64,000 bases of DNA from positions 159,038,691-159,102,690 of the forward strand of contig NC_052158.1 of NCBI RefSeq assembly GCF_902713615.1, in the 5' to 3' direction. The notes below the pieces were generated by a model. It searched no databases. It saw only the letters and a list, made by a program, of their open reading frames with translations, and was not told where the DNA came from. A program made the translations under genes and the position numbers. Of this stretch, positions 1 through 64,000 are shown piece by piece. The DNA comes from Scyliorhinus canicula. Taxonomy: Eukaryota. Numbering within the stretch: position 1 is the first letter of the stretch; each line of letters starts with the position of its first letter.

Positions 1-29
1 ATATAGCTGCCCCTGTTCTGAGGCGGGGT

Positions 30-1450
30 CTGTAGTAAGAGACACGGTACCATAACCCTTGCAGTCCCCAATCATTTGAAGATGATAACATAAAGTTCAA
101 TTTAAGAAAGAGGAGATTTAGGTGTGCCAAATTACACAAGACAGAATGCTGTTTCAAATAGATTTTATCTGTGCACATTGAAATAACTTACGGAAGGTAT
201 AACAGATAAACGACAATGTTATAGGTATGTTATCTTGCATTACACAAAGGAATGGTGTCAGCCAACTGGTAAATACTTAATGCAAAACCTATATTTTGAA
301 AAGATAGTACAAATTCAAGGAAACATTGATAAATCCACAATTCATTGGTGGTAGGACAGATCATGAAATCCTTGCTGAACAATATAATGTAGAAATGCAG
401 AAACTCAAATTGTCATAAAAACAATTGTTAGAAAGGCTTTCAATAGCGTTAACTATGCTTGACGAGTTTTATTAAATTCTTCAACTGATATGGTGGGAAA
501 TCAGAATGTATTCGTTTAAAATATTTGTAATTTCAATACTTTTTCGACGACTTACTGCAGAATAAACTCATGGTTAAAGTCGGAGTATGTAGAGTCGGGG
601 ATTAGAAGCAGGGTGAATAACATGGTGTCTAGAGAACATAAAAGAAAGTGTAAGAGCAGTTTCTTAGGCTGAGAAAATGCGGAATTGGCATTCAACGGGA
701 TCAGTTTTGGAACTATTTTTGATCGCTACTTACATTCACCATTTGGACTCGGAATTCGGAAGCAAAATTTGCGGATGACATCAAGTACGAGCATATATTA
801 ACAAATTTACAGAATGGACGAGCAATTGTCAAATGCATTTCAACATAGATAATTATGAAATTATGCTTTTTAGTGGAAGTCACATCATGCTTTGATGATA
901 ACAGTCTAAATAGGATAGGAACCTAGGCATACAGATACGCAAGCCAGCCAAAAGTAGCAGCTTAATAAGACCCGAAATGGGGAAACCAATAACTAGGACT
1001 CCATTACATATAATCGACATGCAAAAAAGGAAACTATAATCATATTTGGATCGAATCTTCGTTAGATCAAACTTAGAATACAATGTAGTCTCTGATCTCC
1101 ATGTAATAGAAAGATATTGGGAAAAGTATGAAATAAATTCATCCAGATGAAACGGGAACTGAAAATTTATAACCATCAGGAAATACTGAACAGGCTGGGT
1201 ATCTTGGTTCTTGAACACAGAAGTGCTACCTGCGGTGTGGGGGCGCGGGTGGGGTGCGGTTGCGGTGACCAAGTTGATGGTTTTTAGATCATTCATTGCC
1301 TTGAAAGAGAAGACTAGGAGAAAACGTTTCCATTAATGAAAAGACCAAATTGAGAGTCAACATCTACTATACATCTGCTGGAGTGCTCAGGATAAACTTA
1401 TTTTTTACAAATTGCATTCAGAATGTGGAACGGGAACATTTGAGGGAGTA
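30..1450 (+). mobile_element. Old, highly decayed CR1-type LINE (in intron 2 of gene A)
   Basis: Relics of CR1 ORF2 (GSVL..LF, KFADD-like aaatttgcggatgac, LEY..Q.WSP region) with many stop codons. Confidence 0.6.
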
Positions 1451-1587
1451 TCACACATGCAATTAAGTGGAACATGGAGACACAAGGAGAGTGAAAGAAA
1501 GAAATGGAAAAAAAATCCCCGATGGGATCAGATGAACATATAGTGAACTTCAGTTTCGCCTAACTGTTTCCATGTTGTAGATTCGAT

Positions 1588-1911
1588 AGAAGTCATAGAA
1601 TCATAAAATCCCTACAGTGCAGAAGACCATTCAGCTACACCGACAATCCGAAAGAGCCCCCTAATGAGGCTGAATATCCAACCCGATCCCCTTAACCCTA
1701 CCTAATCTTTCAATATTTAGGGGCAATTTAGCGTGGCCAATCCACCTAATCTGCACATCCATGGACTGTGGAAGAAATTGGAGCACGCGGAGGAAACCCA
1801 CGTAGACACCGGGAGAACGTGCAAACTCCACGCAGTCACCCGAGGCCAGAATTGAATCCGGTCGCTGGCGCTGTGAGACGGCAGTACTAACCACAGTGCC
1901 ATCGTGCCACC
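1588..1911 (-). mobile_element. tRNA-derived V-SINE (HE1-like)
   Basis: tRNA-like head, V-domain GTGGGTTTCCTCC..TGCTCC..TTTC.TCCACAGTCC, CR1-type tail. Confidence 0.85.
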
Positions 1912-2345
1912 CTTTACTCGAGAAGCACCCATTCTACTTCAATATCCACTAACTATGAAAAATTCCATATGGTACAATTGAATTTGGTCGCCATGCTTAT
2001 TGATGTGGCAAATACTTTGGTAAATAATAAATTGTTTGAATTTTCCTGCGCAATCGCATCCGGCGTGTGAAATTCAACTGAAGTCGGAGGCGGAGGTACT
2101 AGCTTCCGCTGTGATGTTATGCCCGATCTTCTGTTTCATTGACTGCAGTGAATAAATCGATGGGGTGGGCAGTTAAATGTGCGTCCAATTTGCTAGAACA
2201 GTTTTGTGCTGCTGCCCAGAAAGAATTACACACCAACCAAACCCAAAAAAGCTTTAGCAGTGAGAAGCAAGAATGCTGTTGAGATTTAATGTATACACCC
2301 AGCAGAATAATTCTTACTGCTTCAGAAAATGAGTTATTATCTTAC

Positions 2346-2637
2346 CATGCCAACGCTGAAAGGGGCCAGCATCCTTGAAACTACGACAGATTGTGATGAT
2401 CCTCCATCTCCAATAATGACGGGTACGGATGGAAACCCAGCGCATGCGTAATTGGAAACGGGTTGGTCCTCCTCGTTAAGTAATTTGAGGGCTCCTTTAA
2501 GTCCCTCAGAGGGTGTTCCACAACTGTCAAGGATCTTGTAACCTAGGGTTATGTTCGGAAGCAACTCGGCATTCCTGTTTATTTCTTCTATGGAGAAGAC
2601 CATCGTTTGGGCTAAGCGCAGCCCTCTTTGGCTGAAA
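2346..2637 (-). CDS. V2R/OlfC-like gene A, exon 2; exons 3-6 lie beyond the left edge
   Basis: CAG acceptor 2640-2638, GTAAGA donor at 2345; 292 nt; FSQRGLRLAQTMVFSIEEINRN.ELLPNITLGYKILDSC..IIGDGGSSQS. Confidence 0.94.
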
Positions 2638-2659
2638 CTGGCACATGTGCAAAGGATTA

Positions 2660-2833
2660 ATGAAATGAAATGAAAATCGCTTATTGTCACAAGTAGGTTT
2701 CAAATAAAGTTACTGTGAAAAGCCCCTAGTCGCCACATTCCGGCGCCTGTTCGTGGAGGCTGGTACGGGAATTGAACCGTGCTGCTGGCCTGCCTTGGTT
2801 TGCTTTCAAAGCCAGCGATTTAGCCCTGTGTTA
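2660..2833 (-). mobile_element. Short tRNA-SINE with (TTTCA)n tail
   Basis: B box GGTTCAATTCCC; near-identical copies at 25178-25316 and 53972-54151, partial copy at 23884-23990. Confidence 0.8.
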
Positions 2834-3559
2834 ACGAACGTTACTGGTTATGAACTTTTCAACTACCCTCGCAAAGCGCCTGACAATTTTCCAGGTCTGT
2901 GCTGCTTCATCAGTGGTTTCTTTGACAGATAACTGGCCTAGATGCGCAAAATTATAATATTCACATCATGATGCTAACTCGATAACTGAAACTGTCCAGG
3001 ACAATTACACAAATATGAAGGAAAAAGGATTACAGATAAAATTTGGTTCCTCAAGTCTGGCCCACTCTGACACCTTACGTTAAAGTCGCTGTGGTCAGCC
3101 ACCATCTCTCCCTCCAGAGATCGATCACTACAACAAAGTATCCACCAACGGATAATATAATATATTATTTGCAGATCTTGTCGTCCATGGACCTTTCAGT
3201 TAATTATTCCATTTAAACTTGCAGTGTGTGCTTTTTTGTACAATTGTAACGAATGATGACTTTACAACCCAGCTGCCTAAGGCTGTCCTGGCGATTTAGT
3301 GCCCCATTGCTATATTTAATCTCTGTATTCCTTCATAGCTTTCTGTTTCAAGAACATATCAAGAAGAGTTTTGCTTTTCATGAACCTGGTCCATGTCACT
3401 CAGTAACCATGAAGAGAGCTCAATATCGTTCACCAAACGAATCAAAGTATATTGACACAGTCCCTTGATGGTTATATAACTTCAGCAAACATGTTCAAGC
3501 GGGGCATAAATTAGAAAATTGTTGTCAATAATTTCATTATTAATTCATTTGTGGAGAGG

Positions 3560-3900
3560 GTCAAATTCGCCCTGAGGGGGTCGGTACAAGGGTTCTTTAG
3601 GAGGTGGCAGCCTTTCCTTGACTTTCTGGCTCAACGATAAGGAACTAGGTAAGCAGCAGCAGCAGCCTGGGGAGAGAGGGGAAAGGGGGGGGGTCTCAGG
3701 AGGGTATTGTTTAAGTTAATTTGCTTATTGTTAATTTATTTTGATGTTTATTGGGTTTGGGGGGGGGGGGGTTGGTACATGCGTTGTTACGGGTGCCGGT
3801 GGGTGTTTATTATTGCTATTATTATTATTGTTCTGTTGCTATATATTTTTCAAAAATTCCAATAAAAATTATTTTTATTTTTTTTAATTTTAAAAAAGGA
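3560..3900 (+). mobile_element. 3' end of an L1/Tx1-type LINE
   Basis: Resembles the ends at 9000-9260 and 51250-51600; G/T-rich UTR, CAATAAAA then an A/T tract. Confidence 0.55.
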
Positions 3901-4145
3901 TAACTCTCCCAAAAAAGGTGAATCCTCATTCACTGTGCTGGCGACTACTGGGTGAAACTAGAATGTATTTGATCAGTGTTAAACAGGCCTTGCAGCCGTT
4001 TAACGTCTCTGTCACTGGAATTACATCTGAACAATAAGGCAGCGAGATATATAACTGCCTGCACACTAACTCAAGAGGTCCATCGCACTCTCCAGACCTC
4101 GGGTGCGATTTTCTATTTTATCGAGCTTTAAGCAGTCTGCTGATT

Positions 4146-4560
4146 TTTACATAGTTTTACATAGAATCTACAGTGCAGAAGGAGGCCATTCGGCCCATCG
4201 AGTCTGCACCGGCTCTTAGAACATAGAACATAGAACAGTACAGCACAGAACAGGCCCTTCGGCCCTCGATGTTGTGCCGAGCCATGATCACCGTACTCAA
4301 ACCCACGTATCCACCCTATAACCAACAACGCTCCCCCTTAACATTACTTTTTTAGGACACTACGGGCAATTTAGCATGGCCAATCCACCTAACCAGCACA
4401 TCTTTGGACTGTGGGAGGAAACCGGAGCACCCGGAGGAGACCCACGCACACAAGGGGAGGACGTGCAGACTCTGCACAGACAGTGACCCAGCCGGGAATC
4501 GAACCTGGGACCCTGGAGCTGTGAAGCATTTATGCTATCCACAATGCTACCGTGCTGCCC
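4146..4560 (-). mobile_element. V-SINE plus an adjacent 3' fragment of a second V-SINE subfamily
   Basis: Full head GGGCAGCACGGTAGCA at 4560; two different CR1-type tails (4146-4218 and 4219-4290). Confidence 0.85.
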
Positions 4561-4839
4561 TAATTTGATAGCGCCGGTTGCTCTCCCGCTCGATTTTACA
4601 TTCTGAACATTTCATATTTGAAACATTGGTGAGAATATCTCGATGGACGCTGGATAAGTTCTGGTAGCGCACATCGAACAAGAAATCCCTAGCCTTTACA
4701 GCCTGGTTCACTCAAACATTTCTTTACGTGTTGAAGTACTCAAATTACATTGGTACGCATTTCACACAGTTGACTGCCATTTAATCATAACCCGCACTGT
4801 TTACAGACCAGAGACTGAAAATCTATAACTATCACTCAC

Positions 4840-5084
4840 TGCAGGCAGCGTACTGGCGACGGTTGGCTTCGAAACGAGTTATAATTCGGAGCTGTTCTTA
4901 GGTGTAAGGAGAATAAACCGCCCAGAACAATGTCTCCATCTTTATATGCTCCGGGGCTGAACTTCTCCCGAAGTTTACACAAATGGTCGACTGTAGAAAG
5001 CAAAGTTTCGATTGAAGTCAGTAAGAAAAGAACCCAAAACGGATGGAGGTACATCATGATCATGGAAATGCGCTCCGCATTCAT
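4840..5084 (-). CDS. V2R/OlfC-like receptor gene A, exon 1 (signal peptide and start of Venus flytrap domain); start could be any ATG from 5084 to 5054
   Basis: Hydrophobic signal peptide then C..GDIVLGGLFSLH..P.RC; phase-2 GTGAGT donor at 4839; ATG at 5054 gives 215 nt, the same as exon 1 of B and C. Confidence 0.92.
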
Positions 5085-5877
5085 GAATGATCGATGGTTT
5101 TCAGTGAAAGGCTTTATATTCTCAACGAGGAAAGTAGGTGGTGCCAGAATAATTAACGTAACCTATCCCCCTCTGAATACTACAAGAGATTGAAGTTTCC
5201 TTCTTAACTATATTCTTTAATCACTCACGTCACCAGTGTGGCACTCAGGGAACAACTTTTCCACAGCTCGAGGCGATCTCTTATGATATAGACATCATTA
5301 ATTTTCATTCGTGAAACTGTATATTTATAGGGTCCATGGCAATGTGTAATTCTATCAACCGTGAATTCTTCATCTGTATGTAACAGAGAAACAGCATTTC
5401 CAATTTATTCTCAATGATGGTCTCTTGTGATTGGAAACATAAACATCGCCAGCGGCATATTATCCAATCTGGCATTCAAATGTATTTAAGTGACATTGAC
5501 CTTTAATGGTCACTGCGCCACCTGTTCCTGTTTCACTGTGAAATTATGGATAACCTTAGATTTTAAGCGCGAAATAACTTTTTTTCATTATTAGGCGGGA
5601 TTTTTATTTCCTAACTTGTTGTGTTTGTTTACCCCTGTCCCCTCCCCGTTCCAACAATGGATTCGAAGAGTTCTTGGAAGTCTTCGTCACTAAAATTGAG
5701 AACATCTATTCAGTTGCTTCTGCAGCTCAGCTCCCTCACCCAAGCTCAGCAAAATCCTTCCCCTAAAACGTCCCTCAGCGGTCGTCCTAAATACTTTGGA
5801 TACACAGTAAAAAAAAACTGGGAAATCCTCATCACACTCGAGAATAAACATGTGGCAGTTTTAGCTGGGAGCGCACG

Positions 5878-6188
5878 AGAACATAGAATCCCTACAGTGC
5901 AGAAGGAGGCCATTCGGCCCATCGAGTCTGCACCGATCCTCTAAATCCGCACCCTTCCTATCCCACTCCACCCCAGTAACACAGTAACCCCGCCTAACCT
6001 TTTGAACTCTAAGGGGCAAGTTAGCATGACCAATCCATCAATTTGGACTGTAGGAGGAAACTGGAGCACCTGAAGGAAACCCATGCACATAGAACGCAAA
6101 TATGTGCAAACTTCGCATAGGCAGCCACACAAGATTGGAATTAAACCCGGGGACCTGACGCTATGATGCAGTTGCTACCGTGCGGCCC
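5878..6188 (-). mobile_element. V-SINE, degenerate
   Basis: V-domain and the GACTCGATGGGCCGAATGGCCTCC tail. Confidence 0.8.
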
Positions 6189-6396
6189 AGATGTCACGAA
6201 CAAAGCCACACAGGTTATAATTTGAACCAGAGAGAGATTGATTCTTGCTGTTTGCATCAAAAACAATTTTATCATAAAACCAGGAAATGCTGATGAATCT
6301 TCACCAACATGTCCTTCATCACATTACTGGCGGTAAGGTCGTTTAAAATGCCTCAATCTGCCTTTCCTCAACCTCCTTCAATCTCCTTCATTTTGA

Positions 6397-6891
6397 TGTG
6401 GAGATGCTGGCGTTGGATTGGAGTGAGCACAGTAAGAAGTCTTACAACACCAGGTTAAAGTCCAACAGCAGTGGGCAGCACGGTAGCATTGTGGATAGCA
6501 CAATCGCTTCACAACTCCAGGGTCCCAGGTTCGATTCCGGCTTAAGTCACTGTCTGTGCGGAGTCTGCACATCATCCCTGTGTGTGCGTGGGTTTCCTCC
6601 GGGTGCTCTGGTTTTCTCCCACAGTCCAAAGATTTGCAAGTTAGGTGGATTGGACATGATAAAGTGCCCTTAGTGTCCAAAATTTCCATTAGTGTTGGAT
6701 GAGGTTACTGGCTTATGGGGATAGGGTGCAGGTGTTAACCTTGGGTAGGGTGCTCTTTCCAGGAGCTGGTGCAGACTCGATGGGCCGAATAGCCTCCTTC
6801 TGCACTGTAAATTCTATGATCTATGGGGTTTGTTTCAAACACGAGATTTCGGAGCAGTGACTTTAACCTGGTGTTGTAAGACTTCATACTG
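6397..6891. mobile_element. Penelope-derived fold-back mini-insertion interrupted by a V-SINE
   Basis: 13-bp TSD TCCTTCATTTTGA (6384-6396 and 6892-6904); arms match the pLTR at 36720-36805 in opposite orientations. Confidence 0.85.
6473..6825 (+). mobile_element. Full-length V-SINE
   Basis: Nearly identical to 43678-44030; A and B boxes, V-domain, CR1 tail. Confidence 0.9.
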
Positions 6892-6904
6892 TCCTTCATT
6901 TTGA

Positions 6905-9260
6905 AGCGGGATATGGATCCAGCGCAGTTTAGGTACATAGGCCGATCTCACATTTAAATGTGGAAACCAAGTTATTGGCCAAGATCTTGGCCTCGATAAT
7001 CGAGGACCATGTGCCAGGGGTGATAGGAGGCGAACCAGACGGGGTTCAATAAGTGGAAGCATCTAGCGGCGAATATCAGTAAGTTGCTGAACATGATCAT
7101 GATGCCCCCGAGGGACGAGAGGTGGAGGTTGTGGTCGCCATGGACGCGGAGAAGGCCCTCGATCGGGTGGAGTGGGACTATTTGTGGGTGGTTTAGGTTT
7201 GGGGAGTGTTTTGTGGATTGGGTGTGGACGAACCAGGTGAGCTAGGATTATTTTAGCCTGCTCTGGGGGACGAGGAAAGGATGTGCACTCTCCCCACTGC
7301 TCTTTGTATTGTCTATAGTGCCATTGGTGATTCGCTGAGAGCGTTGAGGGATTGGCACAGGATAATACGAGAGGGGGGTGGTGTTGAACACGGGGTCTCG
7401 CTTTACAGGGACGATTTTCTACTGCATATTTCGGACCCGTTGGGTGGTACTGCTGTGTGGGGGGGGGGTGTATTATGGGGATCTTAGAGTAATTCGGCCG
7501 GTTCTCGGGGTATGAATTGAACACGAGGAAGAGTGATGTATCGCCAATCCAGGCGAGGGGGTAGGAGAAGTGATTGGGGAAGATGCCGTTCAAGTTGGGC
7601 AGGGAGGGAATTTTTCATATTTGGGAATTCAGGTCACACGGCGATGGGAGCACTTGCATTAGTAAAATCTGGCTCGGTTGGTGTAGCAGATGAAGGAGGA
7701 CTTTAGCAGGTAGATGCGCTCCCGTTGTCACTGGCGAGGAGGTTTCAAACGGTAAAGATGACGGTCCTCACATTGTTCTTGCTTGTATTTTAGAGCCTCC
7801 CAATCTTTATTCCAAAGGCGTTTTTCAGGGAAGTGAATGCACTGATCTCAAGGTTTGTGTGGGCGGGTAATGCCCCGCGATGGAAGAAGGTGCTGCTGGA
7901 GCAGGGCTGGGGAGGGGGGGGGGGGTTGACTCAAACTTTATAAATTACTTCTGGGCGGCGAATGTAGCGGTAGTCAGGAAATGGGTGGTGCGGGAAGGGT
8001 CGGTTTGGGTGCAAATAGAGGCGGCTTCATGTAAGGACACGCGTTTGAGGGCACTGTGAACGGTGCCTCTGGCGTTCTCGCCGGCCATGTATTCCACAAG
8101 CCCGGGAGTGGTGGGCCCGGTAGCGCGGGGCGGCCCTGAGAGTGTGAGGAGGGTGGCGTCAGCACATGGGGCTGGAGTGGGCGTCGGTGTAGGTACCTAT
8201 ATGAGCTTGCTTCGGTGGGAAGGTGGTTTTGGGGAAGGCAACGGGCGAGTTCGAGCGGTTTGGGGATCCGTTTAGAGACGGGGGCTTTCTGTGTTTGAAG
8301 GAGTTGGAGGAGGAGTTTGAGCTGTCCGGTTGGAATGTGTTACTTGCAGGTGAGGAACTTTGTGTGGAGGCAGGTATCTCCTTTCCCCACCTGCCGCACC
8401 AGGGGTTCCAGGATAAGGTAGTGTCGGAAACGAGAGTGGGGGAGGGGAAGGGACCCGAAATATATGAGGAGCTGATGGAGTGGGAGGGAGCCCCTAAGGG
8501 AGATTAAGAAGAAGTGGGAAGAAGAGGTGTGTTTGGAGGTGGAGCCTGGGTTGTGGGAGGACGCCCTGAGGGGAGTCAATGCATGCTCGTCGTGTGGTAG
8601 ACTTATACAATTGAAGGTGGTTCACAGCGCACAGGGCCCGGATGAGCAGGTATTTTGGAGAGGTAGTGGATAGGTGTGGCCGGTGTGCGGGTGGCCCACG
8701 AGTCATCTCCACATGTTTTGGGCATGTTCAAAGCTTGGGCGATTCTGGCAAGGATTTGCTGACGTCATGTCGGAGGTACGAAAGGAACGTGTGGTTCCGA
8801 GTCCAGAGGGGGCGGTTTTTGGTTTGTCAGAAGACCCAGGAGTCCAGGGGGCGGGAGAGGCAGATACCTGGGCCTTTGCGTCCCTGGTAGCCCAGAGACA
8901 GACCTTGCTTGCATGGAGGGACATGGAACCCCCGAGATCGGGGGTGTGGGTTAGCGACATGACTTCTCAGGCTTCAGAAGACAAGTTCGACCTGAGGGGT
9001 TCGATGCTGAAGTTTGCCCGGATGTGGCAGCCGTTTATCGACTTCTTTGGGAAAAAGTATGCCGTCAGCAGTGGTGAGGGGAGGGGTTGATAATGCGGAG
9101 GCAGGGGGAGTTGCGCAAGGTGGTGAGAAGTTGGTGCGGAATTGTAGTTGGAGTGTTGTTTTTGTAAGTCATGTTGGCTGGGTTTTGTTTTTCTCGGTGT
9201 GTGGTTGCTTATTCTGTTAAAATGTAAAATATAACTGCCTCAATAAAATATTTTTTTTAA
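6905..9260 (+). mobile_element. 5'-truncated, decayed L1/Tx1-type LINE ORF2 and 3' end
   Basis: MDAEKALDRVEW, SLYRDDFLL (YADD motif), C..C..HMFWACSKL..FW zinc-knuckle region, CAATAAAA tail. Confidence 0.85.
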
Positions 9261-9489
9261 AGAAAGAGCTAGTAGAGTTTTACTTAGTATATAAAAATGC
9301 GCAGAACAAAATTAACTCCAATGTTAGTGTGACTGGTCATACATGATCATGATGGTTGCTGTCCAATGAATAGAATGGAGTACAGAAAGAACAGTACTAA
9401 TGAGAACAACCGAAAATTTAATTCCAAATTACTGGTTATTGCATTAAATATGAGAAAGCAGCTATCAGCCCCCCCCCCCCCCCAACCCC

Positions 9490-10190
9490 CCACTCCCATC
9501 CCCGAGAGTGCTCCTTTTCATTAAAGGCCAACATTCAATTTGCCTTCCTAATAATTTTTCGCATTTGCTTGCTAACGTTTTGTAATTCCTGAACGGAGAC
9601 CAAGGTCCATCAGAAACATAGCATTCTGCATGCTCTCCATATAAATACAATTCTAATTTTCTTTTCTTCTCACCAATGTGGGCCAGGGCGCAATTTTCCA
9701 TATTATTCTCCAACTGCCAAATAGCTGCCCAGTCACTTCATCCGTAGATATTCCTTTGCAGACTCTGTGCACCTTCCTAACGTTTTGCTTTTCAGACCTT
9801 AGTATCAGAAAATGTGCTTACAGTGCACTCGGTCGCTGGGTCCAAGTTATGAATATAGTTTTAAATGTTACAATAATATAATAATTGGCCATCGGAAGGA
9901 AACGTTCATCACTTGACACTCCTCGGTCTTTAACCCGTAACCTGCGTTTATTTTCCTTTTCAGGTAGGATTAATTCTCTTTTCAAAGCTTCAGTTGACCC
10001 TGCCTCCACAACCTCCCAGTCAATCTTATAGAGATCTTAAGAACTCGCTGTGTGAAATTATTTTGCCTCAGATCACCAATATTTCTTGTGCCAATTGCCT
10101 TAAAGTTGTGCCTCTTGTTCTCAATCCTTCTACTAATGGGAACACTTTCCCCATATCAGTTTTGCGCGCATCCTGTCTCATTTAGAATTT
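9490..10190 (-). mobile_element. Old CR1-type LINE 3' fragment
   Basis: Decayed CR1 C-terminal and 3' UTR sequence. Confidence 0.5.
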
Positions 10191-10859
10191 GTCTATCAGA
10201 TATCCATTCAAAACCTTTTTCTCCAAGGGGAAAGGTCCCAAGCTGCGCCAATGATTCTACATAACTGGATAAGTTGGGTGAAAAATGAAACACTGTTTGT
10301 TGCAGCACTGCATGAATGCAAGTTTGCCAATCACGAAATGGTCCATTTATCCAAGATCAGTTTATCGGATTTGTGGAATATTCGTGATCAAGATCTCATC
10401 AGAAACCTTGCTTCTCCTCTTATTCAACAGCCCTGGTGCAAACCTATGGTTGTCATGGATCGACGCCCACACCAAGACACCATCCAGTCCCACGTTTTAC
10501 CTCCACTGCCCCTACGCCCTTTGGGCCAACACCACCACTGGGCTCACGGAGTACCTGGCCAGCAAGAATGGAAGGGGCGCTGCCAACAAAGCCCTCAAAC
10601 CTGTTCCCCATCACGATGCTGCCTCCATCCGAGCCCACGCTGACCTCACCCCAACAACCTATTTCCAAGCCATAGCAATATTCGCCATCCAGTAGTAGTT
10701 CAGTATGTTCAGCACTATCAGCACCCTGCCAAAACTCCAGCAAGACCCTCTTAACCCATGGGGACTTTCCCACCCACGCAAACCCAGAGATCAACGCATT
10801 AACTGTCTTTAAAAAGATTTAAAGATGAAAATTGGGACGATCTGAAACATAAACATGAA

Positions 10860-11814
10860 CTGGAATATTCCCCCCCTCCCCCCCCCCCCCCCCCCCTCCA
10901 CGCCGGGTTCGGAGAATCGCTCGGGCACCGGCGTGGCAAGATTCACGGCTGGCCGCTGGGAGAATCACCGCTCGCGGTTTTTAATGGGCAAGCAGCGATT
11001 CCCCGGCCCGGGTGGGCTGAGCAGCCTGCACAACATGACAGGTTCCCGCTGGCACTGTCCACACCCTGTCGCTGCCAGCGGGAACAGCGCGAGAATGCTG
11101 GGGAGGCGGCTTGTGGGGGGGGGGGGACATCAAAAGAGGTCTGGCCCACAATCGATGCCCACCGATCGGCAGGCCAGCCTCTCTGAAGGAGGACTTAATT
11201 TCCTCCGCCGCCCTGCAAGATTCACCCGACATCTTCTTGAGGGGCAGCCACGGGGAGGACGGCAACCGTGCATGTGGGGGTGATATCATTTGCACGGCAC
11301 CGGTCGCATAATTTACGTGGCGCCAAGGACCGGCGTGCATAAATGATGCGGCGCCACTCCTAGTCCCCCGGGGGTGGGAGAATAGGGGGCTGGGAGCAGC
11401 CTCCGGCGCCGGAGTGAAACACTCCGGTTTTCACTCCGGCGTATGGCCTTCACGCCCGTTTCAACACGGCAACAAGCACACCTGCTCACTGCCGTCGTGA
11501 AACGGGCGCCCAGATGCCCGTTTAGGGCATCTGGGGGCCCGATACTGCCGTGCCAAGGGGGGCTTAGGCCCGCGATCAGTGGGTACCAATCGTGGGCCGT
11601 GCGTCCGTAAAGACACACTATTTTCCCTCCGGCGCCCCGCAAGATCAAGCCGCCATGTCTTGCGGGGTAGCTGAGGGAAAAGACACCAACTGCACATGCG
11701 CTGGTTGGCATTGCCCATCCTGCACATGCGCGGCTGACGTCATCGACCGCGTCAGCCGGCTTGATGCTTGGCGTGCAGCCTTGACGACCGCCCTGGGGGG
11801 GTGAGAATCGGCCC
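10860..11814. mobile_element. GC-rich non-autonomous DNA transposon, probably Harbinger-related
   Basis: Repeated GGAGAATC motifs and an end GAGAATCGGCCC resembling the Harbinger termini at 37450-37555; CpG-rich; no coherent ORF. Confidence 0.55.
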
Positions 11815-12168
11815 GGACGTGGGCATGAAGGCTGCCGTGGGTCACGGCCTGCCCACGGCAGCCTTTACAATTCTTTCGCATATCTTACTTGTGTCCCAAA
11901 AACCAGCCAAATTCCTCTAAAACACCCATGATGTGCCCGATACTGCCCATCAGGTCTGAGGTGTGATAACAACAGGTCGTCTGCATACAGTGATACTTTC
12001 TGCCCAGCAGCCCCCATACTGTCCTTCTCAATTCCTCTCCAGTCCCTCGAGGCCATAAACACCATTGCCAGTGGATCAATATCCAGGGCAAAAGCCACAA
12101 ACTCATTTGGTTCACTTGTGACTGGTGCCCTGTACAGCAACCGGACACAGACACAAACAGGCACGATA

Positions 12169-12478
12169 TGGGCGACACAGTAGCACAGCGATTAGCACTG
12201 TTGCTTCACAATGCCAAGGTCCCAGGTTCGGTTCCCAACTTGGGTCACTGGCAGTTTGGCGTCTGCACATTCTCCCGGTGCCTGCGTGGGATTCCTATGG
12301 GTGCTCCAGTTTCCTCCCACAAGTCCCTAAAGACGGGCTGTTAGGTACCGTGGGCATTCTGAATGCTCCCTCTGTGTACCCGAACAGGCGCCAGAATATG
12401 GCGCCTAGGAGCTTTTCACAGTAACTTAATTGCAATGTTAATGTAAGCCTACTTGTGACAATAAAGATTATTATTATT
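12169..12478 (+). mobile_element. V-SINE variant with a TTTTCACAGTAAC..GTGACAATAAA tail
   Basis: V-domain head plus a tail shared with the short SINE; relatives at 16421-16722 and 52050-52305. Confidence 0.85.
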
Positions 12479-13834
12479 AAACCCTGTCCGAAGCCAAACT
12501 ACCCCAAAACCTCCGGCAGATATTCCTACTGCACTCGGTCAAACACCTTCTCCACATCTATCACCACCACGATCTCCACCTCCTGCCGGAAGAATCATGA
12601 TTACCTTATGCAGCCTCCTCACGTTCGCTGTCAATTGCCTCTCCTTCACAAAATTCGTTTGATCCTCGTCTATCACTCGGAGGACACAAGCCTCGTTTCA
12701 CGAGTGCAACACCATTGCCGACTACATTCAGTAACAATATCGGCCTGCACAAGCTGTACTGCTCAGGATCCTTGTCCTTTCTTAACATCAGGGAGGTGGA
12801 AGCCTGCGGAAATATAGGAGCGAGAGCCCCCACTCCCTTGCCTCATTATTTACTCTCGCCAGCAGTTGTCTCAGTTCCGCTCCAAACATTTTATAAGACT
12901 CCACTAGGAACGCGTCCAGCCCTGGAACCTTCTCTGCCTTCATCGCCCCCATACAATCACCCCAATTGGGGTCCCCAGTCCCTGAACTAGCTCCTCCTCT
13001 ACCTTGGGAAACTACAACTTGTCCAACAGCTGCCACATCCTCTTTCTCCCGACTGGGGGCTCGGACTCATATAGCCTGCTGCAGAACGCTCCAAAAGCGA
13101 CATTCACCCCCTTCTGTGTTCATCATCACCTTACCTTATCATCCCTCGCTCTGCCAATTTCCCTCATCATCTCTTGCTTCCCCACCTAATGGGCCAGCAG
13201 CCTGCTCACATTTCCCCATACCTATGCCTGCCCCTCTGGCTTGCGGTAACTGCTCCAGCACCTTCCTCATGAACATCTCCATTAAACACAAAGTCCATCT
13301 GGAGCCTCTGACCCTCCTTCAACAGACCTGCTTCCGGGGCATCCAAATTCCCAGTCTACCCTCAAAATCCTGTCTCAGCCTTCTAATCTCCCCATGTCAT
13401 TCAGCTGCAGCTCCACGTTCCCTAAAATGGCAGCCCTCACCCACTCTCCCAACTCCGCCTCTGCCAGCAACTCCACATCCAGCCTCTACTGCGGATGCTG
13501 CCCCACCCCCTCCCACTTGGCCGCGTGCAAATCCACCCAGTGCTGTGCGTGGTCAGAGCCCAAAGTCGCCGAATATTCTGAGTTGAACAGCGGTACCAGC
13601 AACGCCTTGTCTAACATCAGAAAATCAATCTGGGAGGACACACGGACGTACACATGGGAGAAGTATGAAAATTAATTCACCCTTAATTAACCTCCACGCC
13701 CCCCCCCCCCCCACCACCACCACCACAACCACCACCACCCCCACCTCCCATGTGCTCCATTAACCCCTTCGGCTCCTTCACCATTGCCGACCTCTTCCCT
13801 CACATTGGACTCAACTGGTCCAATCTGAGTTCTG

Positions 13835-15450
13835 TAACATAGAACATAGAACAGTACAACACAATACATGCCCTTAGCTCACGATGTTGTGCCGACCATT
13901 TATCCTAATCTAAGATCAACCTAACCGACACCCCTTCAATTTACTGCTGTCCATGTGCTTGTCTAAGAGTTGCTTAAATGACCCCCATGACTCTGCCTGC
14001 ACCACCTCTACTGGCAGTGCATTCCACACACACACCACTCTCGTTGTAAAGAACCTACCTCTGACATCTCTGCTGTAGCTTCCTCCAATCACCTTAAAAT
14101 TATGGCCCCTCGTGACAGCCATGTTGCAGCTGTACAAAACTCTGGTGCGGCTGCATTTGGAGTATTGCATGAAGGCTGGTCGCCACATTATAGGAAGGTT
14201 GTGGAAGCATTGGCAAGGGTGCAGAGGGGAGTTACCAGGATGTTGCCTGGTATGGAGGGAAGATCTTATGAGGAAAGGCTGAGGGACTTAAGGCTGTTTT
14301 CGTTGGAGAGAAGAAGGTCAAGAGGTGACTTAATTGAGGCATACAAGAATGTTGAAACAAACCTGTTGGACTTTAACCTGGTGTTGTAAGACTTCTTACT
14401 GTTCTCATCATCTTGTACACCTCTATCAAGTCACGTCTCTGCCTTTTTGCTCCAGTGAGAAAAGCAATAGCTCCCTCAACTTTTCATCATGAGACATGCC
14501 CTCCAGTCCAGGCAGCATCCTGGTAAATCTCCTCTGTGCCCTGCACAAAGCAGCCACATCCTTCCTATAATGAGGTGACCAGAACTGCACACACTTTTCC
14601 AAGAATGGTCTAACTAGGGTTTTAAAAAGCTGCAGCAAAACCTCGAGGCATTTAAACTCAATCCCCCTGTTAATGAAGTGGAGAAGCCGGCGTTGGACTG
14701 AGGTAAGCACAGTAAAACGTCCAACAGGTATGTTTCAAACACTAGCTTTCGGAGCACTGCTCTTTCCTCCGGAAGCTAGTGTTTGAAACATACGTATTAG
14801 ACTGTAAGCTGGTTTTGTAAGACTATTTCCTGTTAATGAAAACCAACAGACCATATGCCTTCTTAACAACCCTATCAACCTGGGTGGCAACTTTGAGGAA
14901 TCTATGTACGTGGACCCCAAGATCCCTCTGTTACTCCACACTTCCAAGAATCCTGCCTTTAACTCTGTATTCAGCATTCAAATGCGACCTTCCAAAATGT
15001 ATCACTTCACATTTAGCAAGGTTGAAGTCCATCTGCCACTTCGGAGCCCAGCTCTGCATCCTGTCATTTTCCTCTTGTAACCAGCAACAACCGTCAACAC
15101 CATCTACAAGTCCCCCAACGTTCGTGTCATTGGCGAACTTACCTTCCCACTTCCTCATCCAAGTCATTTATAAAAAACACAAAGAGCAGAGGTCCCAGGA
15201 CAGATCCTTGCGGGACACCACTGGTCACCGACCTCCAGGCGGAATACTTTCCATCCACTACCACCTGCTGTCTTCTTCGGCCAGCTAATTCTGTATCCAG
15301 ACAGCCCAATTTCCCTGTATCCCATGCCCCCTAACTTTCTGAATGAGCCTACCATGAGGAACCTTGACAAATGCCTGACTGAAATCCATAGACACCACAT
15401 CTGCTGCCCGACCTTATCAACGTGTCTCGTCACATCCTCAAAGAATTAAA
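13835..15450 (-). mobile_element. CR1-type LINE 3' part, containing an inverted segment and Penelope-derived inserts
   Basis: KFANDT (YADD equivalent), KCEVIHFGR, LVRPFLEKCVQFWSPHY, (TTCTATG)n tail. Confidence 0.9.
14678..14828. mobile_element. 151-bp Penelope-derived palindromic mini-insertion
   Basis: 12-bp TSD CCTGTTAATGAA (14666-14677 and 14829-14840); central hairpin made of two inverted ribozyme halves. Confidence 0.85.
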
Positions 15451-16420
15451 GAATTAGTAACCATCTTAAATTCCCGCCCCATAATCAACCGGTGCAAATC
15501 CAAGTCAGGAATCTTCCCTAACACCCACCTCATAAAGTGTACATCACCACAACGCATAAACGTTTAACAGGACAACTGGAAACCCTCCAACTTTCTATTA
15601 ACCATCAGGAACCACCCGCTCCGCCCCAGAATCGGCCACAATGTTCCCCAATTCGAACACCATCCGCTCATTCACCAACATCACCACCCCCCCCCCCCCC
15701 CCGTCTTCATATCCAGCCTCAAATGAAACACTTGCCCCACCCATCCCTTCCTCAACCTCGTCTGGTCCCCTATCTTCAGGTTTGTGTCCTGCAAAAAGGC
15801 CATGTCCACCTTCAGGCTCCTCAAGTGCACAAACGCAGGTGACCGTTTGACAGACCCATTCTGCTCAATCACATTCCACGTGACCAGCATGGGTGGGGGA
15901 AGTCCCCCTCCACATTCCCTGCCGATCAGCCATGTCCCTTCTTGGGCCAGCCCCCAGCCTCTGTCACCTGAAACCTCCAGTCCCACCCTCAGATGTCCAC
16001 CGACATCGGTCTCTTTCCAACTGCCCAACACCAACCAAGCCATTGTCAGCAACCCTCCCCCTGTAGCCGCACCCAAGGACAAATCACCAACCTCATCTCC
16101 CGCTATGCCTGCCACCTGACAATCCCCCACTTCACCCTTGTTAATGGGCCCACCCAGCTAGCATGGTGCTCGCCGCCCAAGGCCCCCAAACTCCTTACCT
16201 CCCCTAGCTCCCGTCCACCCGCAAACCATACACCCCAATGAGGAACAAAATGTACACTCACCCTCGATATTCCCCGATGAAAAACCAGTCCTCTGGAAAA
16301 CCCACCATCAAAAACTTTGACAAAATGCACAAATCCCTCCAAAGTTCAATATCTTCACTCTCCTTCCAGTCCATTGTCTCATAAATTATATCACCTCCTC
16401 TAGCGTGCCAACTTAGCTCT

Positions 16421-16722
16421 CGGCATGGTAGCATAGTGGCTAGCAGGGTTGCCTCACAGCACCAGGCACACTCGTTCGATTCCCAGCTTGGGTTACTATC
16501 TGTGTGGGGTCTGCACATTCTCTCCGTGTTAGTGTGGGTTTCCTCCGGGTGCTCTGGACTCCTAACACGAGTTCCAAGAGATATGCTTGTTAGGTGAATT
16601 GGACATTCTGAATTCTCCATCTGTGTACCCGACTAGGTGGCGACGAGGAGATTTTCACAGTACCTTCATTGCAGTGTTAATGTAAGCCTACTTGTGACAC
16701 TAATAAATTATTATTATTATTA
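16421..16722 (+). mobile_element. V-SINE variant with a Rex-like tail
   Basis: Homologous to 12169-12478; (ATT)n end. Confidence 0.85.
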
Positions 16723-16759
16723 CACTTGCTTCTGATACGTCACCCACAGGCGGGCCTGA

Positions 16760-17368
16760 AGCAATATAATACAAGACCAGGGATGTACGTCTGAGGCGAT
16801 ATAAGGCTCTGGTCAGATCCCATTGGAGTATTGTGAGCAGTTTTGGGCCCCTATCTCAAGAAAGATGCGCTGGCCTTGGAAAGGGTCCAGAGGAGGTTCA
16901 CAAGAAACATCTCTGGAATGAAGAGTTTGTCACATGAGGAACGGTTGAGGACTCTGGGTCTGTACTCGTTGGAGTTCAGAAGAACGAGAGGGGACCTTAT
17001 TGAAACTTATAGGATACTGTGAGGCCTGGATGGAGTGGACATGGAGAGGATGTTTCCACTTGTGGGGAAAACTAGAAACAGAGGACACAATCTCAGGCTA
17101 AAGGGACGATCCTTTACAACAGAGATGAGGAGGAACTTCTTCAGCCAGAGGGCTGTGAATCTGTGGAATTCCTTGCCGTAGAAGGCTGTGGAGGCAAATT
17201 CACTGAGTGTACTTAAGACAGAGATAGATAGTCTCTTGATTAATAAGGGGATCAGGGGTTATGCGGAGAAGGCAGGAGGATGGGGATGAGACAAATATTA
17301 TCCATGATTGAATGGTGGAGCAAACTCGATGGGCCGCGTGGCCTAATTCTGCTCCTATGTCTTATGAT
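16760..17368 (+). mobile_element. CR1-type LINE 3' fragment
   Basis: YKALVR..LEYCEQFW, RGHNLRLKG..EMRRNFFSQR; same subfamily as 44440-45075. Confidence 0.9.
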
Positions 17369-17879
17369 CGTATTGTCTAATACTCCGAACTTCACAAACT
17401 TTTGAAAGAGGGCAGCCTTGACCCAGTTTAACCTGGTCGTCCTCTTCGCCAGTTGTGCTCACAGGTCTTGAAGAATCGGCATCTCATTCCCTTCCCTGGT
17501 AAATTTCCAGGTCTGTCGCGTCCTTCAGATGATCTTCTCCTTATCCAGGAAGCGGTGCAACTCCAACACCATCGCCTTCAGCGACTCACCTACCTGTAGC
17601 CTCCTCATCAGCTCACACTGTGTTTGGTCTATCTCCAGGGGCCAGTCATCCAGTAGAGACAGCAGAAGAGGATTCTGGGAGCAGTCAAATCAGTCATGTA
17701 CTGTGGGTTGCCGAGGAGCCCCTCCAGTGACAAAAGGAGGAAGATCATCATCCAGCAGATAATATAATAATAATCTTTAATCGTATCACAATGAGGCTAA
17801 CATTAACGCTGCAATGAAGTTGCTGCGGAAACGAGGTGGCAGAAAGGGATTCTGGGAGAAGCCAACTCAGTCACCTCAA

Positions 17880-18838
17880 AGAAACACAGAAAGTTGGTAG
17901 AATCGGGTGGGTATGAGGCAGATGAAATTCAATACAGAGAATTGTGAAGGGATTAATTTTGGTAGAGGAGTCAAAGAAGAGGAAATATGAAATAAAAGAC
18001 ACAATTCTGAATGGATACAACAGCAGCGGGACCTGGCTGTAGATGTGCATAAGTCATTGAAGGTGAGGACACCTTTCATAATATGGGCACCGTGTGCACG
18101 ATCAAGGAGATTATGTTACACTGGCACAAACCACGAGTTCGGCCGCAACTGGAGTATTATGCCCAGGGCCACACTTTCGAATAATCTGAAGGTGTCAAAG
18201 GCAGAACATAAAAAAATCACAAGCGAGTTTCCCAGGATGAGGAACTTTAGGCATGTGGACAGATTGGGAAGTTGGGTCAAAAGAGGTGGTTGAGAGATTT
18301 GATAGACGTATTTAAAATCTAGAGGGCCATTTGCAGATTACATAGAGTAAAACTGTTCACACTGCTGGAAAGGTTGATAATGGAAAGACACAGATTTAAT
18401 GTAATTGGCAAAGAAAGCAATGGAGATATTGGTCTGTGGAACAATTATGTGTGAATGTTGGTGGACAATTAAAAAGTGACTGGAGGAGAAGACTCCTCAA
18501 ATAACCCCGTCCTGAATGATCGGGGATCACAGGACATCAGTGCGAAAGACAGGGCTAAAGAATCTGGAAGCATTTTACGCCAACAATGCAGAGTGAATAT
18601 TGAAAAAGGACTGGAGTATAAATGTAGAGAAGTGCTTTTTTCAATTGTATAGGACGTCGGTGAGGTCACATCTGCAGTATTGTGGCCATTTATGGTCGCC
18701 TTATTTGAGAAGGACGTGGTGGCATTGGAGGCAGTGTAATGGAAGTTCACCAGATTGATTCCGGCGATAAAAGGCTTGACGTGCGATGAAAGATTAAACA
18801 GTTTGGCCTTATACTCGTTAGAGTTTAGAAGAATGTTT
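17880..18838 (+). mobile_element. Old CR1 fragments; the last continues at 21173-21392 and 21868-22045
   Basis: CR1 3' ORF sequence is collinear across the Rex1 and solo-LTR insertions. Confidence 0.7.
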
Positions 18839-21172
18839 AGATTGGATTGGATTTGTTTATTGTCACGTGTACCGAGTTACAGTGAGCAGTAGTTTTCTGC
18901 GAGCAGTTCAACAGATCATTAAGTACATGGGAAAAAAGGGAATAAAAGAAAATACATAATAGAGCAACACAAGATACACAATGTAACTACATAAACACTG
19001 GCATTGGATGAAGCATACAGGGTGTAGGGTTAATGAGGTCAGTCCATAACATGGTCATTTAGGAGTCTGGTGACAGTGGGGAAGAAGTTGTTTTTGAGTC
19101 TGTTCGTGCGTGTTCTCAGACTTCTGTATCTCCTGCCCGATGGAAGAAGTTGGAAGAGTGAGTAAACTGGGTGGGAGGGATCTTTGATTATGCTGCCCGC
19201 TTTCCCCAGGCAGCGGGAGGTGTAGATGGAGTCAATGGATGGGAGGCAGGTTCGTGTGATGGACTGGGCGGTATTCACGCATCTCTGAGGTTTCTTGCGG
19301 TCCTGGGCCGAGAAGTTGCCAGACAAGACTGTGATGCAGCCCGATAGGATGCTTTCTATGGTGCATCTGTTAAAGTTGGTAAGGGTTAATTTGGACCTGC
19401 CGAATTTCCTTAGTTTCCTGAGGAAGTACAGGCGCTGTTGTGCTTTCTTGGTGGTAGTGTCGACGTGGGTGGACCAGCACAGATTTTTGGAGATGTGCAC
19501 CCCTAGGAATTTGAAACTGCTAACCATCTCCACCTCGGCCCCGTTGATACCGTGTATACAGTACTTTGCTTCCTCAAGTCAATGGCCAGCTCTTTAGTTT
19601 TGCTGGCATTGAGGGAGAGATTGTTGTCGCTATACCATTCCACTAGGTTCTGACTCGTCGTTATTGGAGATCCCGCCCACTATGGTCGTATCGTCAGCAA
19701 ACTGATAGATGGATTTGGAACCAAGTTTTGCCACGCAGTCATGTGTGTACAGGGAGTAGAGTAGGTGGCTAAGTACGTAGCCTTGCGGGACCCGGGTATT
19801 GAGGACTATTGTGGAGGAGGTGTTGTTGTTCATTCTTACTTATTGTGGTCTGTTGGTCAGAAAATCCAGGATCCAGTTGCAGACTGGTGAGCCAAGTCTT
19901 AGGTTTTGGAGTTTTGATATGAGCTTGGCTGGCATTATGATGTTGAAGGCGGAGCTGTAGTGAATAAATAGGAATCTGGTGTAGGAGTCCTGTTTTCGAG
20001 ATGCTCTAGGGATGAGTGTAGGGCCAGGGAAATGGCGTCTGATGTGGACCGATTGCAATGATATGTGAATTGCCGTGGATCAAGGCGTTTTGGGAGTATA
20101 GAGGTGATGTGCTTCATGATCAACCTCTCGAAGCGCTTCACTCTGACTGAAGTAAGGGCCACTGGACGGCAGTTATTGAGGCACGTTGCCTGGTTTTTCT
20201 TTGGTATCGGTATGATGGTGGTCTTTCTGAAGCAGGTAGGGACCTCGGAGTGGAGTAGGGACAGGTTAAAGATATCTGTGAATACCTCTGCCAGCTGGTC
20301 CCAGCAGGCTCCGCATGCACGACCAGGGATCCCGTCCGGGCCCGTCGCCTTCTGAGGTGTCACTCTCAGGAAGGCCGATTTGACTTCGGAAGCTGTGATG
20401 GTGGGTATGGGTGAATTATGGGCTGCTGAGACACTCGACAGTGGATTGTTGGTTACCTGCTCGAACCGAGCATAGAATGCATCGAGTTCATCGGGGAGGG
20501 GTGCGCTGTTGCCAGAGATACTGCTCAGCTTCTTTTGGAGCCCGTTATGTTGCTTAGTCCTTACCACAACCGCCGAGCGTCTGTCTGTGACTCTAGCTTG
20601 GTTTGATATTTTCTCTTGGCATTTCAATTGGCTTTGCAGAGGTCGTACCGTGATTTCTAGTATAGGTCAGGGTCGTCTGCCTTGAACGCCTCAGATCTGT
20701 CCTTCAGTAGGGAGTCAATCTCATGATTGAGCCATGGTATCCAATTGGGGAACGTACGGAGTGCTTTCTTTGGCATGCAGTCGCCCACACATTTGCTGAT
20801 GAAGTCTGTGAAGGTTGTGTCATACTCATTTGAGTTCGTCGCTGAGTTCTTAAATATGGACCAGTCCACTGCCTCTAAGCAGTCACGTAAGAGCTCTTCT
20901 GTCTCCTCGGACCAGCACTGCACAACCTTCTTAGCTGGATTCTCCCGCTTGAGTTTCTCCTTGTCTGCCGGGAGAAGGAGCACTGTCTTATGGTCTGATT
21001 TCCCAAAGTGCGGTCGGGGGATGGAATGGTAGGCGCCCTTGATTTTTGAGTAGCAGTGGTCAAGAGTGTTGTCGCCCCTGGTGGGACAGGAGATGTTCTG
21101 GTGGAGTTTGGGCAGTACACTTTTGTGGCTGGCCTTGTTGAAGTCTCCGGCCACAATAAACAAGGCCTCCGG
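18839..21172 (-). mobile_element. Rex1/Babar-type LINE, 5'-truncated and frameshifted
   Basis: AGDFN..TLDHCY..SDH endonuclease; KATGPDGIPG, RPVALTS, FADDTT RT; FKFLGVHI..KKAQQRLYFLRKL..LLPSGRRYRS; GTGACAATAAAC(AATCC)n tail. Confidence 0.88.
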
Positions 21173-21392
21173 GTGAGAGTGGGTCTGATCGAGATATATA
21201 GAAGACTAAAAGGGATTGATAAAGTAAAGGTTGACCCAATGTTCCTCCATGCAGGGCAATCTAGAATTAGAGGTCACAGATATAGGTTGAGAGGCAGTAG
21301 ATTTAGAACGGAGATGAGGAGGCTCTACTTCACGCAGTGGGTGGTGAATTTGTGGAACTCACTGCCCCACAGTGCGGTGGAATCTTTGTCAT

Positions 21393-21867
21393 TGTAGAAG
21401 GCACTTTAGTTTGTGGATTAGTTGGCCTAATACCCTGTATTAATTTTGCTGCCTGGTGCTTGATTATATTTCGTGGAAATAGGCACTTGGAAAGCATGAT
21501 GGATATTTAGACTTATTTCAGTCAAGAGTTCTGTATGAAATAGTCAGCAGGTCATACAATGTAAACAAGCCTCCAACTGCACATTGTTTTGCTCACAGCA
21601 TATAATTTTTATTTTACTTCGGCAAGGAACCCAAGGCCCTGTTATCAAAATCTAATTCTTGCTTGCTCTGTTTTCTGGGTCCTGCTAATCTAAAGAATGC
21701 TTTCTGTCCCAGATATTGCTTACTGTATCATATAAATTGTCTGCTTTTACCTCTGTAAAGTGGGGCATTTGGAATGACTGCGGTCTCTCCAACCCTCCAC
21801 GAACTTTGTGTTTAATTAAAGGACCTGCGGCGAAAACTCGAAGTGCTGACGTATAATTTCCACAACA
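21393..21867 (+). mobile_element. Solo LTR (475 bp)
   Basis: TGT...ACA ends, 5-bp TSD GTCAT (21388-21392 and 21868-21872), splits a CR1 cleanly; internal TATAAA (21731) and ATTAAA (about 21815). Confidence 0.8.
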
Positions 21868-22638
21868 GTCATTAAATGGTTTCAAGAAGGAGGTAGATAT
21901 ATTTCGAACTTTAAAACGGCCCAAAGGGATATGGGGAACAAGTAGGGAGATGGATTTGAGACCAGGAAGAGATCAGTCGTGATCTGATTGAATTCAGGCT
22001 CGAAGGGCTGAATTGCCGACTTCAGCTCCTAATTCCTATGTTTCTTGAAGTATTCACAGATGAATGCTGGTTGGAGAGGGTGATACAATAAGACTCATTC
22101 AGGGCTGCCAGGCCCTTCATGCTTTCCTGGTAGTCACCCATTTCCTCATTGTCTGCATGCCAGGAAGCTGCGTGTAGATAACATCAGTCAGTGCTAAATG
22201 TGACATTTCCCAATGCTTCAGTAGAATGAAGCCATACAAAATGCTGTACAGCCTGGATAAGCCATGTGATAACAACCAACAAATGTTCTCAACTCCAATA
22301 AATAATCCAGCGGGTTAAAAAAAACGTTGTATATAAATTGGCATCAAGTCCGTCCGCAGATGTTTCGAAACGTGTGCTTAAACATTGCCATCTTTGAAAA
22401 GTTATTAACTGTTGCCGAAAAGTAATGAGAACACAGCATCGCTTCAATAAATTATGAATAATTGCCACATCATCAACATTAATAATAACACTCAGAATTT
22501 GATTATACTCCAGAAGACGGAGAAGTTGCCTCAAGCATTTTCCAATAATCTCACCGCTTGTTATCTCGCATCACCAATGGGGAGGAACCTTCTTTGGGAT
22601 ATTCCAATCTGGCGAATGCAGAGCACGGCTCTCCCTAG

Positions 22639-22646
22639 TATATAAA
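22639..22646 (+). promoter_or_regulatory. Candidate TATA box of gene B, with CCAAT motifs upstream
   Basis: TATATAAA about 75 nt before the ATG; CCAAT near 22542, 22574 and 22604. Confidence 0.45.
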
Positions 22647-22715
22647 TTGTCTACCAGGCGAACACAAGCGTTATGTCCTCCAGAGATCTGGAGAGCGCTA
22701 TTGTTTGATTTGATT

Positions 22716-22930
22716 ATGCGGTCGCTTGCTATTTGGACGCTTCTGTTCCTCCTCTCACTCACGAAGTTGAGTTTAGAAATTCAACCTACGTGCAAGCAGC
22801 GGGAAAGGTTCAATTCCGGAGTCTCTCAAAATGGAGATATTGTTCTGGGTGGTTTATTTCCAATACATTTCGGAACAACGCCAGATGAGAACACATTTCG
22901 TTCTAAACCTCAGCCAATGCGCTGCTTTCT
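22716..22930 (+). CDS. V2R/OlfC-like gene B, exon 1
   Basis: MRSLAIWTLLFLLSL signal peptide, GDIVLGGLFPIH; GTAAGT donor at 22931; 215 nt. Confidence 0.93.
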
Positions 22931-24094
22931 GTAAGTAAGCTCATCAGTCTGAATAGGATTGTTTTCCGAATACGATCAAAACTCCCTTTCTTAAATAACA
23001 CGCAATTCTTGAACCAGGGAAGCCATCATATTTAAATTTCGGTAGTTCTATAATCTGTCGACATGCTTGGGTTTCAGTGGGCGCATTCGAGTGGTCGAGC
23101 GCGATTGTTTCTGTACCATCAGGGAAATGGTTTTCGGCATTAGAAACAGAATGACATGAGGGCAGAATGTTACAGTTGTAAGGATTGCAATGGAAAGCCA
23201 AACTAGTACTTGGAGAGAAAGCCTACGTTAACTTTGTGCAATAAGACCAGAGATTTTTAAAGGATCATCAGATTCTTAGCGACTGAATGATGATGGAAAG
23301 TCCAGACCCAATGATTCACCTCTGCTTCTTCTGGGGTGTGTTTCCTAGTTGCTTCTGAGTATTTCTAACATTTTCCGTACTCATTTTTGAATCTAGGACA
23401 GCTATGTACTGTTAATGCTCTACATTGATATGCTCGTGTATTTACTTTCAAAGTCACTTGTCTTTAGATTTTCTCACTTGGGTTAGCTTTATCCTTTCCA
23501 CTTTATTTCACTGTTGGTTTCTTCTCGCCAGGAATACCTCTAGTTTGGAGAATAATGTAAGCAGATGACAACCTATCAGAAATTAGACAGACTTTCAACT
23601 TGGACCTAGAATAGAACAATCGAATTGGTCTCCTGCTCTCAGTGCCCAATTTCAATTCCCGTAACTTCGGGAGCCTAGAAATGGCAGCTGAGGCGGTTCC
23701 ATCCGTTTTGCGCTGCCGCCCATTAAACAAAATGCTTAAATTTTCCGTATGAATTCGGGTAACAGAATGTGGACGAAGCAAAAAACTAACAGAAGATTTT
23801 TTTCAAGCTAGATGTGTAACCTCTATGAAAATGAACTATGCTCCGCCTCAGAAAGGAGCAGAATATGGATATACAGTTTAATACATCCCGTACCGGCCTC
23901 CCCGAACAGGCGGCGGAATGTGGCGACTAGGGCCTTTTCACAGTAACTTCATTGAAGCCTACTTGTGACAATAAGTGATTATTATTATTATGAGTGAACA
24001 GATCCCATTTAAAGAATCGGTCAACATTTATAGTAAACTGCAGTCGTAAATTTGTTTTATTTTTACTGCAATGTTTTACTAGACGGCTAAAGAC

Positions 24095-24235
24095 CGACCT
24101 AAAATTGTAAAATATCAAAACACTGAAGATGCTGGAAATGTGCACTAAAATAATGGAAATGCTCAGCAGACCTGATAGGATCGATGGAGCGGTAATCAGA
24201 TTAAACGTATCGGGTCGATAGCCCTTCATCAGGCC
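24095..24235 (-). repeat. Old Penelope-type terminal repeat relic with a degenerate hammerhead (family 2)
   Basis: CTGATGAAGGG..CCCGATACGTT, then GTCTGCTGAGCATTTCCA; relatives at 26723-26840, 60140-60230, 62425-62520 and 63200-63300. Confidence 0.6.
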
Positions 24236-24299
24236 TTTAAAAAAAACAAGTTGGTTATAACGTGCTTCCACACTCAATATGCCAATGTTTATTTCATAG

Positions 24300-24591
24300 G
24301 CTCCGGCAAAGAGAGTTGCGCTGGGTCCAGACGATGATCTTCGCAATAGAAGAAATAAACAGGAATCCAAAGCTGCTTCCTAATGTAACATTGGGCTATA
24401 AGATATTTGACAGCTGCCATACACACTCCGATTCGCTGAAAGGAACCCTCAAACTACTGAACGAGGAGGATGAGACCGAATCCAGTTACAGATGTGCGGC
24501 CACTCCGATAGTACCCATCATTGTGGGAGATGCATCATCTTCACAGTCCATTGCCGCCTCACGTTTGTTGGCTCCCTTCAATATAGGCCTG
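24300..24591 (+). CDS. V2R/OlfC-like gene B, exon 2
   Basis: TAG acceptor, GTATGA donor; 292 nt; RWVQTMIFAIEEINRNPKLLPNVTLGYKIFDSC..IVGDASSSQS. Confidence 0.95.
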
Positions 24592-25177
24592 GTATGATTA
24601 ATTGATTACTTAACTTCATAGATTAAAGCACGTTGACTCAATGTCCCATGGGTGCAGAACAAGTGTATATTTAAATATGTGCCCCCAATCATCGACCAGA
24701 GGCATTTTCGGAACACCTGTTAGAGTGGCTGAGTTTGATTTATTCTGTATTGCCGGTAGCATTGTCGCTACAATATGCTACCGAAGCCATTCCTCGTCAC
24801 AAATCCTCATTTCATACAATCACACATTGCATAACAGCTCGTGATGTAAGAAATACAATCCAAACGCAATCGCGAGTAAAATACCGCAGGGGGGTTGATT
24901 TGTCAACGTTTCACGGGCCAATTTGATCTGATTTCTATGTAGCTCGGTGCTCCACATCGGCTGGGTCCGAAAACAAAATGCGGTTTGGAATGATACAAGC
25001 TGAGCGATATTGCCTTTGGGTCACTGTGTGAAACCAACGATGTTGGATCATATACCAATTTCTTTTTGAACGTGATCCTGCTTGCTTCTGACAAAGCATA
25101 TTTCCCCCAAATTTCTGTTATATGTCTGCTGATCATCGAGTTATTTGTCACCTTCCACTCTCCGGTTGCATTTCCTT

Positions 25178-25316
25178 TAATGAAATGAAAATCGCTTATT
25201 GTCACAAGTAGGCTTCAAATGAAGTTACTTTGAAAAGCCCGTAGTCGCCACATTCCGGCGCCTGTTCGGGGAGGCTGGTACGGGAATTGAACCGTGCTGC
25301 TGGCCTGCCTTGGTCT
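25178..25316 (-). mobile_element. Short tRNA-SINE, 5'-truncated, in intron 2 of gene B
   Basis: Near identical to 53972-54151. Confidence 0.85.
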
Positions 25317-25451
25317 ACTGTGAAAATTATAGTCCATGGCATTATGACTGGACCCAGATCAATACTTTAATTTCTCATTGATTAGTCCTAGGGTCCTGCT
25401 GGATGGCAAAATGTGTTTGCGCTATAATTAAAAACCTGTATTAAATTCTAG

Positions 25452-26282
25452 GTCAGCTATGCTTCGTCTTGTACCTGTCTGAGTGATAAGCGCGAATTCC
25501 CAACTTTCTTCAGGACAATTCCCAGTGACGGCGTTCAAGTCAAAGCGTTGGTGAAACTGGTGCAGCGCTTTAAATGGATTTGGGTTGGGATTGTAACAGA
25601 AGACAGTGAATATGGCCGATTTGCCATAATATCCTTTATTGAAGAAGTTTCTAAGTTCGAAACATGTATCGCCTTTATTGAGTTTATGTCTCCGGAAAGC
25701 ACCAGAATCAAATTGCTTGGGGTTATAGAGACTATTAAAAAGTCCACTGCTAAGGTGGTCATAATATTTTCTCTTGAGCATGCGACAAAGTCTTTAGCAA
25801 TAGAACTCAGGCGGCACAACATAACGGACATTCAGCTGATTGCAAGTGAAGCCTGGATCACATCTGTCAGATTATGGACTAAAGAAACACAGGAAATATT
25901 TTCTGGAACAATCGGATTTGGAATTCGGAGAGCGGAAATCCCAAGACTGAGGGAGTTTCTAGTCAAACTCCACCCTTCCAGAACACCAGACAATCCCTTT
26001 GTGGAAGAACTCTGGCGGGATGTTTTTGGGTGTCGCGTTAAATTCTCAAACCAGAGCCTAGAAAAAGAAACATCTCCTTACAAACCATGCACAGGTTTAG
26101 AAAGCTTGGAGACCATTCAAAATGCATACACCGATGTATCACAATTGCGAATTTCGCACAATGTGTACAAAGCAGTATATGCGATAGCTCACGCTCTTCA
26201 CAATTTAAAATCGTGCGAAAATGGGAAAGGCCCATTTATCAATATGACGTGCGGCCAAGGATCCCGCATTCTCCCCTGGCAG
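25452..26282 (+). CDS. V2R/OlfC-like gene B, exon 3 (main Venus flytrap exon)
   Basis: 831 nt in frame; VSYASSCTCLSDKREFPTFFRTIPSD..WIWVG..YG..ASEAW..VYKAVYAIAHALH..PWQ; GTGAGG donor. Confidence 0.96.
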
Positions 26283-26485
26283 GTGAGGAAAGATCTGCTT
26301 ATCCGTGCGACGCAAAATGTAGCCTTTGTTTCTTAGGATGGTTATTTAAAATGATTTTATTTAGAAATTAGAATCTCATAACTTTGTGATGTTTTAATTC
26401 GTGATTAAATAATTGATCAGACGTGTGGCGGACTTATGAACGACTTACAGTGCTGTAGAATGGAATTGTTTTTCTGTGTTTAAAG

Positions 26486-26713
26486 CTTTTACACTACCTG
26501 AAGGAAATCCGCTTCACAACCCAGTTTGGCGAGGAAGTGAGCTTCGATAAGAACGGAGATCCTGTTGCCTCCTATGACGTGATAAATTGGCAGCAGGGCG
26601 TTGATGGGTCGGTGCAGTTTGTTAACGTTGGATATTACGATGCAGCGTTGCCGGAAGGCGAAGAATTCGTGTTGAATGAAAGTAGAATTGTTTGGCATGG
26701 ATCCCAAAACAGG
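26486..26713 (+). CDS. V2R/OlfC-like gene B, exon 4
   Basis: 228 nt; LLHYLKEIRFTTQFGEEVSFDKNGDPVASYDVINWQ..VGYYD; AAG acceptor, GTAAGG donor. Confidence 0.95.
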
Positions 26714-27339
26714 GTAAGGATTTTGACAAAGAGTAATCCAGACTCGGCACGTGAGCTCCCTTCTCTCCACAGATGGAGTCAATCCTGCTCAGATTCTCCA
26801 ACAATTTCTGCTTTTATTAAGGACTTTTCTAATGATTGCAAAACCACATAATTTCACGATAAGTTGTCAATTTAATGTTTTCCCCTGCATGTGGCTATGA
26901 CTAAGACATGGCGGTCCATAAGATAGCACCTCAAACACGAGGCGCAACAATAGCGCACTGTGGGTGCAGAAAGCTCACAAGAGCTTTTCGGCAGCATCTC
27001 GCACATTTCGTGCAGAGGCGGGCAATGGCGGATAAAGCATGGGAAACCCATCACCACCAAGTTCACTTCCAAGTCACTCCCTAGCGTTGCTTGAAGATTT
27101 CTCGCTATTCCTTCATGGATGGTAAGTAAAAATAGTTTAAGTTCCTCATTCAAAAGTATTTTGGGAGCACACGTATTGAAAGGGTTGACGAAGAAAGCGC
27201 ATCAATATCTTCTCAGTGATCATGGATAACTACCGTCCTTCCTCGCAAACCTCACACCCTGGATGATTAGTGTGTACATTCCACAGTGAAGCTCCTTTAT
27301 CTTGAAAGTTTGTTTACGACTTGTTATTCGTTTGATAAA

Positions 27340-28870
27340 GAAGCGGAAATTAATGGACTAGAGTAAGCTTCCAGGGAACATAAAAACTGACTGAAAGTTT
27401 CTATAGGTGTGTGAAGATAAAAAGATTGGTGAGTTCAAACGTAGGTACCTTTCAGTCAGGAACAGGGGAATATATAATAGGGAACAAAGAAATGTCGGAG
27501 GAACTGAACATATATTTTGGTTCAGTTTTCACAAAAGAGGACACAATTCAGATACCAGAACTGTTGGGGTACGCAGAGTTTAGTGAGGTGGGGGGGGGGG
27601 GCTGAAGGAGATTGATGTTATTAGAGAAATGTTGTTGCGGAAGTTGATTGGATTGAAACTTACAAATATCCAGGGCCTGGTAATCTACGTCCCAGAGAAC
27701 TTAAGGAAGTGGGTCCAGAAATGATGGGTTCATTGGTGGCCATCTTCTGGGAGTCATAGAATCATTCTTTGATGATATAACTAGTAGAAGGGGAGCCTGT
27801 GGATGTGGCTTTTGACAAGGTCCCGCATCAGAGATTAGCGTGTAAAATTAAAGTGCCTGCTATTAGGGGTAGTGAATTTCGATGGATAGAAAACTATTTG
27901 GGGACAGGAAACAAAGATTAGGAATAAATAGTTATTTTTCAAATTGTCATCCAGTGACTAGTGAGGTACCACAGAGATTGGTGCTAGGTCCCCAGCTATT
28001 CACAATAAATATTAATGATTTAGATGAGGGAACAAAATGCAAAATCCCCAAATTTGCATATGACATCAGGTCGGGTGGCAAAGTGAGCTGTGAGGAGCAT
28101 GCAGAGATTCTTCAATGGGAATTGGATACGTTGAAAGTGAGTGGGCAAAGGAATGGTAGATGCAGTATAATTTGGATAAACGTGAAGTCATCCACTTTGG
28201 TAACAAAAACGAGAAGGCAGACTATTATCGGAATGGCCATAAGTTAGGAGAGGGGAATGTACAACGAGACCTCGGTGTTACCACACATCAGTTACTGAAG
28301 GTGAGCAGACAGATACAGCAGGCAGTAAAGAAGGCACATTTCTTACTGTCCTTCATTGCGAGATGATCCGAAAACAGGATGGAGGGTCACTTGCTGCAAC
28401 TATATCGGGCCATGGTGAGGTCACACCTGGAATATTCGGTGCTGTTTTGATATTGTTACCTAGAGGGAGTGCAGCAAAGATTTTCCAGACTCTTTCCTGG
28501 GATGGCGGGACTGGCGTATCAGGGGAGATTGAATCGGGTAGGATTGTATTTGCTGGAGTTCAGAAGAATGAGGAGTAATCTCGTAGAAACCTAGAACATT
28601 CTAACAGAACTAGAAGTTCAGGGTTCAGGTGAAGTCTCTTTACCAAGAGAGTCGTGAGCCTGTGGAATTCGTTACCACAGGAAGTAGGTGAGGGCAAAAT
28701 AGTGCATTGTCTTAAATAAGCAGTTAAACTTACCACATAGGGCGAAGTGGATCAAAGTATATGGGGGAATCAGTATTTGGTTAATGCATTGAATGACCAG
28801 CCTTTATCATAATGAATGGCCGAAGGGCCGCATGGATCGGCCGACTCCTATTTTCTACGTTTCTATGTTA
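27340..28870 (+). mobile_element. Decayed CR1 LINE in intron 4 of gene B
   Basis: AFDKVPH, VLGPQLFTININDL..KFAYD, REVIHFGNKN motifs. Confidence 0.88.
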
Positions 28871-29054
28871 CTTGCAACTCCAGTCATTCCACAGATATGT
28901 TGATCGACAAACGCTCTAGACCTTATAAAGGTTGAATAAGCAATGCAAACGAGATGCTCTGAGCGTAAAATTAATGAATCCAATATTCCTGACATATTAA
29001 GGGAAGGTTTTAAATGCAGGCTGTTTTTCAGAGTGGATTTTGCAATCTCCACAG

Positions 29055-29178
29055 GTACCAATATCAATATGCAGTGGCATTTGTCCAGTGGGAACACGAA
29101 AGGGCGCTCGAAAAGGGCAACCAATCTGTTGCTTTGACTGTTTGCCATGTTCTGAAGGAGAGATTAGCAATCAAACAG
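29055..29178 (+). CDS. V2R/OlfC-like gene B, exon 5 (cysteine-rich NCD3G domain)
   Basis: 124 nt; [41 protein letters not shown]; CAG acceptor, GTAGAC donor; this frame is absent from the ORF track. Confidence 0.95.
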
Positions 29179-29311
29179 GTAGACAACTTTAACATAACTA
29201 CAAACATTGCAGAGCATGACTGAACAATTCGTACAGACTGATAATGTCAGAACAATTACGCATAATATTTCATTCTACAACTGATGTTAAATTGACCTGA
29301 TTCTTTCACAG

Positions 29312-30219
29312 ATTCTTCAGAATGTACCAAATGCCCCAGAGATTACTGGTCCAACAAGGCAAGAAATCAATGCATTCCAAAAGAGATTGAGTTCCTCTCC
29401 TTCCACTCCACCATGGGAATAGCACTCGTAGCAATTTCACTGTTTGGAGCTTGTATCACAGGAGTTGTTGCAGCTGTTTTCTTATATTTCCTAAACACTC
29501 CCATTGTAAGGGCCAACAATTCGGAGCTAAGTTTCCTTCTGTTAATCTCATTAATACTCTGCTTTTTGTGCTCCATTGCATTCATTGGGCAGCCAACACC
29601 ATGGTCATGTATGGTGCGCCACACTGTGTTTGGGGTGAGCTTTGTTCTGTGCATTTCCTGTATTCTCAGCAAAACTCTGGTCGTCCTGATGGCATTTAAA
29701 GCAACGCTCCCGGCCAGTAATGTGATGAAATGGTTTGGACCCAAACAACAAAGATCAATCGTCTTCCTCTGCACATTGATTCAAATTATAATATGTGTGA
29801 TCTGGTTGGTGACATCTCCCCCTCTCCCATCTAAAAACACCAAGTATCAAAGTGCAAAGATTATCCTTGAGTGTGATGTGGGTTCCACAGTTGCTTTCTG
29901 CTGTGTGTTCGGTTACATCGGACTCTTAGCGGGTATATGTTTACTTTTAGCCTTCTTGGCCCGGGCCTTACCGGACAAGTACAACGAAGCTAAATTTATT
30001 ACCTTCAGCATGCTGATCTTTTTTGCAGTTTGGGTAACTTTCATCCCAGCCTACATAAGCACTCCCGGAAAATACACGGTGGCCGTGGAAATATTCGCAA
30101 TCTTGGCATCGAGTTTCGGATTACTGAGCTGCATCTTTGCTCCAAAATGTTACATTGTCTTACTCAGACCAGAGGAGAACACGAGGAAGCAGATCACGAG
30201 TAGAAGAGGAAAATTATAG
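29312..30219 (+). CDS. V2R/OlfC-like gene B, exon 6 (7tm_3 transmembrane domain, stop codon)
   Basis: 908 nt; [59 protein letters not shown]; spliced CDS totals 2598 nt. Confidence 0.97.
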
Positions 30220-30579
30220 ATTCATAGATGACTATCGTACTAAAGGAAGCCAGACGTCCATCGCACTTATGCTAGATAAAGAAGTCAACAGGATTTTGTT
30301 TTTAATTGAATGATGATTTGAAATTATGAGAAATTTTACGACACTGAGGAAGTAAATTGGTTTTCCTTTCAGATACACAATCGTTGTTCTAGTCGATTGT
30401 AGTAGTAGCAATCTAGGATGGAATGCAACACAGCGCAAGGCTGGAACCATTGGTCTGAGGAACACTTTTTGTTGATTTAAATGCTGAACATATTTATTAA
30501 TAATAAGAAACTGATACTCGATAAATGTCTCTTTTCGTCTTTTAATGGACACTTGGTATGAATATATGTACAAAACGAC

Positions 30580-31110
30580 ATACGAATTAGGCACGGGGTA
30601 CACCAAAAGGCCCTTCGAGCCTTCTCCACCATTCAATAAGATCATGGCTGGTATGATTTTTAAAAATAAATTTAGAGTATCCAATTGAGGGGAAATTTAG
30701 CACGTCCAATCGGCCTACCCTGCACATCTTTGGGTTTTGGGGGTGAAACCCACGCAACCATGGTGGGGATGTGCAAAATCCACAGGAACAGTGACCCAGG
30801 ATCGAACCTGGGACTTCGGCGCCATGAAGTCGCAATGCTAACCACTGCATGACCGTGCTGCCGTTTGGTTGGTAAGATTTTCACCTCAACTCTACATTCC
30901 TGCCGAAACCCAATGATCAGTCACCACCTTGCTTATCAAGAACCTATTCACCTCCTCCTTCAAATTTTCAAATATTCTGTCTCCACCCTCCTTTGAGGAA
31001 CAGTGCCAAAGGCTAAGAACCCACTGAGAGAGAAAATATTCTCCCCATCTCTGTCTTAAATTGGCGACCTTTTTTTAAAGCAGTGACCTCTCGTTCGAGA
31101 TTCAAGAGGA
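30580..31110 (-). mobile_element. CR1 3' fragment with an inserted V-SINE (30662-30863)
   Basis: CR1 tail and a V-domain SINE flanked by the near-TSD GGTA(T/A)GATTTT. Confidence 0.75.
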
Positions 31111-33192
31111 AACATAAGAACATAAGAACTAGGAGCAGGAGTAGGCCATCTGGCCCCTCGAGCCTGCTCCACCATTCAACGAGAGCATGGCTGATCTTTT
31201 GTGGACTCAGCTCCACTTTCCGGCACGAACACCATGACTTTTAATCCTTTATTCTACAAAACACTATCTATCTTTATCTTAAAAACATTTAATGAAGAAG
31301 CCTCAACTGCTTCACTGGGCAAGGAATTCCATAGATTCACAACCCTTTGGGTGAAGAAGTTCCTCCTAATCTCAGTCCTAAATCTACTTCCCCTTATTTT
31401 GAGGCTATGCCCCCTAGTTCTGCTTTCACCCGCCAGTGGAAACAACCTGCCCGCATCTATCCTATCTATTCCCTTCATAATTTTATATGTTTCTAGAAGA
31501 TCCCCACTCATCCTTCTAAATTCCAACGACTACAGTCCCAGGCTATTCGACATGTCCTCGTAATCCAACCCCTTCAGCTCTGGGATTAATCTAGTGAATC
31601 TCTTCTGCACACCCTCCAGTGCCAGTACGTCCTTTTTCAAGTAAGGATACCAAAACTGAACACAATACTCCAGGTGTGGCCTCACTAACACCTTATACAA
31701 TTGCAGCATAACCTCCCTAGTCTTAAACTCCATCCCTCTAGCAATGAAGGACAACATTCCATTTGCCTTCTTAATCACCTGTTTCACCTGTAAACCTGCT
31801 TTCTGTGACTCACGCACTAGCACATCCAGGTCTCTCTGCACAGCAGCATGCTGTAATATTTTATCGTTTAAATAATAATCCCGTTTGCTGTTATTCCTAC
31901 CAAAATGTATAACCTCACATTTTTCAACATTGGATTCCATCTGCCAGACCCTAGCCCATTCATTAACCTGTCCAAATCCATCTGCAGACTTCCAGTATCC
32001 TCTGCACATTTCGCTTTACCACTCATCTTAATGTCATCTGCAAACTTGGACACATTGCCCTTGGTCCCCAACTCCAAATCATCTATATAAATTGAGAACA
32101 ATTGTGGACCCAACACGGATCCCTGAGGGACACCACTAGCTACTTATTTCCAACCAGAGAAACACCCATTTATCCCCACTCTTTGCTTTCTATTAATTAA
32201 CCAATCCTCTATCCATGCTACTACTTTACCCTTAATGCTATGCATCTTTATCTTCTGCAGCAACCTTTTGTGTGGCACCTTGTCAAAGGCTTTCTGGAAA
32301 TCCAGATATGCCACATCCATTGGCTCCCCGTTATCTACTATACTGGTAATGTCCTCAAAAAATTCCACTAAATTAGTTAGGCACGACCTGCCCTTTATGA
32401 ACCCATACTGCGTCTGCCCAATGGGACAATTTCTATCAAGGTGCCTCGCTAGTTCTTCCTTGATGATAGATTCCAGCATCTTCACTACTACCGAAGTTAA
32501 GCTCACTGACCTATAATTACCCGCTCTCTGCCTACCTCATTTTTAAACAGTGGTGTCACGTTTGCTAATTTCCAATCCACCGAGCCCACCCCAGAGTCTA
32601 GCGAATTTTGGTAAATCGTCACTCGTGCATCTGCAATTTTCCTAGCCATCTCTTTTAGCACTCTGGGGTGCATTCCATCAGGGCCAGGAGACTTGACTAC
32701 CTTTAGCCCCATTAGCTTGTCCATCACTACCTCCTTAGTGATAACAATCCTCTCAAGGTCCTCACCTGTCGCAGCCTCATTTCTATCAGTCACTGGCATG
32801 TTATTTATGTCTTCCACTGTGAAGACCAACCCAAAAAACCCGTTCAGTTCCTCAGCAATCTCCTCATCTCCCATTATTAAAACTCCCTTCTCATCCTCTA
32901 AAGGACCAATATTTAGCTTAGCCACTCTCTTTTGTTTTATATATCTGTAAAAACTTTTACTGTCTGTTTTTATATTCTGAGCAAGTTTACTCTCATACTC
33001 TATCTTACTCTTCTTTATAGCTTTTTTAGTAGCTTTCTGTTCCCCCCTAAAGATTTCCCGGTCCTGTAGTCTCCCACAAATCTTTGCCACTTTGTATGCT
33101 TTTTCCTTCAATTTGATACTCTCCCTTATTTCCTTAGATATCCATGGTGGAATTTCCCTCTTTCTACCGTCCTTCCTTTTTGTTGGTATAAA
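31111..33192 (-). mobile_element. CR1-type LINE ORF2 (RT to 3' end), few frameshifts
   Basis: KSPGPDGMHPRVLKE, QYGFIKGRSCLTNL, YLDFQKAFDKVPH, SKFADD, LVRPHLEYCVQFW; (TTCTTATG)n tail. Confidence 0.95.
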
Positions 33193-33732
33193 CCTTCGCT
33201 GCCCAGGCATCCTGGTGGTCGCAATCCACATGGAACAGGATGTACTGCTCCGCGTGTGCATATCGGTTGTCCATGATGGCGTGGATGCACTTATGTGGCG
33301 ATGCCTGCGTGATCCCGGACAGTTCCCCACTCAGTGACTGGAACAAACCCCTCGAATAAAAGTTCAGGGAAACCATAACCTTGACAGTCAACAGAAGCGG
33401 GTGTCCTCCCCATACCCGTGTGGTGCCAGCCCCTCTGCTCATCCGCAATCTCCGCCTGCATGCCAGGTGCGGCAGGTCCTGGAATGACATGCGGTCCCTC
33501 ATGTAGCGCTATCATCCACCTCCTCCTCCTCCTCGGCCAGTTGGGTGGCCGGCCCTCCAGCCTCTGCGTCCTCCACCTGCCACTCTGCAGCGTGCTCCTG
33601 TGCTGAAGATTAACCCTCCTCTCCAAGGAGCACCCGCCCATGCTGCTGCAAAGGATCTTGCAGAGTGCGGCCATCACCACAGCGGCCAGCATGATGGTTT
33701 GGTGTCCGAATGCCATTCATGCAGGGGGTGAA
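33193..33732 (-). mobile_element. Harbinger transposase 5' fragment; continues the minus-strand copy at 37231-37530
   Basis: MAFGHQ.., SFQDLP..CRRRLRMS, GGHPL..VKV..LNFY..G.FQ..GITQ, homologous to 38395-38930. Confidence 0.8.
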
Positions 33733-33800
33733 AGAATAAAGAACAAAGAAAATTACAGTAAGAAGTCTTACAACACCAGGTTAAAGTCCAACAGGTTTGT

Positions 33801-33846
33801 TTCAAACTCTAGCTTTCGGAGCACTTGCTCCTTCCTCAGGTGAATG
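33801..33846 (-). ncRNA. Minimal type I hammerhead ribozyme motif in a Penelope pLTR
   Basis: TTCAC-CTGAGGA-A-GGAGC(AAGT)GCTCC-GAAAGCTA: both core boxes, a 5-bp stem II, palindromic AGCT stem III. Confidence 0.72.
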
Positions 33847-35464
33847 AAGAGGTATGTTCCAGAAACATATATATAGACAAATTCAAAGATGCCAGACAAT
33901 GCTTAGAATCCGAGCATTTGCAGGTAATTAAATCTTTACAGATCCAGAGGTAGGGGCAACTCCAGGTTAAAGAGGTATGAATTGTCTCAAGCCAGGACAG
34001 TTGGTAGGATTTCGCAAGCCCAGGCCAGATGGTGGGGAATGAATGTAATGTGACATGAATCCCAGGTCCCGGTGCAGCCGCACTCATGTGTGTGGAACTT
34101 GGCTATAAGTTTCTGCACAGCGATTCTGCATTGTCGCGCGTCCTGAAGGCCATCTTGGAGGACGCTTACCCGGAGATCAGAGGCTGAATGCCCTTGACTG
34201 CTGAAGTGTTCCCCGACTAGAAGGGAACATTCCTGCCTGGTGATTGTTGCGCAATGTCCGTTCATTCATTGTAGCAGCGTCTGCATGGTCTCGCCAATGT
34301 ATCACACTTCAGGACATCCTTTCCTGCAGCGTATGAGGTAGACAACATTGGCCGAGTCGCGCGAGTATATACCGCGTACCTGGTGGGTGGTGCTCTCACG
34401 TGTAACGGTGGTATCCATGTCGATGATCTGACATGTCTTGCAGAGATTGCCATGGCAGGGTTGTGTAGTGTTGTGGTCTCTGTTCTGAATGCTGGGTAGT
34501 TTGCTGCAAACAATGGTTTGTTTGAGGTTGCGCGGTTGTTTGAAGGCAAATAGTGGGGTGTGGGGATGACCTTGGCAAGATGTTCATCTTCATCGATGAT
34601 GCGTTGAAGGCTGTGAAGGAGATGTTGTAGTTTCTCGGCTCCGAGAAAGTACAGAACGACAAAGGGTACTCTGTCGGTTGTGTCCCGTGTTTGTCTTCTG
34701 AGGAGGTCGGTGCGGTTTTTTGCTGTGGCAACGTTGGAACTGTTGATCGATTAGTCGCGCACCATTTGCCGTTCGAACAAGGGTATAAGGGTATCTTTCA
34801 GCGTCTGTAGATGTCCGTTGCGCTCCTCCTCATCTGAGCAGATCCTGTGTTTCCGGAGGGCTTAACTATGGGGGGGGGGGGGTGGCTTCTTTAATGTGTT
34901 TCGGGTGGAAGCTGGAGAAGTGGAGCATCGTGAGGTTATCCATGGGCTTGCGGTAAAGCAAAGTGCTGAGGTGACCGTCCTTCATGGAGACGAGTGTGTC
35001 CAAGACTGCAACTAATTTTGGAGAGTAGTCCATGGTGAGTCTAATAGTGGTATGGAACTTATTGATGTCATCGTGTAGTCTTTTCAATGATTCTTCGCCG
35101 TGGGTCCAAAGGAAGAAAATATCATCGATGTATCTGACGTGTAACGTCGGTTGAAGGTCTTGTGTGGTGAGGAGGTCTTGTTCAAACTTGTGCATGAAGA
35201 TGTTGGCATATTGAGGTGCGAATTTGGCCCCCATGGCTGTTCCGTGCGTCTGGATGAAGAATTTGTTGTTGAACGTGAAGACATTGTGATCCAGAATGAA
35301 GCGGATGAGTTGCAGAATTGTGTCTGGAGGTTGGCAGTTGTCGGTGTTGAAGACTGAGGCTGTTGCAGCAATGCCGTCGTCATCGGGAATGCTAGTGTAG
35401 AGTGCCGAGAACTTCATTGGGCGAGGAATGTTATTGGTTCAACTGATCGGTGGGGACTCAGTTT

Positions 35465-35650
35465 ACATAGAACATAGAACAGTACAGCACAGAACAGGCC
35501 CTTCGGCCCTCAATGTTGTGCCGAGCCATGATCACCCTACTCAAACCCACGTATCCACCCTATACCCTTAACCCAACAACCCCCCCCCCCTTAACCTTAC
35601 TTTTATTAGGACACTATGGGCAATTTAGCATGGCCAATCCACCTAACCCG
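35465..35650 (-). mobile_element. 5'-truncated V-SINE inserted in the Penelope RT
   Basis: Matches 41769-41955; 6-bp TSD CAGTTT (35459-35464 and 35651-35656). Confidence 0.85.
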
Positions 35651-36683
35651 CAGTTTCTGCAGCAAGTCCGTCGTGTTGCGACAGAAGCTGGGTGTACCTT
35701 GTACGATGGGTTTCAAGATGCCCTCGATGTAGCCAGACAGGTTCTCACACAGGTTCCCATTGCCTGAAAGGATAGGACGGCCTGGTGTGTTGGCCTTGTG
35801 TATTTTCGGGAGGCAGTAGGGATCTCCAATGCGGGGAGCACGTGGGATGAGAGCACGTAGGGTGCTCTGAAGGTCTGGATCCAAGGTCTTGATCAGTCTA
35901 TTGAGTTGGCGGATGTGTTCCTTGTCGGAACTGCGGGTAACTATCTGTAGTGTTCTTGGTTGTTGAGTTGTCGGTATACTGCTTTGCTGTAGTCCCAGCA
36001 CCAAAATGGACAGTTACCGGAATATGAACCTCAAACAAACCAATGTTTGCAGCAAACTACCCAGCCTTCAGAACAGAGACCACGACACCACACAACACTA
36101 CCATGGCAATCTCTGCAGGATGTGCCAGATCATCGACATGGATACCACTATTACAAGTGAGAACACCACCCACCAGGTACGCGGTACATACTCGTGTGAC
36201 TCGGCCAATGTTGTCTACCTCATATGCTGCAGGAAAGGTTGTCCCGAAGCGTGGTACATTGGCGAGTCCATGCAGATGCTGCGACAACGAATGAACGGAC
36301 ATTGTGCGACAATCACCTGGCAGGAATGTTCCCTTCCAGTCGGGAACACTTCAGCAGTTAAGGGCATTCAGCCTCTGATCTCCGGGTAAGCGTTCTCCAA
36401 GGTGGCCTTTAGGATGCGCGACAACGTAGAATCGCTGAGCAGAAACTTATAGCCAAGTTCCACACACATAAGTGCAGCCTGAACTGGGACCTGGGATTCA
36501 TGTCGCATTACAATCATCCCCGACCAACTGTCCTGGCTTGAGACAATAAACACCTCTTTAACCTGGGGTTATCCCTTTCTCTGGATCTGTGAAGATTTAA
36601 TTACCTGCAAATGCTCGGATTCTTAGCATTGTCTGGCATCTTGGAATTTGTATTTTTATATGTTTCTGGAACATACCTCTTCA

Positions 36684-36722
36684 TTCATCTGAGGAAGGGG
36701 CGGTGCTCCGAAAGCTAGGGTT
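36684..36722 (+). ncRNA. Minimal type I hammerhead ribozyme motif in the inverted Penelope pLTR
   Basis: CTGAGGA (36689)-A-GGGGC(GGT)GCTCC-GAAAGCTA. Confidence 0.68.
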
Positions 36723-36805
36723 TGAAACAAACCTGTTGGACTTTAACCTGGTGTTGTAAGACTCCTGACTGTCGTCACCCCAGTCCAACGCCGGCATCTC
36801 CACAT

Positions 36806-37230
36806 CAAAGAAAATTACAGCACAGGGACAGGCCCTTCAGCCCTCCCAGCCTGCACCGATCCAGATCCTTTGTCTAAACTTGTCTCCTATTTTCCAAGGA
36901 CCTACTTCCCTCTGTTTCCCGCCCGTTCATATGCATGTCTAGATGCATCTTAAATGATGCTATCGTGCCGGCGTCTACCACCTCCACTGGCAAAGCGTTC
37001 CAGGCACCCACCACCCTCTGCATAATAAACTTTCCACGCACACCTCCCTAAAACATTCCCCCTCTCACCTTGAAATCGTGACTCCTTGTAATTGACACCC
37101 CCACTCTTGGAAAAAGCTTGTTGCTATCCACCATGTCCATACCTCTCACAATTCTGTCGACCTCAATCAGGTCCCCCAACAATCTCCGTCTTTCCAATGA
37201 AAACAATCCTAATCTACTCAACCTTTCTTC
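36806..37230 (-). mobile_element. CR1 3' fragment; its tail is displaced to 33731-33758 by the Penelope insertion
   Basis: EERLSRLGLFSLERRRL.GDLIEV, RSHDFKVRG. Confidence 0.88.
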
Positions 37231-37530
37231 AGGTTGAAAGGCCAACATGTTAGCATTGCGTATACACACGTGCCCAGCCAGGTTCTGTGGGCTACATGGT
37301 GGCCCCGGCTGCGGGCATGTCCCTCCCCCACCCACACCTATGCCCTGTCGGTATCAGGCCCTGTTGGTGCACACGATCCTGGCGCCTGTCCCTGCTGCCA
37401 CGAGAACCGTTGGCTGGTGCCAGCGGAGTTCACATATTTGGACTCTCCACTGTCGGGATTCTCCCGTGCGTCGGAAGCCCGGGGATTTGCCAATGGCAAG
37501 CGAGACGGAGAATCCCAGGCGCGGGCCGCA
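37231..37530 (-). mobile_element. Left end of a minus-strand Harbinger copy
   Basis: 37234-37320 is the inverted homolog of 38294-38380; GGAGAATCCC terminal-type motif at 37507. Confidence 0.7.
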
Positions 37531-37540
37531 CCAGAAATCT

Positions 37541-40500
37541 GGGGCTGGATTCTCCATTTGGCAACGCCAAATTGTGAAATATGATTGGTCGGAGAGTATC
37601 ATCCGACACCAAAATCTTGGTAAATCCCGGTTTGAATCCAAATTGGGATGCTTCGGCACCCCCAAAATGGCGTAAATGCAGCGCTCGCTGGGCGGACTGT
37701 AAGTACAGTAAGACTATAATTAGCGGGCCTGACATCCGATGCTCCCGGGCATCTGCGATTCACCGACTCTGATGGGCCGAGTTCCTGATGGCGTGGTTCA
37801 ATTGCGGTTGTAAAATTCGTGAACCAGTCGTCCTGGCTGTTAAGCGAGAGAGAGGAGATAGAAAATGGCATGGACTGACTGTGGGCTCCCGGCTCGGACA
37901 CTTGGGTGGGGGGGGGGGGCTCTGCCAGGGGAAGGGTAATGGGGGCAGTGGGAGGGCGGGCCCAGCCGTCCACCCCCCCCTCTCCCACAGGACCCAGGCA
38001 TTAACCACCATTATGGTGGCCATCTTGCTGGCCACACAGTCTGGCCCCTGTTTCTACAACGTGACACCGGCCTTATTGTGCGCCTACCCTTGCCCCCGAA
38101 TACACTGCCGAACCAGCATCCACCCACATGGGGGACCACTCAGGGCCGCACCAACGACAGAACCTAGTGACAGCAGTGATAGCCAACAGTGCCCCTGGCA
38201 GCAGGGATGGGTGCCAAGACCGGCGTTTCAGATGGGGCCGCATACCGCTGGGGCAGGTGTGGAGAGGTTGGGGTGTGGACATGCATGATTGGAGCCCGCA
38301 GTGCCAACCGGGGCCACCATGTAGCCCATGGTATCTGGAAAGGCACTTGAGTATGCGCCATGCTAACATGTTGGCCTTCCACCTCCTGCAGAGAATGGCT
38401 TTCAGACACCAGCCCGTGATACTGGCTACCGTGGCGACGGCCGCAGCCCTGCGAGAAACCCTACGGCCAACTGAGCAAAGGCCATTCAGAGAGGAAGCAG
38501 AGGCTGCAACAGAGGAATGGGCTTCAGGGGGCAGTGGCCGCTGCAAGGCTGGAGGGCCGGCTGCCCAACAGGTTGAGGAGGAGGAGGAGGTGCCCCGCAC
38601 ATACCGCAACCACATGTTGTTTGAAGACCTGCCAGACCGGGCATGTAGGTGGAGTCTACAGATGAGCAGAGAGACAGTGCAACATATATGCCAGATGATG
38701 GCAAACCTGGCACCGCTTGGGGTATGGCGGTGGACACCCCCTCCCAGTGACTGTCAAGGTGACGGTCATGCCCAACTTTTCTGCCATGGGGTTGTTCCAG
38801 TTGCCGAGTGGTGACTTTTCTGGGATCTCACAGACAATGGCGCACAGGTTCATCCATGCCATCACGGAGGCCCTTCATGACAGGCACAGCAGTACATACA
38901 GTGCCATGTGGACCACATCTCCCAGGATGCCTGGGCAGCGTCGTTCGCTGCTATTGCCATGATGCCTCGAGTCCAGGGGCGATTAATGTCATGCATATTG
39001 CGCTACAATCACCTGTGGATGACAGGCCGCTCTACACAAACAGCAAGGGCTACCACACTATGAACGTTCAGCTGGTGTGCGTATCTACGTGCAGTACCCG
39101 GGCTGCATGCACCATGGATTCATACTGGCACACTCAATGATCCCCAGCATGTTTGAGGGGTTGGCTGCTTGGAGACAGGGGTTACCCATTTCAGTCCTGG
39201 CTGATGACGCCTATCCAGGGGCCACAGACCGACATGGAGACCCACTATAACAATCCCCATACAGCGGGGTGGGGAGCACAGCCCCCACCCTCTACTCCCA
39301 CTGGCCAGCACTGACAGACTCACACCCACACCTATCAGACAGAGCACGGAGGTAGGTTTGAACGGTATTAACAGATTTTATTGTGAACAAATGCATACAG
39401 TCTGTGCCGAACCCCTATAACTAAACGGTGTCCTGCACCCCTACCAACTTAACTGGTGTCTAACATTCAGGCCTTACGGGCCCCAATACTACGTAGGTAG
39501 TTACCCAGGCGGTACAGCAGGAGTGGAGGCGGCCTTCTCTGATTCCTGTCCTGTGACAAGGACCCTGGTTGGCACACGTCTCCTGGGGCAACCCGGCCTG
39601 GATGGGACCGGCTGCTCCCCGGGTGTCCCGGGTGGAATCATGCTGCCCTGTTCTGCCGCTGCCCACCAGATGCACCAAGGATAGGAGGGGCAATCAGAGG
39701 TGCTGCGCTGTTCCAGCACCTCTACTGCGGAGGTCACCGGCACGGGCCCCATCACCTCCTCCTCCCCAGGGGTACCCGATGGTCCCTGGGCTACACCATG
39801 GGATGGGGGTGCATGCAGAGCCGTCCCCTGAGGCTGCCTTGCTCCCTGCGTGCCAGTCCTGGAGTGCCGTTTTGGACTCGACCAGTGTATGCACGTTCGA
39901 GGCCACGGAGCACAAGGAGTGGACCATCTCTGTCTGGGACTCTGCCACCACCCTGAGGGTCCGTGTCACATCAGCCAGTGACTGGGCCAAATCCTTCTGA
40001 GAGTGTGCCGCCTCCCACAGGGACTGGGTCCCGTCCCTCTGAGACTGTGCTGCCTCCCACTGGGTTTGGGCCACCTGCCTCTAGGACTGGGACACCTCCC
40101 CCTGGGTCTGGGTCACGCCCCTCTGGCTGGGCCACTTCCCTCTGGGTCTGTGTCGCGTTCCTCTGGGGCTCGGTCACACTGCCCAGTGCTTGTGGCACGC
40201 AGTCCAATGCCTGGGCAATGCTGCTTATGCTCTCAGCTATGGCCTGTTGTGACTGTGCCACGCTGAGGAGCGCCGCTGCAATGTCAAGGTGGCTCTGGCA
40301 CATGGCTGGATACCGGACCCCGCCTGCGCCAAATGTCCCAGGATTTGCTGACTCTGACCCAAATCTGACACCTTCGCTCCCGTCGCCTCCACTGAGGATG
40401 CCACCGAGGTGCGGTGTCGGCCTGGGTGGCAGGCATAACTGGCACCACACGCTGCTCCTGCACATGGATGGACTCCTCCAACTGCGCCTTCAGGTGCTGG

Positions 40501-40969
40501 AAGCCAGCCGACGTACTCTCCTCTTGTCCCTGGGTCTCTGACTGCAACTCCACTGTGGGTGGGACTGGATGTTCCAGGAGCCCGGGACCTGTCTGGGCGG
40601 CAGCTGGTTCCTCGGGCTTGCCTGCCCTCCGACTGTCTGGCCCTCGGCTGCTCCTACCTCCACGTGCTGTACCGGATACGATGTATGGTGTGCATCAGAT
40701 AGTGTCCCTGGACCCTCTACACTGAAGTACCCAGCACCTTAGTCTCTGGGATGGTGGAGCATGTAGGGGACAGCTGTGACGGAAAGTCTGTATCCTCCTC
40801 CGACCCGAAATCCGGGGTCACCTGAAGCTCGGACAATGCGCTGGTGTTCAGGCTGCTCTCCCCATCAGTGCTCGACAGAATGGGGGGGCAACGGCTCTGG
40901 CATTGGCTGGGGGCTTCAGATGGTCTGGCCCCATCTCTGGCTGGTCCTGTAAGACACAATACGACATCC
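37541..40969 (+). mobile_element. PIF/Harbinger DNA transposon: decayed HARBI1-like transposase (+) and a convergent second ORF (-)
   Basis: Begins GGGGCTGGATTCTCC; 38395-39260 frameshifted LPVTVKV..NF..G.FQ..GISQ, GAINVMHI, YTNSKGYHTMNVQLVC, WLLGDRGYP..WLMTP; minus-strand low-complexity, heptad-like ORF 39500-40950. Confidence 0.85.
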
Positions 40970-41574
40970 TGCTATGGGCCAGGGTTTAAAGAACCCCAAA
41001 CTGTATCATGGAGTTCACCTGACCCATAGCGTTTACTAGATTGTGGTATGGGGAGCACACGGACCACTCTCCAGGTGTGGTACAGCAGAAATGGAAAAGT
41101 ATTTTTTAAAGCAAAACAATGTTTATTCTATGAACTCAAGATAAAACAGACTTTACAAAACATACAGTGAACATCTTAGCAACCATTAATTGAAATACAA
41201 CCCCCAACTAATACAACACTAAGTAATCGTTAAGCTGTCCTTTTAACATCCATAAGACTTTTAAAAGAACTTTTAACAGAAGCACATCAGGTTAAAGTCA
41301 CTACTGAGAGCAGTTATTAGTTTTAAATCACCAAAGGATCGATTTACAGTTTTTAGACATCAGAGAGAGAGACCAATACCCTTTCTGTCTGTGACTGCAG
41401 ATATCCAGCTCTGAAAAGGAAACTAAAACACACCCTGCAGCAAACAGCCTAAAACGAAAGTGGAAAGCTGACAGACAGTTCAGCTCAACCACACTCTGAC
41501 ATCACTGATAAACACCTATTTCTTAAAGGTACGTTTCTTAAACACCCATTTCTTAAAGGTACTCTTACGTGACA
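40970..41574 (-). mobile_element. 3' LTR (605 bp) of a Gypsy/Gmr1-type element
   Basis: TG...CA ends; polypurine tract (minus strand GGGGGGAGG, 41575-41583) directly precedes TGTCACG. Confidence 0.8.
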
Positions 41575-43677
41575 CCTCCCCCCACGAAAAATAACATGAA
41601 TTTCAAGATGGTTTCATGTTTCACTTTACACTATCCTTTATGAAATGCACACAGTAAATATACATTTTAATTTCAAAAAAACAACACACGCAAACAGTTA
41701 TAATAATAAGTCCATTTTATTTTTGCTCTTCTTCCTCCAACTGAAACTGCTTCTGTTCATCGCATTCGAATAGAACAGTACAGCACAGAACAGGCCCTTT
41801 GGCCCTCAATGTTGTGCCGAGCCATGATCATCCAACTCAAACCCACGTATCCACCCTATACCAATAACCCAACAACCCCCCCCCCCCCCCCCTTAACCTT
41901 ACTTTTATTAGGACACTACGGGAAATTTAGCATGGCCAATCCACCTAACCCGCACATCTTTGGACTGTGGGAGGAAACCGGAGCACCCGGAGGAAACCCA
42001 CGCACACAGGGGGAGGACGTGCAGACTCCACACAGACAGTGACCCAGCCGGGAATCGAACCTGGGACCCTGGAGCTGTGAAGCATTTATGCTAACCACCA
42101 TGCTACCCTGCTGCCCTTATGCTAACCACCATGCTACCCTGATGCTTTGTCACATTCGTGACAAAGCATCAGCTATCACGTTTTTTCGTCCTGCCACATG
42201 TACTATTTTTAAATATAATGGCTGTAACAATAAACTCCAGCGAAACCGCCTTGTATTGTTATTCCGGAATCGCTCGAAAAACATCAACAGATTATGATCA
42301 GTATATATAATGGTGTCAGACGGATTGCTGATCACATAAATGTAAAAATGTTGCAAAGCTAGCAACAAACTCAACATCTTCTTCTCAGCTGTTGATTACT
42401 TCTTCTGGTGAGAATTCAATTCATTTGAAAAATAACCAATAGGCCGCTCTAGCTCTTCATCGTCATCTTGTAGAAGCAGCGCATCTACACCCACATCACT
42501 CGCATCAACCGCCACTTTGAATGGTTTCATATAATTTGCGATGGCTAATGCAGGAACAATGGTTAACACAGCCTTTAGGCCGTCAAATGCCTGTTGACAC
42601 TCTGCTGTCCACTGGGATTTGTTACGCTTCTGGAGCAAGTCCGTCAGTGGAGCAACCACACTGCTGAAATTCGGTACAAATTTCCCGTAAAATCCACTCA
42701 TACCAAGAAATCGCATTATTTCCCGTCGTGTCGAGGGTATCCCCAATAACTTTTGTTTTCACATCCCGTGGGACCGTTCGACCCCGTCCGATTGCATGGC
42801 CAAGGAAAGTGACTTGGGCTTTTCCACTCTCACTTTTGGCTAGGTTTATCACGAAACCCGCCTCCTGAAGTCGATTGAATAACTCGATCAGACGTTTCAA
42901 ATGTTTGATCGTCGATGTATACCGCACAATTAGGTCATCCTGAAACTACTTTGTTCGTTAACCGTTGAAATGTGGCTGGGGCGCTTTTCATGCCAAATGG
43001 CATAACTTGAATTGGTATATACCAGTAGGGGTCACATAATCTGAAATATCCTTCGCCCTTTCGGATAAAGGTACCTGCCAGTAACCTTTAAGTAAATCCA
43101 GTTTGGAAATAAAAGCTGATTGTCCCACTATCTCAATGCAATCCTCCAAACGTGGGTTTGGATAAGAGTCCATTCTTGTAACTGCATTAACCTTTCTATC
43201 ATCCACACACAACCGCTGGGTCCTCTTACCTCATGACCAAAAATTAGTTTAAAATGACTGAATTTGGTTGACTCATTAGGTGCATCCCTAATTGCAAACA
43301 GTAAGAATGGAATTCCTTTATCCCAATCCTCTGGATATTCTTGACAATAAGCCCTCAACATTGTCTTTAGTGTCTGGTGCCACATTTCTAACGCTCCCTG
43401 CGATATTTGATGGCACGCAGTTGATTTAAATTGTTTTATTCCTAAGCTATCCATAACTTCTTTGAGTAACCTTGACGTAAAATTTGATCGTTGATCCAAT
43501 TGTATTTCTGTGGGTAGTCCATATCGAGAAAATAATTGAAGTAACTCCTCCACAATCTTTTTAGCAGTAATATTACGTACTGGAATGACCTCTGGAAACC
43601 TAGTAGACACATCCATTATAGTCAAAAGATATTGATTCCCACTTTTCGTTTTAGGAAACAGTCCTACGCAATCAAGT
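41575..43677 (-). mobile_element. Gmr1-type Gypsy pol remnant (integrase-RT-RNase H order)
   Basis: DCVG..PK..GNQYLLTIMDVSTRFPE..QLDQRSNFTS integrase (43220-43677); KLDLLKGYWQVPL and YIDD RT; FLGMSGFY, VDASDVG, YTDHN, NVIADALSR RNase H. Confidence 0.9.
41769..42141 (-). mobile_element. Full V-SINE with a duplicated 5' end
   Basis: Matches 4219-4560; 25-bp direct repeat at 42086-42110 and 42117-42141. Confidence 0.9.
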
Positions 43678-44030
43678 GGGGCAGCACGGTAGCATTGTGG
43701 ATAGCACATATGCTCACAGCTCCAGGGTCCCAGGCTCGATTCCGGCTTGGGTCACTGTCTGTGCGGAGTTTGCACATCCTCCCCATGTGTGCATGGATTT
43801 CCTCTGGGTGCTCCGGTTTCCTCCCACAGTCCAAACATGTGCAGGTTAGGTGGATTGGCCATGATAAATTGCCCTTACTGTCCACAATTGACTTTAGTGT
43901 TGGGTGCGGTTACTGGGTTATGGGGATAGGGTGGGGGTGTTGACCTTGGGTAGGGTGCTCTTTCCAAGAGCCGGTGCAGACTGGATGGACCAAATGGCCT
44001 CCTTCTGCACTGTAAATTCTATGACATCTA
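43678..44030 (+). mobile_element. Full V-SINE
   Basis: Nearly identical to 6473-6825. Confidence 0.9.
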
Positions 44031-44439
44031 TGAGTACGATTCCGTCGATGAATAGTAATAAAACATTAAAATGGAATGACTACGGACAGTATAGAGCAAA
44101 CAGCTAACACTTATTAGGTCTAGTTGCCAATCACATTGGAAGAGCTATCTGCATCCTTCTCTTCACGATCATGAAGGCAACTCCACGAATGAAGCGGAAC
44201 AATAATTGGTCAGTTTGATTTGCCCCATTTTAATGCATCGTAGTCATTGCTCTAATGTTGCTGCGATTGCTCGGATTCGCTGCTCACCATTTCTTATTTA
44301 AAAATAGACCTGCTGAAAATGGATCGTCGGTCATCTGGAAGCACATTTGTCGGAGGGGAAGTGTACCCTTGAATCTGAAATGGCTATGTCAGAGAAACAC
44401 CTTTAACAAGAACAACCAAATGGGACTTTTAGAGTACAA

Positions 44440-45075
44440 TCTAGAATGCAAGACCAGGGATGTACTTCTGAGGCTGTATAAGGCTCTGGTCAGACTCCAT
44501 TTGGAGTATTGTGAGCAGTTTTGGACCCCGTATCTAATGAAAGATGTGCTGGCCTTTGAAAGGGTCCAGTGGAGGATGACAATAATGATCCCTGGAATGA
44601 AGAGCTTGTCGTATGAGGAACGGTTGAGGACTCTGGGTCTGCACTCGGTGGAGTTTCGAAGGTTTTTAAAAAATAAAGTACCACCTAACATGCACATGGA
44701 GTTGAAAAGGACGAGGGGATATCTTATTGAAACTTACAGGATACTGCGATGCCTGGATAGAGTGGGTAAGGAGAGGATGTTTCCACTTGTTAGAAAGGCT
44801 AGAACCAGAGGACACAATCTCAGGCTAAAGGGACGATCCTGTAAAATAGAGATGAGGAGGAATTTCTTTAGCCAGAAGGTGGTGAATCTGTGGAACTCTT
44901 TGCCGCAGAAGGCTGTTGAGGCCAAATCATTGAGTGTCTTTAGGACAGAGATAGATAGGTTCTTGATTAAAAAGGGCATCAGGGTTATGGGAAGAAGACA
45001 GGAGAATAGGGATGAGGGAAAAATATCAGCCATGATTGAATGGGCAGACTAGTGGGCCGAGTGGCCTAATTATAG
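44440..45075 (+). mobile_element. CR1 3' fragment (accounts for most of the 265-aa ORF)
   Basis: LYKALVRLHLEYCEQFW, RGHNLRLKG, EMRRNFFSQKVVNLWNSLP. Confidence 0.92.
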
Positions 45076-45319
45076 TCTAATGGACCTCCAGCGGTGGCAT
45101 GGAGAGGGGAAGTCACACATTGGGTGGCTCCTGCTCGAGTCCAGTTTTGAAAAATTTTAATGTCCGGTCCTGGGGGCAATTTAAGAATGATTGGGTGTGG
45201 GAAGGTATAATGAAGGCAAAGAATATCAAAGAGTCAAAGGAAAACAGCCATGAAGAAGGGAGAGAGTGAGTGTTCATCGTCGAGTGATAGGGCCAGGCCG
45301 GGATTTGATTTTTTTGACT

Positions 45320-47280
45320 TGAATTGATTTATTATTGTCACATGTATTAGTATACAGTGCAAAGTATTGTTTCTTGCATGCTGTACAAACAATGCATACC
45401 ATACATAGGGAAGGAAGGAGAGACTGCAGAATATAATGTTATAGTTAGAGCAAGGTGTAGAGAAAAGATCAACTTAATATGAGGTAGGTCCATTCAAAAG
45501 TCTGATGGCAGTAGGGAAGAAGTTGTTCTTGAGTCGGTTGGTACGTGACCTCAAACTTTGGTATATTTTTCCTGACGGAAGAAGGTGGAAGAGAGTTTGT
45601 CCGGGTGCATGGGGTCCTTTCTGAGGCAGCGGGAATTGTAGACAGAATCAATGGATGGGAGACTGGTTTGCATGATGGATTGGGCTACATTCACGACCTT
45701 TTTCAATTTCCTGCGGTCTTGGGCAGAGCAGGATCCATACCAAGCTGTCATACAACCAGAAAGAATGCATTCCATGGTGCATCTGTAGAGTTTGGTGAGA
45801 GTCGGAGACGACATGCCAAATTTCCTTAGTCCTCTGAGAACGTAGAGTCGTTGGTGGGTTTTCTTAACCATAGTGTCGGCGTGGGGGGACCAGGACAGGT
45901 TGTTGGTGATCTGGACACCGAAAGACTTGAAGCTGTCGACCCTTTCTAATTCGTTCCCAATGATGTAGACAGGTGCATGTTCTCCACTACTCTTCCTGAA
46001 GTCGATGACAATGTCTTTCGTTTTGTTGACATTGAGAGAGAGAGATTATTGTCGTCGCACCAGTTCACCAGATTCTCTATCTCATTCATGTACTCTCTCT
46101 CGTCATTGTTTGAAATCCGACCCACTACTGTGATGTCATCATCAAATTTGAAAATCGAGTTGGAGGGGAATTTGGCCACACAGTCATAGGTGAACAGGAA
46201 TACAGTAGGGGGCTGGGGACACATTCTTGTGGGGCACCAGTGTTGAGAATGATCATGGAGGAGGTGTTGTTGCCTCTCCTTACTGATTGTGGCCTGTGGG
46301 GTCGAATGTTCAGGATCCAGTCACAGAGGAAGGAGCCGACACCAAGATCACGGAGTTTGGAGATGGGTTTTGTAGGAATTATGGTGTTGAAGGCTGAGCT
46401 GTAGTCGATAAATAGGACTACGACATAGGTCTTTTGTTATCTAGGTGTTCAAGGGTAGTGTGCATGACCATGGATATGGCGTCTGCTGTGGACCTGTTGC
46501 AGCGGCCGGCGAGCTGTAGTGGATCAAGGCAATCCGGGAGGCTGGAGTTGATTTGTGCCATGACTAACCTTTCAAAGCACTTCATGATGATGGATGTCAG
46601 AGCCATTGGACGATAGTCTTTATGGCACGCTGCTTGTATTTTTTTGGTACAGGGATGATGGTCCTCTTCTTGAAGCAGAAAGGAACCTCATATTGTTGTA
46701 AAGAGAGGTTTAAGATGTCTGCGAATACACCCGCCAGCTGATCCATGCAAGACCTGAGTGCCCATCCGGGTTGCCCATCCAGGCCAGTGGCTTTCTGAGG
46801 GTTGACTTTCAAGAAGGCTGCTCTGACGTCTGCAATGGTGATCTTAGATACAAGTTCATCCGAGGCTTCTGGGGTGGAGGGCTTGCTCTCGCTGACCTCT
46901 TGTTCAAAGTGTGCACAGAATGCGTTGAGCTAATCAAAGAGGGGTGCATTGGAGCAGGTGATTTTACATGCCTTCATCGTGTAGCCCGTTATGTCTTTCA
47001 GATCTTGCCGTAGTCGGCGGGGGTCCGTGTGGCTTGGCTGGGACTCGAGCTTTTTCCGGTACTGTCTTTTGGCATCTTTGATGGATCTTCTTAGATCATA
47101 TCTGGCTTTCGTATTTAGGTCAGGGTCGCCTGACTTGAATGCCTCAGACCTAGACTTCAGCAAGCAGTGGATATCCCTGTTCATCCAGGGTTTCCGGGGA
47201 GCTGGCAAGATTGTGGAGACTGGGCTGCTGGCTGGGGCCGCACTGCTTACAGCAGAGAAGATGACTGACGTGACGTGTTT
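45320..47280 (-). mobile_element. Rex1/Babar-type LINE nested in an L1/Tx1 element
   Basis: KPWMNRDIH, KATGLDG, ALTSIIMKCFERLV, KFDDDIT, KKTHQRLYVLR; GTGACAATAATAAATCAA tail. Confidence 0.88.
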
Positions 47281-49724
47281 GGAGTTGGAGAACAGTTTGC
47301 AAAGCATATGGAGGGGTTGAGGAAGGATATGGCGGTGGCTTTGAAGACATTGGTAGAGGAGGCTATTGCCCCGGTGAGAGTGGATGGGGTGAAGACATCG
47401 GCCGAGGTGAGGGAGTATGGCTAGAAGATGAAGGGAGTGGAGGAGGACACGTCACAGCACAGTTATCATCTCACCTCGATGGAGGATGAACTGCGGAGGA
47501 TGATCGAGGGTGCCTGCGAGCAAAGGTGGAGGACTTGGAGAACCACTCGAGGCGGCATAATTTGAGCATTGTGGGCCTGCCCAAGGGCCCGGGACCAGCG
47601 GAGTACTTCACAAGATGTTGGCAGACCTGATGGGGGAGGGAGAGCAACCCCTCGGTATAAACTGTATGTGTCCATCTGTCGCTGAGGCCTAGGCCGCAGT
47701 TGAACGAGCCGCCAAAGGCAGTGCTCATCTGATTTCACAGGTACCACATGAGGGAGAACATCTTGAACTGGGTAAAGCAGACTGGGAGGTGCAGTGAACT
47801 GGTGCTCAAATTTACCAGGACCAGATGGTGGAACTGTCAAGGAGGAACTGACTTTCGGCCGATTAAAGAGGGCACTGTATAATATTGGAGTGAAGTTCGG
47901 AGTGGTATCCCCAGCGAAGCTAAGGTGACCTTCAACTCCAGAGGCTTTTACTTTGAATCAGTGGAGTTGGTGGAGTCGTTTGTGAAGGTGGAAGGCTTGG
48001 GGAAGAAGTGAAGACTGGAGTGAAAAGGTGTTGTGGTACTGTGGAACGGGAGTTAGGAGACTGTATTTGTGTAGTTTTGACTTATGTCCTTACTCCATGC
48101 TGTTATAGAGGTTAAGTTTGCTATTGTTGTTCTTTGTAGCGACCGTTTTCTCCGAGAACTGTCTGTTTGATTGTTTTCCTTGGGAAGGGCGGGAGGTGAG
48201 GCTTAGGAAGGGCTGGGTTATTCAGGTGTTTCACTCGCGCGTTGATGGCAAGGTGCAGGGGGTTGTGGTATTGGTTCTTAAAAGAGTACAGTTCCAAATG
48301 GGAAAGTGGTGGCGGATCAGGGAGGTAGGTATTTGATAATGACAGGGGCATTGCAGACGAGGTGGCTGGCGCTTATAAGCCTGTATGGTCCCAACTGGGA
48401 TGATGTAGGCTTTGTAAAGAAGGTGTGTGGGGCCTTTCCCGACTTAGATTCAGTTGAATTGGTAGTGGATGGAGACTGGAACTTGGTGACGGAGCCAAGA
48501 TTGGACAGGTCACGGCCGCTCCGCTTGTTCTGTCAGGGGAGCAAAGGCATCAGCTGGGCTAATGGTGCAAATTGGAGGAGTGGACACTTGGAAATTTTTG
48601 CACCTGGTGGATCGGTAGTATTCATTTTCTCTTTGGTTCATAACGTCTATTCACGGATAAACCTTTTTGTGGTGGGAAGGCGCTTTTGGTCAGGGATCTG
48701 GACCCTGCACTGTTGGAAAAAAGGAGTTGCAGGTGAGCTTTGATCGGCTGTCCACAAAGAAGGTGGTGCGCCAATTGACGTGGGTAAGTGCAGCGGTCTA
48801 CAAGAATGGAGAGAAGGCAGGGCACATGTTGGCAGGCCAACTTTGGAGGGAAGCAGCGGCGACGGACCTTGTTCAGGTTCGGGATGGGACAGGGAAGTTG
48901 GTGGTGGCTCCGGACGAGATTAATAGGGTTTTTGGGGAGTTTTATGAGATGTTGTATAGTTCGAAACCACCTGGGAAGGATCGTGGAATGCAGGAATTCC
49001 TGGATGGTTTGGAATGTCCGCAGTTGGGGGAGGAGGATAGGAGGGGGCGATGGGGAATAGGAGATCAAGAACACGATTGGGAGAATGCAGTCGGTGAAGA
49101 TAGCAGGGCCGTATGGGATTCTGGTGGTGTACTTTAAGAAATGTAGGTATAGGTTGGCGCATGCTGCTGGTGGGGATGTTTGTGGGGGTGATAATCTTTG
49201 CGATTAGGTCACGATTTGTGGAGTGGGTAAGATTACAATACAGGGCGCTGAGGGCGACTATCCGCACAAACAGTATGTGACCGGAATATTTTGCCATGCA
49301 CCGAGGGACCAGGCAGGGATGTGCTCTCTCCCCCCTATTGTTTGTGCTTGTGAGTGACCTTTGGCCATCGCATTGAGGAGTTCGGTGGTGTGGAGGATGA
49401 TAGTGCGGGGGATGGGGTGCATCGGGTGTCTTTGTAAGCAGTCTACTTGCTATTGTGTGTATCGGAACCGAGTGTGTCGATGGGTGATATACTGGAGTTG
49501 CCTTGAGTGTTTGGGTCTTTTTTGAGGTATGAGCAAAATCTGGACAAAAGTGAATGTTGTTGTGTCCCGACCGGGGTAAAGGGCAGGGGCGTGGGGGAGG
49601 GGGCGGGGGGTGCTGCCATTCTGTAGGGCGGTGGTCCACTTTAGATACCTGGGGGTGCAGGTGGCATGGGACTGTGGGGGGGGGGGGGCTCCGTCGGTAC
49701 AATATTACTAAATTCCTAATATTA

Positions 49725-49980
49725 CAAAAACAGCTTCTTCCCGGCTGTTACCAGACTCCTAAACGACCCTCTTATGGACTGACCTCATTAACCCCTATAT
49801 GCTTCACCCGATGCCGGTGTTTATGTAGTTACATTGTGTAGCTTGTGTTGCCCTATTATGTATTTCTTTTATTTCATTTTATTTTCATGTACTGAATGAT
49901 CTGTTGAGCTGCTTGCAGAAAAATACTTTTCACTATACCTCAGTATAAGCGACAATAAACAAAATCCAGAATCCAAATCC
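49725..49980 (+). mobile_element. Rex1/Babar LINE 3' end
   Basis: Inverted homolog of 18845-19095. Confidence 0.8.
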
Positions 49981-51784
49981 ACTAATCTGGTGTGGTGGCT
50001 GAAAGCGGTTTTGGTCAGGTGGGATGGTCTTCCTCTGTTACTGGAAGGCCGGGTACAGGCAATTAAGATGATAGTGTTGCCGAATGTTTAGTTCATTTTT
50101 CTGTGCCTGGCGGTCTTTGTGCCAAAGGCATGTTTAAGGAAGTAGAAAACATGATTACCTTGTTTAGTTGGGCGGGGGGACGTGGCTAGGTTTAGGAAGC
50201 TGCTGTTGCAGAGAGGATGGCAGTCAAGGGGGATGCGACGAACGCAGAGAAGGTACAGGGCTGGGTTGCAGGGTGGACTCCCAGTGCAGTGGGTTAGAAT
50301 GGAGGAGACTCTGTGCAGGGGGTTGGGGTTGAGGGCGTTGCAACAGCGCTGCTCCCGATGGCCCCGGGGAAATACTGTGGGAGTCAGGTGGTGGTGGCGA
50401 CTTTAAAGATCTGGAGGTAGTTGCGCCAACAGTTGAGGTTGTGGGCAGGGTCCTGGGAAATGTAAATTCTGGGGAATTAGAGATTTGAGCCAGGGACGTG
50501 GATGAGACTTTTCAGAGATGGCAGGAGAGGGGAGTCAGGGGATTAAAAGATTTGTTTCTGTGGGGCCGTTTTGCGAGGCTAGGGGAGCTGCGGGAGAAAT
50601 ATGGGTTGGGGCAGGGGGAGATATTGAGATCTATGCAGGTCCGAAATTTGTGCTCGGACGGGGATACAAAACTTTCCCGGTGGCGCCGGCCCCCACACTA
50701 TTGGAAGAGATACTGATGACAGGAGGAATGGAGAATGGGGTGAAGTCGATGATTGATGGGCTGATTCTGGGGGAAGATAAGGTATCGCTGGAGGGGTTAA
50801 GTCGAAGTGGGAGGAAAGGTTGGGGGAGATTATGGAAGAGGGGTTGTGTTCCGGAGGGTGAATGCCTCAAATTTGTGCTCGACGTTGGGGCTGACACAGT
50901 TGACGGTGGTGTGTAGGGCTCACATCACAAGGGCAAGAGTGAGCTGACTCTCTGAAAAGGTGGAGGATATTTGTGAGCGGTGTGGGGGGATTCGCAAATC
51001 CTGATCATTTGTTTTGATCCTGTCCAAAACTGGAGGGGTATTAGAGGGGATCTTCAGGGTAATCTCAAATGTGGTGTACGTGAGACTCGAACCAGGTCCT
51101 CAGAAGTCAAATTCACAGTGTCGAATTAGCCGGGGATGGAACCGGGTGCGGAGGCAGATGCCTTCGCCTTCGACTTGCTGATTGCCCGAAGGTGGATCCT
51201 GTTAGAATGGAGGTCAGCTTCTCCATGGGGAGACCTGCTGGAGTTCTTAAGGCTCGAGAAATTAAAGTTTGAGTTGAGGGGGAGGATGGAACCGCTCGAC
51301 AATTCATGGGCTTTGGTTACCGTGCATCTTCGAGAATTGGATGACAATGAACATTAGTGGGATGGGGGGTTTGGAATATATAAGTTATTGGTGATTATGT
51401 ATGTGTTGATGTTGGATTACTGTTTCTTTTTCTCTGGTCTTTGTATTTAAAATGTTAGAGGCTGTTTGGGAGTGTGTGGGATAAAGGGATTGTTGGTCAG
51501 CGGCTTGCATTCTATCTGTTATAGTTGATTATTTGTTGGTGGCTGTAAATGTGATGATAATGTGAAAAAGGAACACAATAAAAATATTTTTAAAACAGCA
51601 ATAACAAAGAAATGATAAGAAAATCAGAAGGAATGGCCAACATTCTTAACAGCTGCTGAAAAATGTAACTAATCGATGTGTACGTGAGAGAAGCTTGTTT
51701 GAAACAATTGAAGTCAGCAATGTGAGGTGATGACCTTCAGGCATTTCTTCCTTACACGTGTCGTGTATAGAAACCGAGCAGTAG

Positions 51785-52400
51785 GCGTGTGTACCATCTA
51801 CAAGATGCACTGCAGGAACTCACCAAGCCACCTAACGCAAACCCTCCAAACACACAACCACTGCCATCAAGAAGGACAAGAGCAGCAGATACCTTGGAGC
51901 CCCACGACCTGGACGTTCCCCTCAAAGTCACTCACCATCCTGACTTGGAAATATGCCATTGTATTCTCTGTCGCTGGGTCAAAATCCTACAACTCTCTAT
52001 CTAACAGCACTGTGGGTGTACCTACATCTCAGGGACTGCAACAGTTCAAGACGGTCCCAGGTTCGATTCCTGGCTTGGGTCACTGTCTGTGCGGAATCTG
52101 CACGTTCTCCCCGTTTCTGCATGAGTTTCCTCCGGATGCTCAGGTTTTCTCCCACAAGTCCCGAGAGACCTGCTGTTAGGTGAATTCAACATTCTAAATT
52201 CTCCCTCAGTGTACCCGAACAGGTGCCGGAATGTGGTGACTAGGGGCTTTTCACAGTAACTTCATTGCAGTATTAATGTACGCTATTTGTGACAATAAAG
52301 ATTGTTCCTATTCTTTTAAATAAAGGGAGCTCGCTACCACCTTCTCAAGCGTAATTAGTGATGAGCTACAAATGCTGGCGTGGCCAGCCAATCCAGCGCC
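51785..52400 (+). mobile_element. LINE 3' fragment (CR1/L2 group) with a nested V-SINE variant at 52050-52305
   Basis: TIYKMHC.NSP motif and a CACCTTCTCAAG..AAATGCTGGC tail on either side of the SINE. Confidence 0.65.
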
Positions 52401-52462
52401 CAATAAAAATAAAGTAAAAAAACACTGTTACTTTTGAAGCCACTTATGCTTTTCTGGTTGCA

Positions 52463-52468
52463 TTTATT
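52463..52468 (-). terminator. Candidate polyadenylation signal of gene C
   Basis: AATAAA on the minus strand about 240 nt after the stop codon. Confidence 0.4.
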
Positions 52469-52704
52469 AACAGTTATCAAAATACACGTCTAAGCCTCAG
52501 CAACAGACGATTACTCAAAATCTTACTCCTAATGTTTCACATTTTTAGAAAATGAGGACCATTTCGTACATTTATCCATTTACAAAACGTACCTTTGATC
52601 CGAGCAACCTTATCAGAACACATTGCCAGAGAACTTAAAAGTCAAACCTGTTTGTGTTCACTCTCTCCAGCTCTACATCACCGTGCAGCCCCAGAGTTAA
52701 TTTG

Positions 52705-53612
52705 TTAGGGTTGCGCATTTTTACCCATTAGGTGTTTTTTGGTGTTCTCTTCTGATTTGAACAATATAATGTAACATTTTGGAGAAAATATACATACCAA
52801 CAACCCAAAGCTCGATGCTAAAATTGCGAATATTTCCACGGCCACTGTGTATTTTCCAGGATTGCTCAAGTAAGTTGGAATAAAAGTTAACCAAACGGCA
52901 AAAAAGATCAGCATGCTAAAGGTAATAAATTTCGCTTCATTGAACTTGTCGGGTAAGGCCCGGCCCAGGAAAGCTAAAATCAAACACATGCAAGCTAATA
53001 GGCCGATGTAAGCTAACACACACCAGAAAGCAACTGTGGAACCCACATCACACTCAAGGATAATCTTTGCACTTTGATACTTGGTGTTTTTAGATGGGAG
53101 AGGGGGAGATGTCACCAACCAGATCACACATATTATAATTTGAATCAATGTGCAGAGGAAGACGATTGATCTTTGTTGTTTGGGTCCAAACCATTTCATC
53201 GCATTACTGGCCGGGAGCGTTGCTTTAAATGCCATCAGGACGACCAGAGTTTTACTAAGAATACAGGAAATGCACAGAACAAAGCTCACCCCAAACACTG
53301 TGTGGCGCACCATACATGACCATGGCGTTGGCTGTCCAATGAATGTAATGGAGCACAGAAAGCAGAGTATTAATGAGATTAACAGAAGGAAACTTAGCTC
53401 TGAATTGTTGGCCCTCACAATGGGAGTATTCAGGAAATATAAGAAAACAATTGCAACAACTCCTGTGATACAAGCTCCAAACAGTGAAATCGCCGCCAGT
53501 GTTATTCCCATAGTGTCGCGGAAGGAGAGGAACTCAATTTCTTTCGGAATGCATTGATTTTTTTGAACGTTGGACCAGTCATTTTTTGGACACTTGATAC
53601 ATTCTATAGAAT
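52705..53612 (-). CDS. V2R/OlfC-like gene C, exon 6 (7tm_3 domain, stop codon)
   Basis: 908 nt; same 7TM motifs as gene B; spliced CDS totals 2610 nt. Confidence 0.97.
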
Positions 53613-53761
53613 CTGTGGACACACAACATACAAATAGTAATTCAAATGCACTTTTTCGAAATGAACGACACGTACTATGGTAGCAAATCCAAAACATGCC
53701 GTAGTACTTTCTATTCCCAGGCACCTGTTTCCTGCTGGAATATTAAGGAAGGTTCTCATAC

Positions 53762-53885
53762 CTGTCTGATTACTGATCTCCCCATCAGCACATGGTAAAC
53801 AATCAAAGCAGCAAACAGGCTGCCCCTTGCGGGCAGCTCTTCTTGTTCCAGCACCACAATTATCACTGCATGCTGACACAGGGAC
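53762..53885 (-). CDS. V2R/OlfC-like gene C, exon 5 (cysteine-rich domain)
   Basis: 124 nt; [41 protein letters not shown]; CAG acceptor, GTATGA donor. Confidence 0.95.
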
Positions 53886-53971
53886 CTGTGGAGACAGGGG
53901 CTATACTTGACATCCTCAAAACTCAACCATTTGCAAAGAGTCAAAGTCGGAGCTGGAAAGTCTTGGCAAAT

Positions 53972-54151
53972 AAATGAAATGAAAATCGCTTATTGTCACA
54001 AGTCGGCTTCAAATGAAGTTACTGTGAAAAGCCCCTAGTCGCCACATTCCGGCGCCTGTTCGGGGAGGCTGGTACGGGAATTGAACCGTGCTGCTTGCCT
54101 GCCTTGGTCTGCTTTCACAGCCAGCGATTTAGCCCTGTGCTAAACCAGCCC
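53972..54151 (-). mobile_element. Full-length short tRNA-SINE in intron 4 of gene C
   Basis: GGGCTGGTTTAGCACAGGGCTAAA (A box), GGTTCAATTCCC (B box), (TTTCA)n tail. Confidence 0.85.
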
Positions 54152-54292
54152 CTGGTTTATTAATGTCCCTTCAAATTATAAGTCTTTACTATCCGAAAGC
54201 ATTCCCTCTCTACTTGCTACCGCTCAAACTCGGTTTCAATTCAAATGTAAGGAAATCACAAATGGAATGTTCTATTGCATACATCATTTAGG

Positions 54293-54565
54293 AAGGGCGT
54301 TGATGTAATAGTAGCTGGACTACCAATCTAGAAATCGAGGCTAATGCTCTGGGGACACGAGTTCAAATCCCTCCATGGCATCTGGTGGAATTTAAATAAA
54401 ATTAATATATTTCAATAAGATGATTACGGAACTATCCTCGATTGCTTTAAAAGCTCGAATTAAAGAGAGGGAAACTTGACATCAGTTTCTGGTTGGCCTG
54501 CGTGAAGATGCAATGCGATATGATTTGACTCTTATCTACCCTCTGAAGTGGCATAATAAGCCATT
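54293..54565 (+). mobile_element. Old Deu-domain-type SINE (SacSINE1-like); related copy on the minus strand at 59490-59960
   Basis: tRNA-like head GTTCAAATCCC.CCATGGCA..TGGTGGAATTT, then GGGAAA..TG..TGGCCT..TTGACTCTT. Confidence 0.55.
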
Positions 54566-55399
54566 CAAAGAACAAAGAAAATTAGAGCACAGGAACAGGG
54601 CCTTCGGCCCTCCAAGCCTGCACAGAGCATGCTGCTGTCTGAATTAAAACCCCCGTGAGCTTAAGTAGGGTGCTCTTTCCAAGTGCCAGTGCAGACTCAA
54701 TGGCCGGAAGTGCCTCTTCTGCCCTGTCCATTTCTGTGATTCCGTGATGACTGGAGCCAGCGGTAAAGTGTTGCATCAAATCAACAGGGTTAAGACGATG
54801 CCGTCTGGAGTGTGACAATTACTGTTGAACTATGACTATACGTTTAGCAAAGGAGATGAGTGACTATTTTGCCAAATTTTCAATGTTGATCAACAAAGTC
54901 TTAGTTGTCAGAAAATAGGAAAACGGAGCATTTAGGACAAATCATTGCAACTCAATCGTCCAGCGCATTAACTCATCCATCAAAGAATTGATGGGTAATT
55001 TTGAAAGATTCTCATCATATGGCTTCTTTTATTTCATGTTTCAATTAACCGAAATGTTTCTCATTGTTATCTGAATAAGTATTGATTTTTTCTTTTGTAT
55101 TTCAATAAATTCTGCTCATCTCATCTGTCTCTACTTTCCGCTATGCTTAAACTTAAATATTGGGGTTTACCATGGATATACTATTCATTATTGTTCCACC
55201 ATCACCAAGTGCTCTTCCTTTGGAAGAACATAACCACCCCATCCAACGACTTTTATCCTAATGCCAGGCCACGGATTGAATTCAGCTTTAGAACTTGCTA
55301 TGCAGAACGATTAGAATTTGCCGTTACTGAGTTGATACTATGATGGCATAGAGGCTGCAATATTGTGCCCTCTTGTTAATGAGAAAGAAGTGGCATGTT

Positions 55400-55722
55400 T
55401 GGGACAGCACGGTGGCACAATAGTTAAAACTGCTGTCTCACAGCATCAGGGGCGTTGGTTCAATTCTGGACTTGTGTGACTGTCTGTGTGGAGTTTGTAC
55501 GTTCTCTCCATATCAGCATGGGTGCTCCGGTTTCCTCGCACAATCCAAAACTGTTATGTTAGGTGGATATGCCGTGATAAATTCCTGATTCGTGGCCAAA
55601 ACGTTAGGTGGTGTTACAGAGATAGGGTGGAGGAATGGGCCTCAGTAAGCTGATCCTTCGGAAGGTCGGTGCAGTCTCTATGGGACGAATGGCTTCCTCC
55701 TGCACTGTAGAAATCTTGTGAT
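55400..55722 (+). mobile_element. Degenerate V-SINE
   Basis: Head, V-domain and CR1 tail recognisable. Confidence 0.8.
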
Positions 55723-56379
55723 TTGCATATAGTTATAATAATGTTTAGTTTAATATTCATCAAAAGAAAGAAATCTCGATGAAAACCGAAATATGAAATG
55801 ATAAAATCAGTACAGAATAGGCATTAATAGAGCGGTGTCTAAATTTGAATATTGAGTTTGAATGTTGGAATTATTAAAAGCATAAAAATGAAAAGATACA
55901 CCGAGTTCTCCTTCTACCATTCTATAGTCACATGATAAAACAACAATCAATTTGTGGATTAATCAAGTCAATCAAACTCTGTCAATTATACTCTTCAACA
56001 GATGAGGTCTGTGGAAACCTCACTGCTGAGTAAATGTCATAAAACCATAGATAAAGGAGCAGAATTAGGCCTTTCGGTCCACCGAGGTCCACATGTCTAT
56101 CGAGAACTATGTGTTCAAACTCACCTGTTCTGCCCAAGCATGCGTACCAATAACACACCAGGTCACAAATTAATTCAAATTCTCAATTCCAAAAAATTAC
56201 TTTCTAAAATAATTCACTCTAAAGTGTACGTCACTCAATGCCAACAGTCTCGATTATATCGGTAATACCATCGATTGGAATCATATTCATGTTTCACCCG
56301 CTTGGTTTTGAATTTGCCATCATCAAGCCCTTTCAAGTGAAGGCCATGTCTTCAGAAACTCCTAACTTAATATATCACC

Positions 56380-57750
56380 GGATCTTTCAGTGCAGAAGGA
56401 AGCCATTTGGCCCATTGCGGCTACACTGCCTCTCTAAAAGAGTTTTCTATTCAGTCCCACTCCCTCCCTTATCTCTGTAACCTTGCACATTCATATCAGA
56501 TAGAAATCCAATTCCCCTTTGAATACCTGCACCACCTTCTCAGGAAGTTTGTTCCAGACTCGAACCACGAACACCCTCGAGGGGTCGAGTGGCCTAATTC
56601 TCCTGCAATGTCTTATGGTCTTAACACGTCTACCCATTTTTCTAATTACTTTGCACATGTGCTCCCTTGTTCTTGATGCGTTTGTGAGTGGGAAGTTTTT
56701 CGCTGTTTAGCCTGTCCATCTGTGTCAGGGTGTTTAATATCCATATCAAGTCTTCTCTCAGCCTTATTTCCTCTAAGGAAAACAAACCTACCCTCTCATA
56801 TCTATCCTCTTAGGTAGAGTTCTTTATCCGGGAATCATTCTTCTGAATCTCCTTTGCACTCTCTCCTTCCTCAAGTATGGCCCGCAAAATGGACACAGTG
56901 TTCCAGATGAGGCCTAAATATGGAATCATAGAATTTATAGCACAGAAGGCGGTCATTCGGCCCATCGAGTCTGCACCGGCCCTTGGAAAGACGCCCCACT
57001 TAAACCCACACCTCCACCCTATCCCCATAACCCATTAACCCCACCTAACCTTTGTGAAAACTAAGGGCAATTTAGCATGGTTAATCCACCTAACCTGCAC
57101 ATCTTTGGACTGTGAGCGGAAACTGGAGCACCCGAGAAAAAACCATGGACATACGGGGAGCATGTTCAGACTTTGCACAGGCAGTGGCTGATTCCGTGAC
57201 CCTCGAGCAGTGAAGCATAAAGTCACCATAGTTACCACGGTCCCAGTTGACCATAGCCTGCTTTCCCCTTTGAGGGGGAGAGCTGACTGGCGGTGATTTA
57301 ACTTGAGGATCACCACACCTCAGGTGAGGGGCAAGGTTGAGAAGGCAGGACCTTCATGAATAACGTCAGCTGGTACAGGAATTGAATGCACGCTGCTGGT
57401 CTTGTTCTAGGTATGATTAATTAACGGGACTCTCAATCTCCCATGCCACCTTCAATGACGTGTGCACCTGTCCATCGAGCACTCCATTTTCTGCACCTCC
57501 TTGAGAATATCTCTCTTTATTTTAAACTCTTTCTCCATATTCTTCCTGATAAAACGTAACACTTCTCTGTATGGAATTACATCTGCACTTGTCGTCCCAA
57601 TTCACTAACATGTCTACGTCCTTTTGAAGTTCACGACTATCGCACCACGGTTGGCAGCGTCTCCAATCTAGGTAACATCTGAGAAAATTGAAATCATGAA
57701 CTGAACACCACAGTGTACTAAATTGAAATATATCAAGAAGAACATGGATC
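56380..57750 (-). mobile_element. Cluster of old CR1 fragments with nested SINEs (V-SINE 56924-57240; second tRNA-SINE 57245-57410)
   Basis: Decayed CR1 3' ORF; V-domain; GGTAC.GGAATTGAA head shared with the short SINE. Confidence 0.65.
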
Positions 57751-57962
57751 CTCATATTGACCCCATACATTCAAAACGAGCCCAGAAAGTGCGACTAAAC
57801 TCGAGATTCCGGAAAGAACCTTGTTTGGTCTCTAGAATTTACAGTGCAGAAGGAGGCCATTCGTCAATAATAACCAGTCAAATAATCGCGTGATTATGGG
57901 TTGCTGCTAACAATGAACAGACGCATCCTTTCACGTCTTTGGTGGATTGAAAATGGGCTTAC

Positions 57963-58196
57963 TTTATTTTCCATCGCTGTTCTGTGCCAAATGATTCTAC
58001 GTTCATCCAACGCGAGTTCTTCTCCTTCCGGCATTGCTGCATCATAATAACCAACTTTCACAAAATCAACTGACAAATCAGGAAGCTTCTGCCAGTTTAT
58101 CAAGTCATAGGAAGCGATAGGATCTCCGTCTTCATCAAAACTTACTTCCTCCCCAAACTGGTTTGTGAAACGTACCTCCCTCAGGTACTGCAAAAC
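57963..58196 (-). CDS. V2R/OlfC-like gene C, exon 4
   Basis: 234 nt; VLQYLREVRFTNQFGEEVSFDEDGDPIASYDLINWQ; AAG acceptor, GTAAGC donor. Confidence 0.95.
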
Positions 58197-58399
58197 CTTC
58201 AGAAAAGGGAAAATAATAATTATCTACTGCAACTCTTGAGCATGTTTCACAATGTCTGCAAACAGATTAACGCAGCATTAACTAAATCACCAATAATTGG
58301 ACATTAGAACAGTTGCTTGTTATTCTTGTCGTTGTTCCTGTCGAAATGAGAAACCATTGAACTTTACAGAATGATTAAGTGTTTTGGAAAATGCCTCAC

Positions 58400-59236
58400 C
58401 TGCCAGGATAGTGGGTTTGACTTTTGGCCACAGGTTTTATTGGGAAATGGGCCTTTCCCATGTTCACAAGTTTGTAAATTATGAAGTGCATGCGCTGCTG
58501 CGTACACCGCTTTGTACACATTGTAGGAAATCCTTAACTGCGATACATCAGTAAATGTACTCTCAATTGTCCCCAAGTTTTCTAAACCTGTGCATGGTCT
58601 ATAAGAGGAAGCTGTTATGTTTCCTCCCAGAGTCTGATTTGAGATGTGTACACTGCAGCCAAATATTTCCCGCCAGAGCTCTTCCACAAACGGGTTGTCC
58701 GTTGCTGTGGAAGGATGGAGGTTGACGAGAAATTCTCTCAATCCTGCAATTTCCGCTCTCCTTATTCCAAACCCCATTGTTCCCGTTAAAATATCCCAGG
58801 TTTCCGCTGTCCACATTTGGAATGATGTGACCCATGCTTCACTCGCTATCAGCTGGATGTCGGTAATGTTCTGCATTCTCAGTTCATTTACTAAAGACAA
58901 GCTGTCACTCTCTCCACAGAATATTATCAGCACCTTAGCCGATGACTTTCGAATTGTATTCGCAACCTGCTGCATCCTTTCCCTGGTACGACCGGGTGAA
59001 AGAAATTCGATGTAGGCGATGCAAATTTCAAACTTTGCAGCCTCTTCAATTAAAGCCCTCATCCCGAATCGGCCGTAATCGTTATCTTCAGCCACAGCTC
59101 CGATCCAAGACCATTTGAAATAGTGGATAATCCGGATTAAAGCTCTCATCTGAATGGTATCACTGGGAATTGTCCTGAAAAAAGTTGGGAATTCACGCTT
59201 ATCACTGAGGCAGGCGCATGAAGCAAAGTAGCTGAC
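58400..59236 (-). CDS. V2R/OlfC-like gene C, exon 3
   Basis: 837 nt in frame; VSYFASCACLSDKREFPTFFRTIPSD..ASEAW..VYKAVYAAAHALH; CAG acceptor, GTGAGG donor. Confidence 0.96.
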
Positions 59237-60310
59237 CTGTGGGGGAAGAGGATTAACAGAGATGTTTGGACTGTGGAGCCACACATGAAGCTACAAGGCC
59301 ACTGTGCTTGTGTAGCTACTTTCAAACAGATATTTAATCAGACCCACAGCCTTTTTCCCACCGTGGCTCCTTTTCAATTATTTATCCAATAAACTTTTCA
59401 CCGTTACTGTTAATCTGATCCACCGCCTTTTAAATTCGTTTTCGATATGAACAATTTAAGAGCAAATTATTTAGTCATTCGTAGGAAGTGAGCGTCGCTG
59501 GCTGGGCCAGCATTTGCTGTCCAACCCCGATTACCCTGCTACTCCATTACAGAGGGCATTTCAAAATCAACCACATTGCGTGGATCTGCAGTCGCATGAA
59601 GGCCAGACCAAAGAAGGACGGCAGATTTCCTTCCCTAAAGTGGATTCTTTAATAATCTTTATTGTCACAAGTAGCCTTACATTACAACTGCAATGAAGTT
59701 ACTATGACAAGCCCCGAGTCGCCACATTCCGGCGCCTGTTTTCGTACACAGAGGGAGAATTCAGAATGTCCAAAGTACCTAAAAAGGAGTTTTGTTTCGA
59801 CAATCGGCAATTTTTTTTGGCAATCGGCAATATGAATCCAGTTTTCACTTTCTGCAGTGGTGGGATTCGAACATGGATCCTCAGAGCATTATCCCAAGGC
59901 TCTGGATAATTGATCTCGTGAGATACCACCGCGCCACGGTCTCCCTGTGCGCCACCCTCCTCTCTCTTAATCTCCCATCTTGGCCCTTTTGCCAATTAAT
60001 CTTTAACCTTTGTGGCCTACTTATGGAACCCCACTGGCTCCAAAGCAGTTAAATATTATTTAATATAAATGTCGAAAATAATAAGCAGGTCTGGTACCAA
60101 CCGGGGAGAATGAAATAAAGTCACCGTTTGAAGTCAATGCCGTCTCATTAACCCTTTCCTCTCTCCGCAGATGCTACCAGACCTTCTGGGTACTTCCAGC
60201 ATTTCATGTCTTTGTTTCAGATTTTTACAATTTACGCTATTTGGCTTTGGAAAAGTAATTGCAGGCACCCCCATGTAAATGATTGTCGCAAATGTATTAA
60301 CATATCTTAC

Positions 60311-60602
60311 CATACCGATGGCGAAAGGGGCCACCACTCGCGATACTGCGACAGATTGCGATGATCCGCCATCTCCCACAATCATGGACACTGATGGAAT
60401 GCCAGCACACGTGGAATTGGAAATGATTCTGTCTTTCCCCTTCAGTAATTTGAAAGCTCCTTTAAGCCCTTCAGAAGGTGCACCACAGCTATCGAAAATC
60501 TTGTAGCCCAGAGTTGTGTCAGGAAGCAATTCTGGGTTCCCGTTTATTTCTTCTATGGCGAACACCATGGTGAGGGCCCAACGCAGTCCACTTTGGCTAA
60601 AC
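60311..60602 (-). CDS. V2R/OlfC-like gene C, exon 2
   Basis: 292 nt; FSQSGLRWALTMVFAIEEINGNPELLP..LGYKIFDSC..IVGDGGSSQS; CAG acceptor, GTAAGA donor. Confidence 0.95.
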
Positions 60603-61238
60603 CTGCCACACACATATGGGGTTACTTTTGTTTCAAGACAATATTATTCCTTTTGTATTATTGCTCATTGCAAAATTGAGAAAACATTGAAAGGGTGTGC
60701 GATTTGTTGTTCAGATTACAATATAAGCATAGAATTTCAAGAACAAGTAAAGCAGTTAATTCTTACAGAATATTTCTGATTGCTGGGTTTATCTCCAGAT
60801 TGTTAGTGACACTCCACAGCAATAATTGAAGTGGCTTACTTTAGGTCTACATATTTCCATATTTCCAGCAATATAAAGTAATTTTCCGAAATTATATTAG
60901 ATTTATTCCGAAATTGTGGCTCTGTTTAGATGTTCTGCTAAACGAACTGTGATAAAAGCTAAAAGATTTTGTAATCCATTCCTAAAATTTGTAATTTTCC
61001 CATCTGCCAGACAGATGAAACTGTCTTGACCCTAACAGCTCATTAGGGAAATCCAGCTTTTGAACAGCCCTGTGGAATGAATTGCTTCCCGGTCCCTGCT
61101 CCAACTTTATCTTTCACATGAATCCGGTCGTGCTGCCGTGACAGCCTGGGCTAAACGGCATCAAGCCTGATCTGCTGATTTCCAGACCTGTTCTCCATTA
61201 TCACACACACAATTGTGCCGTTGAGAGCCATTTCAAAG

Positions 61239-61396
61239 CAGGAAGTCGTTCAACACCAGGTTAAATTCATTCATTTACCTGAACAAGGAGCTACGCTCCG
61301 AAAGCTAGTGACTCGAAACAAACCTGTTGGACCTTAACCCGGTGTTGTAAGACTTCTTACTGTGCCCACCCCAATTCAATGCCGGCATCCCCACGT
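61239..61396 (+). mobile_element. 158-bp Penelope-derived fold-back mini-insertion in intron 1 of gene C
   Basis: 10-bp TSD CATTTCAAAG (61229-61238 and 61397-61406); hammerhead-like CTGAACA-A-GGAGC(TAC)GCTCC-GAAAGCTA-GTG. Confidence 0.85.
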
Positions 61397-61679
61397 CATT
61401 TCAAAGAAGAATCGAAATAATCTCACTCCACCTGTAAATATTTCCTGTTCATGTAAATATCCAATTCACTCCAGAAAATTACATTTAAATTCGTTTCTAT
61501 CGCCCGTTCATGCAATCAATTCTAGATCATAAAATAATTCTCACCTCCTCTCTAGTTATTCTGTCGGTAATGTTAAAACTATATTTCAGCTTACTTTTTT
61601 AAGCAGATTAAAGTAGCTGTTACCTCCGACTGAGTCCCACGTACGCGTTTCACGCATACATCTCACTGTACCAATGGCT

Positions 61680-62790
61680 AAAGACCAGAAGACCATAGGA
61701 ATATGGAAGAAGTAGGCTCCTCGGCCCCTCGAACTTGCTCCTCATTCAAAAGGATCATGACTGATCCGATATTGCTCACGTCCACTTTCCTACCCCTTCC
61801 CCGTTACCCTTGATCCCTTGCTGATCAAAAATCTGTCTATCGCAGCCTGAAATATATACGCGGTCACTGCCCCGACAGCTCTCTGTGTAAGGAGTGCCAA
61901 GATCTCACAACCCTCTAAGAGAAGAAATTCCTCCTCATCTCAGTCTTAAATTGGCACCCTTTTATTCTGAGGCTATGCCCTCTGGTCCTCGACTCTCCCA
62001 TGAGGTTAAACAACCTCTCAGCATTTACCCTGTCAAGTCCCTTAAGCATCTTTATGTTACAACGAGATCACCTCTCATTCTTCTCATGTCTACTTACAGT
62101 CCCAAACTGTTTTACCATTGTTCATAAGACAATCTCTCCATAACTGGAATCATCCTCGTGAACATTCGCTCAACTGTCTCCAATTAAATAATATATTTCC
62201 TTGAATAAGGGAAATACATTATTCCAGACGTGGTCTCACGAGTACCTTGTACAGGTGCAGCGACTTCCCGACGCTTATACTCCAACCGCTTTGCAATAAG
62301 GGCCAACATTTAATTGGCCTCCTGATTACCTGTTGCACCTGTGTGTTCGCTTTCTGTATTTTCTGCATGAGTACAAGAGATGGGCGGATCTTCTGTCTCC
62401 CCCACATCAGGGATGGCGGTTAATTCTGAAGAAGTCATAGTCGACCTAAGGCATTAACTCTGTTTCTTTCTCCACAGATGCTGCCAGACCTGATTCAGGA
62501 GTTTCCAGCACTTTCTGGTGCTTAATATAGGTTAGAGGTAGTCAGAGGAGATGTGAGAGGCAGGTCTTTGACACAGAGGATGGTGAGTGCCTCGAACGCG
62601 AGCCAGGGGAGATTGTGGAAGCAGATACATTAACGGCGTTCAAAAGGCATCTCGACAAATCGATGGATAGGATGGGTATAGAGGGATATGGCACCAGAAG
62701 TGCTGAGGGCTTTGGCCAAACGTGATATCAGGCCCGGTATAGGCTTGGAGGGCCGACGGTCCTGTTTTCCTGCTGTATTGTTCTTTGTTA
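61680..62790. mobile_element. CR1 3' fragments (minus 61680-62370; plus 62525-62790)
   Basis: LYKVLVRPRLE, RGHSLRIKG-type sequence, CR1 tails. Confidence 0.8.
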
Positions 62791-62796
62791 GTTAGC

Positions 62797-63112
62797 TGGG
62801 CGACACGATAGCACAGTGCTTATCACAGTTGGTTCACAGTACTATGGACTCAGGTAACATTCCCGGCATTTGTGACTGTCTGTGCGGAGTCTGGGTATCC
62901 TGCGGGTGCTCCGGTTTCCTCTCACAGTTGAAAGATGTGCAGGGTAGATGGATTGACCATTATTAATTGCCCCTTAGTGCCCATAAAGGGTAGGTGGGGT
63001 TATTGGGATAGGATGGTGGAATGAGCTTAAGTAGACTGCTCTTGCATAGGGCTGGTACAGACCTGATGGGCGGAATAGCCTCCATCTCCACTGTAAATTA
63101 TATGATTCTGTG
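62797..63112 (+). mobile_element. Degenerate V-SINE
   Basis: Head, partial V-domain, CR1 tail. Confidence 0.8.
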
Positions 63113-63522
63113 ATAACTTAATCAAGACGCCTAATAATGTTGAGCACCTCTATCAAACCTCCCCTAGCCTTTCCTGTCCTGAAGGAGAGTGACTATGATA
63201 TTTTAGAAGGATTGTTAGATCTGAAACGTTAACTCAGTTACTCTCCACAGATGCCGCCCGACCTGCTGAATCTATCGAGCATTGCCTGCTTTTATTTCCG
63301 AGTTTTCCTTGTCTCACCGAATTGCCCATCATGAAAGGGTTCAATAACTGAATGGATCAAAGGAAGACGGCAGAAGGGAAGAAAAGAGGAAGGAAGCATG
63401 ACATGACAAGAACTACCCAAAAATAAGAATCTGCCATCCAAACATTAAGTTTTCTTTAGGATAGATTCCACCCCAGAGCAGAGTATTGCCAAATGCAATG
63501 ATCAAAAATTACTGTTACTCAC

Positions 63523-63737
63523 TCCACACAGCGCATTGGTTGAGGTTTCGATCGGAATAAATAATAATCCGGCGCTGTTCTTAAATGTATCGGGAATAAA
63601 CCGCCCAGGATGACGTCTCCATCCTGAATCATTCCAGGGTTGAACATTTCCCGAAGTTCACATGTCTCATCAACGAAGGAGTCGACCATCTGGATTGGGA
63701 TCAGTAACAAAACGCTCCAAATGGAATGAAGTGACAT
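63523..63737 (-). CDS. V2R/OlfC-like gene C, exon 1
   Basis: 215 nt; signal peptide, GDVILGGLFPIH, PQPMRC; GTGAGT donor at 63522. Confidence 0.93.
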
Positions 63738-63853
63738 CAGGAAAACATAAAGATTTTCTCAGGAGTCACTGGGAAGAACGTTTCGAATCACCGTGACCGT
63801 GCTCTGCTGCAAGCAGCCCGCTGTACGGGGAGTATTTAACCTTCAGAAGACAG

Positions 63854-63863
63854 TCCCAAGAGA
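63854..63863. promoter_or_regulatory. Candidate O/E (EBF/Olf-1) site upstream of gene C
   Basis: TCCCAAGAGA matches TCCCNNGGGA at all but one position; about 120 nt upstream of the ATG, next to TTAAATA (63839-63833). Confidence 0.35.
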
Positions 63864-64000
63864 TTTCAAACTCAAACCTCGCTGACGCGTATTCGCTGTC
63901 AGATCAGAGAGGCTCGCAGGTGATGTTTTCCAACACTCGGGGCTGTTGTGCCCCTGACATTTTCCTTAGTTTAAGTTTGCACACCGAAGAACTCTAACCA

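What the first reader, a model, noticed from the sequence alone, without database searches (positions are those of the whole stretch)
29434..29900. Probable gene-conversion tract between transmembrane exons of convergent genes B and C
Seen: B 29434-29900 and the reverse complement of C 53024-53490 align without gaps over 467 nt with about 14 mismatches by hand count (about 97%), and only 1 mismatch in the last 225 nt or so, including synonymous sites. Identity drops abruptly on both sides within the same exon (after VAF-C/W many third positions differ), and the ectodomain exons are far more diverged. The genes form an inverted repeat about 23 kb apart. Inference: recent, possibly layered, ectopic conversion homogenising TM1 to the start of TM5 while the ligand-binding domains diverge. 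The tract could also mediate inversion of the spacer, swapping C-termini.
Basis: partly seen in the sequence, partly recalled or inferred. Interest (0 to 1): 0.7.

Follow-up and report, generated by a model that had tools for sequence, protein, structure and literature searches.

The report
Shark smell-receptor genes share a copied core
Two neighbouring catshark smell-receptor (V2R) genes carry a sharply bounded, almost identical 467-base stretch coding for the membrane core, because related genes repeatedly copy this stretch onto each other (gene conversion); it is a clean new example of a known process.

Summary
B 29434-29900 and the reverse complement of C 53024-53490 align without gaps, with 14 mismatches in 467 nt. 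The last 177 nt are identical.

Both stretches lie in the last (7TM) exons of two intact, convergent V2R/OlfC genes of the small-spotted catshark. Synonymous divergence (dS) is 0.00 in 29671-29898, 0.20 in 29434-29670 and about 0.8 in the flanks of the same exon. Permutation tests give p<5e-5.

Constraint alone does not explain this:
- A more distant elasmobranch differs by about 8% in the tract.
- A derived synonymous letter (T at 29823) is shared by B and C, while the laid contigs of the two other species that cover it read A.

The B/C pair is one case of something wider. Four V2R lineages (A-D) predate the shark-ray split. Their ectodomains and exon flanks follow orthology. The tract (residues 41-195 of the exon, TM1 to the start of TM5) instead groups by genus, and AU tests reject each alternative.

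Best reading: recurrent interlocus gene conversion, a bounded island of concerted evolution.

Still open:
- There is no sign that the inverted repeat has inverted the spacer.
- No read spanning the whole tract was available to exclude an assembly effect.

This scan reported a similar 7TM-core conversion in catshark PAR genes, on other DNA.

The parts
29434..29900 (+). Homogenised tract in the last exon of V2R gene B (codes residues 41-195 of the exon: mid-TM1 to the first residues of TM5)
   Evidence: 14/467 mismatches to C. Third-position maximum chi-square segment is 29434-29898. TM mapping comes from hydropathy and a gapless alignment to CaSR.
53024..53490 (-). The matching tract in the last exon of V2R gene C (C position = 82924 minus B position)
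29671..29900 (+). Youngest layer: 1 difference in 230 nt, 0 of about 52 synonymous sites differ. It holds the shared derived synonymous T at 29823.
   Evidence: dS 0.00. At 29823, T is read in B, in C and in the single contig of the second S. canicula sample that covers it. A is read in organism B (1 contig) and organism D (6 contigs).
29434..29670 (+). Older or patchy layer: 13 differences, dS 0.20, dN 0.017
   Evidence: By outgroup contigs, the letters of B at 29566, 29589, 29598, 29667 and 29670 are private and derived. The A of C at 29523 is absent from the other two species.
29312..30219 (+). Last exon of gene B (end of the Cys-rich linker, 7TM domain, C-tail, stop codon)
   Evidence: Acceptor at 29310-29311 and ORF to 30219. 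Pfam 7tm_3 E = 1e-83. The RefSeq S. canicula protein P0463 matches residues 1-292 of the exon exactly.
52705..53612 (-). Last exon of gene C
   Evidence: Pfam 7tm_3 E = 6e-86. The RefSeq protein P0459 is identical over the exon.
22716..29177 (+). Gene B exons 1-5 (about 22716-22931, 24301-24594, 25452-26303, 26483-26716, 29034-29177): ligand-binding ectodomain and Cys-rich domain, not homogenised
   Evidence: tblastn of fish and shark V2Rs. ANF_receptor hit. Exon 3 is 71% identical to C at the nucleotide level.
53757..63719 (-). Gene C exons 1-5 (about 63719-63522, 60610-60308, 59236-58370, 58199-57957, 53891-53757)
30220..52704 (.). 22.5-kb spacer between the convergent genes, rich in repeats. 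It would be inverted by a crossover within the tract.
   Evidence: Self-BLAST shows only dispersed repeats here. No test of inversion was possible.

Best explanation
B and C are intact, convergent V2R/OlfC class C chemoreceptor genes. They belong to two paralogue lineages that separated before sharks and rays diverged.

The middle of their last exon (mid-TM1 to the start of TM5) is kept nearly identical by recurrent non-crossover interlocus gene conversion among the clustered paralogues (A, B, C-types, D). The ectodomain exons, the linker/TM1 start and TM5-TM7 plus the tail keep each lineage's own sequence.

Shown:
- the sharply bounded low-dS tract;
- a derived synonymous state shared by the paralogues;
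- genus-wise rather than orthologue-wise grouping of the tract.

Inferred:
- The last event covering 29671-29900 post-dates the split of S. canicula from S. torazame, and 29434-29670 is an older or patchily repaired layer.
- The island persists because extreme protein constraint keeps the copies similar enough for heteroduplex formation, so conversion there is harmless. At the edges, conversion is either blocked by about 20% divergence or removed by selection for lineage-specific flanks.
For: 1. dS is 0.00 (29671-29898), 0.20 (29434-29670), 0.53 (5' flank) and 0.89 (3' flank).
2. Constraint test. Contigs of organism D differ from B by 7-9% inside the tract (12/132, 11/148, 10/128) and by about 15% outside. 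Contigs of organism B, whose 5' piece encodes the residues of the S. torazame B protein P0303 at the five places where it differs from B there, show seven listed differences in the tract. So silent sites in the tract do change over time.
3. At 29823 (third position of a Pro codon), T is read in B, in C and in the contig of an independent S. canicula sample. A is read in both other species.
4. The ectodomain tree resolves four orthogroups that follow the species tree, and group B includes rays.
5. The tract tree puts all 11 Scyliorhinus proteins of groups A-D in one clade (98/94). Orthogroup labels are no better than random there: 18 changes against a shuffled mean of 17.6.
6. AU tests reject orthogroup clades on the tract (p 0.001-0.01). 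They reject a Scyliorhinus clade on the flanks (p 1e-7), where orthogroups return (4 changes, minimum 3).
7. Scyliorhinus versus Mustelus: all 5-6 genus-specific columns lie in residues 41-195, and all 16-17 orthogroup-specific columns lie outside (p 4e-5).
Against: - No nucleotide sequence of the other paralogues or orthologues could be fetched. The family-wide claim therefore rests on protein alignments, with few variable columns, and on unphased short contigs.
- Read laying hid 80 rows of differences, so the polarity of 8 of the 14 sites is unknown.
- No read or contig spans the whole tract with unique sequence on both sides.
- GC3 is not raised in the tract (0.43-0.46 against 0.45-0.54), so there is no biased-conversion footprint.
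- Strong protein constraint alone explains the low dN, and part of the lack of paralogue-specific columns.
Confidence: 0.85

Rival explanations
1. No conversion. The tract is frozen by selection on the nucleotide sequence itself (codon use, RNA structure, a regulatory element inside the exon), so old paralogues still look alike.
For: The tract is the most conserved protein segment: 84-99% identical among all paralogues and species compared and about 70% identical to bony-fish OlfC. Contigs of organism B differ very little from B in 29635-29873 (3/239).
Against: - Organism D differs by about 8% in the tract while the protein is nearly unchanged, so silent sites are free to change.
- B and C lineages are older than that species split, yet differ at 0 of about 52 silent sites in 29671-29898.
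- A derived silent letter is shared at 29823.
- Genus-specific residues are shared by four paralogue lineages.
- A pseudo-exon relic at 9274-9414 is only 76% identical to C within the tract.
Confidence: 0.05
2. Assembly or polishing artefact. Short reads of one copy were used to correct the other, creating false identity.
For: No read spanning the whole tract could be examined. In the independent sample X1, three of B's private letters (29589, 29667, 29670) were not seen.
Against: - The tract is not a perfect copy. Its 14 differences are mostly silent, and both genes keep open frames.
- The tract edges coincide with the family-wide edges seen in independently assembled genomes of S. torazame and Mustelus asterias.
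- In a second S. canicula sample, a 332-nt contig covers 29599-29930 with 3 differences, and B's 3' end (30054-30280) is reproduced exactly.
- S. torazame contigs show the same near-identity.
Confidence: 0.04
3. Parallel adaptive amino-acid change. All paralogues of a genus independently acquired the same residues to fit a genus-specific partner, without any DNA exchange.
For: The family-wide evidence is at the protein level. A shared partner (G protein, co-receptor, chaperone) is conceivable.
Against: - It cannot give identical silent sites between B and C or the shared silent T at 29823.
- It needs 4-6 parallel changes in each of four lineages, in at least two genera.
- Several of the changes are conservative swaps in loops and helices (V/A, T/S, L/V).
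Confidence: 0.04
4. A single recent event with patchy mismatch repair, rather than layered or recurrent conversion, produced the whole 467-nt tract in this pair only.
For: Both outer edges are abrupt, and the 13 retained differences all lie in the 5' half.
Against: - At least five of those differences are private derived letters of B, not ancestral B/C differences: the other species carry the C-like letter.
- The same tract is homogenised in other paralogues and in other genera.
Confidence: 0.1

Closest known systems
Interlocus gene conversion among OlfC/V2R genes of bony fish (GENECONV tracts in channel catfish OlfC subfamily 9; PMC6588630)
   Same: Same receptor family and same process: paralogues within a species are more alike than orthologues.
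   Different: There it was reported among recently expanded copies and was used mainly to filter data. Here it is confined to a fixed part of one exon. It acts between lineages older than the shark-ray split, between inverted genes 23 kb apart, and recurs in several shark genera. The shark V2R papers held in the library (PMC6368271, PMC10116579, PMC9018814) do not contain the phrase 'gene conversion'.
Domain-restricted conversion between GPCR paralogues, such as CCR2/CCR5 (PMC8877049), and the catshark PAR paralogues noted by this scan (s1-216898)
   Same: The seven-helix core is homogenised while the parts that define specificity stay distinct. Events are repeated and independent in different lineages.
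   Different: Those are class A receptors in tandem orientation. I did not re-examine either case here.
Concerted evolution limited by divergence thresholds (theory of conversion ceasing once paralogues diverge; general knowledge, e.g. Walsh 1987, Teshima and Innan 2004, recalled from memory)
   Same: An island of continuing conversion is bounded by flanks too diverged to pair.
   Different: Whether divergence or selection sets the edges here is not tested.

Membership tests
V2R/OlfC (class C GPCR chemoreceptor) | 7tm_3 seven-helix domain | tested here: met
   Pfam PF00003, E = 1e-83 (B) and 6e-86 (C). Gapless alignment to CaSR structures, E = 5e-98.
V2R/OlfC (class C GPCR chemoreceptor) | Venus-flytrap ligand-binding domain (ANF_receptor) plus Cys-rich NCD3G domain, in a six-exon gene | tested here: met
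   ANF_receptor on exons 2-3. Six exons mapped. NCD3G (PF07562) is precomputed for P0294 and P0303, the representatives of the 90% clusters that hold the RefSeq products of C and B (P0459, P0463).
V2R/OlfC (class C GPCR chemoreceptor) | Expression in olfactory sensory neurons | not tested
   Literature only: most catshark v2r genes are enriched in a 'brain and olfactory epithelium' sample (PMC11979771). B and C were not mapped to the named genes.
Interlocus gene conversion / concerted evolution | A segment of much higher identity and lower dS than the flanks of the same exon, with sharp edges | tested here: met
Interlocus gene conversion / concerted evolution | Tree of the segment conflicts with the tree of the flanks (paralogues group by species) | tested here: met
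   Protein trees and AU tests. Column partition. Not done at the DNA level.
Interlocus gene conversion / concerted evolution | Derived substitutions shared by paralogues of one species | tested here: met
   Silent T at 29823. Scyliorhinus V51, T95, S173 and Mustelus S134, V173, E177 across groups A-D.
Interlocus gene conversion / concerted evolution | Silent-site constraint excluded by orthologue comparison | tested here: met
   About 8% divergence of the tract in organism D. Based on unphased contigs.
Interlocus gene conversion / concerted evolution | Both copies confirmed by reads spanning the tract | tested here: inconclusive
   Only short Logan contigs were available. None bridges unique sequence on both sides.
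NAHR inversion between inverted repeats | Inverted spacer or exchanged distal gene parts in some lineage or individual | tested here: not met
   The exon flanks of B and C, 5' and 3' together, group with their own orthologues. In the 3' flank alone, B is 96.7% identical to S. torazame B and C is 97.8% identical to C2. Polymorphism was not testable.

The most novel reading that the evidence does not exclude
The tract is a long-lived, sharply bounded conversion island. Four V2R lineages that split before sharks and rays diverged have shared one common TM1-TM4/ECL2 'chassis' by conversion, independently in Scyliorhinus, Mustelus and probably Heptranchias. The same edges (residues about 41 and 195) have been held for over a hundred million years, by selection for lineage-specific TM5-TM7/tail and linker. 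If so, shark V2R trees and birth-death counts that use the 7TM exon are partly distorted.
Probability: 0.3. Interest if true: 0.6.

Novelty: new member of a known kind. Interest (0 to 1): 0.45.

Why it matters
[quoted passage not shown] Their evolution has been described by gene trees and by counts of duplications and losses (PMC10116579 infers 94 duplications and 121 losses). A part of the 7TM exon that evolves in concert erases orthology signal and can mimic species-specific expansions, so tree-based inference should exclude or partition it.

It also marks which part of the receptor is interchangeable among paralogues (TM1-TM4 and ECL2) and which parts are kept lineage-specific (linker, TM5-TM7, tail). 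That gives a testable modular map for chimeric-receptor experiments.

The process itself is textbook, and it has already been reported for fish OlfC genes.

Tried and rejected
- Fetching DNA of the shark paralogues and orthologues (P0303, P0294, P0456) failed: 'sample's file is too large'. GENECONV/RDP and dS windows on all cluster paralogues could therefore not be run.
- The first protein search, with the exon alone, found only bony-fish proteins of at most 71% identity, because full-length shark proteins fall outside the length window.
- The representative search gave no close shark entry.
- Profiles built from exon fragments were mis-aligned by MAFFT and were discarded before A6 worked.
- My first all-site maximum chi-square scan picked 29364-30113, because the very divergent C-tail dominated it. 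I relied on the third-position scan instead.
- GC-biased conversion: there is no GC3 excess in the tract.
- Contig depths (organism B 43.6 against about 11; X1 21.8 against about 7-9) hint at 3-4 identical copies. The tool warns that depth is not copy number, so I did not use it as evidence.
- Inversion and swapped C-termini: no sign was found.
- One codon of the organism B contig (29431-29433) reads V where P0303 has A. I left this as possible polymorphism.

Full report
**What is there.** The window carries three class C chemoreceptor genes.
- Gene A is on the minus strand. Only exons 1-2 are present (about 5021-4845 and 2648-2343).
- Gene B is on the plus strand, with six exons between 22716 and 30219.
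- Gene C is on the minus strand, with six exons between 63719 and 52705.

Pfam finds ANF_receptor on the large ectodomain exons and 7tm_3 on the last exons. The closest solved structure is the calcium-sensing receptor, which aligns without gaps. The RefSeq Scyliorhinus canicula proteins P0463 and P0459 match B and C: the 7TM exon of C is identical, and that of B is identical up to residue 292. So these are two annotated, intact V2R/OlfC genes of the small-spotted catshark, lying tail to tail.

**The observation.** B 29434-29900 and the reverse complement of C 53024-53490 align gaplessly with 14 mismatches in 467 nt, and the last 177 nt are identical. The whole last exons align without gaps at 89.7%. 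Similarity begins at the splice acceptor and ends just after the stop codon. Identity is 78-79% on both sides of the tract within the same exon.

Nei-Gojobori estimates:

| Region | dS |
|---|---|
| 5' flank | 0.53 |
| 29434-29670 | 0.20 |
| 29671-29898 | 0.00 (0 of about 52 silent sites) |
| 3' flank | 0.89 |

Three tests show this is not chance:
- A two-breakpoint scan on third codon positions selects exactly 29434-29898 (chi-square 38.6, against a maximum of 19.5 in 500 permutations).
- The 177-nt identical run, and the 76-codon run of identical third positions, exceed all 20,000 permutations.
- Third-position differences are 9/155 inside and 50/146 outside (p = 2e-10).

By hydropathy and by the CaSR alignment, the tract runs from the middle of TM1 to the first residues of TM5.

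**Constraint or conversion?** I laid contigs of four public runs on 29250-30280.
- *Organism B.* Its 5' contig runs through B's intron. At the five places where the S. torazame B protein P0303 differs from B in that stretch, the contig encodes the P0303 residue. It shows at least 12 differences before 29434, and seven listed differences in the tract. Five of these (29566, 29589, 29598, 29667, 29670) carry the letter that C has, so those letters of B are private and derived.
- *Organism D.* This more distant elasmobranch differs from B by 7-9% inside the tract (12/132, 11/148, 10/128) and by about 15% beyond it. The protein barely changes, so silent sites in the tract are free to change.
- *Position 29823.* This is a third position of a proline codon. 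B, C and the contig of an independent S. canicula sample read T. Organism B reads A in the one contig that covers it, and organism D reads A in six contigs. This is a derived silent state shared by the two paralogues.

The B and C lineages are far older than these species splits (next section). Identity of their silent sites therefore needs DNA exchange. A lone pseudo-exon relic at 9274-9414 is only 76% identical to C inside the tract.

**The pair is part of a wider pattern.** A profile built from the window's exons (A6) reached full-length shark V2Rs. A second search and the cluster listing added the S. canicula and S. torazame copies.
- The ectodomain tree resolves four well-supported orthogroups (A, B, C, D), each following the species tree. 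Group B includes rays, so the duplications predate the shark-ray split.
- On the tract (155 columns), all 11 Scyliorhinus proteins of groups A-D form one clade (98/94) and the four Mustelus proteins lie together. Orthogroup labels need 18 changes, no better than shuffled labels at 17.6.
- AU tests reject each orthogroup clade of Scyliorhinus plus Mustelus on the tract (p 0.001-0.01).
- On the flanks of the same exon (146 columns), orthogroups return (4 changes, minimum 3), and a Scyliorhinus clade is rejected (p 1e-7).
- Column by column, Scyliorhinus against Mustelus gives 5-6 genus-specific columns, all within residues 41-195. It gives 16-17 orthogroup-specific columns, all outside that range (p 4e-5). 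Other genus pairs show the same partition.

The family-wide edges therefore coincide with the edges of the B/C nucleotide tract.

**Mechanism.**
- *Shown:* a bounded tract with silent-site identity, shared derived states, and tree conflict. This is the signature of interlocus gene conversion and concerted evolution.
- *Inferred:* because B and C are inverted, the events are non-crossover conversions, and a crossover would invert the 22.5-kb spacer.
- *Inferred:* the 29671-29900 layer post-dates the S. canicula/S. torazame split. The 29434-29670 layer is older, or was later altered by private mutations or small conversions from third copies.
- *Inferred:* the island persists because very strong protein constraint keeps the copies similar enough to pair. 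The edges are set by about 20% divergence, by selection for lineage-specific flanks, or by both.
- *Not resolved:* whether B and C exchanged directly or were both converted by A, D or the other C-type copies.

**Weaknesses.**
- No DNA of the other copies could be fetched, so the family-wide claim is at the protein level and rests on few variable columns.
- The contig table was truncated (80 rows hidden).
- No read spans the tract with unique sequence on both sides, so a polishing artefact is unlikely but not formally excluded.
- In the second S. canicula sample, three private letters of B were not seen. This could be polymorphism or a coverage gap.

**Comparison with what is known, and verdict.** Gene conversion among OlfC genes has been reported in catfish (PMC6588630), and it is well known in other chemoreceptor families. 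The shark V2R papers in the library do not contain the phrase 'gene conversion'. This scan found a similar 7TM-core conversion in catshark PAR genes on other DNA (s1-216898, not re-tested).

It is a new, unusually clean and long-lived example of a known process. The inversion idea has no support.

Noticed in passing
window 29404-29433: Just upstream of the tract, S. canicula B differs from the organism B (S. torazame-like) orthologous contig at 8 sites within 28 nt. At five of them the other species carries the letter that C has. This may be a small private replacement or micro-conversion patch in B.
   Followed up: partly
window 9274-9440 (-): Lone 46-residue relic of a V2R 7TM exon, matching the TM2-TM3 part of the tract. 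It is 76% identical to C at the nucleotide level and lies between genes A and B with no other exons nearby.
   Followed up: partly
window 2343-5021 (-): Exons 1-2 of a third V2R gene (A), head to head with B. The rest lies beyond the window start. Its RefSeq product (P0332) has a 7TM tract 96.8% identical to that of B at the protein level.
   Followed up: partly
outside the window (proteins P0459, P0294, P0458 against P0460, P0457, P0461): The three C-type copies of S. canicula group together, apart from the three of S. torazame, even in the exon flanks and weakly in the ectodomain. This is either independent triplications or whole-gene concerted evolution among the C-type copies.
   Followed up: partly
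window 29434-29577 (run X1, record 2): A contig of a second S. canicula sample differs from B at 3 sites, including 29469, which is not a B/C difference. It lacks most C-specific letters. It is either a third near-identical copy or a different allele.
   Followed up: no
window 30190-30219: The RefSeq B protein (P0463, 871 aa) departs from the window's open frame after residue 292 of the last exon, and ends with a longer tail resembling the C-type tail (HLMG...). This suggests an annotated alternative 3' splice.
   Followed up: no
window 33755-34529 and 36027-36772: A 0.78-kb inverted repeat (87.5% identical) lies in the B-C spacer. Other readers of this scan noted Penelope-type ends with hammerhead motifs here.
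   Followed up: no
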